Shown: piece after piece, positions 1-64,000 of the stretch | Layout: each line of letters opens with the position of its first letter | Numbering within the stretch: the first letter of the stretch is position 1 | Source of the DNA: the human T2T-CHM13v2.0 reference genome, Homo sapiens | Direction: 5' to 3' (one strand) | Assembly: GCF_009914755.1 (NCBI RefSeq) | Contig: NC_060932.1 | DNA length: 64,000 nt | Program-made: the position numbers and the translations under genes | Notes under the pieces: model-generated | What the model saw: the letters and a program-made list of their open reading frames with translations, nothing else | What the model was told of the DNA's origin: nothing | The model's database searches: none

Positions 1-98
1 GGACCCAAGTGAGGTTAGAGAGAAACAAAGTAAGAACAAAAAAAAAAAAAAAAAGAAAGAAAGAAAAGGAAATAGAGACTTGTAGGAGGGAACATAAT

Positions 99-289
99 TT
101 TTTTTTAAATTTTATTATTATTATACTTTAAGTTTTAGGGTACATGTGCACAGCGTGCAGATTCGTTACATATGTATACATGTGCCATGTTGGTGTGCTG
201 CACCCATTAACTTGTTATTTAGGATTAGGTATATCTCCTAATGCTATCCCTCCCCCCTCCCCCCACCCCACATCAGTCCCCAGTGTGTG
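99..289 (-). mobile_element. 5'-truncated L1PA 3' end (~190 bp)
   Basis: Reverse complement of the L1PA 3'UTR (tttaagttttagggtacatgtgcac...ctaatgctatccctccccc) with a T-rich tail; imperfect TSD gaacata(c)aattttt on both sides. Confidence 0.92.
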
Positions 290-502
290 AAGAACATACA
301 ATTTTTTTTCAGCTGTCCAGTTTCCATCCCCTTTGAGTTCTTTTCCTCCTACAGATGGCCCATGGCTGTAACTACTACCAAATTCACAGAGGTACACTAG
401 TGCCCAGCTCTCACTGTCTTGAGCAATCCTGAAGAATTACAAAATCCCTTCCCTCTCAGCTCAGCTGGAATTGGTGAAACTCTCAAAAGAGCATTAGATT
501 AG

Positions 503-582
503 GTAGATAGATAGACAGACAGACAGACAGATTAGATAGATGATAGATAGATGATAGATAGATAGATAGATAGATAGATAGA
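503..582. repeat. Compound (GATA)n/(GACA)n tetranucleotide microsatellite
   Basis: Directly visible: tagatagatagacagacagacagacagattagatagatgatagat... Confidence 0.95.
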
Positions 583-1424
583 AACAGTCAGTGTCTACAG
601 ATACATAAAAATGAGCAAGTTGATGAGGTCCTGGTGCTTCAGTCTAATTTAACTAAAGACTAGCCACAGTAAAGAATGCAGACTACACAAGCCCAGCTAC
701 TTAGAAACTTCCAATAGCTCCCCCTTTCCAAATCTTTCATATTTTTCCATCCCGCTTTGTCCTTGGCACATTCACCCTTCCTAGGGGAGAGGAACATTTT
801 GAATGCTTACTATGTGAAACCACTTGTATTCATCAGACATCTTCTTGTTATAAGTGAAATACTAACTCAAAATAGCTCAGAAGCAAAAAAGATAAACATT
901 GATCCTTCAACTAAAGCTTGAAAAGGCAGGAGAGATTGCAGCCTCCTGGCTCTGCATCTGTCCTCGCACCTGAGTCCAGGTTGGGGCTCATTCTCTTGGG
1001 TTCCTTTGCAGGGAGAGCTGAAGCCACCAACTGTTCTGGAAGCCCTGGTTTTAGGAGTGGTAAACAAAGAGAAAAGGAGATAGGTTGTCAGCCCAGCTTC
1101 AGAATGAAGATCTTGGGGAAGGACTCCAAGAGGCTGGACATGGACAATGTGCTTTATCCTCGACCAGCATCACAGCCAAAGACCAGGATGAGTCAAGTAT
1201 GTGGGTCCCCGCCCTGGTCTGCAGCTGAGGGAATGGGGTGTTGGGTGGGCAACTTTGCAAGCAATAATAATGAGAGTGGAGGTGGATTTATACACAGGAG
1301 GAATTGGGGGTAATAGCACTCAGAAAAACGGGAACATGAGCCCCACAAACGTGAAACAATGGATGTTCACTGAAGTATTGGAATGCATCATTTCATGTAA
1401 TCCTCAGGCCAACACTAACATTTA

Positions 1425-1527
1425 ACAAGCTCAGTGAGGCGGGGCTCTGGGTGTGTTTCACATTGTATCCATGGTAGCTGGAATAGTACCTGGCTCATAG
1501 CAGATCCTCAAATATGTACTGAGTGAA
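1425..1527 (+). mobile_element. L2 3'-end fragment
   Basis: aagctc...tgtttcac...tagtacctggctcatagcagatcctcaaatatgtactgagtgaa resembles the L2 3' terminus. Confidence 0.6.
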
Positions 1528-2402
1528 AGTGAGCTTCCTGCTATTACGAAGCCCATTTTATGAGGCTTCGCAGGGTGAAAGAACGGGCAGAAGGAGAGTA
1601 TTTGACCTCAGGGCTGTCTGGCCTGCTTCTCCCTCCTTGCACCCCATGGAATTGTCCCCTGCCGGGCAGTGCCATGGGCTCTCTGATCATCACAGGTTTG
1701 CATTTTGCAGCCAGATCCAGGCTCCACACGAGGGCCTGTCCAATAGAGCCCTTCCTTGTCTCTGAGAAAGCAAGAAAGAAAAGTGCAGCAGACGAGACCA
1801 GCTGAGGTGCAAGGCAGGCCGGGCAGGAGATGGAGGATGGGGAAAAAAATTAGAACCAACCCTGTGGAAACCTGCCCTGGTCTCCTGAGCAGGTGCCAGG
1901 CAGGCCAGGGCATGGCATCTGGGGCCCCTGTTGGATTTAGAAGTAGTCCAGGTAGCTGTCAGGATCCAAGTGACACAGGGAGGAGGATGGGACAGCTGGT
2001 GACACTAGATATCAGGTTGATGGAGGCATTTTTGGAGCAAAGGAGTTATTTGAGAGCAGGATTCTAGCCACATGAATAGGACTCAGGCATGGTGACCAGG
2101 CCACAACCAAATCAGCTGGGGTCCAAGTAGGAGTCGCCAATGTCAGTGAGAAGCTGAGGTGCCGGGCAAGACCGCTGAGGCAGAGGCAGCATGGTAGCAC
2201 AAGGCCATGGATTGTCTATCAGTGGGTGCCCAGAGCGCACCCTGATATACTGAATAGGAAAGTAACAACCAGATTCATTCCAGACTCTTCCCCTAACTAC
2301 ACACACACATATACAGCAGCTCCTGTTGCGAAGGCTGAGAAAAAAAGGGAGTGACAGAAGAAAGCAAGAAAAAAATCACATTGGAGTCAAAAGGAGCAGG
2401 CA

Positions 2403-2702
2403 GGCTGGGCGTGGTGTCTCCTGCATGTAATGTCAGCACTTTGAGAGGCCAAGGTGGGCGGATCACTTGAGGTCAGGGGTTCTAGACCAACCTGGTCAAC
2501 ATGACAAAATTCTGTCTCTACCAAAAATACAAAAATTAGCCAGCCATCATGGCGTGCACCTGTAATCTCAGCTACTCGGGAGGCTGAGGCAGAAGAATTG
2601 CTTAAACTAGAGAGGTGGAGGTTGCAGTGAACTGAGATCGCACCACTGCACCCCAGCCTGAATGACAGAGTAGGACTCCATCTCAAAAAAAAAAAAAAAA
2701 AA
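2403..2702 (+). mobile_element. Full-length Alu (AluS-type)
   Basis: Dimeric Alu with A-rich linker and poly(A) tail; TSD-like agcaggca on both flanks. Confidence 0.96.
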
Positions 2703-3139
2703 GCAGGCAAAACCCACGCTTCTGGGTAGTGGGGTAGTTTTGGCTGCTTCTATGTCTCTCTCTTCCCCTAGCCAGGCCTCTGTGGAACTGCCCCACCCTA
2801 CCCCACCTTTTTCCTCTTGCCCACCTCATGGCTGGCATTGTACATCTCAACTTCTTTTAATTTTCCAAAGTCAGACACTGCGATTGCCCCGCAGCTGCAC
2901 ATGTGAATCCCCTCCTGTCCACAGCCAGCTCCGCCCAAGTATCAGTCTGGGGAAATCTGGAAACTGAGCCCCTGACACTGTACTTTTGGGCCAAGCCCTT
3001 GCTGGGCTCCTGGCAGGACCGAGCCTGCCCCTGTGCACATGCACCCTTCACAGTGAGGAGTGCTGTCTCAGTATCCTGGGGTGACGTGGAATGGAAGAGT
3101 CTCTGCGGTCGGCTTTGGAAAAAAATAAAGCAAGAAGCT

Positions 3140-3690
3140 GGAATATCATTAGTGTTTAACTCCTCTCTCTCCATTACTCGCCATTAAACCAATGAGAGGA
3201 CCCAGTGTCCATGTCGGCTCATACTTTAGAAACTGGATTCAGCCACCGAGAGCTGATAAGTGCTGATAATTGGCTGCCCCAGAGGAGCTGTGGAGGCTGC
3301 TGCTTCCCAGGAGAGCTGTCCCACAGCTCTAAGGGCAGGAGGCCCTGCCCTAGCCCTGTGCCTCCTGGCCTGCTGTCCCCAGGGGCCTGGCCTCTGGTCG
3401 TCACAGAGCCAACGCTGGCCTTGCGCAGCAGTGGAGCCTCCCTTGCCTGCAGAGCTATGCCTGCTGAGCTAACAGAAAAGCAGGGGGTGGGGGCGCAGAG
3501 CTATTAGCTCGTCTGAAGAGTGTCCCTCGATCAAATAAATGAACTGCACTGTTTACTGTGTAAACTTGGACTGAAGCAGCCGCACTGAGCGGGGTTCATA
3601 ACAAGGGCTGTTAATATTTATGGCTGACACTGGTGGCTCCTACTGACACAATAATGAGCCCATCACCCCCTGAGCTGGATTCGCTACCAC
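3140..3690. promoter_or_regulatory. Candidate enhancer (non-repetitive, motif-dense)
   Basis: Tandem TGATAA sites near 3255-3270; inverted FOX pair gtttac-tgt-gtaaac at 3551-3565; TTTATGG directly followed by TGACA at 3617-3629. Confidence 0.4.
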
Positions 3691-4899
3691 CTTCCAGCAG
3701 ATGCAGAGGGCAGGAGGGAGGACTGGGGTCGTCGGATGGGTGATATATGCCTAGCAGTACCCAAAGCCTTCCTGATCTGGATCTCAGAGTCTATGCAAGA
3801 TGTAGAAGTGACTGCTGAGCACCCGCTGTGCACAGATCATTAAGCCAGTGCTGAAGAGGTAAGCGCTTCTAGGAAACCACTGAGTAACCAGAGGAATGAG
3901 TGCTACCAGAGGGTTGAGGTTCAAGCTGGAGTTGGCCCCTCATCCCTGGGTTAGATCCCCGAGTAGAAGGATATGGCTTCCGAGATGAACAGCCTCAGCT
4001 CTGGGAAGCTAGGGTGATCTTTACATAGAGAATGTGGCTCCCAGGACTGGGGGGCTCAGAGTCTCTCCTGAAAAACTGTCTCATTCTTCCCTAAAGAGCC
4101 TCCCTGAGCTCTTCTCCAGCTCTCTCCTGGACCAGGAGGTCTAATTTGAAGCCCTCAAAGCTGGTGAGAATGGGCTGGCAGGAGAGGAGGCAGCAAGGGA
4201 GACAGAAGACCCCTGAGCGAGCTTAGTGGCTGCACACTGAGGCTTTGGTCCTCCCTTGAAGTGGTTGACCTAGGGGCCCTAGGGGCAGCTGCTCTCCCTG
4301 GGTGGGCCAGGCGCTGATCCTAAGCACCCAGGACACTTTCTGGCCTAAGTGATCCACTCTGACTCTAGGCCTGCTCTGCCAGCCCCACTAACTCTGTGAT
4401 GTTGGGCAAAGAACTTTCCTTCCCTGGCCTGATTCCATTTTTGCACAAGCAGGGATTTGGGCTAGATAGGAGTCATTAGCTTGTCGTAATCTAACCTGAA
4501 TGGCTTGAAGAAGCCAGACCCGGGATATGTACATGCATGGAGAAAAGGAGCAAGGGGGAGGGGAGTGCCAACCAAGGCACTTTGGTCCAAGGCCAGGCTT
4601 CTTGGGGTCCAAGAACCCCCAAAGTGTAGGCCACAGCATATGTGTGCATATAGCATTCATTATTCTTAAGTAGCTCAGAAACAGTTCAGAATCACTGCAT
4701 GCAACCCTAAGGTTCTTTCAAATTCTGAGATCCTCTAGTTCTAAAACTCCCACACCCCATGGAACTCCCTCCCTGAGTTACGTTATGGATGGGGTTGTCC
4801 GAGTCTCTCTGCATGTGCAGTGGGGCAGCCTTCAGGAGTGGAGAGATCATAGGGGCTGGCACCCACGTGGTGGATTCACATAGTACAAGATTGAGGGCA

Positions 4900-5222
4900 C
4901 AGCTTTTGGAGTTAGACCTGAATTGGAATCTGAACTCTCTGATTACAGTGATGTCTGTAAGTCTTTGTCTCTTCATCTGTGAAATTGGCATAATAATGCA
5001 GGGTGACTCTATATCTGAAAACACAGGTGAATACATAATGAGCCATTTGTAGATAGTACATTACAGTCTGTGATAAAATAACACTAACTGTGTGTTTCGA
5101 TTGCATAGCCACTTCCTAGTAGCATCTACATCAGAGGGTGGTTTAGAGGATTCTATGCAATGATGAATACAAATTCCCTGGCACAATGCATGTGCCAATA
5201 AATGTTACCAATAGTAATGATT
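4900..5222 (+). mobile_element. MIR fragments
   Basis: cttcatctgtgaaattggcataataat core; 3' part ...cctggcacaatg...caataaatgttacc. Confidence 0.6.
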
Positions 5223-7885
5223 ATCGTAACGTTTATCTCTGTGCCATGCAGATCAGTGTCCTGGGCTAACGCTCTCTGTTCACCTCTTGTCTCCGCCAGG
5301 CAGTGCCTCTGATTATGAGCGCACCCTCAAGTTCGCCCAAAGTGCAGTGTGGAGGGAGGATTCCTGAATTTGGAGGCCTCAGTGGGAACAGATAGACCCA
5401 AGAGGAAACAAACTAGGAGTCCAGTCAAGCCACTGGAGGCCCAGAGGATGTTGCAAGGACAGCAGACATGTGGTTTAGAGGAACAGGGGGCAGACAGGCA
5501 GCAGAGTCCAGCAATAGCTGAGACAATGGTACAAGGGAGGCTGCCTAATTTATAGCACCCCACGGTCCCCAAGTGCTGATTGTGGCCCAAGAGGAGTCAG
5601 AGACCAGCAGGTGAGTTCTATTCTTGATTGCTGCAGGTTCACAGGTGCTGTGGTTGCTTCTCAGCAGGGCGGTGGGTGGGGTGGCCAAAGTAAAAGCAAT
5701 GCAAATGGTGTGGGCAGCTAAGCAGCATTTCCAAGAGCAGAGAGGACCCGATTCTCCTGCAGACCTGGGTCTGCAGATGCTGCTCTTTCCCCATCATTCT
5801 TTCATTAAAGTGGAGCCAGGAACTTTGCGGAGGTGGGGCATAGTAGCGGTTGGGTAGAGATGCTTATAGCGAAGCTAGAAGGTCTCTCCTGAGTTCTTCA
5901 AATTAGAGTCAGATCCCTCAGGGCTCAGGCAGACGTAAAGTTTGGAAGGAGGGGAGGCTGTTTGATGGATGGAAAGAATAAAAAAATCTATTAGCAGTGC
6001 TTTGAGCTCTTTAGAGAACAGTTCCTGAGGAAGCCAAGTAAATAACTTCCTGATACCCAAGATTTGTTAATTAAGCACTTTGAACAGGCTCTGGGAGGAG
6101 GGGCAGACAACTGTAGAATCCGACTTCTGAGTCTCCCAGTCTCAGGAGAGACGGCACATGTCTCAGTGGCTCGAGGTGTCGCCCAGCCTCCGTGTAAGGG
6201 ATGGGGCTGCTTCACTACAGGAGGGAGGCCTGGTGCACGGTGGAACCCCATGTAGAGACGACAGGGCAGGGCCTGAGTTGTGCACACAGTGGCACATGTG
6301 TTGTGCTATCCTTCTTGACTCCATGAGCTGTGTATCATGGAGAGACAGCAACAGCTGACCTGTCTAGGAGAAAAGCCACCTGGCCTCACCCAAGGGGATT
6401 CTAGGGAGGAATGTTTGCCTGTGGATGCCAGCATCTGTGCAGGGGTGCATCGTGCATCTGGTTTAAGCCCAGGAGACCCTGGGCTCCTCTTCTGACGTGC
6501 ACATACTCCTGGGAAAAGTAATGCATGGAATCGCGCTGTCTTCTTTAAGGGGGGTTGTTCAGATCCGAGAGTTCCTTGATGGGAAAAAGGGGGCCAAAGA
6601 GGAGAAAGAGAAGGCAGCACTAAGAGGAAGAGGAAGGGAGGGAGCTGGAGGCTGCTCCTCCCCCTAGCCTGAGGGAGGCAGACACCAAACCTCACCCCGG
6701 AACCCCTCAGCCTGCTCAGGGGCCTGAAGCTTGCTCCAGAAGAGGCCCAAGGAAGAGAGAAAAGAGGAGAAGGAGCTGGGGACAGAGAATAGAACTCCTG
6801 AGGGCTGATACTAACAACTTGCTTGCTTTTTTCTCCCTGAGGGGTCTTCAGGCAAATCCAATCTGGGCCACTGTCCTGGTTCTGGGGAGTAGACCTAGAT
6901 GAGCCGCTCATTCTCCTCCAACACCCCTCCCATCTTCATCAGGTGGCTTTCCTGTGTGGTCCCATCCACTTGATGTCATTCCTATAAAGGGCTATGAAAA
7001 ATAAATGTCTAGTCAATGGAATCCTCATCTGGAGGAGTCATGGAGGGGAAGGAATCCTGGGTAGGTCCCTTGTATGGAAGAGAAAAATCCTTAAAGTAAC
7101 ATGAATGTGTCCAGCCTGGCTGCCACCCCAAATCACCCAGGTCTAACTCTGCCAGCCCTTCCCAGACAGTAGGCTGAGTCTCGTCCCCATGCAAGAATCA
7201 TGAGTTACCCTGACTCCAGGCTTGTGGGAAATTCCCCATCTCTACCAGGTGGAAACCTAGCCTCTCCATCACAGCCTGAGAGAGAGGCCTCGCACCCAGC
7301 ACCACATCCCACAGTTCTGGGGCTGCACAAAGCCAGACAAGTTTGAAGACAAAGAGAAGGAACTCTCCTTTCTTCATGTGGAAGACACATGCACACATAA
7401 GCCTAGCTGAGGACATGATAAGGAAAAGCTCATGGACGTTCTCAGATGGGGTTGGCAATGTCCAGCTGTGTCATGCTGAGTCCCTGGGCACTGAAGAGGG
7501 TGGTTGGTGGGAGAGGACGCTGGTAGCTGGGAAGACCTGGGTGAAATCTGAGTTGGTCATGGGCATTGTCCCTGTCTGTCCATACTCTGTACAGCGTCGC
7601 CCCCAGTAAGGCCCAGGATGGGGCTCCTCCACAGCAGATGGGCAGAAGAAAAGTGCAGGGGAAGCACACAGAGCCAGGGGGCTCAGGAGGGAGGGAAGCT
7701 GTCATTTCCTCACCCATTCCTTTCTGTGTGGTTCTAGTCCAGGCTGTCGATGCTGTCCTTTGTGTTTCTGGCTGAGAGGAGGTTGTCTGTCTCCTGTTCC
7801 CGCCTTTGCTTTCTGCACCTAACTTTCCCCCAGCCTCAGCTTCCTCCCTACCTCTGCCACCTTATTTATTCCCCATAGTGACTGA

Positions 7886-8119
<234 letters not shown>

Positions 8120-10055
8120 TGAAGACCACTCTGCCTGGGAAGTGCAGAGCCTGGATATGCATGCAGTTTCCTGACAGGGAAGCTCCAGTTTTTCCGCTGT
8201 TATGCACACTGCACCTGTGGTACACTCTGGAAGATCTTGCCATTGGGCCTTCTCTAAATTTGTCCTTCCAAGACTGCTGCCCCGGTCTCAGACTCATAAT
8301 TCCACTTTCCCTTAAAGGTGAGGCTGGGGTTTAGAGTAAGAAGCAAAGTGGTCTGGATGGGCAAGGTCCACTACCCTATCTGGGAGAGGAGGAAACTTTC
8401 GTGTGTGATGTGCCCAGGAGTACTGCAGAATCAATAACCACGGACTCCTCTGAACCTCCAAGACATAAGCCATTCCTGTTGTTTGAGGTACCGTGGGCCA
8501 TAAGCATGGGCAGAAGGGCAATCTCTTTAAAACCATCAAGAGCAACTACGTATCGTTCCAAGATTGAAAGACCAGTATGGCTAAGATGTAAATTCTCTCA
8601 AATTTGTCTATGGATTCCACACAATCACAGTCAAAATTCAAGCAGACTTTTTTTAAAAATAGAATTTGACAAGCTGGTACTAAAATGTGTATAGCAATGC
8701 AAAACATCTAAAATAGCCCAAATGATTTTGAAAAAGAACTGGGTTGGAGAACCCACCCTCGCTGATTTTAAGACCTACTGAAGAGCTATTTTACTCAAGA
8801 CTGCATAGCGCTGGCATAGGGTTGACTTATATATCAATGAGGCAGAATAGAGAGTCAAGAAATAGACCCATACATGTATGTCTAATTTATTCTCAACAGA
8901 GGAGGCAAGACAATTTGATGAATGAAAGGAAAATCTTTTCAACAAACTGTGCTGGAACAACTAAAAGTCCATGCAGAAAAGAAAAAAAAAAAGAACCAAG
9001 AAACTTTATCCTTACTTTATCCTCACCACACTGAAAATTTGACTTGAAGTGGATTTAAACCTAAATATGAAAGCCAACTGTAGACTTTTAGAAAAAGCTG
9101 TAGGAGAAAACCTTCACAATCTTGAGTTAGGCAGATATTTCTTAGGACACAAAGAGCATAAACTGTTCACAAAAAACTGTGATAAATTGAACTTTATCAA
9201 AATTTAGAACTTCTGCTCTTTGAAAACTACCATTATGAAAAGACAAGCTGCAGATCAGAAGAAGATATTTATATTACATATATCTGACAACTTATATCTG
9301 AAATATATAAAGAACTCTTACAACTTAATAAGACAACTTAATAAGACAACTTAATAAAAATATTAGCACATGATTTCACAGACACCTCCCAAAAGAGGAT
9401 ATAGAAATGCTGTATAAGCCCATGAAAAGATGCTCAACATCATTAGTTCATCAGAAGAAGTGTCAATTAAAACTATGGATACTATTACACACACCCTGGA
9501 ATAGTTAAAAAGACTAATCATCCTTAGTATTACTTAGTATCCGGAGCAATAATCACACAAATGATGCTGCTATGAATGTAAAATGGTACAACTACTTTTG
9601 AAAACAGTTTGAGAGTTTCTAATAAGGTTAAACATAAATTTACCATATGAGATGCCAACTGGACACTTAAGTATTTAGCAAAGTAAAAGGAAAACAAATG
9701 TCCCCACAAAGACTTAAACAGGAAGTACAAAGCACACCATAGCTCCAAACTGCTGTGTCATAATAGCTTCAAACACATGTCAATCAACAGGTGAATGAAT
9801 AAACAAGCTGTAACCTGGAGCTTCACAGCTTGACTTAAATTCAGCCATGTCAGGAATCATCTTTTTAAATTACAAACATAGGTTTGTAATGTCATACTCC
9901 TTAGCAATTTAGAAAGATGAGCTCATGATGCATTCAGCAATGTGGATTACTCACACCACATTCTGCTGTGTGAAATAAGCCAGGCATAAAACAGTACACA
10001 TCATAAGGTTCTGTTCATATCAATCTCTAGAAAAGACTGATCAACCATTACAGCA

Positions 10056-10941
10056 ATTATAAATAGTGCTGCAATGAACATACATGTGCATGTATCTTTG
10101 TAATAGAATGATTTCTATTTCTTTGGGTATATACCCAGGAATGGGATTGCTGGATCAAATGTTATTCCTGTTTCTAGATGTTTGAGGAATCGCCATACTG
10201 TCTTCCACAATGGTTGAACTAATTTACATTCCCAGCAATAATGTAAAAGCATTCTTATTTCTCTGCAACCTCACCAGCATCTGTTGCTTCTTGACTTTTT
10301 AGTAATGGCCATTATGTCTGGCGTGAGATGGTAATTTATTGTGGCTTTGATTTGCATTTCTCTAATGATCAGTGATGTTGAGCTTTTTTTCATGTTTGTT
10401 GGCTGCATGAATGTCTTCTTTTGAGAAGTTTCTGTTCATGTCCTTTGCCCACTTTTTGATGGGACTGTTTTTTTGTTCTTGTAAATTTGTTTAACTTCCT
10501 TGTAGATTCTGGATATTAGATCTTTGTCTGATAGATTGCAAAAATTTTCTCCCACTCTGTGGTACACATACACATGGAATACTATGAAGCCATGAAAAGC
10601 AATGAGATCATATTCTTTGCAGGCATGTGGATGGAGCTGGAAGCCATTATCCTCAGCAAACTAAATGCAGGAACAGAAAACCATACACCACATGTTCTCA
10701 CTTATAAGTGGGAGCTGAACAATGAGAACACATGGACACAGGGAGGGGAACAACACACACTGAGGTTTGTTGGGGGGCAGAGGGAGGGGAGAGAGAGGAT
10801 TAGAAAAAAATAGCTAACGTATACTGGGCTTAATAGCTAGGTGATGTGTTGATAAGTGCAGCAAACCACAGTGGCACATCATGTTTACCTATGTAACAAA
10901 CCTGCACATCCTGCACATATACCCTGGAACATAAAAATAAA
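10056..10941 (+). mobile_element. 5'-inverted (twin-primed) older L1PA insertion
   Basis: 10056-10557 is antisense L1 ORF2 end; 10558-10941 is sense 3'UTR with a short A tail; TSD-like t(t/c)acagcaa flanks. Confidence 0.88.
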
Positions 10942-11040
10942 GTCACAGCAAACAGATCAGGGTTGTCTAGAGCCAGGAGTGGAAACTGATTGTGTAAAGG
11001 CACAAGAAAACATTTTGAGATAATAAAAATATCCTACACT

Positions 11041-11185
11041 TTTTTAAAATTTATTTTTATTTTTAATAGAGACAAGGTCTCACTGTATTGCTGAGTCTGG
11101 CCTCAAACTCCTAGGATCAAGCAATCCTCCTACCTCGATCTCCCAAAGTGTTAGGATTACAGAGGTGAGCCACTGTAACCAGCCC
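11041..11185 (-). mobile_element. Alu left monomer (FLAM-type)
   Basis: agagacaaggtctcactgtattg...cccaaagtgttaggattacagaggtgagccactgtaaccagcc. Confidence 0.88.
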
Positions 11186-11404
11186 TGATATTTTATATAT
11201 CTTGATTGTAGTGGTGGATGTAAAGATATATACATTTATGTGAGTATACACATATATACATATATCTGAATATATATTTGTATTATGTACTCATCAAAAT
11301 GAACATTTGAAGTGTGTGCATTTTATTGTATGTAAGCTATAACTCACTAAAGTTGTTGTAAAAAGACAACATATATCAAGTCTTTCTGACCTGCTTGCTT
11401 CTAA

Positions 11405-11940
11405 CTACTACAGTTCCCACTGCACTTAAAGCCTAGACTTGTCACCGCATTCTACAGGGCCCTGCATGGTCTGGTGCCATCTCTCACCACTGTTTCCAAG
11501 GTCATTGTCTTCCAGGCACACTTGCCTGCTGTTATTCCCTTCTGTGGCCCTCCCCACAGGTAGCGCCCCTGCCTAGACTGCTCTATGCTCAGCTCTGTGT
11601 CCCTTGCCTATAGGGTCACCACCCCGATAGTTCTCTACTTAGCCTTTGCTCTGAGTCATCATCATTAGCTCCCCAATTTAAATGTTGTCCCTCTACTATA
11701 TTTGTCCACGACACTCTCTTCCTACCTAGGCCTTATCACAATTTGTACATACATGTGAATTAATGTGGTGTCCTCTTTTTAAATGTTTTTCCTACCCTAG
11801 ACTGTAAGATCAAAACAGGACCAAGTTTGCTTTGTCCCCTACTGCATCCCTAGCATCTAGCAATGTCCCTGCAGATAGTCGAGTCTCCGTAAATATTTGG
11901 TAGATAAAAGGATGGACAAATGGATAAATCAGTGAATCAA
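11405..11940 (+). mobile_element. L2 3' fragments
   Basis: ccctagactgtaagatc...tgcatccctagcatctagca...taaatatttggtagat matches the L2 terminus. Confidence 0.65.
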
Positions 11941-12176
11941 TATTTTTCTTTAGGAAGTTGTTAGGAATCAGTGGATCACTATGGTGAGGGCTACATGTGG
12001 TGGAATAAAGGACTCAGCCTTGGGTATCAGGCCCTGGCTCTCTCACTAATGCACAGAACAGATTGGATTCACTAGATTGGGGTTGGGGGCCGGGAATTCT
12101 AACATTTAACAAGGGCCCCAGGGTAATTATGGTGTAAGAATGTATGATAATAACTAGGTAAGCGTATATATCTATA

Positions 12177-12179
<3 letters not shown>

Positions 12180-12218
<39 letters not shown>
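12180..12218. repeat. (TA)n microsatellite
   Basis: Directly visible. Confidence 0.95.
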
Positions 12219-12220
<2 letters not shown>

Positions 12221-12400
12221 CTGTAAACACTTGCAAATCCATATGTAGAGATTTTTGAGCCATCATTTCAAAAAATGCAATTCCTTTTACTCATTTATCT
12301 GTATCTTCTCACTCAACAATTCCTTGTAGAATCCCTCTAAGTTGCTTGACATGCTATTATTCTTTCCTCTTTATTAATAGATACAAGATACAGTGCAGGG

Positions 12401-12792
12401 TGTGTAGTGGTTGTTAGTGCTATTCACCAATACTTTTTTTTTTTCTTCTCTTCCAGACACATGGTAGAATTGCACTTCCTGGCTCACCTTTGGCTGAATG
12501 GGGCCATGTGACTAGTCATAGCCAAGGAATTATGACTTCTGCCTTGAAGCATTTAATCACCTGGTTCGAGACCCTCCAGAACTCATTTCCCCATGGCACA
12601 GCAACTGGAAATATTTAAGGTAATAGTTGTTCCATCAGCCTGGGTCCCTGAATGACCCTGAGGAATAGAGTCCTTTACTGGCTTGACTTGGACATATAGT
12701 ATGAGCAATCAATCCATTGTTATTGTTTTAAGTTATTAAGCTTTTGGAGTTGTTTATTCCATATCAACAAGCAGCCTAGCCTAACTGAAATA
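12401..12792 (+). mobile_element. MLT1I/J-type MaLR solo LTR
   Basis: tgctattcaccaata...cacatggtagaattgcacttcc...ggccatgtgactag...cctagcctaactga. Confidence 0.75.
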
Positions 12793-13694
12793 TATTATTG
12801 TACCAGAATTCATTCAATCATTCTTTGCCACGAACAAGAGTACTCCAAGAACATCCCTTCACATATGTCATTAGACACTGGTGTGAGTCTAGACAAATAG
12901 AGAAAAATATGGAAGGATACATAAAAGGTTAACATGGGTTCCATGGTTTTGTGGAGGATTTGTGGCTGAGAATTATTAGTATGGAGGAGGTTGGAGAGAG
13001 GAAGAAGATACAAAGAAAAGAAAGAGAGAGAGAAAGAAAATGAAAAGCTATATATAATATAATCACGTTTATGTAATTCTATAAAATTATAAATCTTTAT
13101 GTAGTCCTACATAAACATATCTATATCTGTGTTTGAATTTTTAAAAAATAAATACTTAAATTACTAATTTATAAAAAGAAAGCCACCAGACCATTTAAGA
13201 CCCTGATGAAAATGCAAATGTTATTTTGGATGCTCAAATACTAGGGGATTATGGAGCAGTTATTTAGACTTCTGCTCCGGTCACATTAAGGGATTAGTAA
13301 CTGCATGCTGATGGAAAGAGTGAAAGCATAGCATTCAGGGCAGCTTGGTGTTGATGCTGGGGAAGAGGATGGGTGGCGTGGGGGACGGAAAGAGCTGTGG
13401 TGCCTTTTGATACTAGGCTAAAAATGGTACCTCAGAGGGAGAAGGAATAGCAAGAGGGCTTTGGGAAAGCAGGTGAGGATATTGATTTGAAGGAGGGAGG
13501 TACATGATTGAAGGAGGGAGGTGCATGAGCAGAGCTAGCAAGACTAAACTAGCCATCATCAACATATACCTGTGAGATCACCTGGTCTATCATCATTTTA
13601 TAAGAAGGAGCTATTTTCTTTCAGATTATCTCCTGTAACTAGCACAATGCCTGGCTTGTCAGAGTAAGAACCCACAAAGCATTTGATGAGAGAC

Positions 13695-13722
13695 TGTGTG
13701 TGTGTGTGTGTGTGTGTGTGTG
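13695..13722. repeat. (TG)n microsatellite
   Basis: Directly visible. Confidence 0.95.
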
Positions 13723-15059
13723 AGAAAGAAAGAAGCAGGGAAGGGACTTGATTACATAGCTTATCAGTTGCAGAGCCAGGAGTAAAATTCAGACGCAGGC
13801 TCATTTTAGCTCCAGATTCTTCTAGGAATACTTGAAAGAGATCCACAGAGAGATAAGAGGAAGGGAAAGAGAGAAGGGAAGGAAGAAGGAAGGGAGGGAG
13901 ACAGCGCTCTCTTTCTCTCTCTCTCTCCCTCCTTCTCTGTCTCTTTTTCCCCCTTCCCCTCTCCCAGAAGTGGAGGTGCATTGTAGGAGGTGCATTGTAT
14001 TGAGGAGAACGACACCAGCGGGCCCTTCTCCAGTAATTCAGGTTGTGTAACAGAAGGACACTCCTCCTTCTGTATGTGCTCTGAAAGGACCCCCAGTGTC
14101 AGGAGCCTCTTAACTCACTGTCCATGAGCACTGGCCCCCTTTGGTTTTAACAGCCTACCAGGCCCTGGAATCTGACCTTGTCAAGCACCCCATGGGGTCA
14201 GGCAGTCTCCCAGTCCTCTCTGGACTCAACTGTCTGAAAAGGATTGGCCTGTAATTCCAACAAAATAGATTGTGAATATGTTGCTGAGGGAGTGCTTTTT
14301 TTTCTGTAGTATGTGCGTTTTCCCCCAGAAAGAGGATCTTTGGAGCAATCCTCATGTCTTTCTTTTCCCTGGAAAGAGATCCTCAGAGCTATCTTCCTTT
14401 CCACAACTGACCACATCCTGAAGATAATATCTCCTGGACTGGCTATGCTAACTCTTCATGAAACGTAGAGAACTGGCCAAGGATTCGAAAGTGGTTTAGC
14501 AGAGGATCTGATAAATTCATCTATACGAAGGTGTTAGGGTCTGATAACCCTTTAACGTGTTATCTTTCCAAGCAGACTTGCATTATTATAGAGCACAGAC
14601 AAAGTAAATTGTTATGCATCAGCTGATAAGGCAGTAGATGCTGGCTCAATTTTCCAAACATGAATATGTTTGATGTAAGTGGAACATAGAAACTAGGTGG
14701 TTAAGTATTAGATGATTTGGGATGTGGTAAGATACAGTGGATACACGTTATTAAGAATTGGGTTTGGATTGTGTATCAAATGGTATGCTTTTACCCAGAA
14801 ATAATAGATTACAGAACTAAAGGTGGCTGAAAGATTGAGGAAATTTTACTATATTATATAACAAGAACTCCAGTTTGGTTAATTTAATAGCAGGAATGTT
14901 TCCTCTTTCTGTTGTACCCCATATGATTGATTGCCAGGTGCTATAGCCTGTTCTATGTATTATGAAAATCTTAATTACAGAAAATATCTCTCCTTTCACT
15001 CCTTGGGCAACTTTTTTTAATAGAAGAGGCTTTACAGAATCCCTTTGTATTAATCAACA

Positions 15060-15340
15060 TGGACTTACAGCCATAGAAATATCACCAGAATTCTATGGTC
15101 AAATATAATTAAGGCTTATTTCTTGCTCAGGTCATATTCTGGTTCAAACAGACTGGAGTGAGGAGAATGTTCTGTTCCATGAAGACATTCAGGGATCCAG
15201 GCTCCTTCTATTTGGTAGCTGCAGCGTCTTCTGGGGTTTCAGAATAACATGCTGGATCCTCTGCACCTGCCCTGTAGATGGAAGGAAACGTAAGACATCC
15301 TCTCAGTTCTCATTGGTGATGTGTGAGTCCCAAGCTTATG
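15060..15340. mobile_element. Ancient ERVL/MaLR LTR fragment (LTR33-like)
   Basis: ttatttcttgctca...cattcagggatccaggctccttctatttggtagctgcagc motif typical of this LTR group. Confidence 0.45.
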
Positions 15341-15390
15341 AATAAATGAGTCACTGTCAAGAGAATGAAAATCATCAGACTGGTTTATGT

Positions 15391-15960
15391 TGTGCACAAA
15401 CCCTAAGGTGGCCCCCCAATATTGCCTGTCTTCTGGTATCCGCACTATCCGCGCCTTTGTATAATCCCTCCTGCCCTGAGTGTGAGATAGGAGACTTTTT
15501 CTAACCAATGGAAGGTGGCAAAGGTGTGTGAGTCACATCCTTGAGTATGTTTTGTTAGAATGTCACGTTTGTGATTTTATTACGTCACTTTATATAAGGC
15601 TCTGTCTCCCTAGGATTTTTTGCTTGCTGGCTTGATGAATTAAGCCAGGTGGAAAGGTTTTCTTTAAGTGGGCAGCCTCAAGCCAACAGCCAGCAAGGAA
15701 TAAAAGCCCTATATTCCACAACCTAAGAAAATAAATTCTTCCAACAACCTGAGTAAGGTTGGAAGCTGATTCTTCTCCAGACTCCCAGATGAGAACACAG
15801 GCAGGCTGACTCTTGAGTCCAGCCTTGTGGAACCCAGAGAAGAGGGCCCAGGTAAGCCATGGCTAGACTCCTGACTGACAGAAATTGTGACATCACACAT
15901 GTGTTATTTTAAGCTACTAAGTTGGTGGTAATTTGTTGTGCAACAATAGAATACTCATAT
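15391..15960 (+). mobile_element. MLT1E/F-type MaLR solo LTR
   Basis: ctaaggtggcccccaa...ttctaaccaat...ttttaagctactaagttggtggtaatttgttgtgcaacaatagaatactcata. Confidence 0.8.
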
Positions 15961-16124
15961 AGCTTAGCTGAATCATGATTAACCACTGGAAGAAGAAGGA
16001 AGCCAAAGTATCTGATGCACTGGAGAATGAAAACCCGTTCAAAATCAGGTTCTTACAGGAAGGACAAGGGACACTTGGCTATATGTAGACCACAGACAGT
16101 ATTTGATATAGTGTGTCTGCATTC

Positions 16125-16127
<3 letters not shown>

Positions 16128-16177
<50 letters not shown>
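16128..16177. repeat. (TA)n microsatellite
   Basis: Directly visible, about 25 units. Confidence 0.95.
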
Positions 16178-16181
<4 letters not shown>

Positions 16182-16309
16182 ACATATATAAATGGAGGAT
16201 CTTACATTATTTTGTTTTAACAGAAGTATAGAGAAGTTTTCTGTAAAATGGAAATGAGTATCATGAAGTTTTAAATGAACAGTGTAAAACAGAAGACATC
16301 AGCATTCAT

Positions 16310-16460
16310 TAGGTCCCAGACCTCTTTGAGAATCTGATGAAATTCTGGACAACCTCTCCTCCCACAAACAAGATGTACTTGAATACCTACACATAAAATG
16401 TTGCATTCAATTTTGGAATGTGAAGAGATCATTTGAAGCCGATCCAGAGGCCTCTAAGGT
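16310..16460. mobile_element. Ancient DNA-transposon (hAT-Charlie-like) fragment
   Basis: gacctctttgagaatctgatgaaa...acataaaatgttgcattcaatttt; similar relics near 26540-26655 (opposite strand) and 48370-48520. Confidence 0.4.
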
Positions 16461-17624
16461 AGGTATGTACTATACAGGGCTTGGAGACCTGGACTGCTCT
16501 GGTCATGCAGATGTGAGAGGGTGATATCAGTAGAGAGTTGTAGTGAGTAAGAAAATGTTCTCAGGAAACCTCAGCTTGTCGTTATATGGCAGAAACATGT
16601 TCAGATGTGTGACTCAGGGATTACTTAATATAGTTGGGGTTGGAAAGAATGAAGAGAGTATCCCAGGCATCAGGGCTGATGGGCAAGGATGGAGACAGAA
16701 CCTTCTGGATCAGCCTGAGTCAGGAAGCAGCTCAGGATACAGAAAAGCCAGGGCTCTTGAGTTAAGGAGGGCACTGATGCAGTGCAAAGAGGAGAAGGTG
16801 AGAGAGCAGAGGAATAAGGGTGGAAGGACCAAGAGATACACCTGCCAGGGGGACTAGGGTATTAGCACCTCCGCCTTCCCTGTGCTGGGGTGAGAAGGAG
16901 GAAAAAGAAAGGACTAGTAGAAGCTGTTTCTAAGGGATCTCTGGCTTCTCCAGGAGAATTGCTTAACTTTGTTTTCGATTCAACAGCAATCCAAAAAAAT
17001 TAATATAAGCATTTTTCCCGACCATATAGATAACTACCTTAAAACCAGCCATGGATTTCATTGTCCCCATTCGCCTTGGCATTGTGGTCATGTCTGTAAC
17101 AATTAGCACTACAATCATTGACGCAGCCTAGATAGAAAAGAACAGAGGGGAAATTGCAATGTAAATGGCACACTTCTGCCAAGTGAAAACCAAATGACTT
17201 CATAGATGCTGGTGTGTTCGTGGGAGAATTGAACTTTCACAAGGCAGGTGGAAGCAGAGGCAAGCCAAACTCAGAGGACCTGTTGGATGTGCTCATGTCC
17301 TGGGTGGTTGACTGAGTTTTAGCAAAGCAATACCGACTGTAATATTGAGTTAATTTTGTTAATTTGAATTGTTTGGATTCTGTCATCTTCTTTGTATTTA
17401 ATCTTTAAATTTGTTTTGGGTTTGTGGCTGCCACAGACAGCCTGCTCTTCTCTTTCTGGACATGTGGTAAAATGCCACGGTGGGGCCCCCTTCTGTTGTG
17501 CAGAACACATGATTAGTTCTGGCCAGTGAGTTGTGAGTGCGAAGTGACACTTCATAGCATTTAGCTGCAGTGTGAGTCTCTCCAGTACCGCTTTTGCCTC
17601 TAGCAACGTTTGAGATTGCACTAA

Positions 17625-18082
17625 GTATCTCCCTGTGTGCTGCTCCAGGTGCGTCCCAACTCCTCTGTGCCTTCGCTGGAAGCAGGTCTGGAGAAAATGG
17701 GTCCATGGTCTCCCTTCCATTCTAACTTCCGGTTGGATTTGGCCAATGGGGCGTTCTGGCAGGAAACTGCAGGGCAGGAGGCGAATGGGGTCAAAAGAGT
17801 AGGCATAAGTCTCTTGGCTCCGTGTGCCAGGTCCATTTGGGTTGGCTGCAACCCTCTGTCAGTCAGTCACTGTCCAGGTGCTGGTAACTGCTTCCCCACC
17901 TTGTCCCTTCAGGGTAAGGGTGGCTAGGCATTTCTAGCCTGCTGGTACTAAACTATAACTTCTTACCACTTTGCCTAACCCCCCTCTTTGCCTGGTAAGT
18001 AGTACAAATAAATAATAAACTTCTCCTCAAAGTCTTTAGTTTAGGTGTCCTCTTTGTCTCTTGCCAGGACTTGACTGGTGCA
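17625..18082 (+). mobile_element. LTR16-type ERVL solo LTR
   Basis: cttccggttggatttggccaatgggg...tggcaggaaactgcagggcaggagg...tgccaggacttgactggtgca. Confidence 0.65.
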
Positions 18083-19666
18083 GTATTGGTGGCTGCTGGG
18101 TCAGATGAGCTCCCTGCTATTCCAAGAAACAATACATGTTTGCAGCCACTAAGATTTGAGGACTTTTGTTATTACTGCCTATCCTGACAGACTCAGGTGC
18201 TACAACTATTTAAGGGCGTAAGTATAATAAATTAATATCTAGTTTTATGTTTTCAGATGTCTTAAAACTATTTAAGGGGATCCACGCAAAATGTTGTTCC
18301 CTTAAAAGAGGGCACATCTCTCTCACGTGGAGAAATACTGGTAAGAGGAAAAGACTTTCAAGTCAACCAACTTGATGTGGTGTGCAGGTGCTGCAATTTA
18401 CTTCAGACATTGCATCTATAAAAGAAAGATAAGGTCTCGGCTGGCAAGATGGCCTAAGAGGAACAGCTCCAGTCTGCAGCTCCCAGCAAGATTGATGCAG
18501 AAGGCAGGTGATTTCTGCATTTCCAACTGAGGTACCCAGTTCATCTCATTGGGACTGGTTAGACACTGGGTGCAGCCCACAGAGGGCAAACCAAAACAGG
18601 GAGGGGCATTGAGCATGAGGAACCGTGCACTCCGGCCCAGATACTGTGCTTTTCCCATGGCATTCACAACCCGCAGACCAGGAGACCCCCTCTGGTGCCT
18701 ACCCCATCAGGACCCTGGGTTTCAAGTACAAAACTGGGAAGCCATCTGGGCAGACACTGAACTAGCTGCAAGAGCTGTTTTTTTGTTCATACCCTAGTGG
18801 CACCTGGAACACCAGCATGACAACCATTCACTCCCCTGGAAAGGGTGCTGAAGCCAGGGAGCCAAGTGGTCTGGCTAGGCAGGTCCTACTCCCACAGAGC
18901 CAGCAAACTAAGATCCACTGGCTTGAAATTCTCACTGCCAGCACAGCAGCAGCCTGAGATCAACCTGGGACAGTCGAGCTTGGGGAGGGGCATCTGCCAT
19001 TGCTGAGGCTTGAGAAGGTGGTTTTACCCCCCCCAGTGTAAACAAAGCCACCTGGAAGTTCAAACTGGGTGGAGCCCACTCAGCTCAGCAAGGCTACTGT
19101 GGCCAGACTGCCAGATTTCTCCTCTCTGGGTTAGGGCATCTTTGAAAAGAAGGCAGCAGCCCCAGTCAACCTATAGATTAAAACCCCCTTCTCCCTGGGA
19201 CAGAAAACCTGGGGGAAGCGGCAGCCATGGGCACGCTTCAGCAGACTTAAATGTCCCTGCCTGATGGCTCTGAAGAGAGCATCGGACCTCCCAGCACAGC
19301 GTTCAAGCTCTGCTAAGGGTCAGACTGCATCCTGAAGTTGGGTACCTGATGCCCTTGTATCCTTGACTGGAAGACACCTCCCAGTAGGGGCTGACAGACA
19401 CGTCATACAGGAAAGCTCTGGCTGGCATCTGGCAGATGCCCCTCCAGGATGAAGCTTCCAAAGGAAAGAACAGGCAGCAATCTTTGCTGTTCTGCAGCTT
19501 CTGCTGGTAATACCCAGGCAAATGGGGTCTGGAGTGGACCTCCAGGAAACTCCAGCAGACCTGCAGCAGAGGGGCCTGATTATTAGAAGGAAAACTAACA
19601 AACAGAAAGGAATAGCAGGTCCACTGAAAGACCCCATCTGAAGGTCACCAACATAAATCCACAAAG

Positions 19667-20660
19667 ATGGGGAGAAACCAGAGCGAGAAGGCTGAAAATT
19701 ACAAAAATCAGAATGCCTCTTCTCTGCCAAAGGATCACAACTCCTTGCCAGCAAGGGAATAAAACTGGGTGGAGAAACTGACAGAAGTAGGCTTCAGAAG
19801 GTGGGTAATAACAAACTCCTCTGAGCTAAAGGAGCATGTTCTAACCCACTGCAAGGAAGCTAAGAACCTTGAGAAAAGGTTAGACAAATTGCTAACTAGA
19901 ATAACCAGTTTAGAGAAGAACATAAATGGCCTGATGTAGCTGAAAAACACAGCACGTGGACTTCATGAAGCATACCTAAGTATCAATAGCCAACTAAGTA
20001 TCAATAGCCAAATCAATCAAGTGGAAGAAAGGATATCAGAGATTAAAGATCAAGTTAATGAAATAAAGAGAGAAGACAAGATTAGAGAAAAAAGAATAAA
20101 AAGGAACTAATAAAGCCTCCAAGAAATATGGGACTGTGAAAAGACCAAATCTACATTTGATTGGTGTACCTGAAAGGAACGGGGAGAATGGAACCAAGTT
20201 GGAAAACACTCTGCAGGATATTATCCAGGAGAACTTCCCCAACCTAGCAGGTCAGGCCAACATTCAAATTCAGGAAATACAGAGAATGCCACAAAGATAC
20301 TCCTCGAGAAGAGCAACTCCAAGACACATAATTGTCAGATTCACCAAGGTTGAAATAAAAGAAAAAATGCTAAGGGCAGCCAGAGAGAAAGGTTGGGTTA
20401 CTCACAAAGGGAAGCCCATCAGGCTAACAGTGGATCTCTCTGCAGAAACCCTACAAGCCAAAAGACAGTCAGGGCCAATATTTAACATTCTTAAAGAAAA
20501 GAATTTCCACCGCCGAATTTTGTATCTAGCCAAAGTAAGCTTCAGAAGTGAAGGAGAAATAAAATCCTTTATAGACAAGCAAATGCTGAGAGATTTTGTC
20601 ACCACCAGGCCCACCTTACAAGAACTCCTGAAGGAAGCACTCAACGTGCAGTTTTGCCAC
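19667..20660 (+). pseudogene. L1 ORF1p remnant (frameshifts and stops)
   Basis: atggggagaaacca start; peptide KRPNLHLIGVPE...IIQENFPNLA...RRATPRHIIVRFTKVE in ORF 20136-20735. Confidence 0.92.
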
Positions 20661-20709
20661 TGCAAAAACCATCGACACTATGAAGAAACTGCATCAACTA
20701 ATGGGCAAA

Positions 20710-23700
20710 ATAGACAGGATCAAATTCACACATAACAATATTAACCTTAAGTGTAAATGGGCTAAATGCCCCCAGTGAAAAGACACAGACTGGCAAATTG
20801 GATAAAGAGTCAAGACCCATCTCTGTGCTGTATTCAGGAGACCCATCTCACATGCAAAGACACACATAGACTCAAAATAAAGGGATGGAGGAATATTTAC
20901 CAAGCAAATGGAAAGCACAAAAAAAAAAAAAGCAGGAGTTGAAATCCTAATCTCTGATAAAACAGACTTTAAACCAACAAAGAAGGCCATTACATAATGG
21001 TAAAGGGATCAATGCAACAAGAAGAGCTAACTATCCTAAATATATATGCACCCAATACAGCAGTACCCAGAATCATAAAGCAAGTCCTTAGAGACCTACA
21101 AAGAGACTTAGACTCCCACACAATAATAATGGGAGACTTTAACACCCCACTTTCAACATTAGATAGATCAACAAGAGAGAAAATTAACAAGGATATTCAG
21201 GACTTGAACTCAGCTCTGGACCAAGAAGACCTAATAGACATCTACAGAACTGTCCACCCCAAATCAGCAGAATATACATTATTCTCAGCACCACATAGCA
21301 CTTACTTATTCCAAAATTGACCACATAGTTGGAAGTAAAGCACTCCTCAGCAAATGTAAAAGAAAGAACAGAAATCATAACAAACAGTCTTTCAAACCAC
21401 AATGCAATCAAATTAGAACTCAGGATTAAGAAACTCACTCAAAACCACACAACTACATGGAAACTGAACAACATGCTCCTGAGTGACTACTGGGTAAATA
21501 ACAAAATGAAGGCAGAAATAAAGATGTTCTTTGAAACCAATGAGAATGAAGACACAACGTACCAGAATCTCTAGGACACATTTAAAGCAGTGTGTAGAGT
21601 GAAATTTATAGCACTAAATGCCCACAAGAGAAAGCAAGAAAGATCTAAAGTTGACACCCTAACACCAAAATTAAAAGAACTAGAGAAGCAACAGCAAACA
21701 AATTCAAAAGCCAGCAGAAGACAAGAAATAACTAAGATCAGCGCAGAAGTGAAGGACATAGAGACATGAAAAACCCTTCAAAAACTCAATGCATCCAGGA
21801 GATGGTGTTTTGAAAAGATAAACAAAATAGATAGATAGACCGCTAGCCCGACTAATAAGACAAGAGAGAAGAATCAAATAGATGCAATAAAAAATGATAT
21901 AGGGGATATCACCACTGATTGATCTCCCAGAAATACACACTACCAACAGAGAATACTATAAACACCTCTATGCAAATAAACTAGAAAATCTAGAAGAAAT
22001 GGATAAGTTCCTGGACATACACCCTCCCAAGACTAAACCAGGAAGAAGTCAAACCCCTGAATAGACCAATAACAAGTTCTGAAATTGAGGCAGTAATTTA
22101 ATAGCCTACCAATCAAAAAAAGTCCAGGACCAGACGGATTCACAGCTGAATTCTTGCAGAGGTTCAAAGAGGAGCTGGTACCATTCCTTCTGAAACTATT
22201 CCAAACAATAGAAAAAGAGGGAATCCTCCCTAAGTCATTTTATGAGGCCAGCATCATCCTGATACCAAAACCTGGCAGAGAAGCAACAAAAAAAGAAAAT
22301 TTCAGGCCAATATCCTTGATGAACATGAATGGTGAAAATCCTTAATATAATGCAGGAAAACCAAATCCAGCAGCACATCAAAAAGCTTATCCACCACGAT
22401 GATCAAGTTGGCTTTATACCTGGGATGCAAGGCTGGTTCAACATATGGAAATCACTAAACGTAATCCACCATGTAAACAGAACCAAAGACAAAAACCACA
22501 TGATTATCTCAACAGATGCAGAAAAGGCCTTTGACAAAATTCAACACCCCTTCATGCTAAAAACTCTCAATAAACTAGGTATCAATGGAACATATCTCAA
22601 AATAATAAGAGCTATTTATGACAAATCCACAGCCAATATCATACTGAATGGGCAAAAACTGGAAGCATTCCCTTTGAAAACTGGCACAAGACAAGGATAC
22701 CCTCTCTTACCACTCCTATTCAACATAGTGTTGGAAGTTCTGGCCAGGGCAATCAGGCAAGAGAAAGAAATAAAGGGTATTCAAATAGGAAGAGAGGAAG
22801 TCAAATTGTGTCTGTTTGCAGATGACATGATAGTATATTTAGAAAACCCCACTGTCTCAGCCCAAAATCTCCTTAAGCTGATAAGCAACTTTAGCAAAGT
22901 CTCAGGGTACAAAATCGATGTGCAGAAATCACGAGCATTCCTATACACAAATAACAGACAAACAGCCAAACCATGAGTGAACTCCTATTCACAATTGCTT
23001 CAAAGAGAATAAAATACCTAGGAATCCAATTTACAAGGGATGTGAAGGACCTCTTCAAGGAGAACTACAAACCACTGTTCAAGGAAGCAAGAGAGGACAC
23101 AAACAAATGGAAAAACATTCCATGCTCATGGACAGGAAAAATCAATATCATGAAAATGGCCATACTGCCCAAAGTAATTTATAGATTCAATGCTATCCCC
23201 ATTACGCTACCATTGACTTTCTTCACAGAATTGGAAAAAACTACTTTAAAGTTCATATGTAACCAAAAAAGAGCCTGCAGAGCCAAGACAAGCCTAAGCA
23301 AAAAGAACAAAGTTGGAGCCATCATGCTACCTGACTTCAAACTATACTACAAGGCTACAGTAACCAAAACAGCATGGTACTGGTGCCAAAACAGATATAT
23401 AGACCAATGGAACAGAACAGAGGCCTCAGAAGTGACACCACACATCTACAACCATCTGATCTTTGACAAACCTGACACAAACAAGCAATGGGGAAACGAT
23501 TCTCTATTTAATAAATGATGTAGGTAAAACTGACTAGTCATATGAAGAAAACTGAAACTGGACCCTTTCCTTACACCTTATACAAAAATCAACTCAAGGT
23601 GGATTAAAGACTCAAACGTTAAGGACTAAAATCATAAAAATCCTAGGAAAAAACCTAGGCAACACCATTCAGGACATAGGCATGGGCAAAGACTTCACGT

Positions 23701-24410
23701 CTAAAACACCAAAAGCAATGGCAACAAAAGCCAAAATTGACAAATGGGATCTAATTAAACTAAAGAGCTTCTGCACAGCAAAAGAAACTATCATCAGAGT
23801 GAACAGACAACCTACAGAATGGGAGAAAATTTTTGCCATCTATCCATCTGACAAAGGGCTAATATCTAAAATCTACAAAGAACTTAAACAAATTTTCAAG
23901 AAAAAAAACCCCCGTCAAAAAGTGGGCAAAGGATATGGACAGATGCTTTTCAAAAGAAGATATTTATGCAGCCAACAAACATTTGAAAAATGCTCATTAT
24001 CACTAGTCATTAGAGAAATGCAAATCAAAACCACAATGAGATACCATCTCCTGCCAGCTAGAATGGTAGTCATTAAGTCAGGAAACAACAGATGCTGGAG
24101 AGGATGTGGAGAAACAGGAACGGTTTTACACTGTTGGTGGGAGTGTAAAGTAGTTCAACCATTGTGGAAGACAGTATGGCAATTCCTCAAAATACCATTT
24201 GACCCAGCAATCCCATTACTGGGCCAAAGGATTATAAATTATTCTACTATAAAGACACATGCACATGTATGTTTATTGTGGCACTATTCACAATAGCAAA
24301 AATTTGGAACCAACCCAAATGTCCATCAATGATAGACTGGATAAAGAAAATGTGGCACATATACACCATGGAATACTATGCAGCCATAAAAAAGGATGAG
24401 TTCATGTCCT
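20710..24410 (+). pseudogene. L1 ORF2p remnant (endonuclease, RT, C-terminal domain), disrupted
   Basis: Endonuclease motifs LNIYAPN and GDFNTPL; RT motifs GTRQGYPL and [10 protein letters not shown]; C-terminal CWRGCGE..HCWWEC; split across many ORFs. Confidence 0.95.
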
Positions 24411-25155
24411 TTGCAGGAACATGGACATAGAAACCATCATTCTCAGCAAACTAACACAAGAACAGAAAACCAACCACCACATGTTCTCACTGATAAGTGG
24501 GAGTTGAACAATGAGAAGACATGGACACAGGGAGGGGAACATCACACAGTGGGGCCTGTTGGGGGATGGCTAGGGGAGGGATAGCATTAGGAGAAATACT
24601 TAATGTAGGTGACAGGTTGATGGGTGCAGCAAACTACCATGGCACGTGTGTACCTGTGTAACAAACCTGCACATTCTGCATATGTACCCCAGAACTTAAA
24701 GTATAATTAATAAATAATGAATCCAACTCTTAGGAATGTAAGGTTTAGATAATGCATCTAAGACGCTCAGCAGATGACTTGGCATCTAGCATTTGCTCTA
24801 TAAATGATGGCTAATATTAACTCATCAGTGATAGCTACAATTAAATTGTTACTAACAATAGCCTAAAGGATTATTGCCTAGAGAGTAACATATGGAGTAA
24901 TCAGGCAGGGGATGAGGGAAAAGAAGGAGTTAGCCAGCAGGGAAGGGGTTGACTGTGGAACAAGTGTTCAGGATCAGGAGGCAGAAGACCTTTGCAGAAA
25001 GAGGAGGAGGGCCTGTGATTAGGCCAGCAATGGCAGGGTGGAGTCAGGCCAGGACCAGAGCTGATGGCTAAGGCACTCAAGTAGAAGCCGCTAGAGTATC
25101 TGTGGGGAAGCCTGGGGTATAGAGGTGATACAAGACTCACCATTTTAAAAAATGT

Positions 25156-25429
25156 TTTTTAGTGACCGGATCTCACTCTGGCACCTAGACTGGAGGGTAC
25201 TGGCATGAACTCCTGGGCTCAGATGTCCTCCCACCTCCACCTTCTGAGTAGCCGGAATTACAGGAATGAACCATCATGCTCAGGTAATTTTTTAATTTTT
25301 TTTTCTTTTGTAAACACAAGGCCTCACTATGTTGCGCAGGCTAGTCTTGAGCTCCTGGCCTCAAGCAATTCTCCTCCTTCAGCTTCCCAAAATGCTGGAA
25401 TTACAGGTGTTAGCTGCCACACCCAGCCC
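25156..25429 (-). mobile_element. AluJ-type element (diverged, small deletion)
   Basis: Both arms present; gagctcctggcctcaagcaattctcct is AluJ-like. Confidence 0.88.
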
Positions 25430-27079
25430 AAAGCTCCCCATTTTTTACTTACTTTCATCTCCGTATCTTTGATGCAAGTCACCCAAAAAAGCAGCATGGC
25501 AATTATCCCAAAAATAGGCCACCAAGGACCAGTGAACAGCCCCTGCCTTTGTCAAGATCTGATAGAGGGAGGCCTCCTGGGCACTGCCAGCCCCTGGGTC
25601 CTTCTAAGCTTTGGAATTCTCACACCTGCCAAATGCAGTGTGGAGCAGCTTAAGGGCCACCTATAGGTGAACTAGCCATGCATATGGGCCTTAGTCTTTC
25701 TCTTTGACACCTCCATTGCTCCCAGGTAAGGCGTGCTCAGAGCTGGCATTTCCTCTACTAATAAAGCTGTATCCATTGTCGTATGGTGAAAAGAATTCTG
25801 GCACCCAACAGCCAGTTTTCTTATTGATGATGATGGAAATAATAATAATAATTTTATGGCACTTTTATTCAGCAGAAGCTACAAACAGAAAATAGTGCCT
25901 TCAATCAGCAAATGTGTCGCACTCTTTTTTTTTTTTCTGTCAGAGCCCCACACTTTCACACATACAACACACACACAGAGCTCACATTTAGTGTTCTCAG
26001 TAATGCTGTGAGATACTTGTCATTTTCCTCATTCTCAGGCAAGGCACCTGAGCCTCGGGGTGATGAAAGAGATTACTTAGATGATCAGAGACTGAGAAAG
26101 TGCTGATGTTGGGACACCCAGGGAGGTCTCATTGGAGCAGGGCTAGGCTCGAATCAGGGAAGGAAGCTGAGAATCTGGAATCTCAGGCTGAGCCTGGCCA
26201 AGTGTCCACCTACAGGGAGTGACAGAGGTTAGCGCACTAAGTCCAAGAAGCTGTGACCAGGAAACCAGAGTGAGAAGAGCTGGCCAAAGTTGGTGAGGTA
26301 GGGAGAATACATGAAGGCCTGATTAGGGATAAACGTGAATATGAAAAACTAATACAAAGAGAAAGTGAGATAACCAGAGACTAAGGAGATCCAGGACTGC
26401 CAGAGGCGAGTTTGAGGCAGAATTCTCCCCAAATGCCACTGGTAAGACACTCTCATTAGGATGGAGTTGGTCCCTAAAGCAGATTGACATCACCGGACAC
26501 TTTGACTCTAATTCCAGGCCAGTGCTATATCCCAAGATCCTTATCCTGAGGTTAATGTGTGTACAGAATTTTGTGTCTGTGTGTTTGCAGATGTGTGTGC
26601 TCTTGGGAAAGTGGTTCATAGCTTTTATTATATAATCAAAGGGATCTTTGTGCTCTCCGATGTAAGCAACTCAGCTGCCTTCACTACATGTGCTTGCCGC
26701 CAGCCCATGACCAACTTCATTCCGAAATTTAATGTCCCGCCCAATCGTTTCTAGTCCTGGAGGATTTTCCATAAGCCACTCTTCTAACTCACCCTCAATG
26801 AATTGATCGATTGATCGATAAGAACTTCTTTGGTGTCTAGGCCAGTACTAAACACCACAATAAATATAGCAATTACTTAAGGCACAGTCCCACCCCCAAA
26901 GACCCCCTTAAGATCTGGGCTTGGAGACAAGAGACAGACAGCATGAGGGGCTTGAGAGTAAAAGACAGCATAAAAGTCAGTGAGACATTGAGATGTTACG
27001 TGTCAGAAGAGGAGAGATGAGTGAGATGTGGGTTACCAGGTGGCCACACGTGTTGGCTGTGGTCAGGTGGGAAAAACTG

Positions 27080-27285
27080 GGACCTTGGACCCAGACCATC
27101 TGGATTTTAGTTCTCACTACCACCTGCTGCACACTGTTGGGTGAATGATTAATGTCTCTCATTTGCAAAAATAGGGATCATAGCATTTATGCTGCAGGTG
27201 TTGTTACCAACACAATGGAGGTTTATTTAAGTTCACGTGGGTGCAAGTGCCTAGGTCAGGCAAATAGTCCACAATGCTCCAAGCT
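27080..27285 (+). mobile_element. MIR
   Basis: ctcatttgcaaaaatagggatcatagca...ggtgttgtt. Confidence 0.55.
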
Positions 27286-27299
27286 CATCATGAGCACCA

Positions 27300-27995
27300 T
27301 AGGTATTTATTTTAAAAGTATGTATTGTTGGATTTTCATATCTATGAATGTCTTATAAATTGAATCACGCTTTGCAAGCTTTTTCCCTCCCAAGTATATT
27401 GCATTGGTCACCTATGTTAATAGAGGGAGCTCTGGTTAATTCTTTTGCACTTATTATACATTGCCACACTGTATTTATACCTTCTTCTGTTGGTAGATTT
27501 TTCCCCCCAAATATTTACTATTATAAATATTTCTGTTATAATCATACTTGCAGATGTTCAAGAGTTTCTCCTGAAGTGGATTTGCTGGCTGGTAGAGTAT
27601 TTGCATTTTATGCTTTGTCAGAAAACATTATTTTCCAAGGAGTTGGACTAATTTACACTGTCACCTCTGGTGTATGAAAATTCCATTGCCTTGCTGATAT
27701 TTGATATTGTCAGACTCAGGAAATTCTGTGTGTGATTTTGATGGCACTAAATGGTAGATGTTTTGATTTCCATTCCTCTAATAACTATTGTGAATAAGTA
27801 TCTTTATTATAATTGTCTTGGCTGTACCAGTGTTTTTATGTTAAATGCCTCGTCATATCTTTGTCCTGATTTCTTATAGATTCATAAAAGTTCTTTATAT
27901 ATTCTGAATACTAACCCTTCCTGTTTGTGTAGCAAACATCTTCTCACAGTTCTGGCTTGCTTTTTGAATTTCTTTATGGTCTCTTGATGAACACC
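27300..27995 (-). mobile_element. Old L1ME fragment
   Basis: Antisense ORF2-end sequence (ttctttatatattctgaatactaaccct; aacatcttctcacagt). Confidence 0.65.
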
Positions 27996-28380
27996 TGTAA
28001 TTCTTGAAATGAACTACTACTTAAGGCAAGGCTATGAAGACCCAACTTCTTGGTTACTTAATAGACTTTCATAATAAATGAGAACTTCAAGGATGGTAGG
28101 GTGGGCTGAATACATATGACTGTCCCGAAAAGCTTAGAGAAAGAAAATGACAAGCTCAGTCCTTTAAATTCTCATTCAAGGTAATGTCAGGAAACCAGAT
28201 GTTTCTATAATTGCACTAAAATATTATCTCATCTACCATAGCAATATAACCAAGGTACCTAAAAATTCATTGCAAAATTTGATCTTGTAGTTTGAGAATT
28301 ACTACACAAATTGAATTTATGACTGTTCTAAGTTTCTTATGTAAAAGTGAGGGCACTGATTAAGGAAGAATGGGACATGA

Positions 28381-28545
28381 GCTTTGGCAGGTGGATATTT
28401 TGGTCAATTTGGATGAACTTAAGTACCAAGATGCTCCCTCCTTAAAAAATTCCAGTTACCAGCAGAAGCAGCCCATTGTCCTCTACCCGAAACATCAGCC
28501 TATCCTTGCTTAAAGGTCAGCTAAAAACCCCCACTGAAGCAGTAA
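28381..28545 (+). repeat. Inverted duplication arm A (partner 30256-30420)
   Basis: Ungapped reverse-complement alignment, ~137/165 identical by hand count. Confidence 0.93.
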
Positions 28546-29323
28546 CCTTGCATAGTATATTGATGTCTTTTAAGACCCACCTTCACCGCTCCCCATTGCC
28601 TACAGGGCTCAGGAAAATGGTTGTTATTTTACATAGTGAAAGAATGACAAGGTCGAGCTAATTCAAACAATAAATTCAAACAAACAATAAAAAATAAAAT
28701 AAAGAAAAAACAGGAGTATGTGTGGCAATAGATTTCAGGAGTGCCAGATCAGAGAAAAAGAAACACTGTGTAGAATTGAGTCAAATTTATTGATATGAGT
28801 GCACTTAATGAAGAGTCTAGATTTGGTGTGTTAGCTAGAACAGCTGAGAAGTGCCCTAACAGTGTGCTTGGAATGTTGATTGCAACTTGGAATCAGTGGA
28901 ATTACAGTAAATGATGAAGCCACATTTCTTCGGCATAATATAGAGGAAGAAATCCAACCTCTGAAAAGACATGGGCAAATTGGAGTGGATGTGTCGCATG
29001 TGAGACCCACTCATCCTCACTGTAATATCTCCCTGGAGGACTCAGGGGACACTTTCTTCACCAAAAAGCAAACAAAGAAATAAAAACCAAACAGCTACAA
29101 TAAAACAAAACAAACACACTGGGAAATAGATTGGTGAAGGGGAAGCCAGCCTCTTTGAAAAGCTCTATAATGCCTGTTCTCTGTAGGAAGGATGGGTCAT
29201 GATAGATGGTTCTGTAATTTTGATGGGGATGATGGTACCCAGTGATGCCAGAAGCCGAGGGGCAGCCCTTAACCAACAAAACCACAGTGGGCACCTTTGC
29301 TGAAAAAAATGCAGTAGGGCCTA

Positions 29324-29498
29324 ATGAGCAGCTAATATCAATGAATATTTGTTAAGCATTTATAATGCACTAAGCGTTCTGAAAAATGCTTTCTGTGCAT
29401 CCTCCTCATTGCATTGTCACAGTGACAATCAGAGGGAAGCGCTACAGTATTTTCCCATTTTACAGATGAAGCTCTTGGGGCTCACAAACATTAAATAA
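29324..29498 (-). repeat. Inverted duplication arm B, MIR-derived (partner 31453-31627)
   Basis: Ungapped reverse-complement alignment, ~150/175 identical by hand count. Confidence 0.93.
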
Positions 29499-30255
29499 CC
29501 TTCTTTGATGAGAGAGGGCAAGTTATTTAACATCTCTAAGGTTGACTTATGGTAATCATAATGGGTAGACTTCAAAGGAGTCTTTGGTAGAACGTAATTC
29601 ATTTGTGGAATGCTTAGCAATGAAATTAGTTTGTTACTAACTCAGTCTCTAGGGCTGAAAGTGAAGTTTTACTTGATATAAAGAACTGAAAAAGTTCTAA
29701 GACCCATGACCCAAATCTTGGCACCAAAAGTTGTGGCCCTTCGCCTTATTCTAAGAACTGAGGCAGTTCACCAACCCAGAGACTCTTGATTAAAGGAAAG
29801 ACTAGGTGACTCTAAGGAAGGACTCTACAACCCTGATGCAAGTTTATGCTGCATATTTGATTTCCTAAACTTCACCCACAGAGACCTATAGCCATTTATT
29901 AGGACTTGTGTGCATGGAAGAAAGGGAACTAACCAGCCTTTGGTGGGGTAGATTACTAAATATTCGCTGAGAGCTGACACTTATCCCCGAAGATCACAGA
30001 CAGACAGTACTGTGGCCCACCAATTAGAGCAAGGCCTGATGGAGATCAGAGGCCACCCCACACAGCATGGGTGTAGCCCATCTTACGTTGGGGGTGAGAT
30101 CACTCAATGTCTTGGCTTTGTGTGGAGGTCTCTAACTCATCTCCCTCAGCCCCTTGCACGGATCCAGATTTCGCCTCTTGCCTCTGTACAACTATGGAAA
30201 TAGAGGTTCCAATCACTGGGGATTGGCAGAAGCCCAAGACTTTAGCATAGCTTCA

Positions 30256-30420
30256 TGACTGCTGTAGGTGAGGTCTTTAGCTGGTCTTTAAGCAAGGATA
30301 AGCTGGTGTTTTGCGTAGAGGAGAATGGGCTGCCTCTGCTGGCAAGTGGAATTTTTTAGGGAGGGAGCATCATTGTACTTAAATTCATCCAAATTCACCA
30401 AACTGTCCTCCTTCCAATTC
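30256..30420 (-). repeat. Inverted duplication arm A'
   Basis: Reverse complement reads ...tggtgaatttggatgaatttaagtacaatgatgctccctccctaaaaaattcc..., matching 28381-28545. Confidence 0.93.
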
Positions 30421-30899
30421 TCAGATTTGTGTTTTCACTTCATTTTTTACTTCTAGGGATTTCTCTTGTTCTCTTGTCAATTCAGTGCATGCATTAAAAA
30501 ATGTGGTTACTTTTCTGAATTTTATCAGCACTTCTAGATGCTTTACAAAGAGGGGGAATTATATTACCTACTCTGAGAAAAAATTTTTTTATCATAGTAC
30601 CAACAGCACTTAGCACTTTTCATTTGTGCCATAAGTAGATACATACATGTGTTTTCCATTCTACGAGATGCTGAGTTCCTGGTACAGGTCAGGGACTGAC
30701 TGTGTCCTTTATTTGTTTTAATTTTTTTTTATGAGCTCAGTTCAGCAAACACATAAGGAGTGCTTACTCGGTGTTAGGCACCATGCTGGGTGCTGAGGAA
30801 GCAAGCCTGTGGTTCTTGTATTTAATGTTTTCTGTAAGAACAACTCTCTAGCTAGCACCCTCCATTTAGTGGGATCTCTCTAAGTGCTGAAACATCCCA

Positions 30900-31290
30900 T
30901 GAGCATTCTGTGTTTTTGCCTATGCTGCTTTTTCCCATCTGAAATACCTTCTTCTCCACCCTTTTCCTAGCCTACTGCTACCTGCTTCTGAAGGATACTA
31001 AGCCCCACCGTTTTCATGAATCTTACACTATATTTAATACTAGAGAGGCTCTGTCTCCTCTCTTTCTTTGAATATAATATGTCATTTGCACTGATCGATG
31101 TAAAATGTGAGTACTTATTTCTTCATGTAATTTAATATTGTCCACCTCCCCCCTCCGATCCCCTGCTAGATTTCAAGCTCCCTGAAGATGAAGGCTGAAT
31201 CCTACACCTCGCTTGTATCCTCCATGGCTCATTGAACAAGTGCTAGCTAGCTACATGGAGACTGCTCAATAAATATTGAATAACTCACGA
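30900..31290 (+). mobile_element. L2 3' fragment
   Basis: ctgctagatttcaagctccctgaag...ttgtatcctcca...ctgctcaataaatattgaat. Confidence 0.65.
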
Positions 31291-31441
31291 GGGACTCAAT
31301 AAATAACGATTGCTTAATTGATTAGCTCCGTCAATAAATCTTGCTTTGAACAGAGGTACAGCCATTGAAGATACTCAAAAGGCAATCTCGGTCACTGTGC
31401 CTCTGGATAGGGGAAAGCTCCATGAATGTAAGATCTGGTGG

Positions 31442-31627
31442 GAGAAGGCAACTTATTTAACCTCTCTAAGCCCCGGGAGCTTCATCTGTAAAATGGGAAA
31501 ATACTGTAGTGCTTCCGTGTCATTGTCACTGTGACAATGTAATGAGGATGATGCACAGAAGGCATTTATCACACTGCCTAGTCCATTATAAATTCTTAAT
31601 AAACATTAATTGATATTAGCTACTCAT
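31442..31627 (+). mobile_element. MIR, containing inverted duplication arm B' (31453-31627)
   Basis: ggcaacttatttaacctctctaagcc...cttcatctgtaaaatggg MIR core. Confidence 0.85.
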
Positions 31628-33308
31628 AGATCTTAAGAACTGGATTGAAAGAAACACCATGAGAAAACTTTCAATCTGTAGCAATATTACCCAATAGCTT
31701 CATGTTGTAGAGACACTGTACCACTTTACTCCCCTAATATTCTTTTGAGGTCACCAAGAGCGTAAGTAATCTACAAGTGAGTGGGTTGTAGGTTCATTTT
31801 GGAGACGACTGTCATTAACTCCTGATACATGGTCCCTTCTGTGATCCTGACTGTGTGATGGGAAGGAGTGGTAGATGCATTTACAGACCTCGTTGCTCCA
31901 CAAGCATGCTCTAAGAACTTACTAGGTACCAGGCACTGTGCTGGACACCAGGATTTCAGCTGTAAATTAGGCAGACAAGTTTCTTGCTTAAAAGTGCAGT
32001 CAAAGTGTCCTTACAAACCATGGAAAGGGGCCATCAGCAGCTATGGATGCTCGTGACCAGAGCCCCTTAGTCTGTTGGAGGAGGGGCTGTCAGGAAAGAC
32101 TTCCAAGAGGAAGTGACACTTGGGATGAGACCAAATAGATGAGATGGGAGTGGCGTGGTACCCCCCTCCCCACAGCAGCTGCCATATGGGTGGAAGATGG
32201 AGAAGACAGTGTGTCCATGGCTACTTCAGACCCAGCCCGATGGGGACCAAGCTACAGTCATGGACGTTCTGGCTGTGCCTCCTGTGCAATGGAATCAGGA
32301 GGTCAGTAGCTCAAAGAAATGCCTCCACTCAGGATCTCTGCATCCCCTCTCTCCTTCCTGTGCCACTCAGCTACCTCCTGGGAGAGAGAACACAGAAACC
32401 TGATTTCTCCCCACTTGATGCTTGAAAGGGGAGGGAAGAAGAGAAGGTGACTGCCTGGATCTCTTACTTGGGATGGAGTGTTGTCATGTAAACAACTTTT
32501 CACCCTAGGATTTTTTGGGGCTGTCAAGAAGTGACAGCCAGAGCTGGGGACACTGGCTGGAGAGGCCATTAAAGGCCATGAGAGGTGATTTCCCACCTGG
32601 CTTCTTCCTCCAGAACTTAGCACTTGCAGCAGTCTCTTCCACCCTACCCCCAACCCACATACATCCTCTCCCCACATAAACATCTCCTTCAGTGGTACCT
32701 ACCGACTTTTAGCTTTCTAAACCAGACTGAAAGAAAAACATTGATGAGTTGCCAATCTACAGCATTTCACCCACATTTATCTCATTTAATACTCTTAACC
32801 TTGAAATTCATTCATTCATTCCTGTAACAAATATGTGTCAAGAACCAACTCTATACCAGCTGTAATCTTTTTTATGCTATTGTCATCTTATCAATGAGGG
32901 TGTGGAGCCTCACAAAGGTTAAGTGACCTACCTTGACTCACACATTGAGTAAATAATAAAGTCAGTGAACAAATTGTAGAGATCAAGTCAGTTGAGCTGA
33001 CTTCAAATACTTTTTCCACTACAGTGGAAAACACTTCTCTAATTGATTGGTCTCTGGATTATTCCATATGGAGTTTTAAGGAAAAAAAAAGATTAAATTC
33101 TGGGCATGCCAAGCAAACAGTGGCTAAGTGCTTTCATCAAAGAGTTCATTGGCAAATTACATTCACTGCCTATCTACCCTACTGGGAACCAAACAAAACA
33201 AAAATGTGAAGTCAAGTCCTTTGTCTTTCCTCAATGCCTACTCCTGTCACTGTTTCCAAGAAAGGCTCTGATACTTACACAGAGGTATAAGCAACACAAA
33301 TACCTTGA

Positions 33309-33523
33309 TCAAGACCAGCCTGGCCAACATGGTGAAACTCCATCTTTACTAAAAATGCAAAAATTAGCTGGGTATGCTGGCAGGTGCCTGTAATCCCAGC
33401 TACTCAGGAGGCTGAGGCAGGAGAATCTCTTGAGCCTGAAAGGTGGGAGTGCAGTGAGCCAAGATCACACCACTGCATTCCAGCCTGGGCGAGAGAGTGA
33501 GGCTCCATCTCAAAAAAGAAAAA
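33309..33523 (+). mobile_element. 5'-truncated AluS
   Basis: Begins at tcaagaccagcctggccaacatggtgaaac; TSD-like aaataccttga / aaatgcttga. Confidence 0.92.
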
Positions 33524-33818
33524 ATGCTTGAAATGCTCCTCCATCGTGGATGAGAATTGTGAGTATCATGTCCTGCAGGGGTGGGGCTGGAACACTTGCT
33601 GCCAGTCCCACAGGGGAGGTCTGCTTTTGCAAACTCAGCAATAATGGAAAGCACCTGTTCAGTCTTAGGCATGGTAGAAATTTGTGGGGGAGGGAGAAAT
33701 GCAGAACCCACAAGCCATGTTGTGTTGGAAGAGAGAGAAAGTAAAAGTTTGAAACACCGTGGCGTCATAAAGCCAGCCGGAAGAACCGATTTTGGGGATT
33801 AAGAGTGACTACATTGTT

Positions 33819-34108
33819 GGCCGGACGCGGTGGCTCATACCTGTAATCCCAGCACTTTGGGAGGCTGAGGCAGGCAGATCACGAGGTCAGGAGTTCAAGA
33901 CCAGCCTGACCACCATGGTGAAACCTCATCTCTACTAAAAATACAAAAATTAGCCGAGTGTGGTGGCACACGCCTGTAGTCTCAGCTACTCAGGAGACTG
34001 AGGCAGGATAATTCCTTGAACCTGGGAGGCAGGGGCTGCAGTGAGCTGAGATCACACCACCGCACTCCACCCTGGGCAACAGAGCGAGACTTCTTCGTCT
34101 CCAAAAAA
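33819..34108 (+). mobile_element. Full-length Alu (AluSg-like)
   Basis: gatcacgaggtcaggagttc diagnostic; perfect 17-bp TSD aagagtgactacattgt (33801-33817 and 34107-34123). Confidence 0.96.
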
Positions 34109-34244
34109 GAGTGACTACATTGTCACATTCACTTTTTCCTTTTCCAACCCCCTCCGTGCATGTGCAAAACCATTAGAAAAGCAACAAGCAGGGCTGGTGA
34201 AGGAATCAGGGGAAGGCTTCTCTCATACTCTCTCTCCCACATAG

Positions 34245-34600
34245 GAGCATAGTCCCCGAGTTTTAAGTCTTACTGCTGCCACTTTCTGATCGAGTGTCTT
34301 TTAGCAATTTATACTCTGAGTCACAATTTTCTCATCTGCAGAATGAGTGTAATAATAGCAGCCTTGCAGAGTCATCGTGAGGACCCAGTGTAACCATCTG
34401 CATATGAGATGGGAGCAGCCAGCACCGTGGAATGAGGCAAGGTTTGGAGGGGAAGAGCTCACGACATGCCTCTAAACACTTAGCTATGTGACCATGAGGA
34501 ACTCACCACCCCTCCAGCTTCATCCACCTCACTTTTCACATGAGAAAAGTAACAAACTTGTGCTTTGTTGGAATCAAAGGCGGTAGCAAGTAAATGTAAT
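34245..34600 (+). mobile_element. Two MIR fragments
   Basis: ttttctcatctgcagaatgagtgtaataatagca and a second weaker core near 34480-34560. Confidence 0.55.
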
Positions 34601-35647
34601 AATGCTTTTAAACTGTCAAGTCCTATTCAGATGAAAAGATACACCATTGCCTTTCTCCTAAGCAGGGCATTGTGCCTCCATGAATACCTACAATCAAGGT
34701 GTTCCCAGGCCCCATGTATACACTGCCAGTGCCAGTGCTGGGGGATTCCAAAGGAGCAGAAGTTGTGGGCCCCTCCCAGCTGGAGAATAACATCAAGGTA
34801 ACCCGAAGCAGGATGTAAGCACAGTTTAGACTGCGCTGTCTCAGTGACATGCTGGTGTAAGGAGGAGGCACAGGATGTGGGAAAGGCCCGTAGATGAGGC
34901 CATGGAGGAGCTGAGGCTGCGATGGTTCCAGGAGGATGAGCATCCTGGGTGTTCCAGCCTCAATGCCTCCAGAGGCAGACAAAGGCTGGGCAAAAGGAGT
35001 TTGCCTGAGAGATGCGCAGATGTTCTCATCAAGCACAAGGGAGAGAGTGAGAATATGAGTCAGGACAGGCAGCAAGGCCCAGAAAGGGTCCATTGTTGTG
35101 CAAGCCACCCCTGTTTGTTTGCAGCTGGGCTCAACCCTGCTGAGGGGCCAGGAAGCTGCGGTGTATATCTGCTCATTCCAGTGCCACATAGAATTGACAG
35201 TGCTTCCTGTCAGGAACTTTCTGACATTCCCTTGGCCAGAGAATGTTCTCAGGCCAAGAGACACAGAGAGCTGAGGACTGCGGGCAGGTAGCCCGAGGGG
35301 ATGTGAATGGGACACCGACAGCATCTGCTAGCTTTGGCAGATGGGAGCTAGGGCCACTCCATGCTAAGGGACAGCATGAACAAAATGAAGGAGAAGATGG
35401 GTTGAGTGAGGAGCTCGCCAAGCTTTGCTCCAGAGGGAGAGAGTATTTGAAATTGGGACTATCTGCAAAAATCACCAAATATATGAAGGGCAGCAAGGAA
35501 ACTCTAAGAGGGGAAAATGGGCAGCAGTGTGGAGCTGCTGCACACCACTGATGATGGGAGGTGTTAGAGAGGGAAATGCCTCTTGTTCTGGGGTGATGAT
35601 GATCTTGCAGCACCGGCCTGGGCCGGCAGTTGGACAATGGTGACCGG

Positions 35648-36172
35648 ATGAGTGGCCAGTCATGGTTCCACTCAATGCTGGTGAATGAACTATCCCCTGG
35701 CAGTTTGCAAAGCTCAGGTCCACAGCTGACTGTGGAACTGGAAGTGCCACAGCACCCACCCCTGCCGCCAAGCCGTGCCCCACTTCTGCTGCTAAATGGA
35801 GAAAGGATGGAGCCTACATTAGAAACCAGAGACCTGGCAAAGTGGGTGGGACAGGAGGTTCCTGGCAAGCGACAGACAGAACTACAGAATGCCGTAAGAG
35901 AAAGGAAGGTGGTTGGTCTTTCGGTCAGAAGTGCTGGCTGGACATGGAGCACTGCTACGGTGACCAGCGCAGCCACCACTAGGAACAGCGACTCTCCCAG
36001 ACCCTCCCTCACCTGCCACCCATCGTAGTGGCTGCTCCTCTTGAACGGCTGGGGCGAGAGGGATACTGCATGCGATGGAACTGATAAACCAGTTCAAATA
36101 GCATTAGACTCACTCACCGATACTGTCTCATTGAAACACATTGCTCATTTATTCCTCTTCGTCATCCTTTGA
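35648..36172 (+). other. Candidate spliced small ORF (35648-35893 joined to 36029-36172), unrecognised product
   Basis: In-frame ATG at 35648; donor GCC|GTAAGA at 35894; pyrimidine-rich acceptor ...ctccctcacctgccacccatcgtAG at 36028; phase-0 135-nt intron; TGA at 36170-36172. Confidence 0.25.
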
Positions 36173-37479
36173 GACACAGTCATTATTTTCCAGATGAGGC
36201 CTGCTCAAGAGCATTTGGCTGATGGGGGCTGAAACCTCTCACTGCAACCAGGTTCATTTGGCTCCAAGTCCTGTGTGCTCTTTATGAAGTCATAGCAAGG
36301 CCTGGACTAGGGTGAGAAAGGACAGGTGCCTGTGAGGCAGGACTTAAAGGAGGCGCTGGCCCTCAGGGGCATGCGAGGGCAGGGTGAGCACCTGAGAGTG
36401 AGGGCCTCCTTAAAGTCTGTGGTCCAGGGTCCTTTGGTCCCCTAATCCCAGAGCAGAAAAGAAAGCCTTCAAATCCAGCTGCTGCCTGAAGAGCCTCAGA
36501 CTCACTCCCCTGGGGCAGCAAAGTGCATTTCTTTACCCACAAGGCCCTGTAGTGCTGACTGGTAGATGGGGCTGTCAGGGACTCATGGGAAAGAATGGCA
36601 CATTGGATACAAACTCATTCGGCTTAGTTTTACCCTGTGGCTGCCCCTGTAGTGTCATTTGTGACACCAGGAATATGTTCCATACCAACCGAATAGCTTC
36701 TCTTCCTATTCGTGCCAGTGCATGGAACTATATAATCATTCATCTATTCATTAATTCATTTATTTGTAGCCTTCCTCTTTATATAGGCTTAGAGAGCCAC
36801 TACTCGAAGCCAAGCCTTACGTCAGGCAGCAGAGATACCAAGATGAGGTTGAAGAAAACACACGGCTTTCTCCACTCATGGACTCCAATGAGGATGGCAA
36901 CAACATGGTAATTAGAAGTCATTAGCAGATTGCTCTCAGCAAGTGGAAAGCAGTGAGAATTCTGAAGCAAGACTTCTCTGGACTTCAGGGAAGTCCCTCT
37001 AAGGAAGTGGCATCTAAACTGGAACTCCACTGCCTCTTGTATGTCTACTCTGGAGTTCCCACCTTTAAGGGTTTCTGGGAACATTAAAATATATAGTGTG
37101 AGTGGATTTGGCCCTCTCTGAGTCTGAGAGAGTAGGTGTGCAATAAGAGTTAACATTTGCTAACTTGCAGTCTTATGGCTTCTTACAGGGCTGAGACTTG
37201 ACCTTGTGACTCCAGCCTAGGATTATATAAGGAAGTGACTGACCTTAGAGGATTTCACGGGAACTTAGCTGTACACGTGGAACCCATTTATTTGCTGACA
37301 CTTCTCATTTCCTTTCAGAACAAACCTACATTCCCAGACCTATAATTTTCTTGAGAAAATGGGTTTATTATAAGTCACTCAATAAAACACCCTACCATGG
37401 CTTCCCAGTACAAACCCTAGTTTCAATTAGTCTTATTTTCTTCCTGAACTGATGATTCCCAAATCTATCTATCTGTTCA

Positions 37480-37590
37480 TTAGGATCACTGGAGAACTAT
37501 TAAAATGTCCAAAGTCCAGTCCACACCCCAGACCAATTAAATCAGTCACTGAGGCTAAGATCAATATTTTTTTAAGCTCCCCAGTCAGAA
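37480..37590. mobile_element. MER5-type hAT-Charlie MITE fragment
   Basis: ccacaccccagaccaattaaatcag...tttttaagctccccag. Confidence 0.65.
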
Positions 37591-38053
37591 TTGGAATTTC
37601 AACTGCTGGTCAGTTTCTCCTATGAACATGGGTTGATATGGGCACGATTGTGGGGCTAGCGTTGCCATCTCTCCCTATTAAACTTCTCCTACTAGAGCTA
37701 CAATACTTTTCGGCCCTTGGATGGCTGTGCTTTTCGAATTCTTGTACTTCCACTGTTCTACCTCTTTTATTCAAGGCAGCCTTTCCTGCATGCATTTATT
37801 CTTTCATTCACTTACAAGAATATACTGAATATGGATTCTAGGAACTAGGAAATGAGTTGTTGACCTTGGGCTAGGGTGAGAACATTTGAGTGGTTCTTCG
37901 TGGTGACCTGCCTCCCCTGCCCCCATAAAAGCCTCTCTCCTTCCTGCCTTCCAGTCCACTGATGCATGGGCCCAGGCAGCACCAACCATTTCCTTGCTTG
38001 TAGTCAGTTCCCCATCTACCAAGTAATGCCTGCCTTCCCCTCCTGTTGGAGGG

Positions 38054-38418
38054 TGTATTAGTCTGTTTTCATGCTGCTGATGAAGACATACCCCAGACTG
38101 GGTAATTTATAAGAAAAAGAGGTTTAATGAACTCACAGTTCCACATGACTAGGGAGGCCTCACAATCATGGCAGAAGGTGAGGAGGAGCAAAGTCATGCC
38201 TTACATGGTGGCAGGCAAGAGAGAAAGACAAGCGAAAGGGGAAATCCCTTATAAAACCATCAGATCTTGTCAGACTTATTCACTACTATGAGAGCAGTAT
38301 GGGGGAAACTGCCCTCATGATTCAATTATCTCCCACAAGGTCCCTCCCACAGCATATGGGAATTATGGGAGCTACAATTCAAGATGAGATTTGGGTGGGA
38401 CACAGCCAAACCATATCA
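38054..38418 (-). mobile_element. THE1 (THE1B/C-type) MaLR solo LTR
   Basis: tgtattagtctgttttcatgctgct...cacagccaaaccatatca; perfect 5-bp TSD gaggg (38049-38053 and 38419-38423). Confidence 0.95.
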
Positions 38419-40334
38419 GAGGGTCCAAATTCAACTCTTCTAGAGTTAACTACCCAAATTCCCAAAACCTCTTGACTGTTTGTTTCACAGAGGTTTTTTT
38501 TTTTTTGAGGTCATAGTAAAAAATAATTTTAGAAACATGCCCTGACAAATGTGGGTTCCTGAAATTGAGGCGGTGAATCCTTCACCCCTCCCTAGTAGCC
38601 CTGAATGAGTCCTCTCTTCTGAACTAGACTCCAAGCCTCCCTAACGGCAGCAGTGATTTCCAGTCCTCAAATGACACAGTCAAAACTCTCACTAGAATGC
38701 TTGTTGAGTGACACTTAGCAGATCATGTGTTGACTGGAGAAAAGGAGGGAGGAAGAAAGGAGAAGAGAACAGGAGGGAGAGGAAAAGGGAGGAGATACAG
38801 AGTAAGCCAGAGAGGAGAGAGACAGAGACACAGAATGGAACCGATTTTGAGATCCTACCTGTCCTGCCCATCGCCTTGTGGAGGACAGAGGAATGGGGCA
38901 TCTAAGCTCACTCACACTGCCAATTTGAACTGTTCTGCCCTAGCCTCCCTCCCTACCCACTTGAGAGCATTGGAAAGCTGCCCCATGAAGGCTTTACAAA
39001 GCATCACCATAGTAACTGTTTTCTCCACTAAAAGACGCCTATGCAATGAAGCTCTGCACTCTTGTCTGCCCCTCTCAGTAACTGGGAGAGGCTTCCACTC
39101 TCTCCAGCAAAGGCCTTACCGGCCACTGAGTGACTCTATCTCATATTCTCATGACTGTCATTACCAGCGTTAGTATTTTCTTTATTCTTTTGCACTTCCC
39201 TGGCTCTGCTGGTCTAAAATGGGCTTTCCATGACTTTAATTGGCTCTCATCAGCACTGAGGTCAGTGAGGCAGCCACAGAGTTCATTTGACTAAGGCACA
39301 AGCAGAGGCGGAAGTCTGAACAACTTGCTCAAGGTCTCCAGCTCCAGAGTCCTGCAGATGAGGGCTCACAATCCCTAAGTTTACTATCCTTTCCTCAGCC
39401 CCAGTTTGTCCTTCCGCAAGGGGGAAATCGCCTCTACAGTTATCACACTAGGAGAAATTATACTTCCCTGAATTGTAAGCTTGGGCATCTGTGTGTCAAA
39501 GCAGAGAAGAAGTCAGGGAGGTAGCTTGTGTCTTTGAGGGGTGTGAGGGGCTGGGCTTGGTGAGCAGATGGACAGAGCTGAGCTGCCGGGTTCCACGTCA
39601 ACAATGGCAAGTCCATGGGGAATTTCTGTAGAATTAGATATATTGCTGGACGCGAATAATTAAGGATTCTGATGTGGTCAGGTAGATTAATGTCCCTCTG
39701 AAAGCTCTGGATCAATGTTGGAAGGGAAAAAAATAAAAGACATGCATAATTTAAAAAAACCATCAGAAACTTTGCTTGACATGATGACATTACTGATTTT
39801 TTTATGATCTTCTCAAATACACTCTATAACCGTTATTAATTTAGTATCGTTAAAAGCTCATCCTTCAAATGTCAGGCAAGAGCCAAAGCTGAAAAATAGA
39901 ACCGCTTAGGGCTGGAAAAAATCCAGGAAAGAGAGGCGGAAAGCTCTAGGAACACGAGGCCCTGGGCTGCCTCCAGCTTCCCGAGAAACTCCCAGCCAAG
40001 CTCTCTGTTGCTGTGACTTCTCCCTCTTGGGCTACTTTGTTTGTGGTTCACAAAGACGGCCAACTCTGGCCCATTTGCTAGGCATCTGCCGTCTTGGCTT
40101 GCCTGGCCTTATGTACAGAGTAATGCCAGGGATCCAGTGTGGGAGAATGTTGAGGTGCTCCAATAAGTCTCTCCTCCAAAATAAAGACCTCCTGATGGTG
40201 CCTGATACCCAACTGCTCATGATCAGGTGTGGCATCCTGTTGAGTTAAGCATCACCTTCTCACAGACAGGTCTCTCTGAAAATGCAGGTGCTTCTGCAGA
40301 GGAGAGTATACTAATAAGATATAGTAATAGTATT

Positions 40335-40570
40335 CGTAAGGAATGTTTACAGGATGCTTACTATGTGCCAGGCACTATTCTAAGTACTTTACATGCATTA
40401 TCGCATTTAATCCTCATAGCAACCAAGAATATTATCACTTCCAATGTTATGTCTAGAAAAATAGATTCAAAGACACTAAGTAACTTAGCTGGGGTCACAC
40501 AGCTAATAAGTGTCAGAGCTAGAACTCAAACTGGGTCTGACACCAGCAGCTGCATCTTTAGCCACTATGT
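40335..40570 (-). mobile_element. MIR
   Basis: tgcttactatgtgccaggcactattctaagtactttacatgcattatcgcatttaatcctca...ggtcacacagctaataagtg. Confidence 0.85.
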
Positions 40571-42374
40571 ACATCTGTCATCCTGGTCGATTGCTGATGT
40601 ATTAATCAAGCGACACTAGATTTATCCACAAAGAAGAAAGCACTTTCCTCTTCCAGAAAGAAGGGGAGCTAAAAGTGGTGAAGTTGTGGGTGGGTAAAGG
40701 AGTTGTTACTGGAAAGAGGTGCAAGAAACATTTTCCCCAGCAACAGTGTCATCTCCTCTAAACGACTCTGGAGGGGAGGGGCTCATGCATCACCCCACTG
40801 GGCCCCATGGTAGGACTGAGCCTACCCCACACTCTGCATGCCCCCTGAAGCAGCTCAGAAGACCCAGCCTCCTGGATGATTCTTAGAAAGAAAGGTTGGA
40901 AGCATATGTTCTCCAAAGACTAGAGGAGACTGAAAAGTCCCCCAAAAGTCCAAACATTTCAACCTAGAGTGGACGTGACCCTAGAGAGCCAAAGTGGGGC
41001 ATGCCAGGAACAGATTTCTTAAGGGACAGCAGCTTGGGAAACAGAGCTAGCTTGAAATCAGAAGCCTTAGATTGAGGAGTTGATGTTGGACAAGCTTGCT
41101 CGCTCTCGCTCTCTCGCTGTCTCGCTCTCACCCATTCTCCCCTCAGTTTTTTGCATCATAAAGTGAGAGTATGGCCCTGAAAGCTTCTACCAAGCCTGTG
41201 TTCCTGTAACATGGATTTTTCCTTAAAAGGACAAAGCATGACCATATCCCCTCGGAGCCTGGATGCCCGGGAGCCAGGGTGCAGAGATGTCTGAGAGAGA
41301 GCAGAGTAGGAAGGTAGTGTCCTCACCATCGGGCCCTCAGCATGACTTGCCTTGCACAGTGGGATACCCAGCAGAGTCTCCAAGGACCTCAGAGTGCTGT
41401 GTTCTTATTTCTTTAAGGACTGTCTTTTCTTAGACAGTCCTTAAAAGAAGGGAAGGGATGGCTTATCCTACATTGAGCCTAAATACAGATTTAATTTATC
41501 TGCTCAGTTCAATTGCTCAGGAAAAGCAAATCCAGAGTTGTTTGACTGCTCTAATGAGTCTTCAATATAAATGAGCAAGCAGGATTGCCCATGTAGACAC
41601 ACGCTAAGCCAGCAGAGCACAGTTTGCTCAGCTGCCTGCAAAGGTGGCTGGATGTCTCCACACATCACAGTGTACCTGTGCACGTACACAAACACAGGCA
41701 CAGTTTCTTACTATTAAATTAGCCAAGTTGGATCTCAGCAGTGGGAAATCTGCATCTTAATATTAAGTCAGTAATTAATAGCCTAGACACTTGGTTCACT
41801 TTCCTTTTATTGGCTTTACATAGATACAGAATGGACAGAGGTGGCCTTTCTTCCAACCAGCAAGCTGTCTCTCCCTCACCACCCCTCCTGCCCACCTCCT
41901 GAGAATGAATATGTTCCTATCTCATTTGCATCCTATTATTAGTGCATTGAAGCTATAGTCACGTACAACCTCTTTATATTCACTTGAAAATTAAATTACA
42001 AAAGTTTTTCTACATTGCAATTTATGTTCTGGTTGGAGCTGATTGTTTTTTGTATTCCGGCAAATATCACAGTCTCCAGGAATTAATGAATTCATAAGCA
42101 TTGATTCCTAGGGGGAATAGTATGCATAGTATATTGGAAAATAGAGAAGCTCAGCCTAATGTCAAAATGTTTTACTTTCTACCACCCAATCCTTACATAC
42201 ACATGGGAAATTCTTGTGGATGCCAGGCAGCTTATGTCTGCAGGCACCTGTCAATACTGCCTGCTGTACTGAGGGGTGCCTGCAAAAAGCTATGCCTTCT
42301 GAATATATCAAGCAATGGATGCTATAGAATCTAGGTAATTTTATGCAATCTGTTCTTTTAGGACAAATCAGTAA

Positions 42375-42992
42375 TCAGCTTCAACCCCTACCTTGGCCAC
42401 TCCCCAGTTCCTAAAAGCCAAAGCCACTGCCTCCCTCCACGATAGAAGTCACACACTTGTAGCTGACTGACATATTTTGTGTGTATTTTATGACTTTTTT
42501 TTCTTAAAAGCCAACATTTAAATATTTGGAGATTTCAGCTAAAAATCCGGATTTTGACTTTCTTAAAAACATCTGAAGGTCTGACAGTATTGAGCCGATG
42601 TTCAACATAATGGCAGTCTAGAGGTGTGGAGTAACAGCAGTCAGCTTCCTTTAAACAGTATACGTCAGGGGACATACTCTACAATTTGATCCTCACTACT
42701 TGTGGAAAGAGGCCAACAGGATTTGCCATTTTTTCAAAGAACATGTACGCTTTCGTCTCCACAATCTCTATTAGAAGTGGGAAAACAAAAATAGACCTAG
42801 AAAGCAAAGATCTCAATCCAGGGGCAAGAATATGTTTTTTTGAAGGAAGTGAAACAATGTTGCTGCTTAATTTCCAAATAGAGTACTCAAGAAATTTTTT
42901 CCTGAACCTAGCTTGCTTTACTGTAAGGACGTCCTAGCTATTGTTTTATTACTTGCCTTGCCCCTGGAGACATTTGAATTTTAGGACCCTTG
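42375..42992. mobile_element. MER102-like hAT-Charlie element
   Basis: aaaaatccggattttgactttctt...gaaggtctgacagtattgagcc; terminal catttgaattttaggaccct. Confidence 0.55.
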
Positions 42993-43257
42993 ACCTTGGT
43001 GGTTTTTAGGGAAACGCTTTATCAGGCAGGCCCTTTCAACCTGGCGTGCCTCCCCACCTGGGGGTCTCAGTGTCAGCCACCCTTCCAGACCTGGGAGCCT
43101 GTGCCCCACTCCTTTGATGCTCTCCGGCTGCCTTGGCACTTCCACTTCCCTAAGTCCAGAAGCACCAGTGCTTGATGTCAGGTTGAGATCTGGGCCTCAG
43201 ACAGATCAGGCTGAGATCTGTCTGTAACAACTTGTCTGCCTCACGTGAGTCCCTCGG

Positions 43258-44226
43258 TGTGAAATAATAAGAAATATATATATATATATATATATGTCGC
43301 TGTCCAGTTCTTGACATAGAGCTCCTAAAACTCTTATGGGTAGGGAAACTTGGAGATCTTTTATTCTAATATTTGGCCTTTGGCCCCACATCCTGACACA
43401 GAGCTCCTAAGACCTTTGTAATTTCCTGAGAGACAGGATCTTGTAACACAGAGCCCCTGCATCCCTTGGAATTTCCTGGGTGATAGGAACATCTTTTGTT
43501 TTAATGAGGTGACTCCTGGTGGGCTCCTGGATAGCTTCGGGAACCAGCCATGTGATTAGAGGGTTGGAACTATTGGTCCCACCCCTCCAACCTCTGGGGA
43601 GGGAAGAAGGGCTGAAGGTTGAATTGCTCACCAATGGCCAATGATTTAAGCAATCATACTTACATAATAAAGCCTCCATCAAAACCTAAAAGAACAAAGT
43701 TCAGAAGGCTTCTGGATTGCTGAATGCATGGAAGTTCCTAGAGGGTGGCACACTTTGGATAGCTCCAAGGTGTGCAAGGAACTATACATGTATCCATGGA
43801 AGCTCCACGCCCCTTCTCCCCTACCTTGCCCTGTGCATCTCTTCCATCTAACTGTTCATCTGTATCCTTTGTGATATCCTTTATAATAAATGAGTACACA
43901 GAATAAGGTGTTTCTTTACATTCTGTGAGCCATCCTAGTAAATTAATTGAACCTAAAGAGGAGAACCCTGATTTATAGCTGGTCAACCTGAGACTCACAA
44001 CAGACATGTGAAGTGGAGGCAGTCTTGTGGAACTGAGCCCTTAACTTGTGGGAATGGATGCTGACTGCTGGTAGATAATGTTAGAACTGGGCTAACTTTT
44101 AGGAGTTGAGGTCCATTGGAGAACTGCTTGGTAAACCCTGACACATCTGGTGTCAGACATGAAGTATCGTTTCGAGTGTTGAGTGCAAAAGTAGGAAAAA
44201 CAGTTTAGTTATTCCTATCTCTTTCA
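43258..44226 (+). mobile_element. MER21-type solo LTR
   Basis: tgtgaaataataagaaatatata...repeated tgacacagagctcctaa...ccaatggccaatgatttaa...gtgggaatggatgctgact. Confidence 0.8.
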
Positions 44227-45639
44227 TTTGGCGACACCCTTGGATTGGTACTCATCACTTCCTCTTGGATTCAAAACCCTGCATTCTTGTCTTCTGGGTC
44301 CTTACAGAGCTAATATTGCACATCTAACCTCTTAGCCTGACCTAGGTTCACTCTGCCTCCATTCCTTTACCTGTTGGGCATTGCCAAAAAATTATGTAAG
44401 GCAGAAATTCAGTGAGTGAAAGAAGGGCAGTCTCCTGGAGACTGAAGGAAGCATCAAGATCAAACCAGAGAGGCAAAGTTACTGGTATGGAGACTCTCAC
44501 AGGTAACCAGCAGAGCTCAAACTTCCTGCCTCTCTTTATGGTGTTGTCTCCATTATCTGGCATCCATCTGTGCTCATGCAGACAATATTTGTGCATAACC
44601 ATTTTTAACCATCTGCTGCCCTTGAACCTCACATCACAGGGCCCACCTTGTAGGAAAGGCTCTTTAGCTAGCAATGATGGTGTCCAGGACAATTCTAGGT
44701 TTTACCATACTTGGAGCCATTGAGAGGGACTTGCAGGACTGACCCATCTCATCTTTCTTTGCATCTTTCAAGAAATCGATGGGTAATCTAAAAGGTGTAT
44801 GTTTACAGACCTGCAGTTTTAGTATCAGAGTTTCCTCTATGTAGTGGAGATTATGGATCTGAGACCTGAAAAGAAGTGATCCACTAAAAGGATAAGTTGT
44901 CTCAGCTCCTGGTGCTGACTCAGAGAGGAGCCTCTGGGCTGACTTAACCTCTTTGCTGTGCACTCTCATTCTGTCTGCACCCAAACATCATGACAGACAT
45001 CAGCAGTACTTCCCATGATTCCTGAAGAGGAGGCTGTGTGCAACAAAGTCATCCTAGGATATTTTGAGAAATAAACCTGTCAAAGTATAATTGCTCAATC
45101 ATCTTAGCCCCGTGCACCGTGGAAAAGAATATGTGCCAGAAGTGGGAGTCTCTTTTTCATCCTGTCTAGCACCATCTTGTCAGAAGCAGCAATTCCAGAG
45201 ACAAAACCTGGGGAGATTTCAGCACTGCTGGGTGTGCCTTCTGCACAGCAGAAGTGGGCTTCCAGCTGGAGCCCAGATGAAGGTTAACTATAGGACAATT
45301 TACGAGTAAGTGGGAGTGGTATTAGCAATTACATTCTGGCTGAGAGTGACTAACTGCTTCCACCTGGGAAAGCAGATCCAGCCCCATAGAAAGGTGAAGG
45401 TCATCCCTGCTCCAGGGTTAGATCTACAGGAATGGCTGCTCCAGAATGCCACACACAGTTCTTGCTGCAAGGTCTTTCGCAAAGAACACTAATTGCCTAC
45501 ATCTCTTGTCTGGGATGCATTTCTCTTTCTCCCTATTATCCTAGTTTTGTTTTGTTTGCTTTTCCTGATTTCTAACATCTGACCTTGTCTGTGCTACCTT
45601 CTGCATCTCTCTTTGTCTTATTGAGTCTCCTGGCATACG

Positions 45640-46079
45640 TCCTCCCTCCTACCTATCATGGACATATGAACTAGTAGTGGCCAATGAGGTAGAAGTGAGT
45701 ATCTCCGGGCTGTACTTCCCGGAAGTCTGTTGTATATGTACCTATCAATATATTTGTATATACAAATAGGTGTACAACAGCTGACTCAGCTGACACATAG
45801 CTTTTGTCTTATTCTTACCCCTTCTTCCTGACCAGAATGGAAAAGAGATTCCCATGGATGCAGCATTCATATTCTGGCCTCCAAAGAGAGTCACATGATA
45901 AGGAGGCCAGGACAGAATAATAAAAGGAGCCAGTCCCCTGCAGGTATCATGGACTGTTCAACCAGTTCTGGACTTTCACCTGAGATTTATTGTCAGGTGA
46001 AAAAAATAGCCTCTATTTTGTTAAGCTACTGCTGTTTTCTTTCTGTTATTTGCAGCTAAACTCAGTCCTAACAGATACA
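45640..46079 (+). mobile_element. Old MLT1 (J/K-type) LTR
   Basis: atatgaactagtagtggccaatgaggtagaagtga...gttaagctactg...gttatttgcagctaaa...cctaacagataca. Confidence 0.6.
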
Positions 46080-46134
46080 TAAATCCTGTTCATTTTTCCA
46101 AAGGGTCTTCAGAAATACTGCCTTGGGTGTCTAA

Positions 46135-46551
46135 CTATTACTGACTGAATTGTGCCCCTTTAGAATTCATATGTTGAAGTCCTAACCCCTCATAAGGGAA
46201 TGTGACCATGTTTGGAGATAGGGTCTTTAAAAAGGAAATTACATTGAAATGAGCTCATGAGGGTGGTTCCTAATCCAGTGTGATTGGTGTCCTTATAAAA
46301 TGAGGAAATTGGGACACAGACACAACCACAGAGGGAAAATGATATAAAGAGACACAGGGAGAAGATAGTCATCTGTAAGCCAAGGAAAGAGGCCTGGAAC
46401 AGATCCTGACCTTACGGCCCTCAGAAGAAACCAACGCTGCCAACACCTTGATCTCTGACTTCCAGCCTCCAGAATCACAAGGAAGGTAAACTTCTGTTGT
46501 TTAAGCCACACCCTCCATTGTACCTTATGGCAGCCCTGGCAAACTAACATA
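46135..46551 (+). mobile_element. MLT1B/C-type MaLR solo LTR
   Basis: ctgaattgtgcccc...aattcatatgttgaagtcctaaccc...gacttccagcctccagaa...tatggcagccctggcaaactaaca. Confidence 0.88.
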
Positions 46552-49500
46552 AAGACCTATATTTCCTGACCATGGGATCCTCTATGGTCAGGAAGGGGCT
46601 TAGCAGTTGGGCCACCTGTATTAGAAATGCCTGAGATTCCTGTTAAAAAATAGGGTAGAGTTCAGGAATCTTTATTTTAACAAGTTTCTGTGGTGATACT
46701 TAAGTGCTCTATGGTTTGAGAATCACTAGTTTAGTTCTTTAAGGTCTTACAGAACACAAATGAGATAGAGGAGAAGTTGACACTCCACTGACAGGCTGGG
46801 GAGTAAGAAGTATTTGAGGGACAGACTAAGACTGACCTGAGGCCAGGAGAGAGACACACTGCAGAGGAACAGTATGAGCCAAGACTCCCAGGTGGGAAAG
46901 AAATAGGTGTGTTTGGTGGCAATGATAATAATAATGATAGTAATCTAAACTAGCATCTTTATGATGTCTTATAACTTACACAGCAATTTTAATTATATTA
47001 TCTAATTTAAATCTTCACCTGTAAGGTGAGAATCATAGGTAAGGATTACAGGTGGAGATTACCACTGAAGTTACAGGTCACCTCAACCCTGTGAGGAAGT
47101 TAATATTTTATTATTTCCATTCTGCAGGGGAAGACACCAAGTGTAAATACTAGAAATAGTATACGCTAGTTGTGAAAGTCTCCGTGGTTTTTTGGGGACA
47201 ACCAGGAAGCCCCAAAGTGAGCACAACTCCCCTTCATGCTGCAAGTGGCCAGGAGCCGTGATCGCCTAAAGCACTGCAGCTCCACCTGCCTTGACAATGG
47301 AGTGGGGAACAGAATAAAATGATCCTATAAAATGATCTCTTGAGAGAGTGATTGGCTAGAGAGAAGATAGGAAACATAGGAAGAGGGTAGCTTCCTCTCT
47401 TCCACTTGTATATTTTGGACCTACTTTCGAAGGGTCTATAGTGAAGAAAGCCCATCAAGCAGGTGGTGCTGATGAAAAGAGACAGGAAGTAGGCTCCAGG
47501 ACTTATCACTCTTTCTACCCTATTAAGGAGGTACCCTCTTTTCTTACCACCTTCAAACAAGCCCACTTGGGAATTTGGGGGTAAGGCAGGACTTCAGCTT
47601 AGGGACAAGCATTCTTCCCTTGCAGGTATGTGCAACAGTAAAAAGGCAGCTTGGGAATGATGACTGAGCACGAGGCACCCTGGTCACTGTGCTGAGGCCA
47701 TGGCATTTGGATAGACTAGACCTCAACACTGCTCAAGGGATAAGTCTACTTGTCTATTTGTCTATCCATCTATCTATTCTTGCTCGTTACTATAAGTATT
47801 TGACATTGTGTATAAAATGCCCACAATATAAAAGAATGAAATAAATACACAAGAGAGTTATTGGTTAAGGAGGTTATGAGAGGAAAATATGGCAATAAAA
47901 ATAAGGGAAAAACTAGCATACAGACCATCGAATGCAGACCATTAGATCCGGTACTGTGGCAATTGAGTGTTTCAAAATGTGAATCTGAGTTTCCCAACAG
48001 CCAAAACAAAGGATAAAACACATGGCTACAAGAAGCAAACTGCTTATAATAGAAAGAAATTTTTTTAAAGAATGTCAGTTGTAAGCAGAAAAGCAGAACT
48101 CAGCTCTTCCTGATGATGATGCTCAAGAGGAATTTCTTCCATGGGCCCTCATGAAGAGGACACAATGCTCTAGAGGAAAACATTCTTAGCAAAATCCCCA
48201 TAATGACATTTGTTAGACTATTAATCTGAGCCTCTCAATGGCATAATGCCAAAGCATACTACAGGAGAGGCAAAGCGGCCTGCCTGGGAAGCATGGTGAT
48301 GGTATTTTGAAAAAGGGTAACATTTACAGTTCCTAGAGCAGAGAGTCTTAACTTTGAGAAGCTATATGCCCTTGGAGACTCTTTTGAAAAGTTTATAACC
48401 TGTACAGATAAACATGTACATGCACGAACTACAAAACTTTATATGTAGTTTCAGAGGGAGGTTACAGACAACTCACACTCCAGAAGAAGACCATTTATGA
48501 GGCATGAGTTAAGAGGCACTGAAAAATGAGGACTGCCTAAAAAGATGATGCCAGGAAGACAATCGAAAATGTTGCTGGATTGACAGATTTGGCCCCATAT
48601 TTCCTGACACTATTTTATGTATTCCTAACAAAGTTTTCCTTTGAAAATTCACTTACCTAAATGGAATTTCCCTCTGATACAACAACAGCAATGATAAAAT
48701 ATATATCTGGGATTTCCATGGACTAGACATACTTTTCCTTATTCCTCCCACAAAGTAACTAAAAATCCTGCATGTTATATATAAAACAGATGTAAGAAAA
48801 CTCTGAAAAATGAAGAAAAGAAGGAAACTGGCTAGGGACTTCAGAACCTAAGGAACAACATGAGGGTAAGTTTCGTGAATTTCCTTTTTGCTTTGTACAC
48901 TCCTATTTGGAACTGAAAAACCAGCAACCCAGAAATACCAATAGGTAGGTGAGGATTAAACAAAAGTCTCCTTTTTCTAGCCAAACAAGTAGGAAAAGAA
49001 CAACCTAGAAAGACATAAAACTTTTAGACAATAACTGCTCTACTTCAGTCAAACGCTACAGAAAAGACAGTAATCCTACCTCCACTCATGCCAGCAAAAG
49101 TAGAGTAGGGAGCCTAGGCTTACAGTCTTGTTAGGTATACTGAGGAACCCCAGCTTTTCTGCTGGGGTAGTAGCAGAGAAGAGCAAGTAGGGGGCCTGAA
49201 CATCAACTCAGCATTACCTACCAGGGGATAGTAAGCCACACTCTGCTGCCCACTTACTGTCAGTATAGAACACAGAAGGAATAGTAATGAGTTGCTCCAA
49301 CCCCTCCCAACCAGAGACTTATCAATGGAGGCCTAGCAGGGAGCAGAACTTCCATCTCTGTAACAAGAAGCACACTCCTTGGGTGTAGCAACAGAACCCA
49401 AGTTGGAAACCTGGACTTTTATTTGTAGTCGGCAGCAGCAAGATAGCACAACCCCTTCCCTACCTGGATGGTATTAAAGAAAGCTAGCTAAAATAGGATT

Positions 49501-49818
49501 TTTAAACAAAATTCATAGTTTCATAACATAACCCAAAATATCCAGGTTTCAATAGAAAATTGCTTGTCATACCAAGCATCAGGAACACCTCAAATTAAAT
49601 GAAAAAAGGCAACCAATAGATGCCAACAGCAAATGTGGCAGAGATGTTACAATTATCTGACAATGATGTTAAAGCAACCATCATAAAAATACTCAAGCAA
49701 TCATGAGCCCACTGGAAAAGAAATATATATAGAATGTCTCAGTAAAGAAATAGGAGCTATCAAAGAGAACAAAATGGAAATTTCAGAAATGCAAAATACA
49801 ATAATTGAAATAAGCTTA

Positions 49819-50211
<393 letters not shown>

Positions 50212-51516
50212 TCACCCAATCTTAACAACAAAGAAAAAAGTATACTGGAAGAAAAAATCTAACAAGCAAACAAAAAACCTATAGATACTCAGGAACTTGT
50301 GGGACTGTACCAATAATCTACATTTATGTAGGGAGGAAGAAAGAACGTGGTAAGCAAAAAAAAAAAAAAAAAAAAAAAAAAAGGTAAATACAATAGTCTC
50401 ATTTTCTTCTTGAGTTTTCTAAACTATATTTGATTGTTGAATGAAAAATTATACCATCTGAAGTAGTTCTAAATGTAGAGAAAATATTTAAATTATATTA
50501 GAAACAAGGGAGTGTACAAGGATATAAAGGGAGATAAAACTTTTTCATTTGGACTGATAAAATGATTCAAGTAGACTGAGAAAAGTCTATTTAACTTATT
50601 ACCTAAGGTAACCTCCAAGGAGCCCATACATTTAAAAGCACCACAGATAAATGAAAAATGAATTCCATAAAATGTTCAATTAACACACAAGAAGACAGGA
50701 AAAACCAAACAGAGAAATATAAACAAGGAACACAAGAAGAAAACATAGAAAACAAGCAAAAATGCAGGCTTGAGCCCTAGCATATAAATAATTATATTAA
50801 ATGTAAATGATCTAAATATACCAATTAAAAGACAGAGACTGGTAAAATATATTAAAACATGACCCAACTATAGGCCATCTATAAAATTTACTTCAAATAT
50901 CACTACATAAATAAGTAGAATGTAAAAGGATGGAAAAAGACATATTGTGAAAGCATTAACCAACAGAAAGAAAGGATGACTATATTAAAATCCAATGAAA
51001 TAGGATTCAGAGCAAAGAAAATTACCGGAGACAGAGTCTGATATATACAATAATAAAAGGGTCAATCCTGCAAGTAGACATATCAATCCTACATATGTAT
51101 GTACCAACCACAGAGCTGTAAAATATGTGAAGCAACAACTTACACAATTAAAAGTAGAACTAGGTAAACCCACAATTATAGTTTGAGACTTCAATGTTCC
51201 TCTTTTAGCAAGTGATTTAAAAACTAGACAGAAAATCAGCAAGGATATAAAAGAAGTCAACGATGTCATCAACCAACAGAATATAATCAACATGTATAAC
51301 ATTCCACCCAACAACAGTAGAATATGCATTCTTTTAAAGTTCTCATGGAATATACACCAATGTAAATCATATCCTGGGCTATAAGGCAAACTTTAACAAA
51401 CTTTAAATATTTGGATTGTAAAGAGTACCTTCTGCTACAATGGAATCAAACTAGAAATCAGTAGTAAAATTATAACCAGAAAATCTCCAAACACTTGGAA
51501 ACTAAACAGTGCACTT

Positions 51517-53496
<1,980 letters not shown>

Positions 53497-55781
53497 CTAA
53501 ACAATGCACTTTTAAGTAACCCATGAGTCAAAGAGGAACTGTCACATGAAATTGCAAAAATATGTTGAGCTAAATGAAAACCAAAATACGATGTACCAAA
53601 ACTTTTGGTACATAACTAAAGCAGTTCTGAGAAGGAAATTTATGGCACTAAATATATATATTGGGAATGAGGAAAGCTCTCAAATCTATCATTTAAGCTC
53701 CCACCATAAGAACTTAGAAAAGGAAGAGCAAAAGAATCCAAAGCAAGCAGAAGAAAATGAAATAACAAAGAGTAGAAATCAATAAAAACAGAAAAAAAAA
53801 AGAAAAATCAATAAAACAAAGAAATGATTCTTTGACAAAATGAATAAAATTGGCAAACCTCTAGCTAGACTGACAAAAAAGAGTGAAGACTCAGTGTCAA
53901 TATCAGGAGTGAAATATGGGCTATCACTATAGACTCTGTAGACCTCAGAAAATAATATAGAAATATTGTGTCCAACTCTACACACATTATGTTGATACTT
54001 TAGATGAAACTGACTGACTCCTGTAAAAACACAAATTACCACTACTCATCTAATAAGAAATAGGAAATTTGTATATCCTATACCTATTAAATACATCAAA
54101 TTCATAATTTAAAAACTCTTAAAAATAAAATCTCTAGGCCTAGGTGGTTTTATTAAAATATTCTACCAAATATTTAAGAAAGAATTAACATAAATTCTAC
54201 AAAATATTTTCTGGAAAACAGAAGTGAAACAGTGAGGGGGAGTCATCCCAATTAATTTTATGAAGATAGTTTTACCCTGATAGCAAAACCATACAAAGAC
54301 AGTACAAGAAAGAGAGAGAGAGAACTATAGAATAATATCTTTTAGAAATATAGACAAAAAATTCCTAGCAAAATATTAGCATATAGAGTTCAGCAATATA
54401 TAAAAATTAATGCTACACCATGGCCAAGTGGGGTTTATTTCAAGGATACGAGACTGGTCCAATACTTTGAACCAGACTTCTAAGCCAGCTAAAAAGGAAC
54501 TACATTATTAGCCAGATAGAGAAGAAAAATCATATTATCACATAACTCAATACAGAAAAAGAATTTCATAGAATATTTTAATAAAACCATCTGATAAAAT
54601 TTCTCAGAGAAATAGGAATAGAAGGAGACTTTCTCAACTTCATAATCAGTATCTACAAAAATCCACAGGTAACATTATATTAGTGGTGAAAGACTGACAT
54701 CTGCAAATAAGGTCAGTTTTATTTCTTCCTTTCTAATCTCTATGTCTTGTATTTTCTTACCTTACTGTACTGGCTAGAACATCTAGCATTATGTCAAACA
54801 AGAATGGTGAGAGAAGACATTTTTATCTTGTTCCCAATCTTAGGGGAAAAGACTGACCCTATTTGCAGATGACACGACTATATACACAGTAATTCCCAAC
54901 TCCCTCTTCAAAACAATGACAGAAAAACTTACAGAAGATCCTAGAATACAAGATAAACACACATCAATTATATTTCATATACTAGCAATAAACACACGAA
55001 CAACAAAATTAAAAATGCAACACCATTTACAATCTCTCAGAAAACATGAAGCCCTTAAGTGTAAATCTAGCCCATCATGTTGAAGACTTGTATGCTGAAA
55101 ACAACAAAATGCTGATGAAAGAAATCAAAGAAGATCTAAGTAACTAATAAGGACATACAATGTTCATGGGTCAGAAGACTTCACAATGTAAGGATATTAA
55201 TCCTCTGCAAAATGATATACAGGTTTAATTCAATTCCTATCAAAATCCTAGCAAGATTTTTATAGTTGTAGATAAGATTATTCTAAGATTTATAAGGAAA
55301 GGCAGAAGAGGTAGAATAGCTAAAACAATTTTGAGCATGGGAAGAAATTAGTCTACTCAATTTCAAGAATTTTTATATGGCTGTAGTAACTAAGACTTGT
55401 GGCAGAATAGACACATAAGTAAATGAAACAGAATACAGAATGCAGAAATAGGCCTACCCAGATAAAGCCAATTGATTTTTGACAAAAGTACAAGAGCAAT
55501 TCAATGGAGGAATTATAGCCTTTTCAACAAATGGTGCTAGAACAATTGGACTTCCACAGGCAAAAAATAATAATAAATTGAACATTATTAAAGTGAAAAG
55601 CTTTTGCTCTGCAATATGCCCTGTTAATACAATAAAAACATGGGCTAGTGACTGGACAAGAGTATTTGCAAACCACAGTTCCAACAATGGATATCTACAT
55701 TATATGAAAACATCTCAAACCTCCATGGTAAAAAAAAAAAAAAAAAAAAAAAATCCAATTACAAAATGGGCAAAAGTCATG

Positions 55782-56077
<296 letters not shown>

Positions 56078-57039
56078 TCATGAAGAAACATTTCACCAAA
56101 GAGTATACAGGTTGGAAATAACCACAAATAACCACATGAGATGTTCAACATCATTAGGCAATGGGGAATACAAATTAAAACCACAATGAGACATCACTAG
56201 ATATCTAACTGAATGGCTAAAGTGAAAAAAAATAGAGACACCACCGAGTGTTGACCATGACACAGAGAAACTGGATTACGCACAAATTGGTAATGAGAGT
56301 ATAAAAAGCAATATACAACCACTCTGGGAAATATTTAGGCAGTTTCTTAAAATAAAAGTAAACATGCAACTACCATACTCCTGGATGTTTATCCCAAAGA
56401 AATGAAGACTTCTGTTGACACAAAAACTTATACATGAATTTTCATAGCAGCCGTAGCCATAATAGTCAATAAATAGAAACAACACAGATGTGAAAGACAT
56501 CTGCAAATGATTGTTTAAACAAACTGTGGTACATCCATATCATGAAACACTCCTAAGCAATAGAAAGGAACAAACTATTAATACATATGGCAATCTGAAG
56601 GAATTTCCAAAGAATTCTGTTGAGTCAAAAAAGGCAACCTCATTATGGAACATTCTTGAAAAACATTATGGAAGTGGATTAGTGGTTGCCAGGAGTTAAG
56701 AGAGGGTCATTAGAAGGAAGTGAGTGTGTCTATACAAAGGCATGATGGATCCCTGGGGTGATGCAAAGACTCTGTATTCTGCCTGTACCAATGTCAATAC
56801 CCTGGTTGTGCTATGTACTACAGTTACACGCAATGTTATCATTAGAGAAAACTAAGTAAAGGGAATCTCTTTATTAGTTCTTGCAACTGCATGTCACTCT
56901 ATAATAATCCCAAAATAAAAAGTTTAAAACAGCAAAAAGATATGGTCAATTTGATGTGTAATGCATGTAATGTGATGATTACTGAAAGAACCTTGCCTGG
57001 AGGGGACGAGGCATGGATATAAATTCCTTCTGTGTCTAC

Positions 57040-58080
57040 AAAAAGCCATGCTATCTTAAGCAGACCCCTGGCTTTTTGGGGTCTCAGTTTTCTCATCTGT
57101 TAAGTGAGATATTTGAGCTAAATCATCTGTAAATGCTTTTCTATTTAATGTAGAACGTGCAGATGGGACAGAGAATCACTGGTGGAGACTGATCCCAAAG
57201 TGGCCAGAGTGCAAGGTGCTTTATGGCACTGCACCAGTTCCCTATGAAACCATACACATCTCATTGAGTAAGGAAGGAAGCTGCCTGTGACTGAGACTCT
57301 GAAATGGACCAGGTACAACAGTAAGCATGCCACACATGTGATATTACTTAGACAAAGCACCAATAACAAACATATACATATTTTTATTTCCATCTTTTTC
57401 AGGGAGGAAACTGAGTCTTGAAGAGATTGTGTAACTTTGCAGTGAGTGCAAACCGTAGTAATTACAAAGTGTGAATTAAAAACCCAAAATGCTGCCTGCT
57501 AGCAGAGTGGTAAATTATTTAACCTCTGTAAGCCTCTGTTTCCTTACTTGCAAAACAAATAAAACAGTTCCTGTTTTTCTGTGAAGAGTAGTTAGGATTA
57601 CGCATGTGAAGCCTTAACATAAAATTTACTACATGATGAATATTCAAAAATTTTTTGAGATCATCATCATTGTCATCATCATCACCAGAGTTTCAGTCTG
57701 GACGTTCTGTTTTCAAAGTTCACATTCTGGACTTTCAGTCCTGGCAGTTGCTGCATTCTCCCTGGGCAACTCCATGAAGCCCTTTCTGATAAGATGGGAA
57801 AGGAGAAGGTAGAAAAGAAAGCCCAGCTCTAGCTATATCAGTTCTCAGCAGTTGTTTTAACTCACCTCAGAGATGACGTAATCCTAGTAATCAGCAGTTT
57901 TGCATACCTTCTCCCATACCTCCTTCACCTACATCCCTGACTCTCAGTCATCCCCCACCACAGACAAATCTGCTTATTTCATAGATGGGAAAACAGGACA
58001 GGTGGAGTGGAGAGCTTGATCCAGGTTACACAGCTAGTCAGAAATGAAACCCAGGACTGGAGCCCCAGCCTTCCATTTCA
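57040..58080. mobile_element. Cluster of MIR/MIR3 fragments in both orientations
   Basis: ctcagttttctcatctgttaagtgag (~57083); gaggaaactgagtc (~57403); ttatttaacctctgtaagcctc (~57515); ggttacacagctagt (~58024). Confidence 0.6.
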
Positions 58081-59559
58081 TTTCCATGTTCCCTCCCTCA
58101 ACCAGGAACTGGTGCCCAGGCACATCCTCTCCTTGTGCAGAATGTGCCCATGGTATCAATGATGTTCAGGAGAGTTCATGAGAAAGGAAGATAAATGGAC
58201 ATGATGTAGTTGGGGAAGACCTTTTGGAATAAAAGACTTGAGTTAGGTCCTGAATGAACAGAGGATGTCTGTAGGGGGAGGGGAGTGGGGAAAACCATTC
58301 AGGCCAAGGAGTCACGGGAGGGAAAGTATGGAAGTGGAGATACCTATGCTCAGGATCAGACAAAAGAATCAACAGACATGCGTCTCAAGCCTGCTCCCTG
58401 CTCTCATTCTGACGAACTGACCTGAGCAGTGTCGCCCCTTAAGCTTTCCCATCTTTAGAATCAGAGACTTGAATTCCTAGCGTGACTTCTCTCATGGTGG
58501 TGCTGAAGACAGGATGTGATCAGGACTAGGGTTCTCTGTAAACTGTAAGGAGATGGCTCCAGGTACAGGGTCACTGGCGGCAGTGGGGAACCTCAGGAGG
58601 TAAGTTTAGGGAATCTTGAGGACCAGGCTATGGAGTTTGGAAAGCAACCTCTAGAGCTGGGAGAGGAAACTGCTCCCTCTAGGCATGGCCAGCTCCATTC
58701 CTGCCAGCAAGAACAAGGACATCAGGTCAAACACAATGACCTGTAAAGTCATCGGAGGGTCCTACAGGCTTTGATTTCCAAGCCAGGGATGCACCAGCAG
58801 TTCTCCTCCCAGATCCTCATGGAGAGCTAGACATGGACGTGAAGGCATGCGGGGATCCCTGACCGCTACACTCATTGTTGCATTTCCCACAGGCTCTCCA
58901 AGGCTTCCCTACTGGCCTTCCAAATAGGAATAAAGACAGGTACCTTTGAAGCACATTTGAATGGGTTTAGGAGACTGTAAAGTACTGTCCCTACGGAAGA
59001 GCTGGCAACTTCTGGGAGCAGAGACATCTGGGCCTTTGATGGCAGGTATCTGCCTATACCGACCCTCCTGGTTCTTCTCTTGGGGCCCACGCTTTCCCAA
59101 GTCTCAAAGGGGATTACGCTGCAGAAGAAGGCAGAGTGCTGCTCAGGCTTAACTGAGCTCGCAGGCTGGTATTCTCTCCCCATATCTTCTAATTAATAGT
59201 CAGGATTAACAGCTGCTGCTGCTGGGCCTAAGCCATCTAATCACAGCCACACAGGCTCCTGGGTGCTCAGACTTCCCCGCGCTCCGCAGCCTCCCCCAAC
59301 CCTTGGAGAAATGCATTTGGAAATTAAAACAACAACAAAAACTAGAAGAAATCCATCCCCCGTCTCCAGCCCCAGTGCCTCCTGGGATCGGAACTGTGCC
59401 TGCCTCTCACCTCTCTGAGATGAAAGCAAAAAGTGCCACTTCCCTGGGGCCCCTCTGGGTTGGGAGGGTTTCAAAGCTTTGCTGAGAAGGGACAAGATGC
59501 CTGTCATTCCAGCCCACAGGCAAAACACAACCCGAGAAAGCAAACCACCTATATGATAA

Positions 59560-59760
59560 TAATAATAATAATGTTATAATTTTTATGCTAACATTTGATT
59601 TCTAAGTGTTTTACATGAATTAAATTATTTCATATGCACAAAGCCTCAGTAATATATTACCATTCCTCTTTTATAGACCAGTAAGGGAGGAACAAAGAGG
59701 TTACATCACTTGGCCCCAGTCACACAGCTTGTTAGTAATGGAGATGAAATTTGAAAACCA
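59560..59760 (-). mobile_element. MIR
   Basis: ttctaagtgttttacatgaatta...gaggttacatcacttggccccagtcacacagcttgttagt. Confidence 0.7.
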
Positions 59761-60707
59761 TGCAGGCTCAAAGAAGAAAGCCTGTAAGCCCAGGTATCCC
59801 CATCCTCTCATCCAACTCACAAAACCATGCCACTGTGGGAGCAGAAGTTGGGAGTCCAGAGACCTGTCTTTCGACTTCCCTTTGTAGGGGTGACTCCAGC
59901 AGCACCTGAGTCACCTCTACAAACCCTGGGGCTATGAGGCACACACACTGCAAACTCTGGTAGTAAGCCCTCTGCTGGTCATGTTGGCAGGGCCCAGAGC
60001 TGGGTCCCAGGGTCAATGACTGACATCTCTGGAGACACAGGAAACCATGAATGAGTGGTCAGGGACCCTGAGAAGCTGCTCAGCCTGCACTGATTCCTTC
60101 AGGGGCCTGCCCTTGGGGAAGGATTCCTGCCCCCTCCCATGGATCTGGCCCACCAGGACCACACCTCCGGTGTGGATCAGACTTTGGTCTGCTCCCAATG
60201 GGCTCCACCTCCTTTTCTAACATACCTACACCCCCGTCTCATTTTATGCATCTGTGTTTCTCCACAAACATGGAAGGACCACCTACTAGACAGTCTGCTG
60301 GGGGCTGATGGTAAAAAGATAATGCAGTTTTCTTCCCTCAGTGGATACCCCTGTCAAAAGCTCCTCTTCCTACACTCTGCCACCCAGAGCTCCCACTGGA
60401 CCACTTCTCAGAAGAGGCTTTCATGCTTCTCATCTGGTACTTTCCATTTCTCAAGTGGCGATGATGCTCCTCTAGAGTCACATGATGCTGGAGCCCTGTT
60501 TCCAACCAGAACCAAATTCCAAGACACACTCAGCAAACAGACCTGCACTCTGCTGGGTCAATTTGATAAGCTAATTGGAACTGAAGTGTTACCTATCAAT
60601 GGTGAATCCATGAGGGTGCTGAGAGCAGTAGAAAAACACATAATTTGGTGTTAAATGGAAAAAAGTTTAAAGGCTAGTGAAGGCACTTCCTAGCTCTGGT
60701 GCTCTGA

Positions 60708-61204
60708 TAGGCAGCCTCTAAGAGGGCCCCCATTGGTATTCACACCCATCTGTAGCCCCTTCCCCTGGAGTGCAGACTTTCCCTTAACTTGCTTTAATGG
60801 GTGCAGTAGAGTAATGAGGTGTTACTTCCAAGATTAGGTTATAAAAAAGCTGTGGCTTTTATCTCAGGCACTCTGTTTCCTTGTCTCTAAGAGCCCCCAC
60901 TTTAGAGGAAGTTAGCTGCTATGCTGTAACATTATGGCAATGACCATGTGGCAAAGAACTGATATCTCTGGACAACAGCCAGGGAGGCCCTGACATGCAT
61001 GAGTTTACAAGCTGATCCTCCCCACCCCAACTCAACCTGGAGATGAATGCAGCCCCAGCCAGGACCCTGATTGCAGCCTGTGAGAGACCCTGAACCGGCT
61101 GAGCCCAGATTTCTGATCCACAGAAAGTGTGATAATAAAAGTGCAGTGTTTTAAGCTGCTAAGCTTTGGGGTAATTTGTCATGCAGCAATAGGTAACTAA
61201 TACA
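60708..61204 (+). mobile_element. MLT1F-type MaLR solo LTR
   Basis: taggcagcctctaaga...ttccaagattaggttataaaa...ttttaagctgctaagctttggggtaatttgtcatgcagcaataggtaactaataca. Confidence 0.85.
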
Positions 61205-61295
61205 CTAGCTGAGTGATAGTGAGCAGCTTTTTTCCTCACTTTACTATAGAACAAACTGAAACATATTTAAAAATAGGGAATAGTATAATAAATCT

Positions 61296-61838
61296 TGTGA
61301 TGGTTAATATTGTCAACTTAATCAAGTTGAAGGATGCAAAGTATTGTTCCTGGGTGTGTCTGTGAAGGTGCTGCCCAAGGAGATTAACATTTCAGTCAGT
61401 GGACTGGAAGAGGTAGACCCACCCTCAATCTGGGTGGGCACAATCTAATAGGCTTCCAGCAAGGCCAGAATAAAGGCAGGCAGAAGGTGGAAAGATGAGA
61501 CTGGCTAAGTCTTCTGGCCTCTATCTTTTCCCCGTGCTGGATACTTCCTGCCCTCGAACATCAGACTCCAAGTTCTTCAGCTTTTGGACTCTTGAGGCTA
61601 CGCCACTGGTTTGGCAGGGGCTCTCAGGCCTTTGGCCACAGACCAAAGGCTACACAGTCAGCTTCCCTACTTTTGAGGTTTTGAAGCTCAGACTGGCTTC
61701 CTTGCTCCTCAGATTGCAGATGATCTATTGTGGGAATTCACCTTGTAATCTTGTGGGTCAATACTCCTTAATAAACTCCATTTCACATATACATCTATCT
61801 TATTAGTTCTGTACCTCTAGAGAACCTTGATTAATACA
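61296..61838 (+). mobile_element. MLT2A (MLT2A1/A2) HERV-L solo LTR
   Basis: tgtgatggttaatat...gaaggatgcaaagtattgttcctgggtgtgtctgtga...ctctagagaaccttgattaataca; TG...CA termini. Confidence 0.93.
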
Positions 61839-62269
61839 AACCCCCATATGCCCACCACCTAGTTTCAACAATTATGCACACATAGCCAGTCTTGTTTTAT
61901 CTCTGTCCCCAATGTCCAAATTGCTTAACCTTCCTTGGCCTCTATTTCCTCATCTCTAAAATAATGTGGCTTAAAACATTTGCCTATCAGTGATTGCCTG
62001 AGTGAATACATACAGAGTGACTGGTATGGTGGCTCCCACACAGTACAAGATTGATGAACATCTACTCTTGCCTTTCCTTCCTTTCACATCTTAGAAAACT
62101 CAATTTGTACTGTGGCTTAAAGATGTGACCCATTAAATTACAGGTTGGTAAAGACGACCTTACAGTGACACAATGGCAAGGGCTTGGCAGGAAGATTTTG
62201 TTCAGACTCCTTATGTAGGCATCAGCAGGAAATTACCGTGGAAATGCCATTCTTCTGATCTTCCCTTCA

Positions 62270-63130
62270 TTAAGTAACAACACATTTTCTGAATGCCTGT
62301 CTTACCAGAACTAAATACAAGGGTGACCAGGGTAGGGTCCCTTGCCTTCAAAGAACACAACATCCTAGAGGGTAGAACCACACTTTAGTAACCATGATAG
62401 CACTTTTTTTGTTGTTGAATTATAGAGGTGCACACAAAGTCCTGAAGATCTCCAATCACATGTATGGGTGGTGGGGCAAGAAATAGTCTTTATTGATACA
62501 CTTTGAAGGCATATGGAACATTTGACCTTCTACAGAAAGTGTCTGCAGGCCAACAAGCAGATAAGGGCTGTCCAGATAGCCCCATGGAGGTTGAGAGGGG
62601 GCAAAGTGGATGGCATTTTAGTGACATGGCAGGGATGGAAACAGGAAAGTGGAGGCAGTAGACAAAAACCACTCCATGGAGAGGCTAGAGGCTAGAGGCT
62701 TTGGTGAAGATCAAATAAGAGGAAGCCAGGACTGGGTGGGGATTTATTTCTCGGATGGTGTGTAGACAGAGAAAGACCAGAGGAGACAGAAAAATTCAAA
62801 GTGGCAGGAGAAAGAAGTTAACTGACAGAGCCAAGTCCAGAGGGGATGAGACAAATTGGGATGAGGTGTGAGGTGTGGCAGAGCAGGGGTCCTCTTCTCT
62901 GAGATGGGTGGGAGGATCACTGGCAGCATTGAGATCTTTAGAGCTTCTTGTCTAAAGAATTCTGTTTTCTCGATTACTGAAAGTGAGGAGGGGTTTGGGG
63001 AAGGGTGGGACCATCACAGAGAAGTATTCACCATAGACAGAGAATGTCAATCACTTCGTTAGGTTCCATTCTTCTGGGAGGGAATGGGCAAAGAGAAGTG
63101 GCAGAGAGAAGTGGCAGATTCAGTGGACAA
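62270..63130 (-). mobile_element. Degraded L2 fragments
   Basis: cacattttctgaatgcct...ggtcccttgccttcaaagaac followed by purine-rich antisense L2-like sequence. Confidence 0.45.
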
Positions 63131-63142
63131 GGAAAAGAAAGA

Positions 63143-63519
63143 CGTTATGCACTGAACGTTTGTGCCCTCTCAAAATTCATGTGTCAAAACCAGGGATTAC
63201 CCCAGTGTGATGATATTTGCAGGTGGGGCTTTGGGAAGTAAGAAGTCTTAGATGAAGTCATGAGGATAGAGCCCTCCTGATTGAGATTAGTGCCCTTATA
63301 AGAGGCACAGGAGAACCTGCTTCTCCTCTCTCTTCTCTGTCATGTGAGCCTACAATGAAAAGTAGGCAGTCTGCAACCTGAAAGAGGACCCACCAAAGTC
63401 CTATCGTGCTGGATCCTTGATCTTGGACTTTCAGCCTCCAGAACTCTAAGACATAAGTTTCTGTTGTTTATAAGCCACCCAGTCTATGGCACTTTGTTAC
63501 AGCAGCACAAACTAAGACA
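63143..63519 (+). mobile_element. MLT1A-type MaLR solo LTR
   Basis: ctgaacgtttgtgccctctcaaaattcat...ttctgttgtttataagccacccagtctatgg...aactaagaca. Confidence 0.88.
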
Positions 63520-63634
63520 GAAAAGGTATGTTAGGAGCCTGAGACCTCCCAGGGAAAGGTATTTAGGGGAGAATGACAAACTGGACACTGTTGGGGATGG
63601 GGGGCAAGAATAGTACTAGGTTGAAAGGATAAAG

Positions 63635-64000
63635 ATGGTGCTGAATGTTTGTTTCCCATTCCAAAATTCATATGTTGAATTTTTGTATCTATATTTATAC
63701 GTTGAATATTCATATTTATATGTTGAAGCCCTAATCTCTCATGTGAGGGTATTTGGAGGTGGGGCCTCTGGGACATTGTTAGGCCATGAGGGTGGTGCTC
63801 TCATAAATGGGATTAGTGCCTTCAAAAAAAGGATTCTAGAGAGATCCTTCAGCCCTTCTGCCACGTGTAAGGACACAGCGAGAAGGTGGCTGTCTGCAAA
63901 CAAGGTAGTGAACCCTCAACCAGGACTAGAATCAGCTGGCTGGCACCTGGATCTTAGACCTTCCAGCCTCTAGAACTGTGGGAAATGCATTCACATTGTT
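63635..64000 (+). mobile_element. Second MLT1A-type LTR (runs off the window end)
   Basis: ctgaatgtttgtttccc...aaaattcatatgttgaa...tttggaggtggggcct...ttccagcctctagaactgtg. Confidence 0.85.

What the first reader, a model, noticed from the sequence alone, without database searches (positions are those of the whole stretch)
28381..31627. Two interlocked inverted duplications (A-B-A'-B') forming a crossed, pseudoknot- or shufflon-like cassette
Seen: A (28381-28545) is the ungapped reverse complement of A' (30256-30420), and B (29324-29498) is the ungapped reverse complement of B' (31453-31627). The two pairs have similar length (165 and 175 bp), identity (~83% and ~86%) and span (~2.0 and ~2.3 kb), but different symmetry axes, so they cross rather than nest. 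Arm starts are ~0.93-1.2 kb apart. A is ERVL-derived and B is MIR-derived, so a repeat annotation would list unrelated fragments and miss the pairing. Inference: a single inversion or duplication cannot produce this arrangement. It suggests either multi-step template switching or gene conversion, or a maintained structure such as crossed long-range RNA duplexes (pseudoknot or mutually exclusive pairing, ADAR substrate) or two overlapping invertible segments. I saw no clear G-U wobble bias among the A mismatches, so RNA-level selection is not shown.
Basis: partly seen in the sequence, partly recalled or inferred. Interest (0 to 1): 0.85.

Follow-up and report, generated by a model that had tools for sequence, protein, structure and literature searches.

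The report
Two old interlocked inverted patch duplications
Two short stretches of non-coding human DNA were each copied in reverse orientation about 2 kb away tens of millions of years ago, most likely by a copying slip during DNA replication; the pattern is real but shows no sign of a virus remnant or of a function.

Summary
A 28378-28543 is the reverse complement of A' 30258-30423 (139/166 identical). B 29324-29498 is the reverse complement of B' 31453-31627 (150/175). Neither pair has an indel, and the order is A-B-A'-B'.

Each arm's only strong match in the whole genome is its local partner. B and B' belong to a high-copy dispersed family, which I name MIR from recall. None of 22 other copies comes close: alignment scores 18-32 against 125. 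So these are secondary local copies, not same-family insertions.

A new detail: B is followed after 7 nt by a 35-nt direct copy (30/35) of 31436-31470, which overlaps B'. The B locus is therefore a fold-back, a template-switch signature.

No retroviral domain, LTR or Rfam family was found, so the "ERVL" label for A is unverified.

Mismatches show no G-U bias. Divergence (JC 0.17) suggests about 40-70 Myr, as a minimum age.

Two similar-sized overlapping pairs will usually cross by geometry alone. Only their closeness and equal age suggest one multi-step event.

Verdict: an ordinary fossil of replication-type rearrangement, of low interest.

The parts
28378..28543 (.). Arm A: inverted partner of A'. 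Its origin is unclassified and no other genomic copy was found.
   Evidence: 139/166 identical to the reverse complement of 30258-30423, 13 transitions, 14 transversions, 0 indels; the partner is the only match in the genome and in the 264 kb sampled.
29324..29498 (.). Arm B: inverted partner of B'. It is a MIR-like SINE sequence (named from recall) and probably the derived copy.
   Evidence: 150/175 identical to the reverse complement of 31453-31627, 13 transitions, 12 transversions, 0 indels; its 18-mer occurs 591 times in the genome; 0 of 22 other family copies are comparable; collinear alignment of other copies passes position 180 in 0 of 22 here.
29499..29540 (.). A 7-nt junction (29499-29505) followed by piece D1 (29506-29540), a direct copy of 31436-31470. 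Together with B it forms a fold-back.
   Evidence: 30/35 identical, score 25 against a null maximum of 14 in 200 shuffles; it is the only significant result among 16 flank tests; the best match in 22 other family copies is at most 21/35, and there are 0 hits at 26/35 or better in 258 kb.
30258..30423 (.). Arm A': inverted partner of A.
31436..31470 (.). Source stretch of D1. It overlaps the left end of B' by 18 nt (31453-31470), so that stretch is represented in both orientations at the B locus.
31453..31627 (.). Arm B': inverted partner of B. It is the more complete MIR-like copy and the probable source.
   Evidence: collinear alignments of other family copies run past the arm end in 5 of 22 at this locus, against 0 of 22 at the B locus.

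Best explanation
These are two short inverted 'patch' copies made by replication-type template switching (the FoSTeS/MMBIR kind, or serial strand switching inside one fork) in an ancestor of humans.

Proposed steps:
- A nascent strand left its template and copied about 170 nt from the opposite strand roughly 2 kb away, then returned.
- At the B locus it switched strands once more. It first copied the reverse complement of 31453-31627 and then 35 nt of the same place in direct orientation (31436-31470), leaving a fold-back.
- The A/A' patch arose the same way, probably in the same episode. That inference rests on equal divergence and on how rare such events are locally.
- Since then all copies have decayed neutrally inside lncRNA introns.

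Shown: the arms, their exclusivity in the genome, the fold-back, and the absence of wobble bias.
Inferred: the mechanism, the B' to B direction, the single episode, and an age of roughly 40-70 Myr as a minimum.
For: - Arms confirmed with sharp ends, and no homology between any spacers or flanks.
- Each arm's only strong genomic match is its partner. In 264 kb sampled, the best other match to B' is 61.6% over 151 nt and there is none for A or A'. None of 22 other copies carrying B's 18-mer aligns with a score above 32, against 125 for B versus B'.
- Fold-back: D1 matches 31436-31470 at 30/35, against at most 21/35 in 22 other copies and 0 hits at 26/35 or better in 258 kb. One source stretch is thus used in both orientations, which neither a simple duplication nor gene conversion predicts.
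- Direction: other family copies stay collinear past the arm end in 5 of 22 at the B' locus and 0 of 22 at the B locus.
- Equal age: K2P is 0.184 for A/A' and 0.159 for B/B', each with a standard error of about 0.035 (the standard error is my calculation).
- Rarity: in 278,002 bases examined, the only other non-family local inverted pair of 120 nt or more within 5 kb is one event in L017. Two independent overlapping events have a crude chance of about 0.02 (n = 1, so the upper bound is about 0.09).
- That L017 event also carries an extra direct copy, so it is complex in the same way.
- Template switching is documented to create inverted repeats, including paired ones (PMC5453318, passages read). 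Templated and fold-back insertions are described in PMC8421209 and PMC11724301 (abstract openings in the search listing only).
Against: - By recall of the MIR consensus, the outer end of the B/B' homology falls within about 2 nt of the element's terminus. A random DNA-templated patch would do that only about 3% of the time. The coincidence fits two independent MIR insertions better. I could not confirm the terminus with tools (one search was uninformative).
- Documented short template switches are tens of bp, and their templates are close by (PMC5453318). Here the patches are 166-217 bp and the templates about 2 kb away.
- No microhomology is visible at the junctions, though tens of Myr of decay would erase it.
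- No outgroup sequence was available, so no empty site has been seen, and the direction for A/A' is unknown.
- Zero indels against 52 substitutions is mildly odd: P is about 0.002-0.016 under a recalled ratio of 0.08-0.125 indels per substitution.
Confidence: 0.5

Rival explanations
1. Gene conversion, or concerted evolution, between pre-existing inverted copies of old repeats. Two MIR insertions, and two copies of another ancient repeat, happened to lie crossed. Each pair was homogenised by intrachromosomal conversion until about K = 0.17 ago.
For: - By recall, the B/B' homology ends at the MIR terminus, as expected if the homology is limited to the element.
- The tracts are short with sharp ends.
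- In the L017 comparator the arms (42/261 mismatches) look slightly younger than the ~875-bp element that splits one arm, whose closest genomic copies are 76-79% identical. This hints at conversion between nearby inverted arms.
Against: - D1, only 35 nt and in direct orientation, is equally close to the B' locus (30/35). Conversion of such a small piece is implausible, and without conversion an old independent copy should match at about 21/35 or less, as the 22 others do.
- Arms of 166-175 bp are at or below the homology length that I recall mammalian conversion needing.
- A has no detectable family.
- High identity runs to the very last bases of the arm (18 of the first 20), leaving no flanking homology to anchor a conversion.
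Confidence: 0.2
2. A single micro-inversion that duplicated both breakpoints. This would be either a staggered-break inversion or one template switch-and-return of type 3-1-4-2, giving X-Y'-M'-X'-Y in one step.
For: - It is the known one-step route to two crossed inverted repeats (PMC1885836: 6 inversions with both breakpoints duplicated, sizes 46 bp to 1.9 kb, median 321 bp, mean identity about 88%; PMC5453318: type 3-1-4-2, 1% of events).
- Arm sizes and equal divergence fit.
Against: - The model puts A next to B and A' next to B'. Here they are separated by 780 and 1029 bp of unrelated old sequence that has no source elsewhere in the genome.
- Extended-duplicate variants predict that the middle spacer matches the reverse complement of the outer spacers, and it does not.
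- Two successive one-sided staggered inversions would leave one pair direct (logic).
- The model does not explain D1.
Confidence: 0.07
3. A maintained structure: crossed long-range RNA duplexes (a pseudoknot, or an ADAR substrate) in the lncRNA precursors, or two overlapping invertible DNA segments like a shufflon.
For: - All four arms lie in the 17128-36117 intron of LOC105379316 (- strand), and A, B and A' lie in the last intron of LINC03023 (annotation given with the finding).
- Each pair would form a stable duplex if co-transcribed: cofold about -224 to -229 kcal/mol against about -76 to -82 with a shuffled partner.
- There are no indels in either pair.
Against: - Half of the mismatches are transversions that break pairing on either strand (14/27 and 12/25). 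G-U-compatible changes are 7 versus 6 for the two strands in both pairs.
- B' lies outside LINC03023.
- No Rfam family matches.
- No recombinase or other protein domain was found: 0 of 10 ORF pieces.
- By recall, 84-86% identity over about 170 bp is too low for homologous inversion.
- The duplex energy follows trivially from complementarity.
Confidence: 0.03
4. Plain coincidence of same-family transposable elements (two ERVL fragments and two MIRs) inserted independently, with no secondary event.
For: B and B' carry a hallmark of a high-copy family (591 genomic copies of the 18-mer). Inverted MIR pairs about 1.8 kb apart occur elsewhere (L021, L022).
Against: - Those control pairs share only 27 nt or nothing.
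- None of 22 other copies resembles B or B' beyond partial 66-100% stretches of 18-127 nt.
- No other copy of A exists at detectable similarity.
- No ERV feature was found.
Confidence: 0.02

Closest known systems
Replication-based template switching (FoSTeS/MMBIR; the four-point short template-switch model, PMC5453318)
   Same: It makes an inverted copy of nearby sequence, leaves a fold-back that uses both strands of one source, produces several pieces in one small region, and can create paired inverted repeats.
   Different: The patches here are 166-217 bp and the templates about 2 kb away, against tens of bp and close range in the published short events. There are two separate insertion sites 780 bp apart. 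No junction microhomology is left to see.
Staggered-break inversions with inverted duplications at both breakpoints (Drosophila, PMC1885836)
   Same: Two crossed inverted duplications of non-repetitive or unique sequence, a similar size range (46 bp to 1.9 kb) and similar identity (about 88%).
   Different: There the duplicates abut at each junction and flank an inverted segment. Here 780 and 1029 bp of unrelated DNA separate them, and inversion of the middle cannot be tested.
The local inverted duplication in L017 (chr8, about 77 kb upstream)
   Same: Same neighbourhood, arm identity 81-86%, arms about 1-2 kb apart, unique in the genome, and accompanied by an extra direct copy.
   Different: Its arms are nested (one block against a partner split by a later ~875-bp element with an 8-9-nt target duplication), not crossed.
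Inverted Alu pairs as dsRNA/ADAR substrates
   Same: Inverted repeats inside one primary transcript that could pair.
   Different: Those arise from independent insertions of a young family. Here the arms are secondary copies, and there is no evidence of editing or of selection.
Bacterial shufflons and other invertible segments
   Same: Only the picture of overlapping inverted repeats.
   Different: There is no recombinase and no conserved crossover site, the arms are 14-16% diverged, and this is a human germline locus.

Membership tests
ERVL / LTR retrotransposon remnant (arm A) | Retroviral core-gene remnant (gag, pro, pol) in or next to the arm | tested here: not met
   0 of 10 stop-free ORF pieces (43-78 aa, chosen from the 30 listed, 28370-31531) reach any Pfam cut-off. 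The only hits are chance-level (E 0.028-0.22) and none is retroviral.
ERVL / LTR retrotransposon remnant (arm A) | Similarity to other genomic copies of an LTR or internal sequence | tested here: inconclusive
   A and A' have no match other than each other. However, one search shows the same search also finds nothing for a stretch I take (from recall) to be an L2 3' end, so repeats of that age are invisible to it. No named repeat library was available.
ERVL / LTR retrotransposon remnant (arm A) | Two inverted elements sharing LTR and internal parts (a-b / a'-b') | tested here: not met
   the sequences directly flanking B and B' and flanking A and A' are unrelated, and no spacer pair is homologous.
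MIR SINE (arms B, B') | Membership of a high-copy dispersed family | tested here: met
   the 18-mer from B occurs 280 + 311 times against 0 + 0 for the reversed control; the 22 copies examined align partially around it. The name MIR and the orientation are from recall.
MIR SINE (arms B, B') | Arm end coincides with the element terminus | tested here: inconclusive
   From recall, yes, within about 2 nt; pairwise alignments among the 22 copies (230 of 231 pairs span the motif) never reach beyond -93 on that side, while they reach beyond +100 on the other side. This is compatible with the coincidence but does not locate the terminus.
One-step crossed duplication (staggered-break inversion; template switch type 3-1-4-2) | Two inverted duplications in crossed order | tested here: met
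One-step crossed duplication (staggered-break inversion; template switch type 3-1-4-2) | The duplicates of the two breakpoints abut at each junction | tested here: not met
   The spacers are 780 bp (A to B) and 1029 bp (A' to B'). They are unrelated to each other and to the middle spacer and have no source elsewhere.
One-step crossed duplication (staggered-break inversion; template switch type 3-1-4-2) | The middle segment is inverted relative to the ancestor | not testable with these tools
Multi-step replication template switching (FoSTeS/MMBIR type) | Inserted pieces templated from nearby sequence, with changes of strand | tested here: met
   the B locus consists of the reverse complement of 31453-31627, then 7 nt, then a direct copy of 31436-31470.
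Multi-step replication template switching (FoSTeS/MMBIR type) | Microhomology at the junctions | tested here: inconclusive
   none is visible at the arm ends, but the ancestral sequence is unknown and about 8% decay per copy would blur it.
Multi-step replication template switching (FoSTeS/MMBIR type) | Empty sites in lineages that split off before the event | not testable with these tools
   No primate or mammal orthologues could be fetched.
Shufflon / site-specific invertible segment | Recombinase gene and conserved crossover sites | tested here: not met
   no protein domain in 10 ORF pieces; the arms are 14-16% diverged along their whole length.
dsRNA / ADAR substrate under selection | Both arms lie in one transcript and are complementary | tested here: met
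   Annotation given with the finding (the intron of LOC105379316 holds all four arms); cofold is about -224 to -229 kcal/mol.
dsRNA / ADAR substrate under selection | Substitutions biased towards changes that keep pairing (G-U) on the transcribed strand | tested here: not met
   7 versus 6 G-U-compatible changes for the + and - strands in both pairs, with 14 and 12 transversions.
dsRNA / ADAR substrate under selection | Editing clusters or duplex reads | not testable with these tools
LINC03023 appears in 0 papers of the library.
Gene conversion between inverted repeats | Lower-identity family homology continues beyond the converted tract in both copies | tested here: not met
   the flanks are unrelated. 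The only extra homology is D1, which lies in the opposite orientation to what a continued tract would give.

The most novel reading that the evidence does not exclude
The locus may be a roughly 50-Myr-old fossil of one replication accident in which the nascent strand made two separate excursions, 780 bp apart, onto the opposite strand about 2 kb ahead. Each excursion copied an Okazaki- or nucleosome-sized patch (166 and 175+35 nt). A similar complex event 77 kb away would then mark this part of 8p21.3 as a site prone to such switching. Bolder still, the indel-free arms may be kept because crossed duplexes in the LOC105379316 precursor matter.
Probability: 0.1. Interest if true: 0.5.

Novelty: new member of a known kind. 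Interest (0 to 1): 0.22.

Why it matters
The finding matters mainly as a clean worked example. Repeat annotation by family would list unrelated old fragments here and miss that they are secondary inverted copies. Such copies record ancient template-switch events at a scale (about 170 bp copied from about 2 kb away) between the short-range events catalogued in ape genomes and the large rearrangements studied in disease.

It also shows that a crossed A-B-A'-B' picture needs no special machinery. And it corrects a virus-remnant label: nothing retroviral could be demonstrated here. No functional consequence is indicated.

Tried and rejected
1. A nested self-insertion of a 1.1-kb element (outer A...B', inner B...A'). 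Rejected because the middle spacer is unrelated to the outer spacers.

2. Two inverted LTR elements, each keeping one LTR. Rejected because the flanks of B and B' are unrelated.

3. Two successive staggered inversions. Rejected by logic: an inversion that contains one copy of the other pair would turn that pair direct.

4. A cassette family. Two chr1 loci show the B 18-mer inverted about 1.8 kb apart (listing). When fetched, they share only 27 nt (L021) or nothing more (L022) with themselves, and almost nothing with this locus.

5. D1 as an independent MIR core. Rejected.

6. Late retroposition of B' RNA. No A-tail is seen next to B (read) and, by recall, L2 activity was long over. Set aside.

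7. Naming A. Pfam on ORF pieces, Rfam, tRNA scan, genome searches and nhmmer/blastn on 264 kb all came back blank.

8. The transition:transversion ratio of 26:26 looked odd. It gives p = 0.018 against a 0.667 transition share but p = 0.157 against 0.6, so I do not treat it as solid.

9. RefSeq soft-masking lists no repeat of 100 bp or more between 25434 and 33305. It carries no family names, so it was of no help.

10. Locating the MIR terminus from pairwise alignments of other copies was uninformative.

11. A literature search for LINC03023 found 0 papers.

Supplementary files of the papers cited were not seen. Supplemental Fig. S1 of PMC5453318 and Figures S2-S5 of PMC1885836 may show variants that bear on the one-step models.
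Full report
1. OBSERVATION

The repeat finder on 27000-33000 returns two inverted pairs. I1 is 29324-29498 with 31453-31627 (175 nt, 86%). I2 is 28378-28543 with 30258-30423 (166 nt, 84%). Gapped blastn of 25000-35000 against the window gives the same limits, with E = 4.1e-53 and 1.65e-45.

Base by base:
- A/A' has 139/166 identical: 13 transitions, 14 transversions, no indel, K2P 0.184.
- B/B' has 150/175 identical: 13 transitions, 12 transversions, no indel, K2P 0.159.

The order is A, B, A', B'. The spans are 2046 and 2304 bp, and the spacers are 780, 759 and 1029 bp. I aligned every pair among the nine pieces (four arms, three spacers and two 1-kb flanks; 36 pairs) locally in both orientations. 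Only the two arm pairs stood out (z about 84-91, next best 4.8).

2. NOT ORDINARY SAME-FAMILY REPEATS

Genome searches with each arm plus flanks, and with the whole 6 kb, find the local partner as the only strong match.
- A and A' have no other hit at all.
- B' has three partial hits of 48-136 nt at 71-90%.
- In 264 kb (the window plus 20 x 10 kb of chr8 flanks), the best other matches to B' are 61.6% over 151 nt, 65.3% over 75 nt and 80.6% over 31 nt. A and A' have none. nhmmer finds only self and partner for all four arms.

An 18-mer taken from B occurs 280 + 311 = 591 times in the genome, against 0 + 0 for the reversed control. B and B' therefore belong to a high-copy dispersed family, which I recognise from recall as the MIR SINE. 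I fetched 22 other copies that carry this 18-mer: 18 sampled from the 100 listed, plus 4 in two chr1 loci. Their local alignment scores against B or B' are 18-32, against 125 for B versus B'. None of the 22 is comparable.

Two chr1 loci in which the 18-mer occurs inverted about 1.8 kb apart serve as a control for independent inverted pairs. They share 27 nt in one case and nothing further in the other.

The arms are secondary local copies.

3. A NEW PIECE: THE B LOCUS IS A FOLD-BACK

Seven nucleotides after B lies 29506-29540 (D1), a direct copy of 31436-31470 at 30/35 identical. That source stretch overlaps the left end of B' by 18 nt.
- Of 16 tests (70-nt flanks of all four arms against the partner locus, both orientations, 200 shuffles each), only this one is significant: score 25 against a null maximum of 14.
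- It is not an independent family copy. The best ungapped match of D1 or of its source in the 22 other copies is at most 21/35. There is no match at 26/35 or better in 258 kb.

The B locus therefore reads: reverse complement of 31453-31627, then 7 nt, then direct 31436-31470. One source stretch appears in both orientations.

Other family copies stay collinear beyond the arm end in 5 of 22 at the B' locus and 0 of 22 at the B locus. This modestly favours B' as the source and B+D1 as the copy.

4. IS THERE A VIRUS REMNANT?

I found none.
- The 30 ORFs of 40 aa or more over 27500-32500 are short, as expected for non-coding DNA.
- Of 10 stop-free pieces covering the arms and spacers, 0 reach a Pfam cut-off and none hits a retroviral family.
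- Rfam gives one chance hit (E = 0.81), and there are no tRNAs.
- A has no LTR-like relatives.
- A model with two inverted LTR elements is excluded, because the flanks of the arms are unrelated.

One caveat applies. A 741-bp stretch (30700-31440) that I take from recall to contain an L2 3' end also finds nothing in the genome search. These tools therefore cannot see repeats of that age. The label "ERVL-derived" for A is unverified rather than disproved. No family can be named from an LTR, from print or from a core gene.

5. AGE

Pooled, the arms show 52 mismatches in 341 positions. That gives a JC distance of 0.170 with a standard error of about 0.024 (my calculation). With recalled human-lineage rates of 1.2-2.2e-9 per site per year, T = K/2mu comes to about 39-71 Myr. 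Sampling error widens this to roughly 28-90 Myr.

This is long after the family of B was active, since other copies are only about 60-75% alike over partial lengths.

The age is a minimum, because conversion between arms would rejuvenate them. A cross-check comes from a second local inverted duplication 77 kb upstream.
- It lies in L017. The block 3943-4205 pairs with 1978-2121 and 2991-3109, at 81-86% identity.
- One arm is split by an ~875-bp dispersed element flanked by an 8-9-nt duplication.
- The closest of that element's 40 scored genomic copies are 76-79% identical.

Arms with this level of divergence therefore pre-date, or at least are not much younger than, an old transposon insertion.

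6. MECHANISM

One-step routes to crossed inverted repeats do exist.
- Staggered-break inversions duplicate both breakpoints. In PMC1885836 (passages read), 6 inversions have both breakpoints duplicated; sizes run from 46 bp to 1.9 kb, median 321 bp.

Both, however, put A against B and A' against B'. Here 780 and 1029 bp of unrelated sequence intervene. That sequence has no source elsewhere in the genome. Extended-duplicate variants predict spacer homologies that are absent. Two successive one-sided inversions would leave one pair direct. These models also leave D1 unexplained.

What fits best is replication-type template switching that made two inverted patch copies. The strand change inside the B locus is its direct trace.

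Are the two patches one episode? Two points suggest it.
- Their divergences are equal within error.
- In 278,002 bases examined, the only other non-family local inverted pair (120 nt or more, within 5 kb) is the L017 event. That gives a crude chance of about 0.02 that an independent second event overlaps the first (n = 1, upper bound about 0.09).

The crossing needs no explanation of its own. With spans of 2046 and 2304 bp, nesting is possible for only 258 of 4350 overlapping offsets.

7. AGAINST THIS READING

- By recall, the outer end of the B/B' homology lies within about 2 nt of the MIR terminus. That suits two independent insertions later homogenised by conversion better than a random patch. 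I could not verify the terminus.
- Conversion has its own problems. The 35-nt D1 is equally similar to its source but in the other orientation. The arms are short. High identity runs to the last bases (18 of the first 20).
- The absence of indels against 52 substitutions is mildly unusual: P is about 0.002-0.016 under recalled indel ratios. It stays unexplained.

8. FUNCTION

All four arms lie in one intron of LOC105379316 (- strand). A, B and A' lie in the last intron of LINC03023, and B' is 132 nt beyond its end (annotation given with the finding).

Each pair would form a stable duplex if co-transcribed: about -224 to -229 kcal/mol against about -76 to -82 with a shuffled partner, while cross pairs give only -73 to -90 kcal/mol, close to their own shuffled controls. 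That follows from complementarity alone.

Mismatches that would keep a G-U pair number 7 for + strand RNA and 6 for - strand RNA in both pairs. A further 14 and 12 are transversions. There is thus no sign of selection on pairing. Nothing supports invertible segments: no recombinase was found, and the arms are 14-16% diverged.

9. VERDICT

This is a real, non-chance structure that repeat annotation by family would miss. It is an old, apparently neutral product of a known kind of rearrangement. It is not a demonstrable virus remnant, and its crossed layout is largely a matter of geometry. Interest is low. Orthologous sequences from other primates would settle direction, age and mechanism.

Noticed in passing
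L017 1978-4280 (G000:C8:21125978-21128280, about 77 kb upstream of the window): A second genome-unique local inverted duplication of similar identity. Block 3943-4205 pairs with 1978-2121 (81-82%) and 2991-3109 (86%). The partner is split by an ~875-bp dispersed element with an 8-9-nt flanking duplication (3223 first-look candidates genome-wide; scored copies 70-79% identical). There is also a direct copy, 3824-3939 similar to 4164-4280 (76%). The arms look slightly younger than the element that splits them, which may mean conversion between arms.
   Followed up: partly
window 31170-31321 (inside 30880-31340): The last exon of LINC03023, including several AATAAA-type motifs, lies in what I recognise from recall as the 3' end of an old L2 LINE. 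The genome search finds no other copy, so the name is unverified.
   Followed up: partly
window 29412-29429 and 31521-31538: An 18-nt near-perfect palindrome sits inside both B and B' (17/18 identical between the arms), so each arm can also fold on itself (D9).
   Followed up: no
window 27836-28008: A dispersed repeat with many genomic copies at 70-90% identity (29 of the 39 non-local hits fall here). From recall it looks like the 3' part of an old L1. It is unrelated to the arms.
   Followed up: no
window 29481-29498 compared with 31453-31470 and 29523-29540: The last 18 nt of B carry 6 differences from the source, while the direct copy D1 carries 1 over the same stretch. This is a local cluster of changes in the stem of the fold-back (read).
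   Followed up: no
arms A/A' and B/B': Transitions and transversions are equal (26:26), and there is no indel against 52 substitutions. Both are mildly unusual for neutral decay: p = 0.018 or 0.157 depending on the assumed transition share, and P(no indel) is about 0.002-0.016 under recalled ratios.
   Followed up: partly
L021 2445-2471 and 4256-4282 (G000:C1, about 17.567-17.569 Mb): Two MIR-like copies inverted 1.8 kb apart share a perfect 27-nt stretch and nothing else. I used them as a control.
   Followed up: yes
L010 4595-4721 and 4836-4955 (G000:C8:21452595-21452955): A small local direct duplication (79%, 131 nt) with almost no other copies in the 278 kb examined.
   Followed up: no
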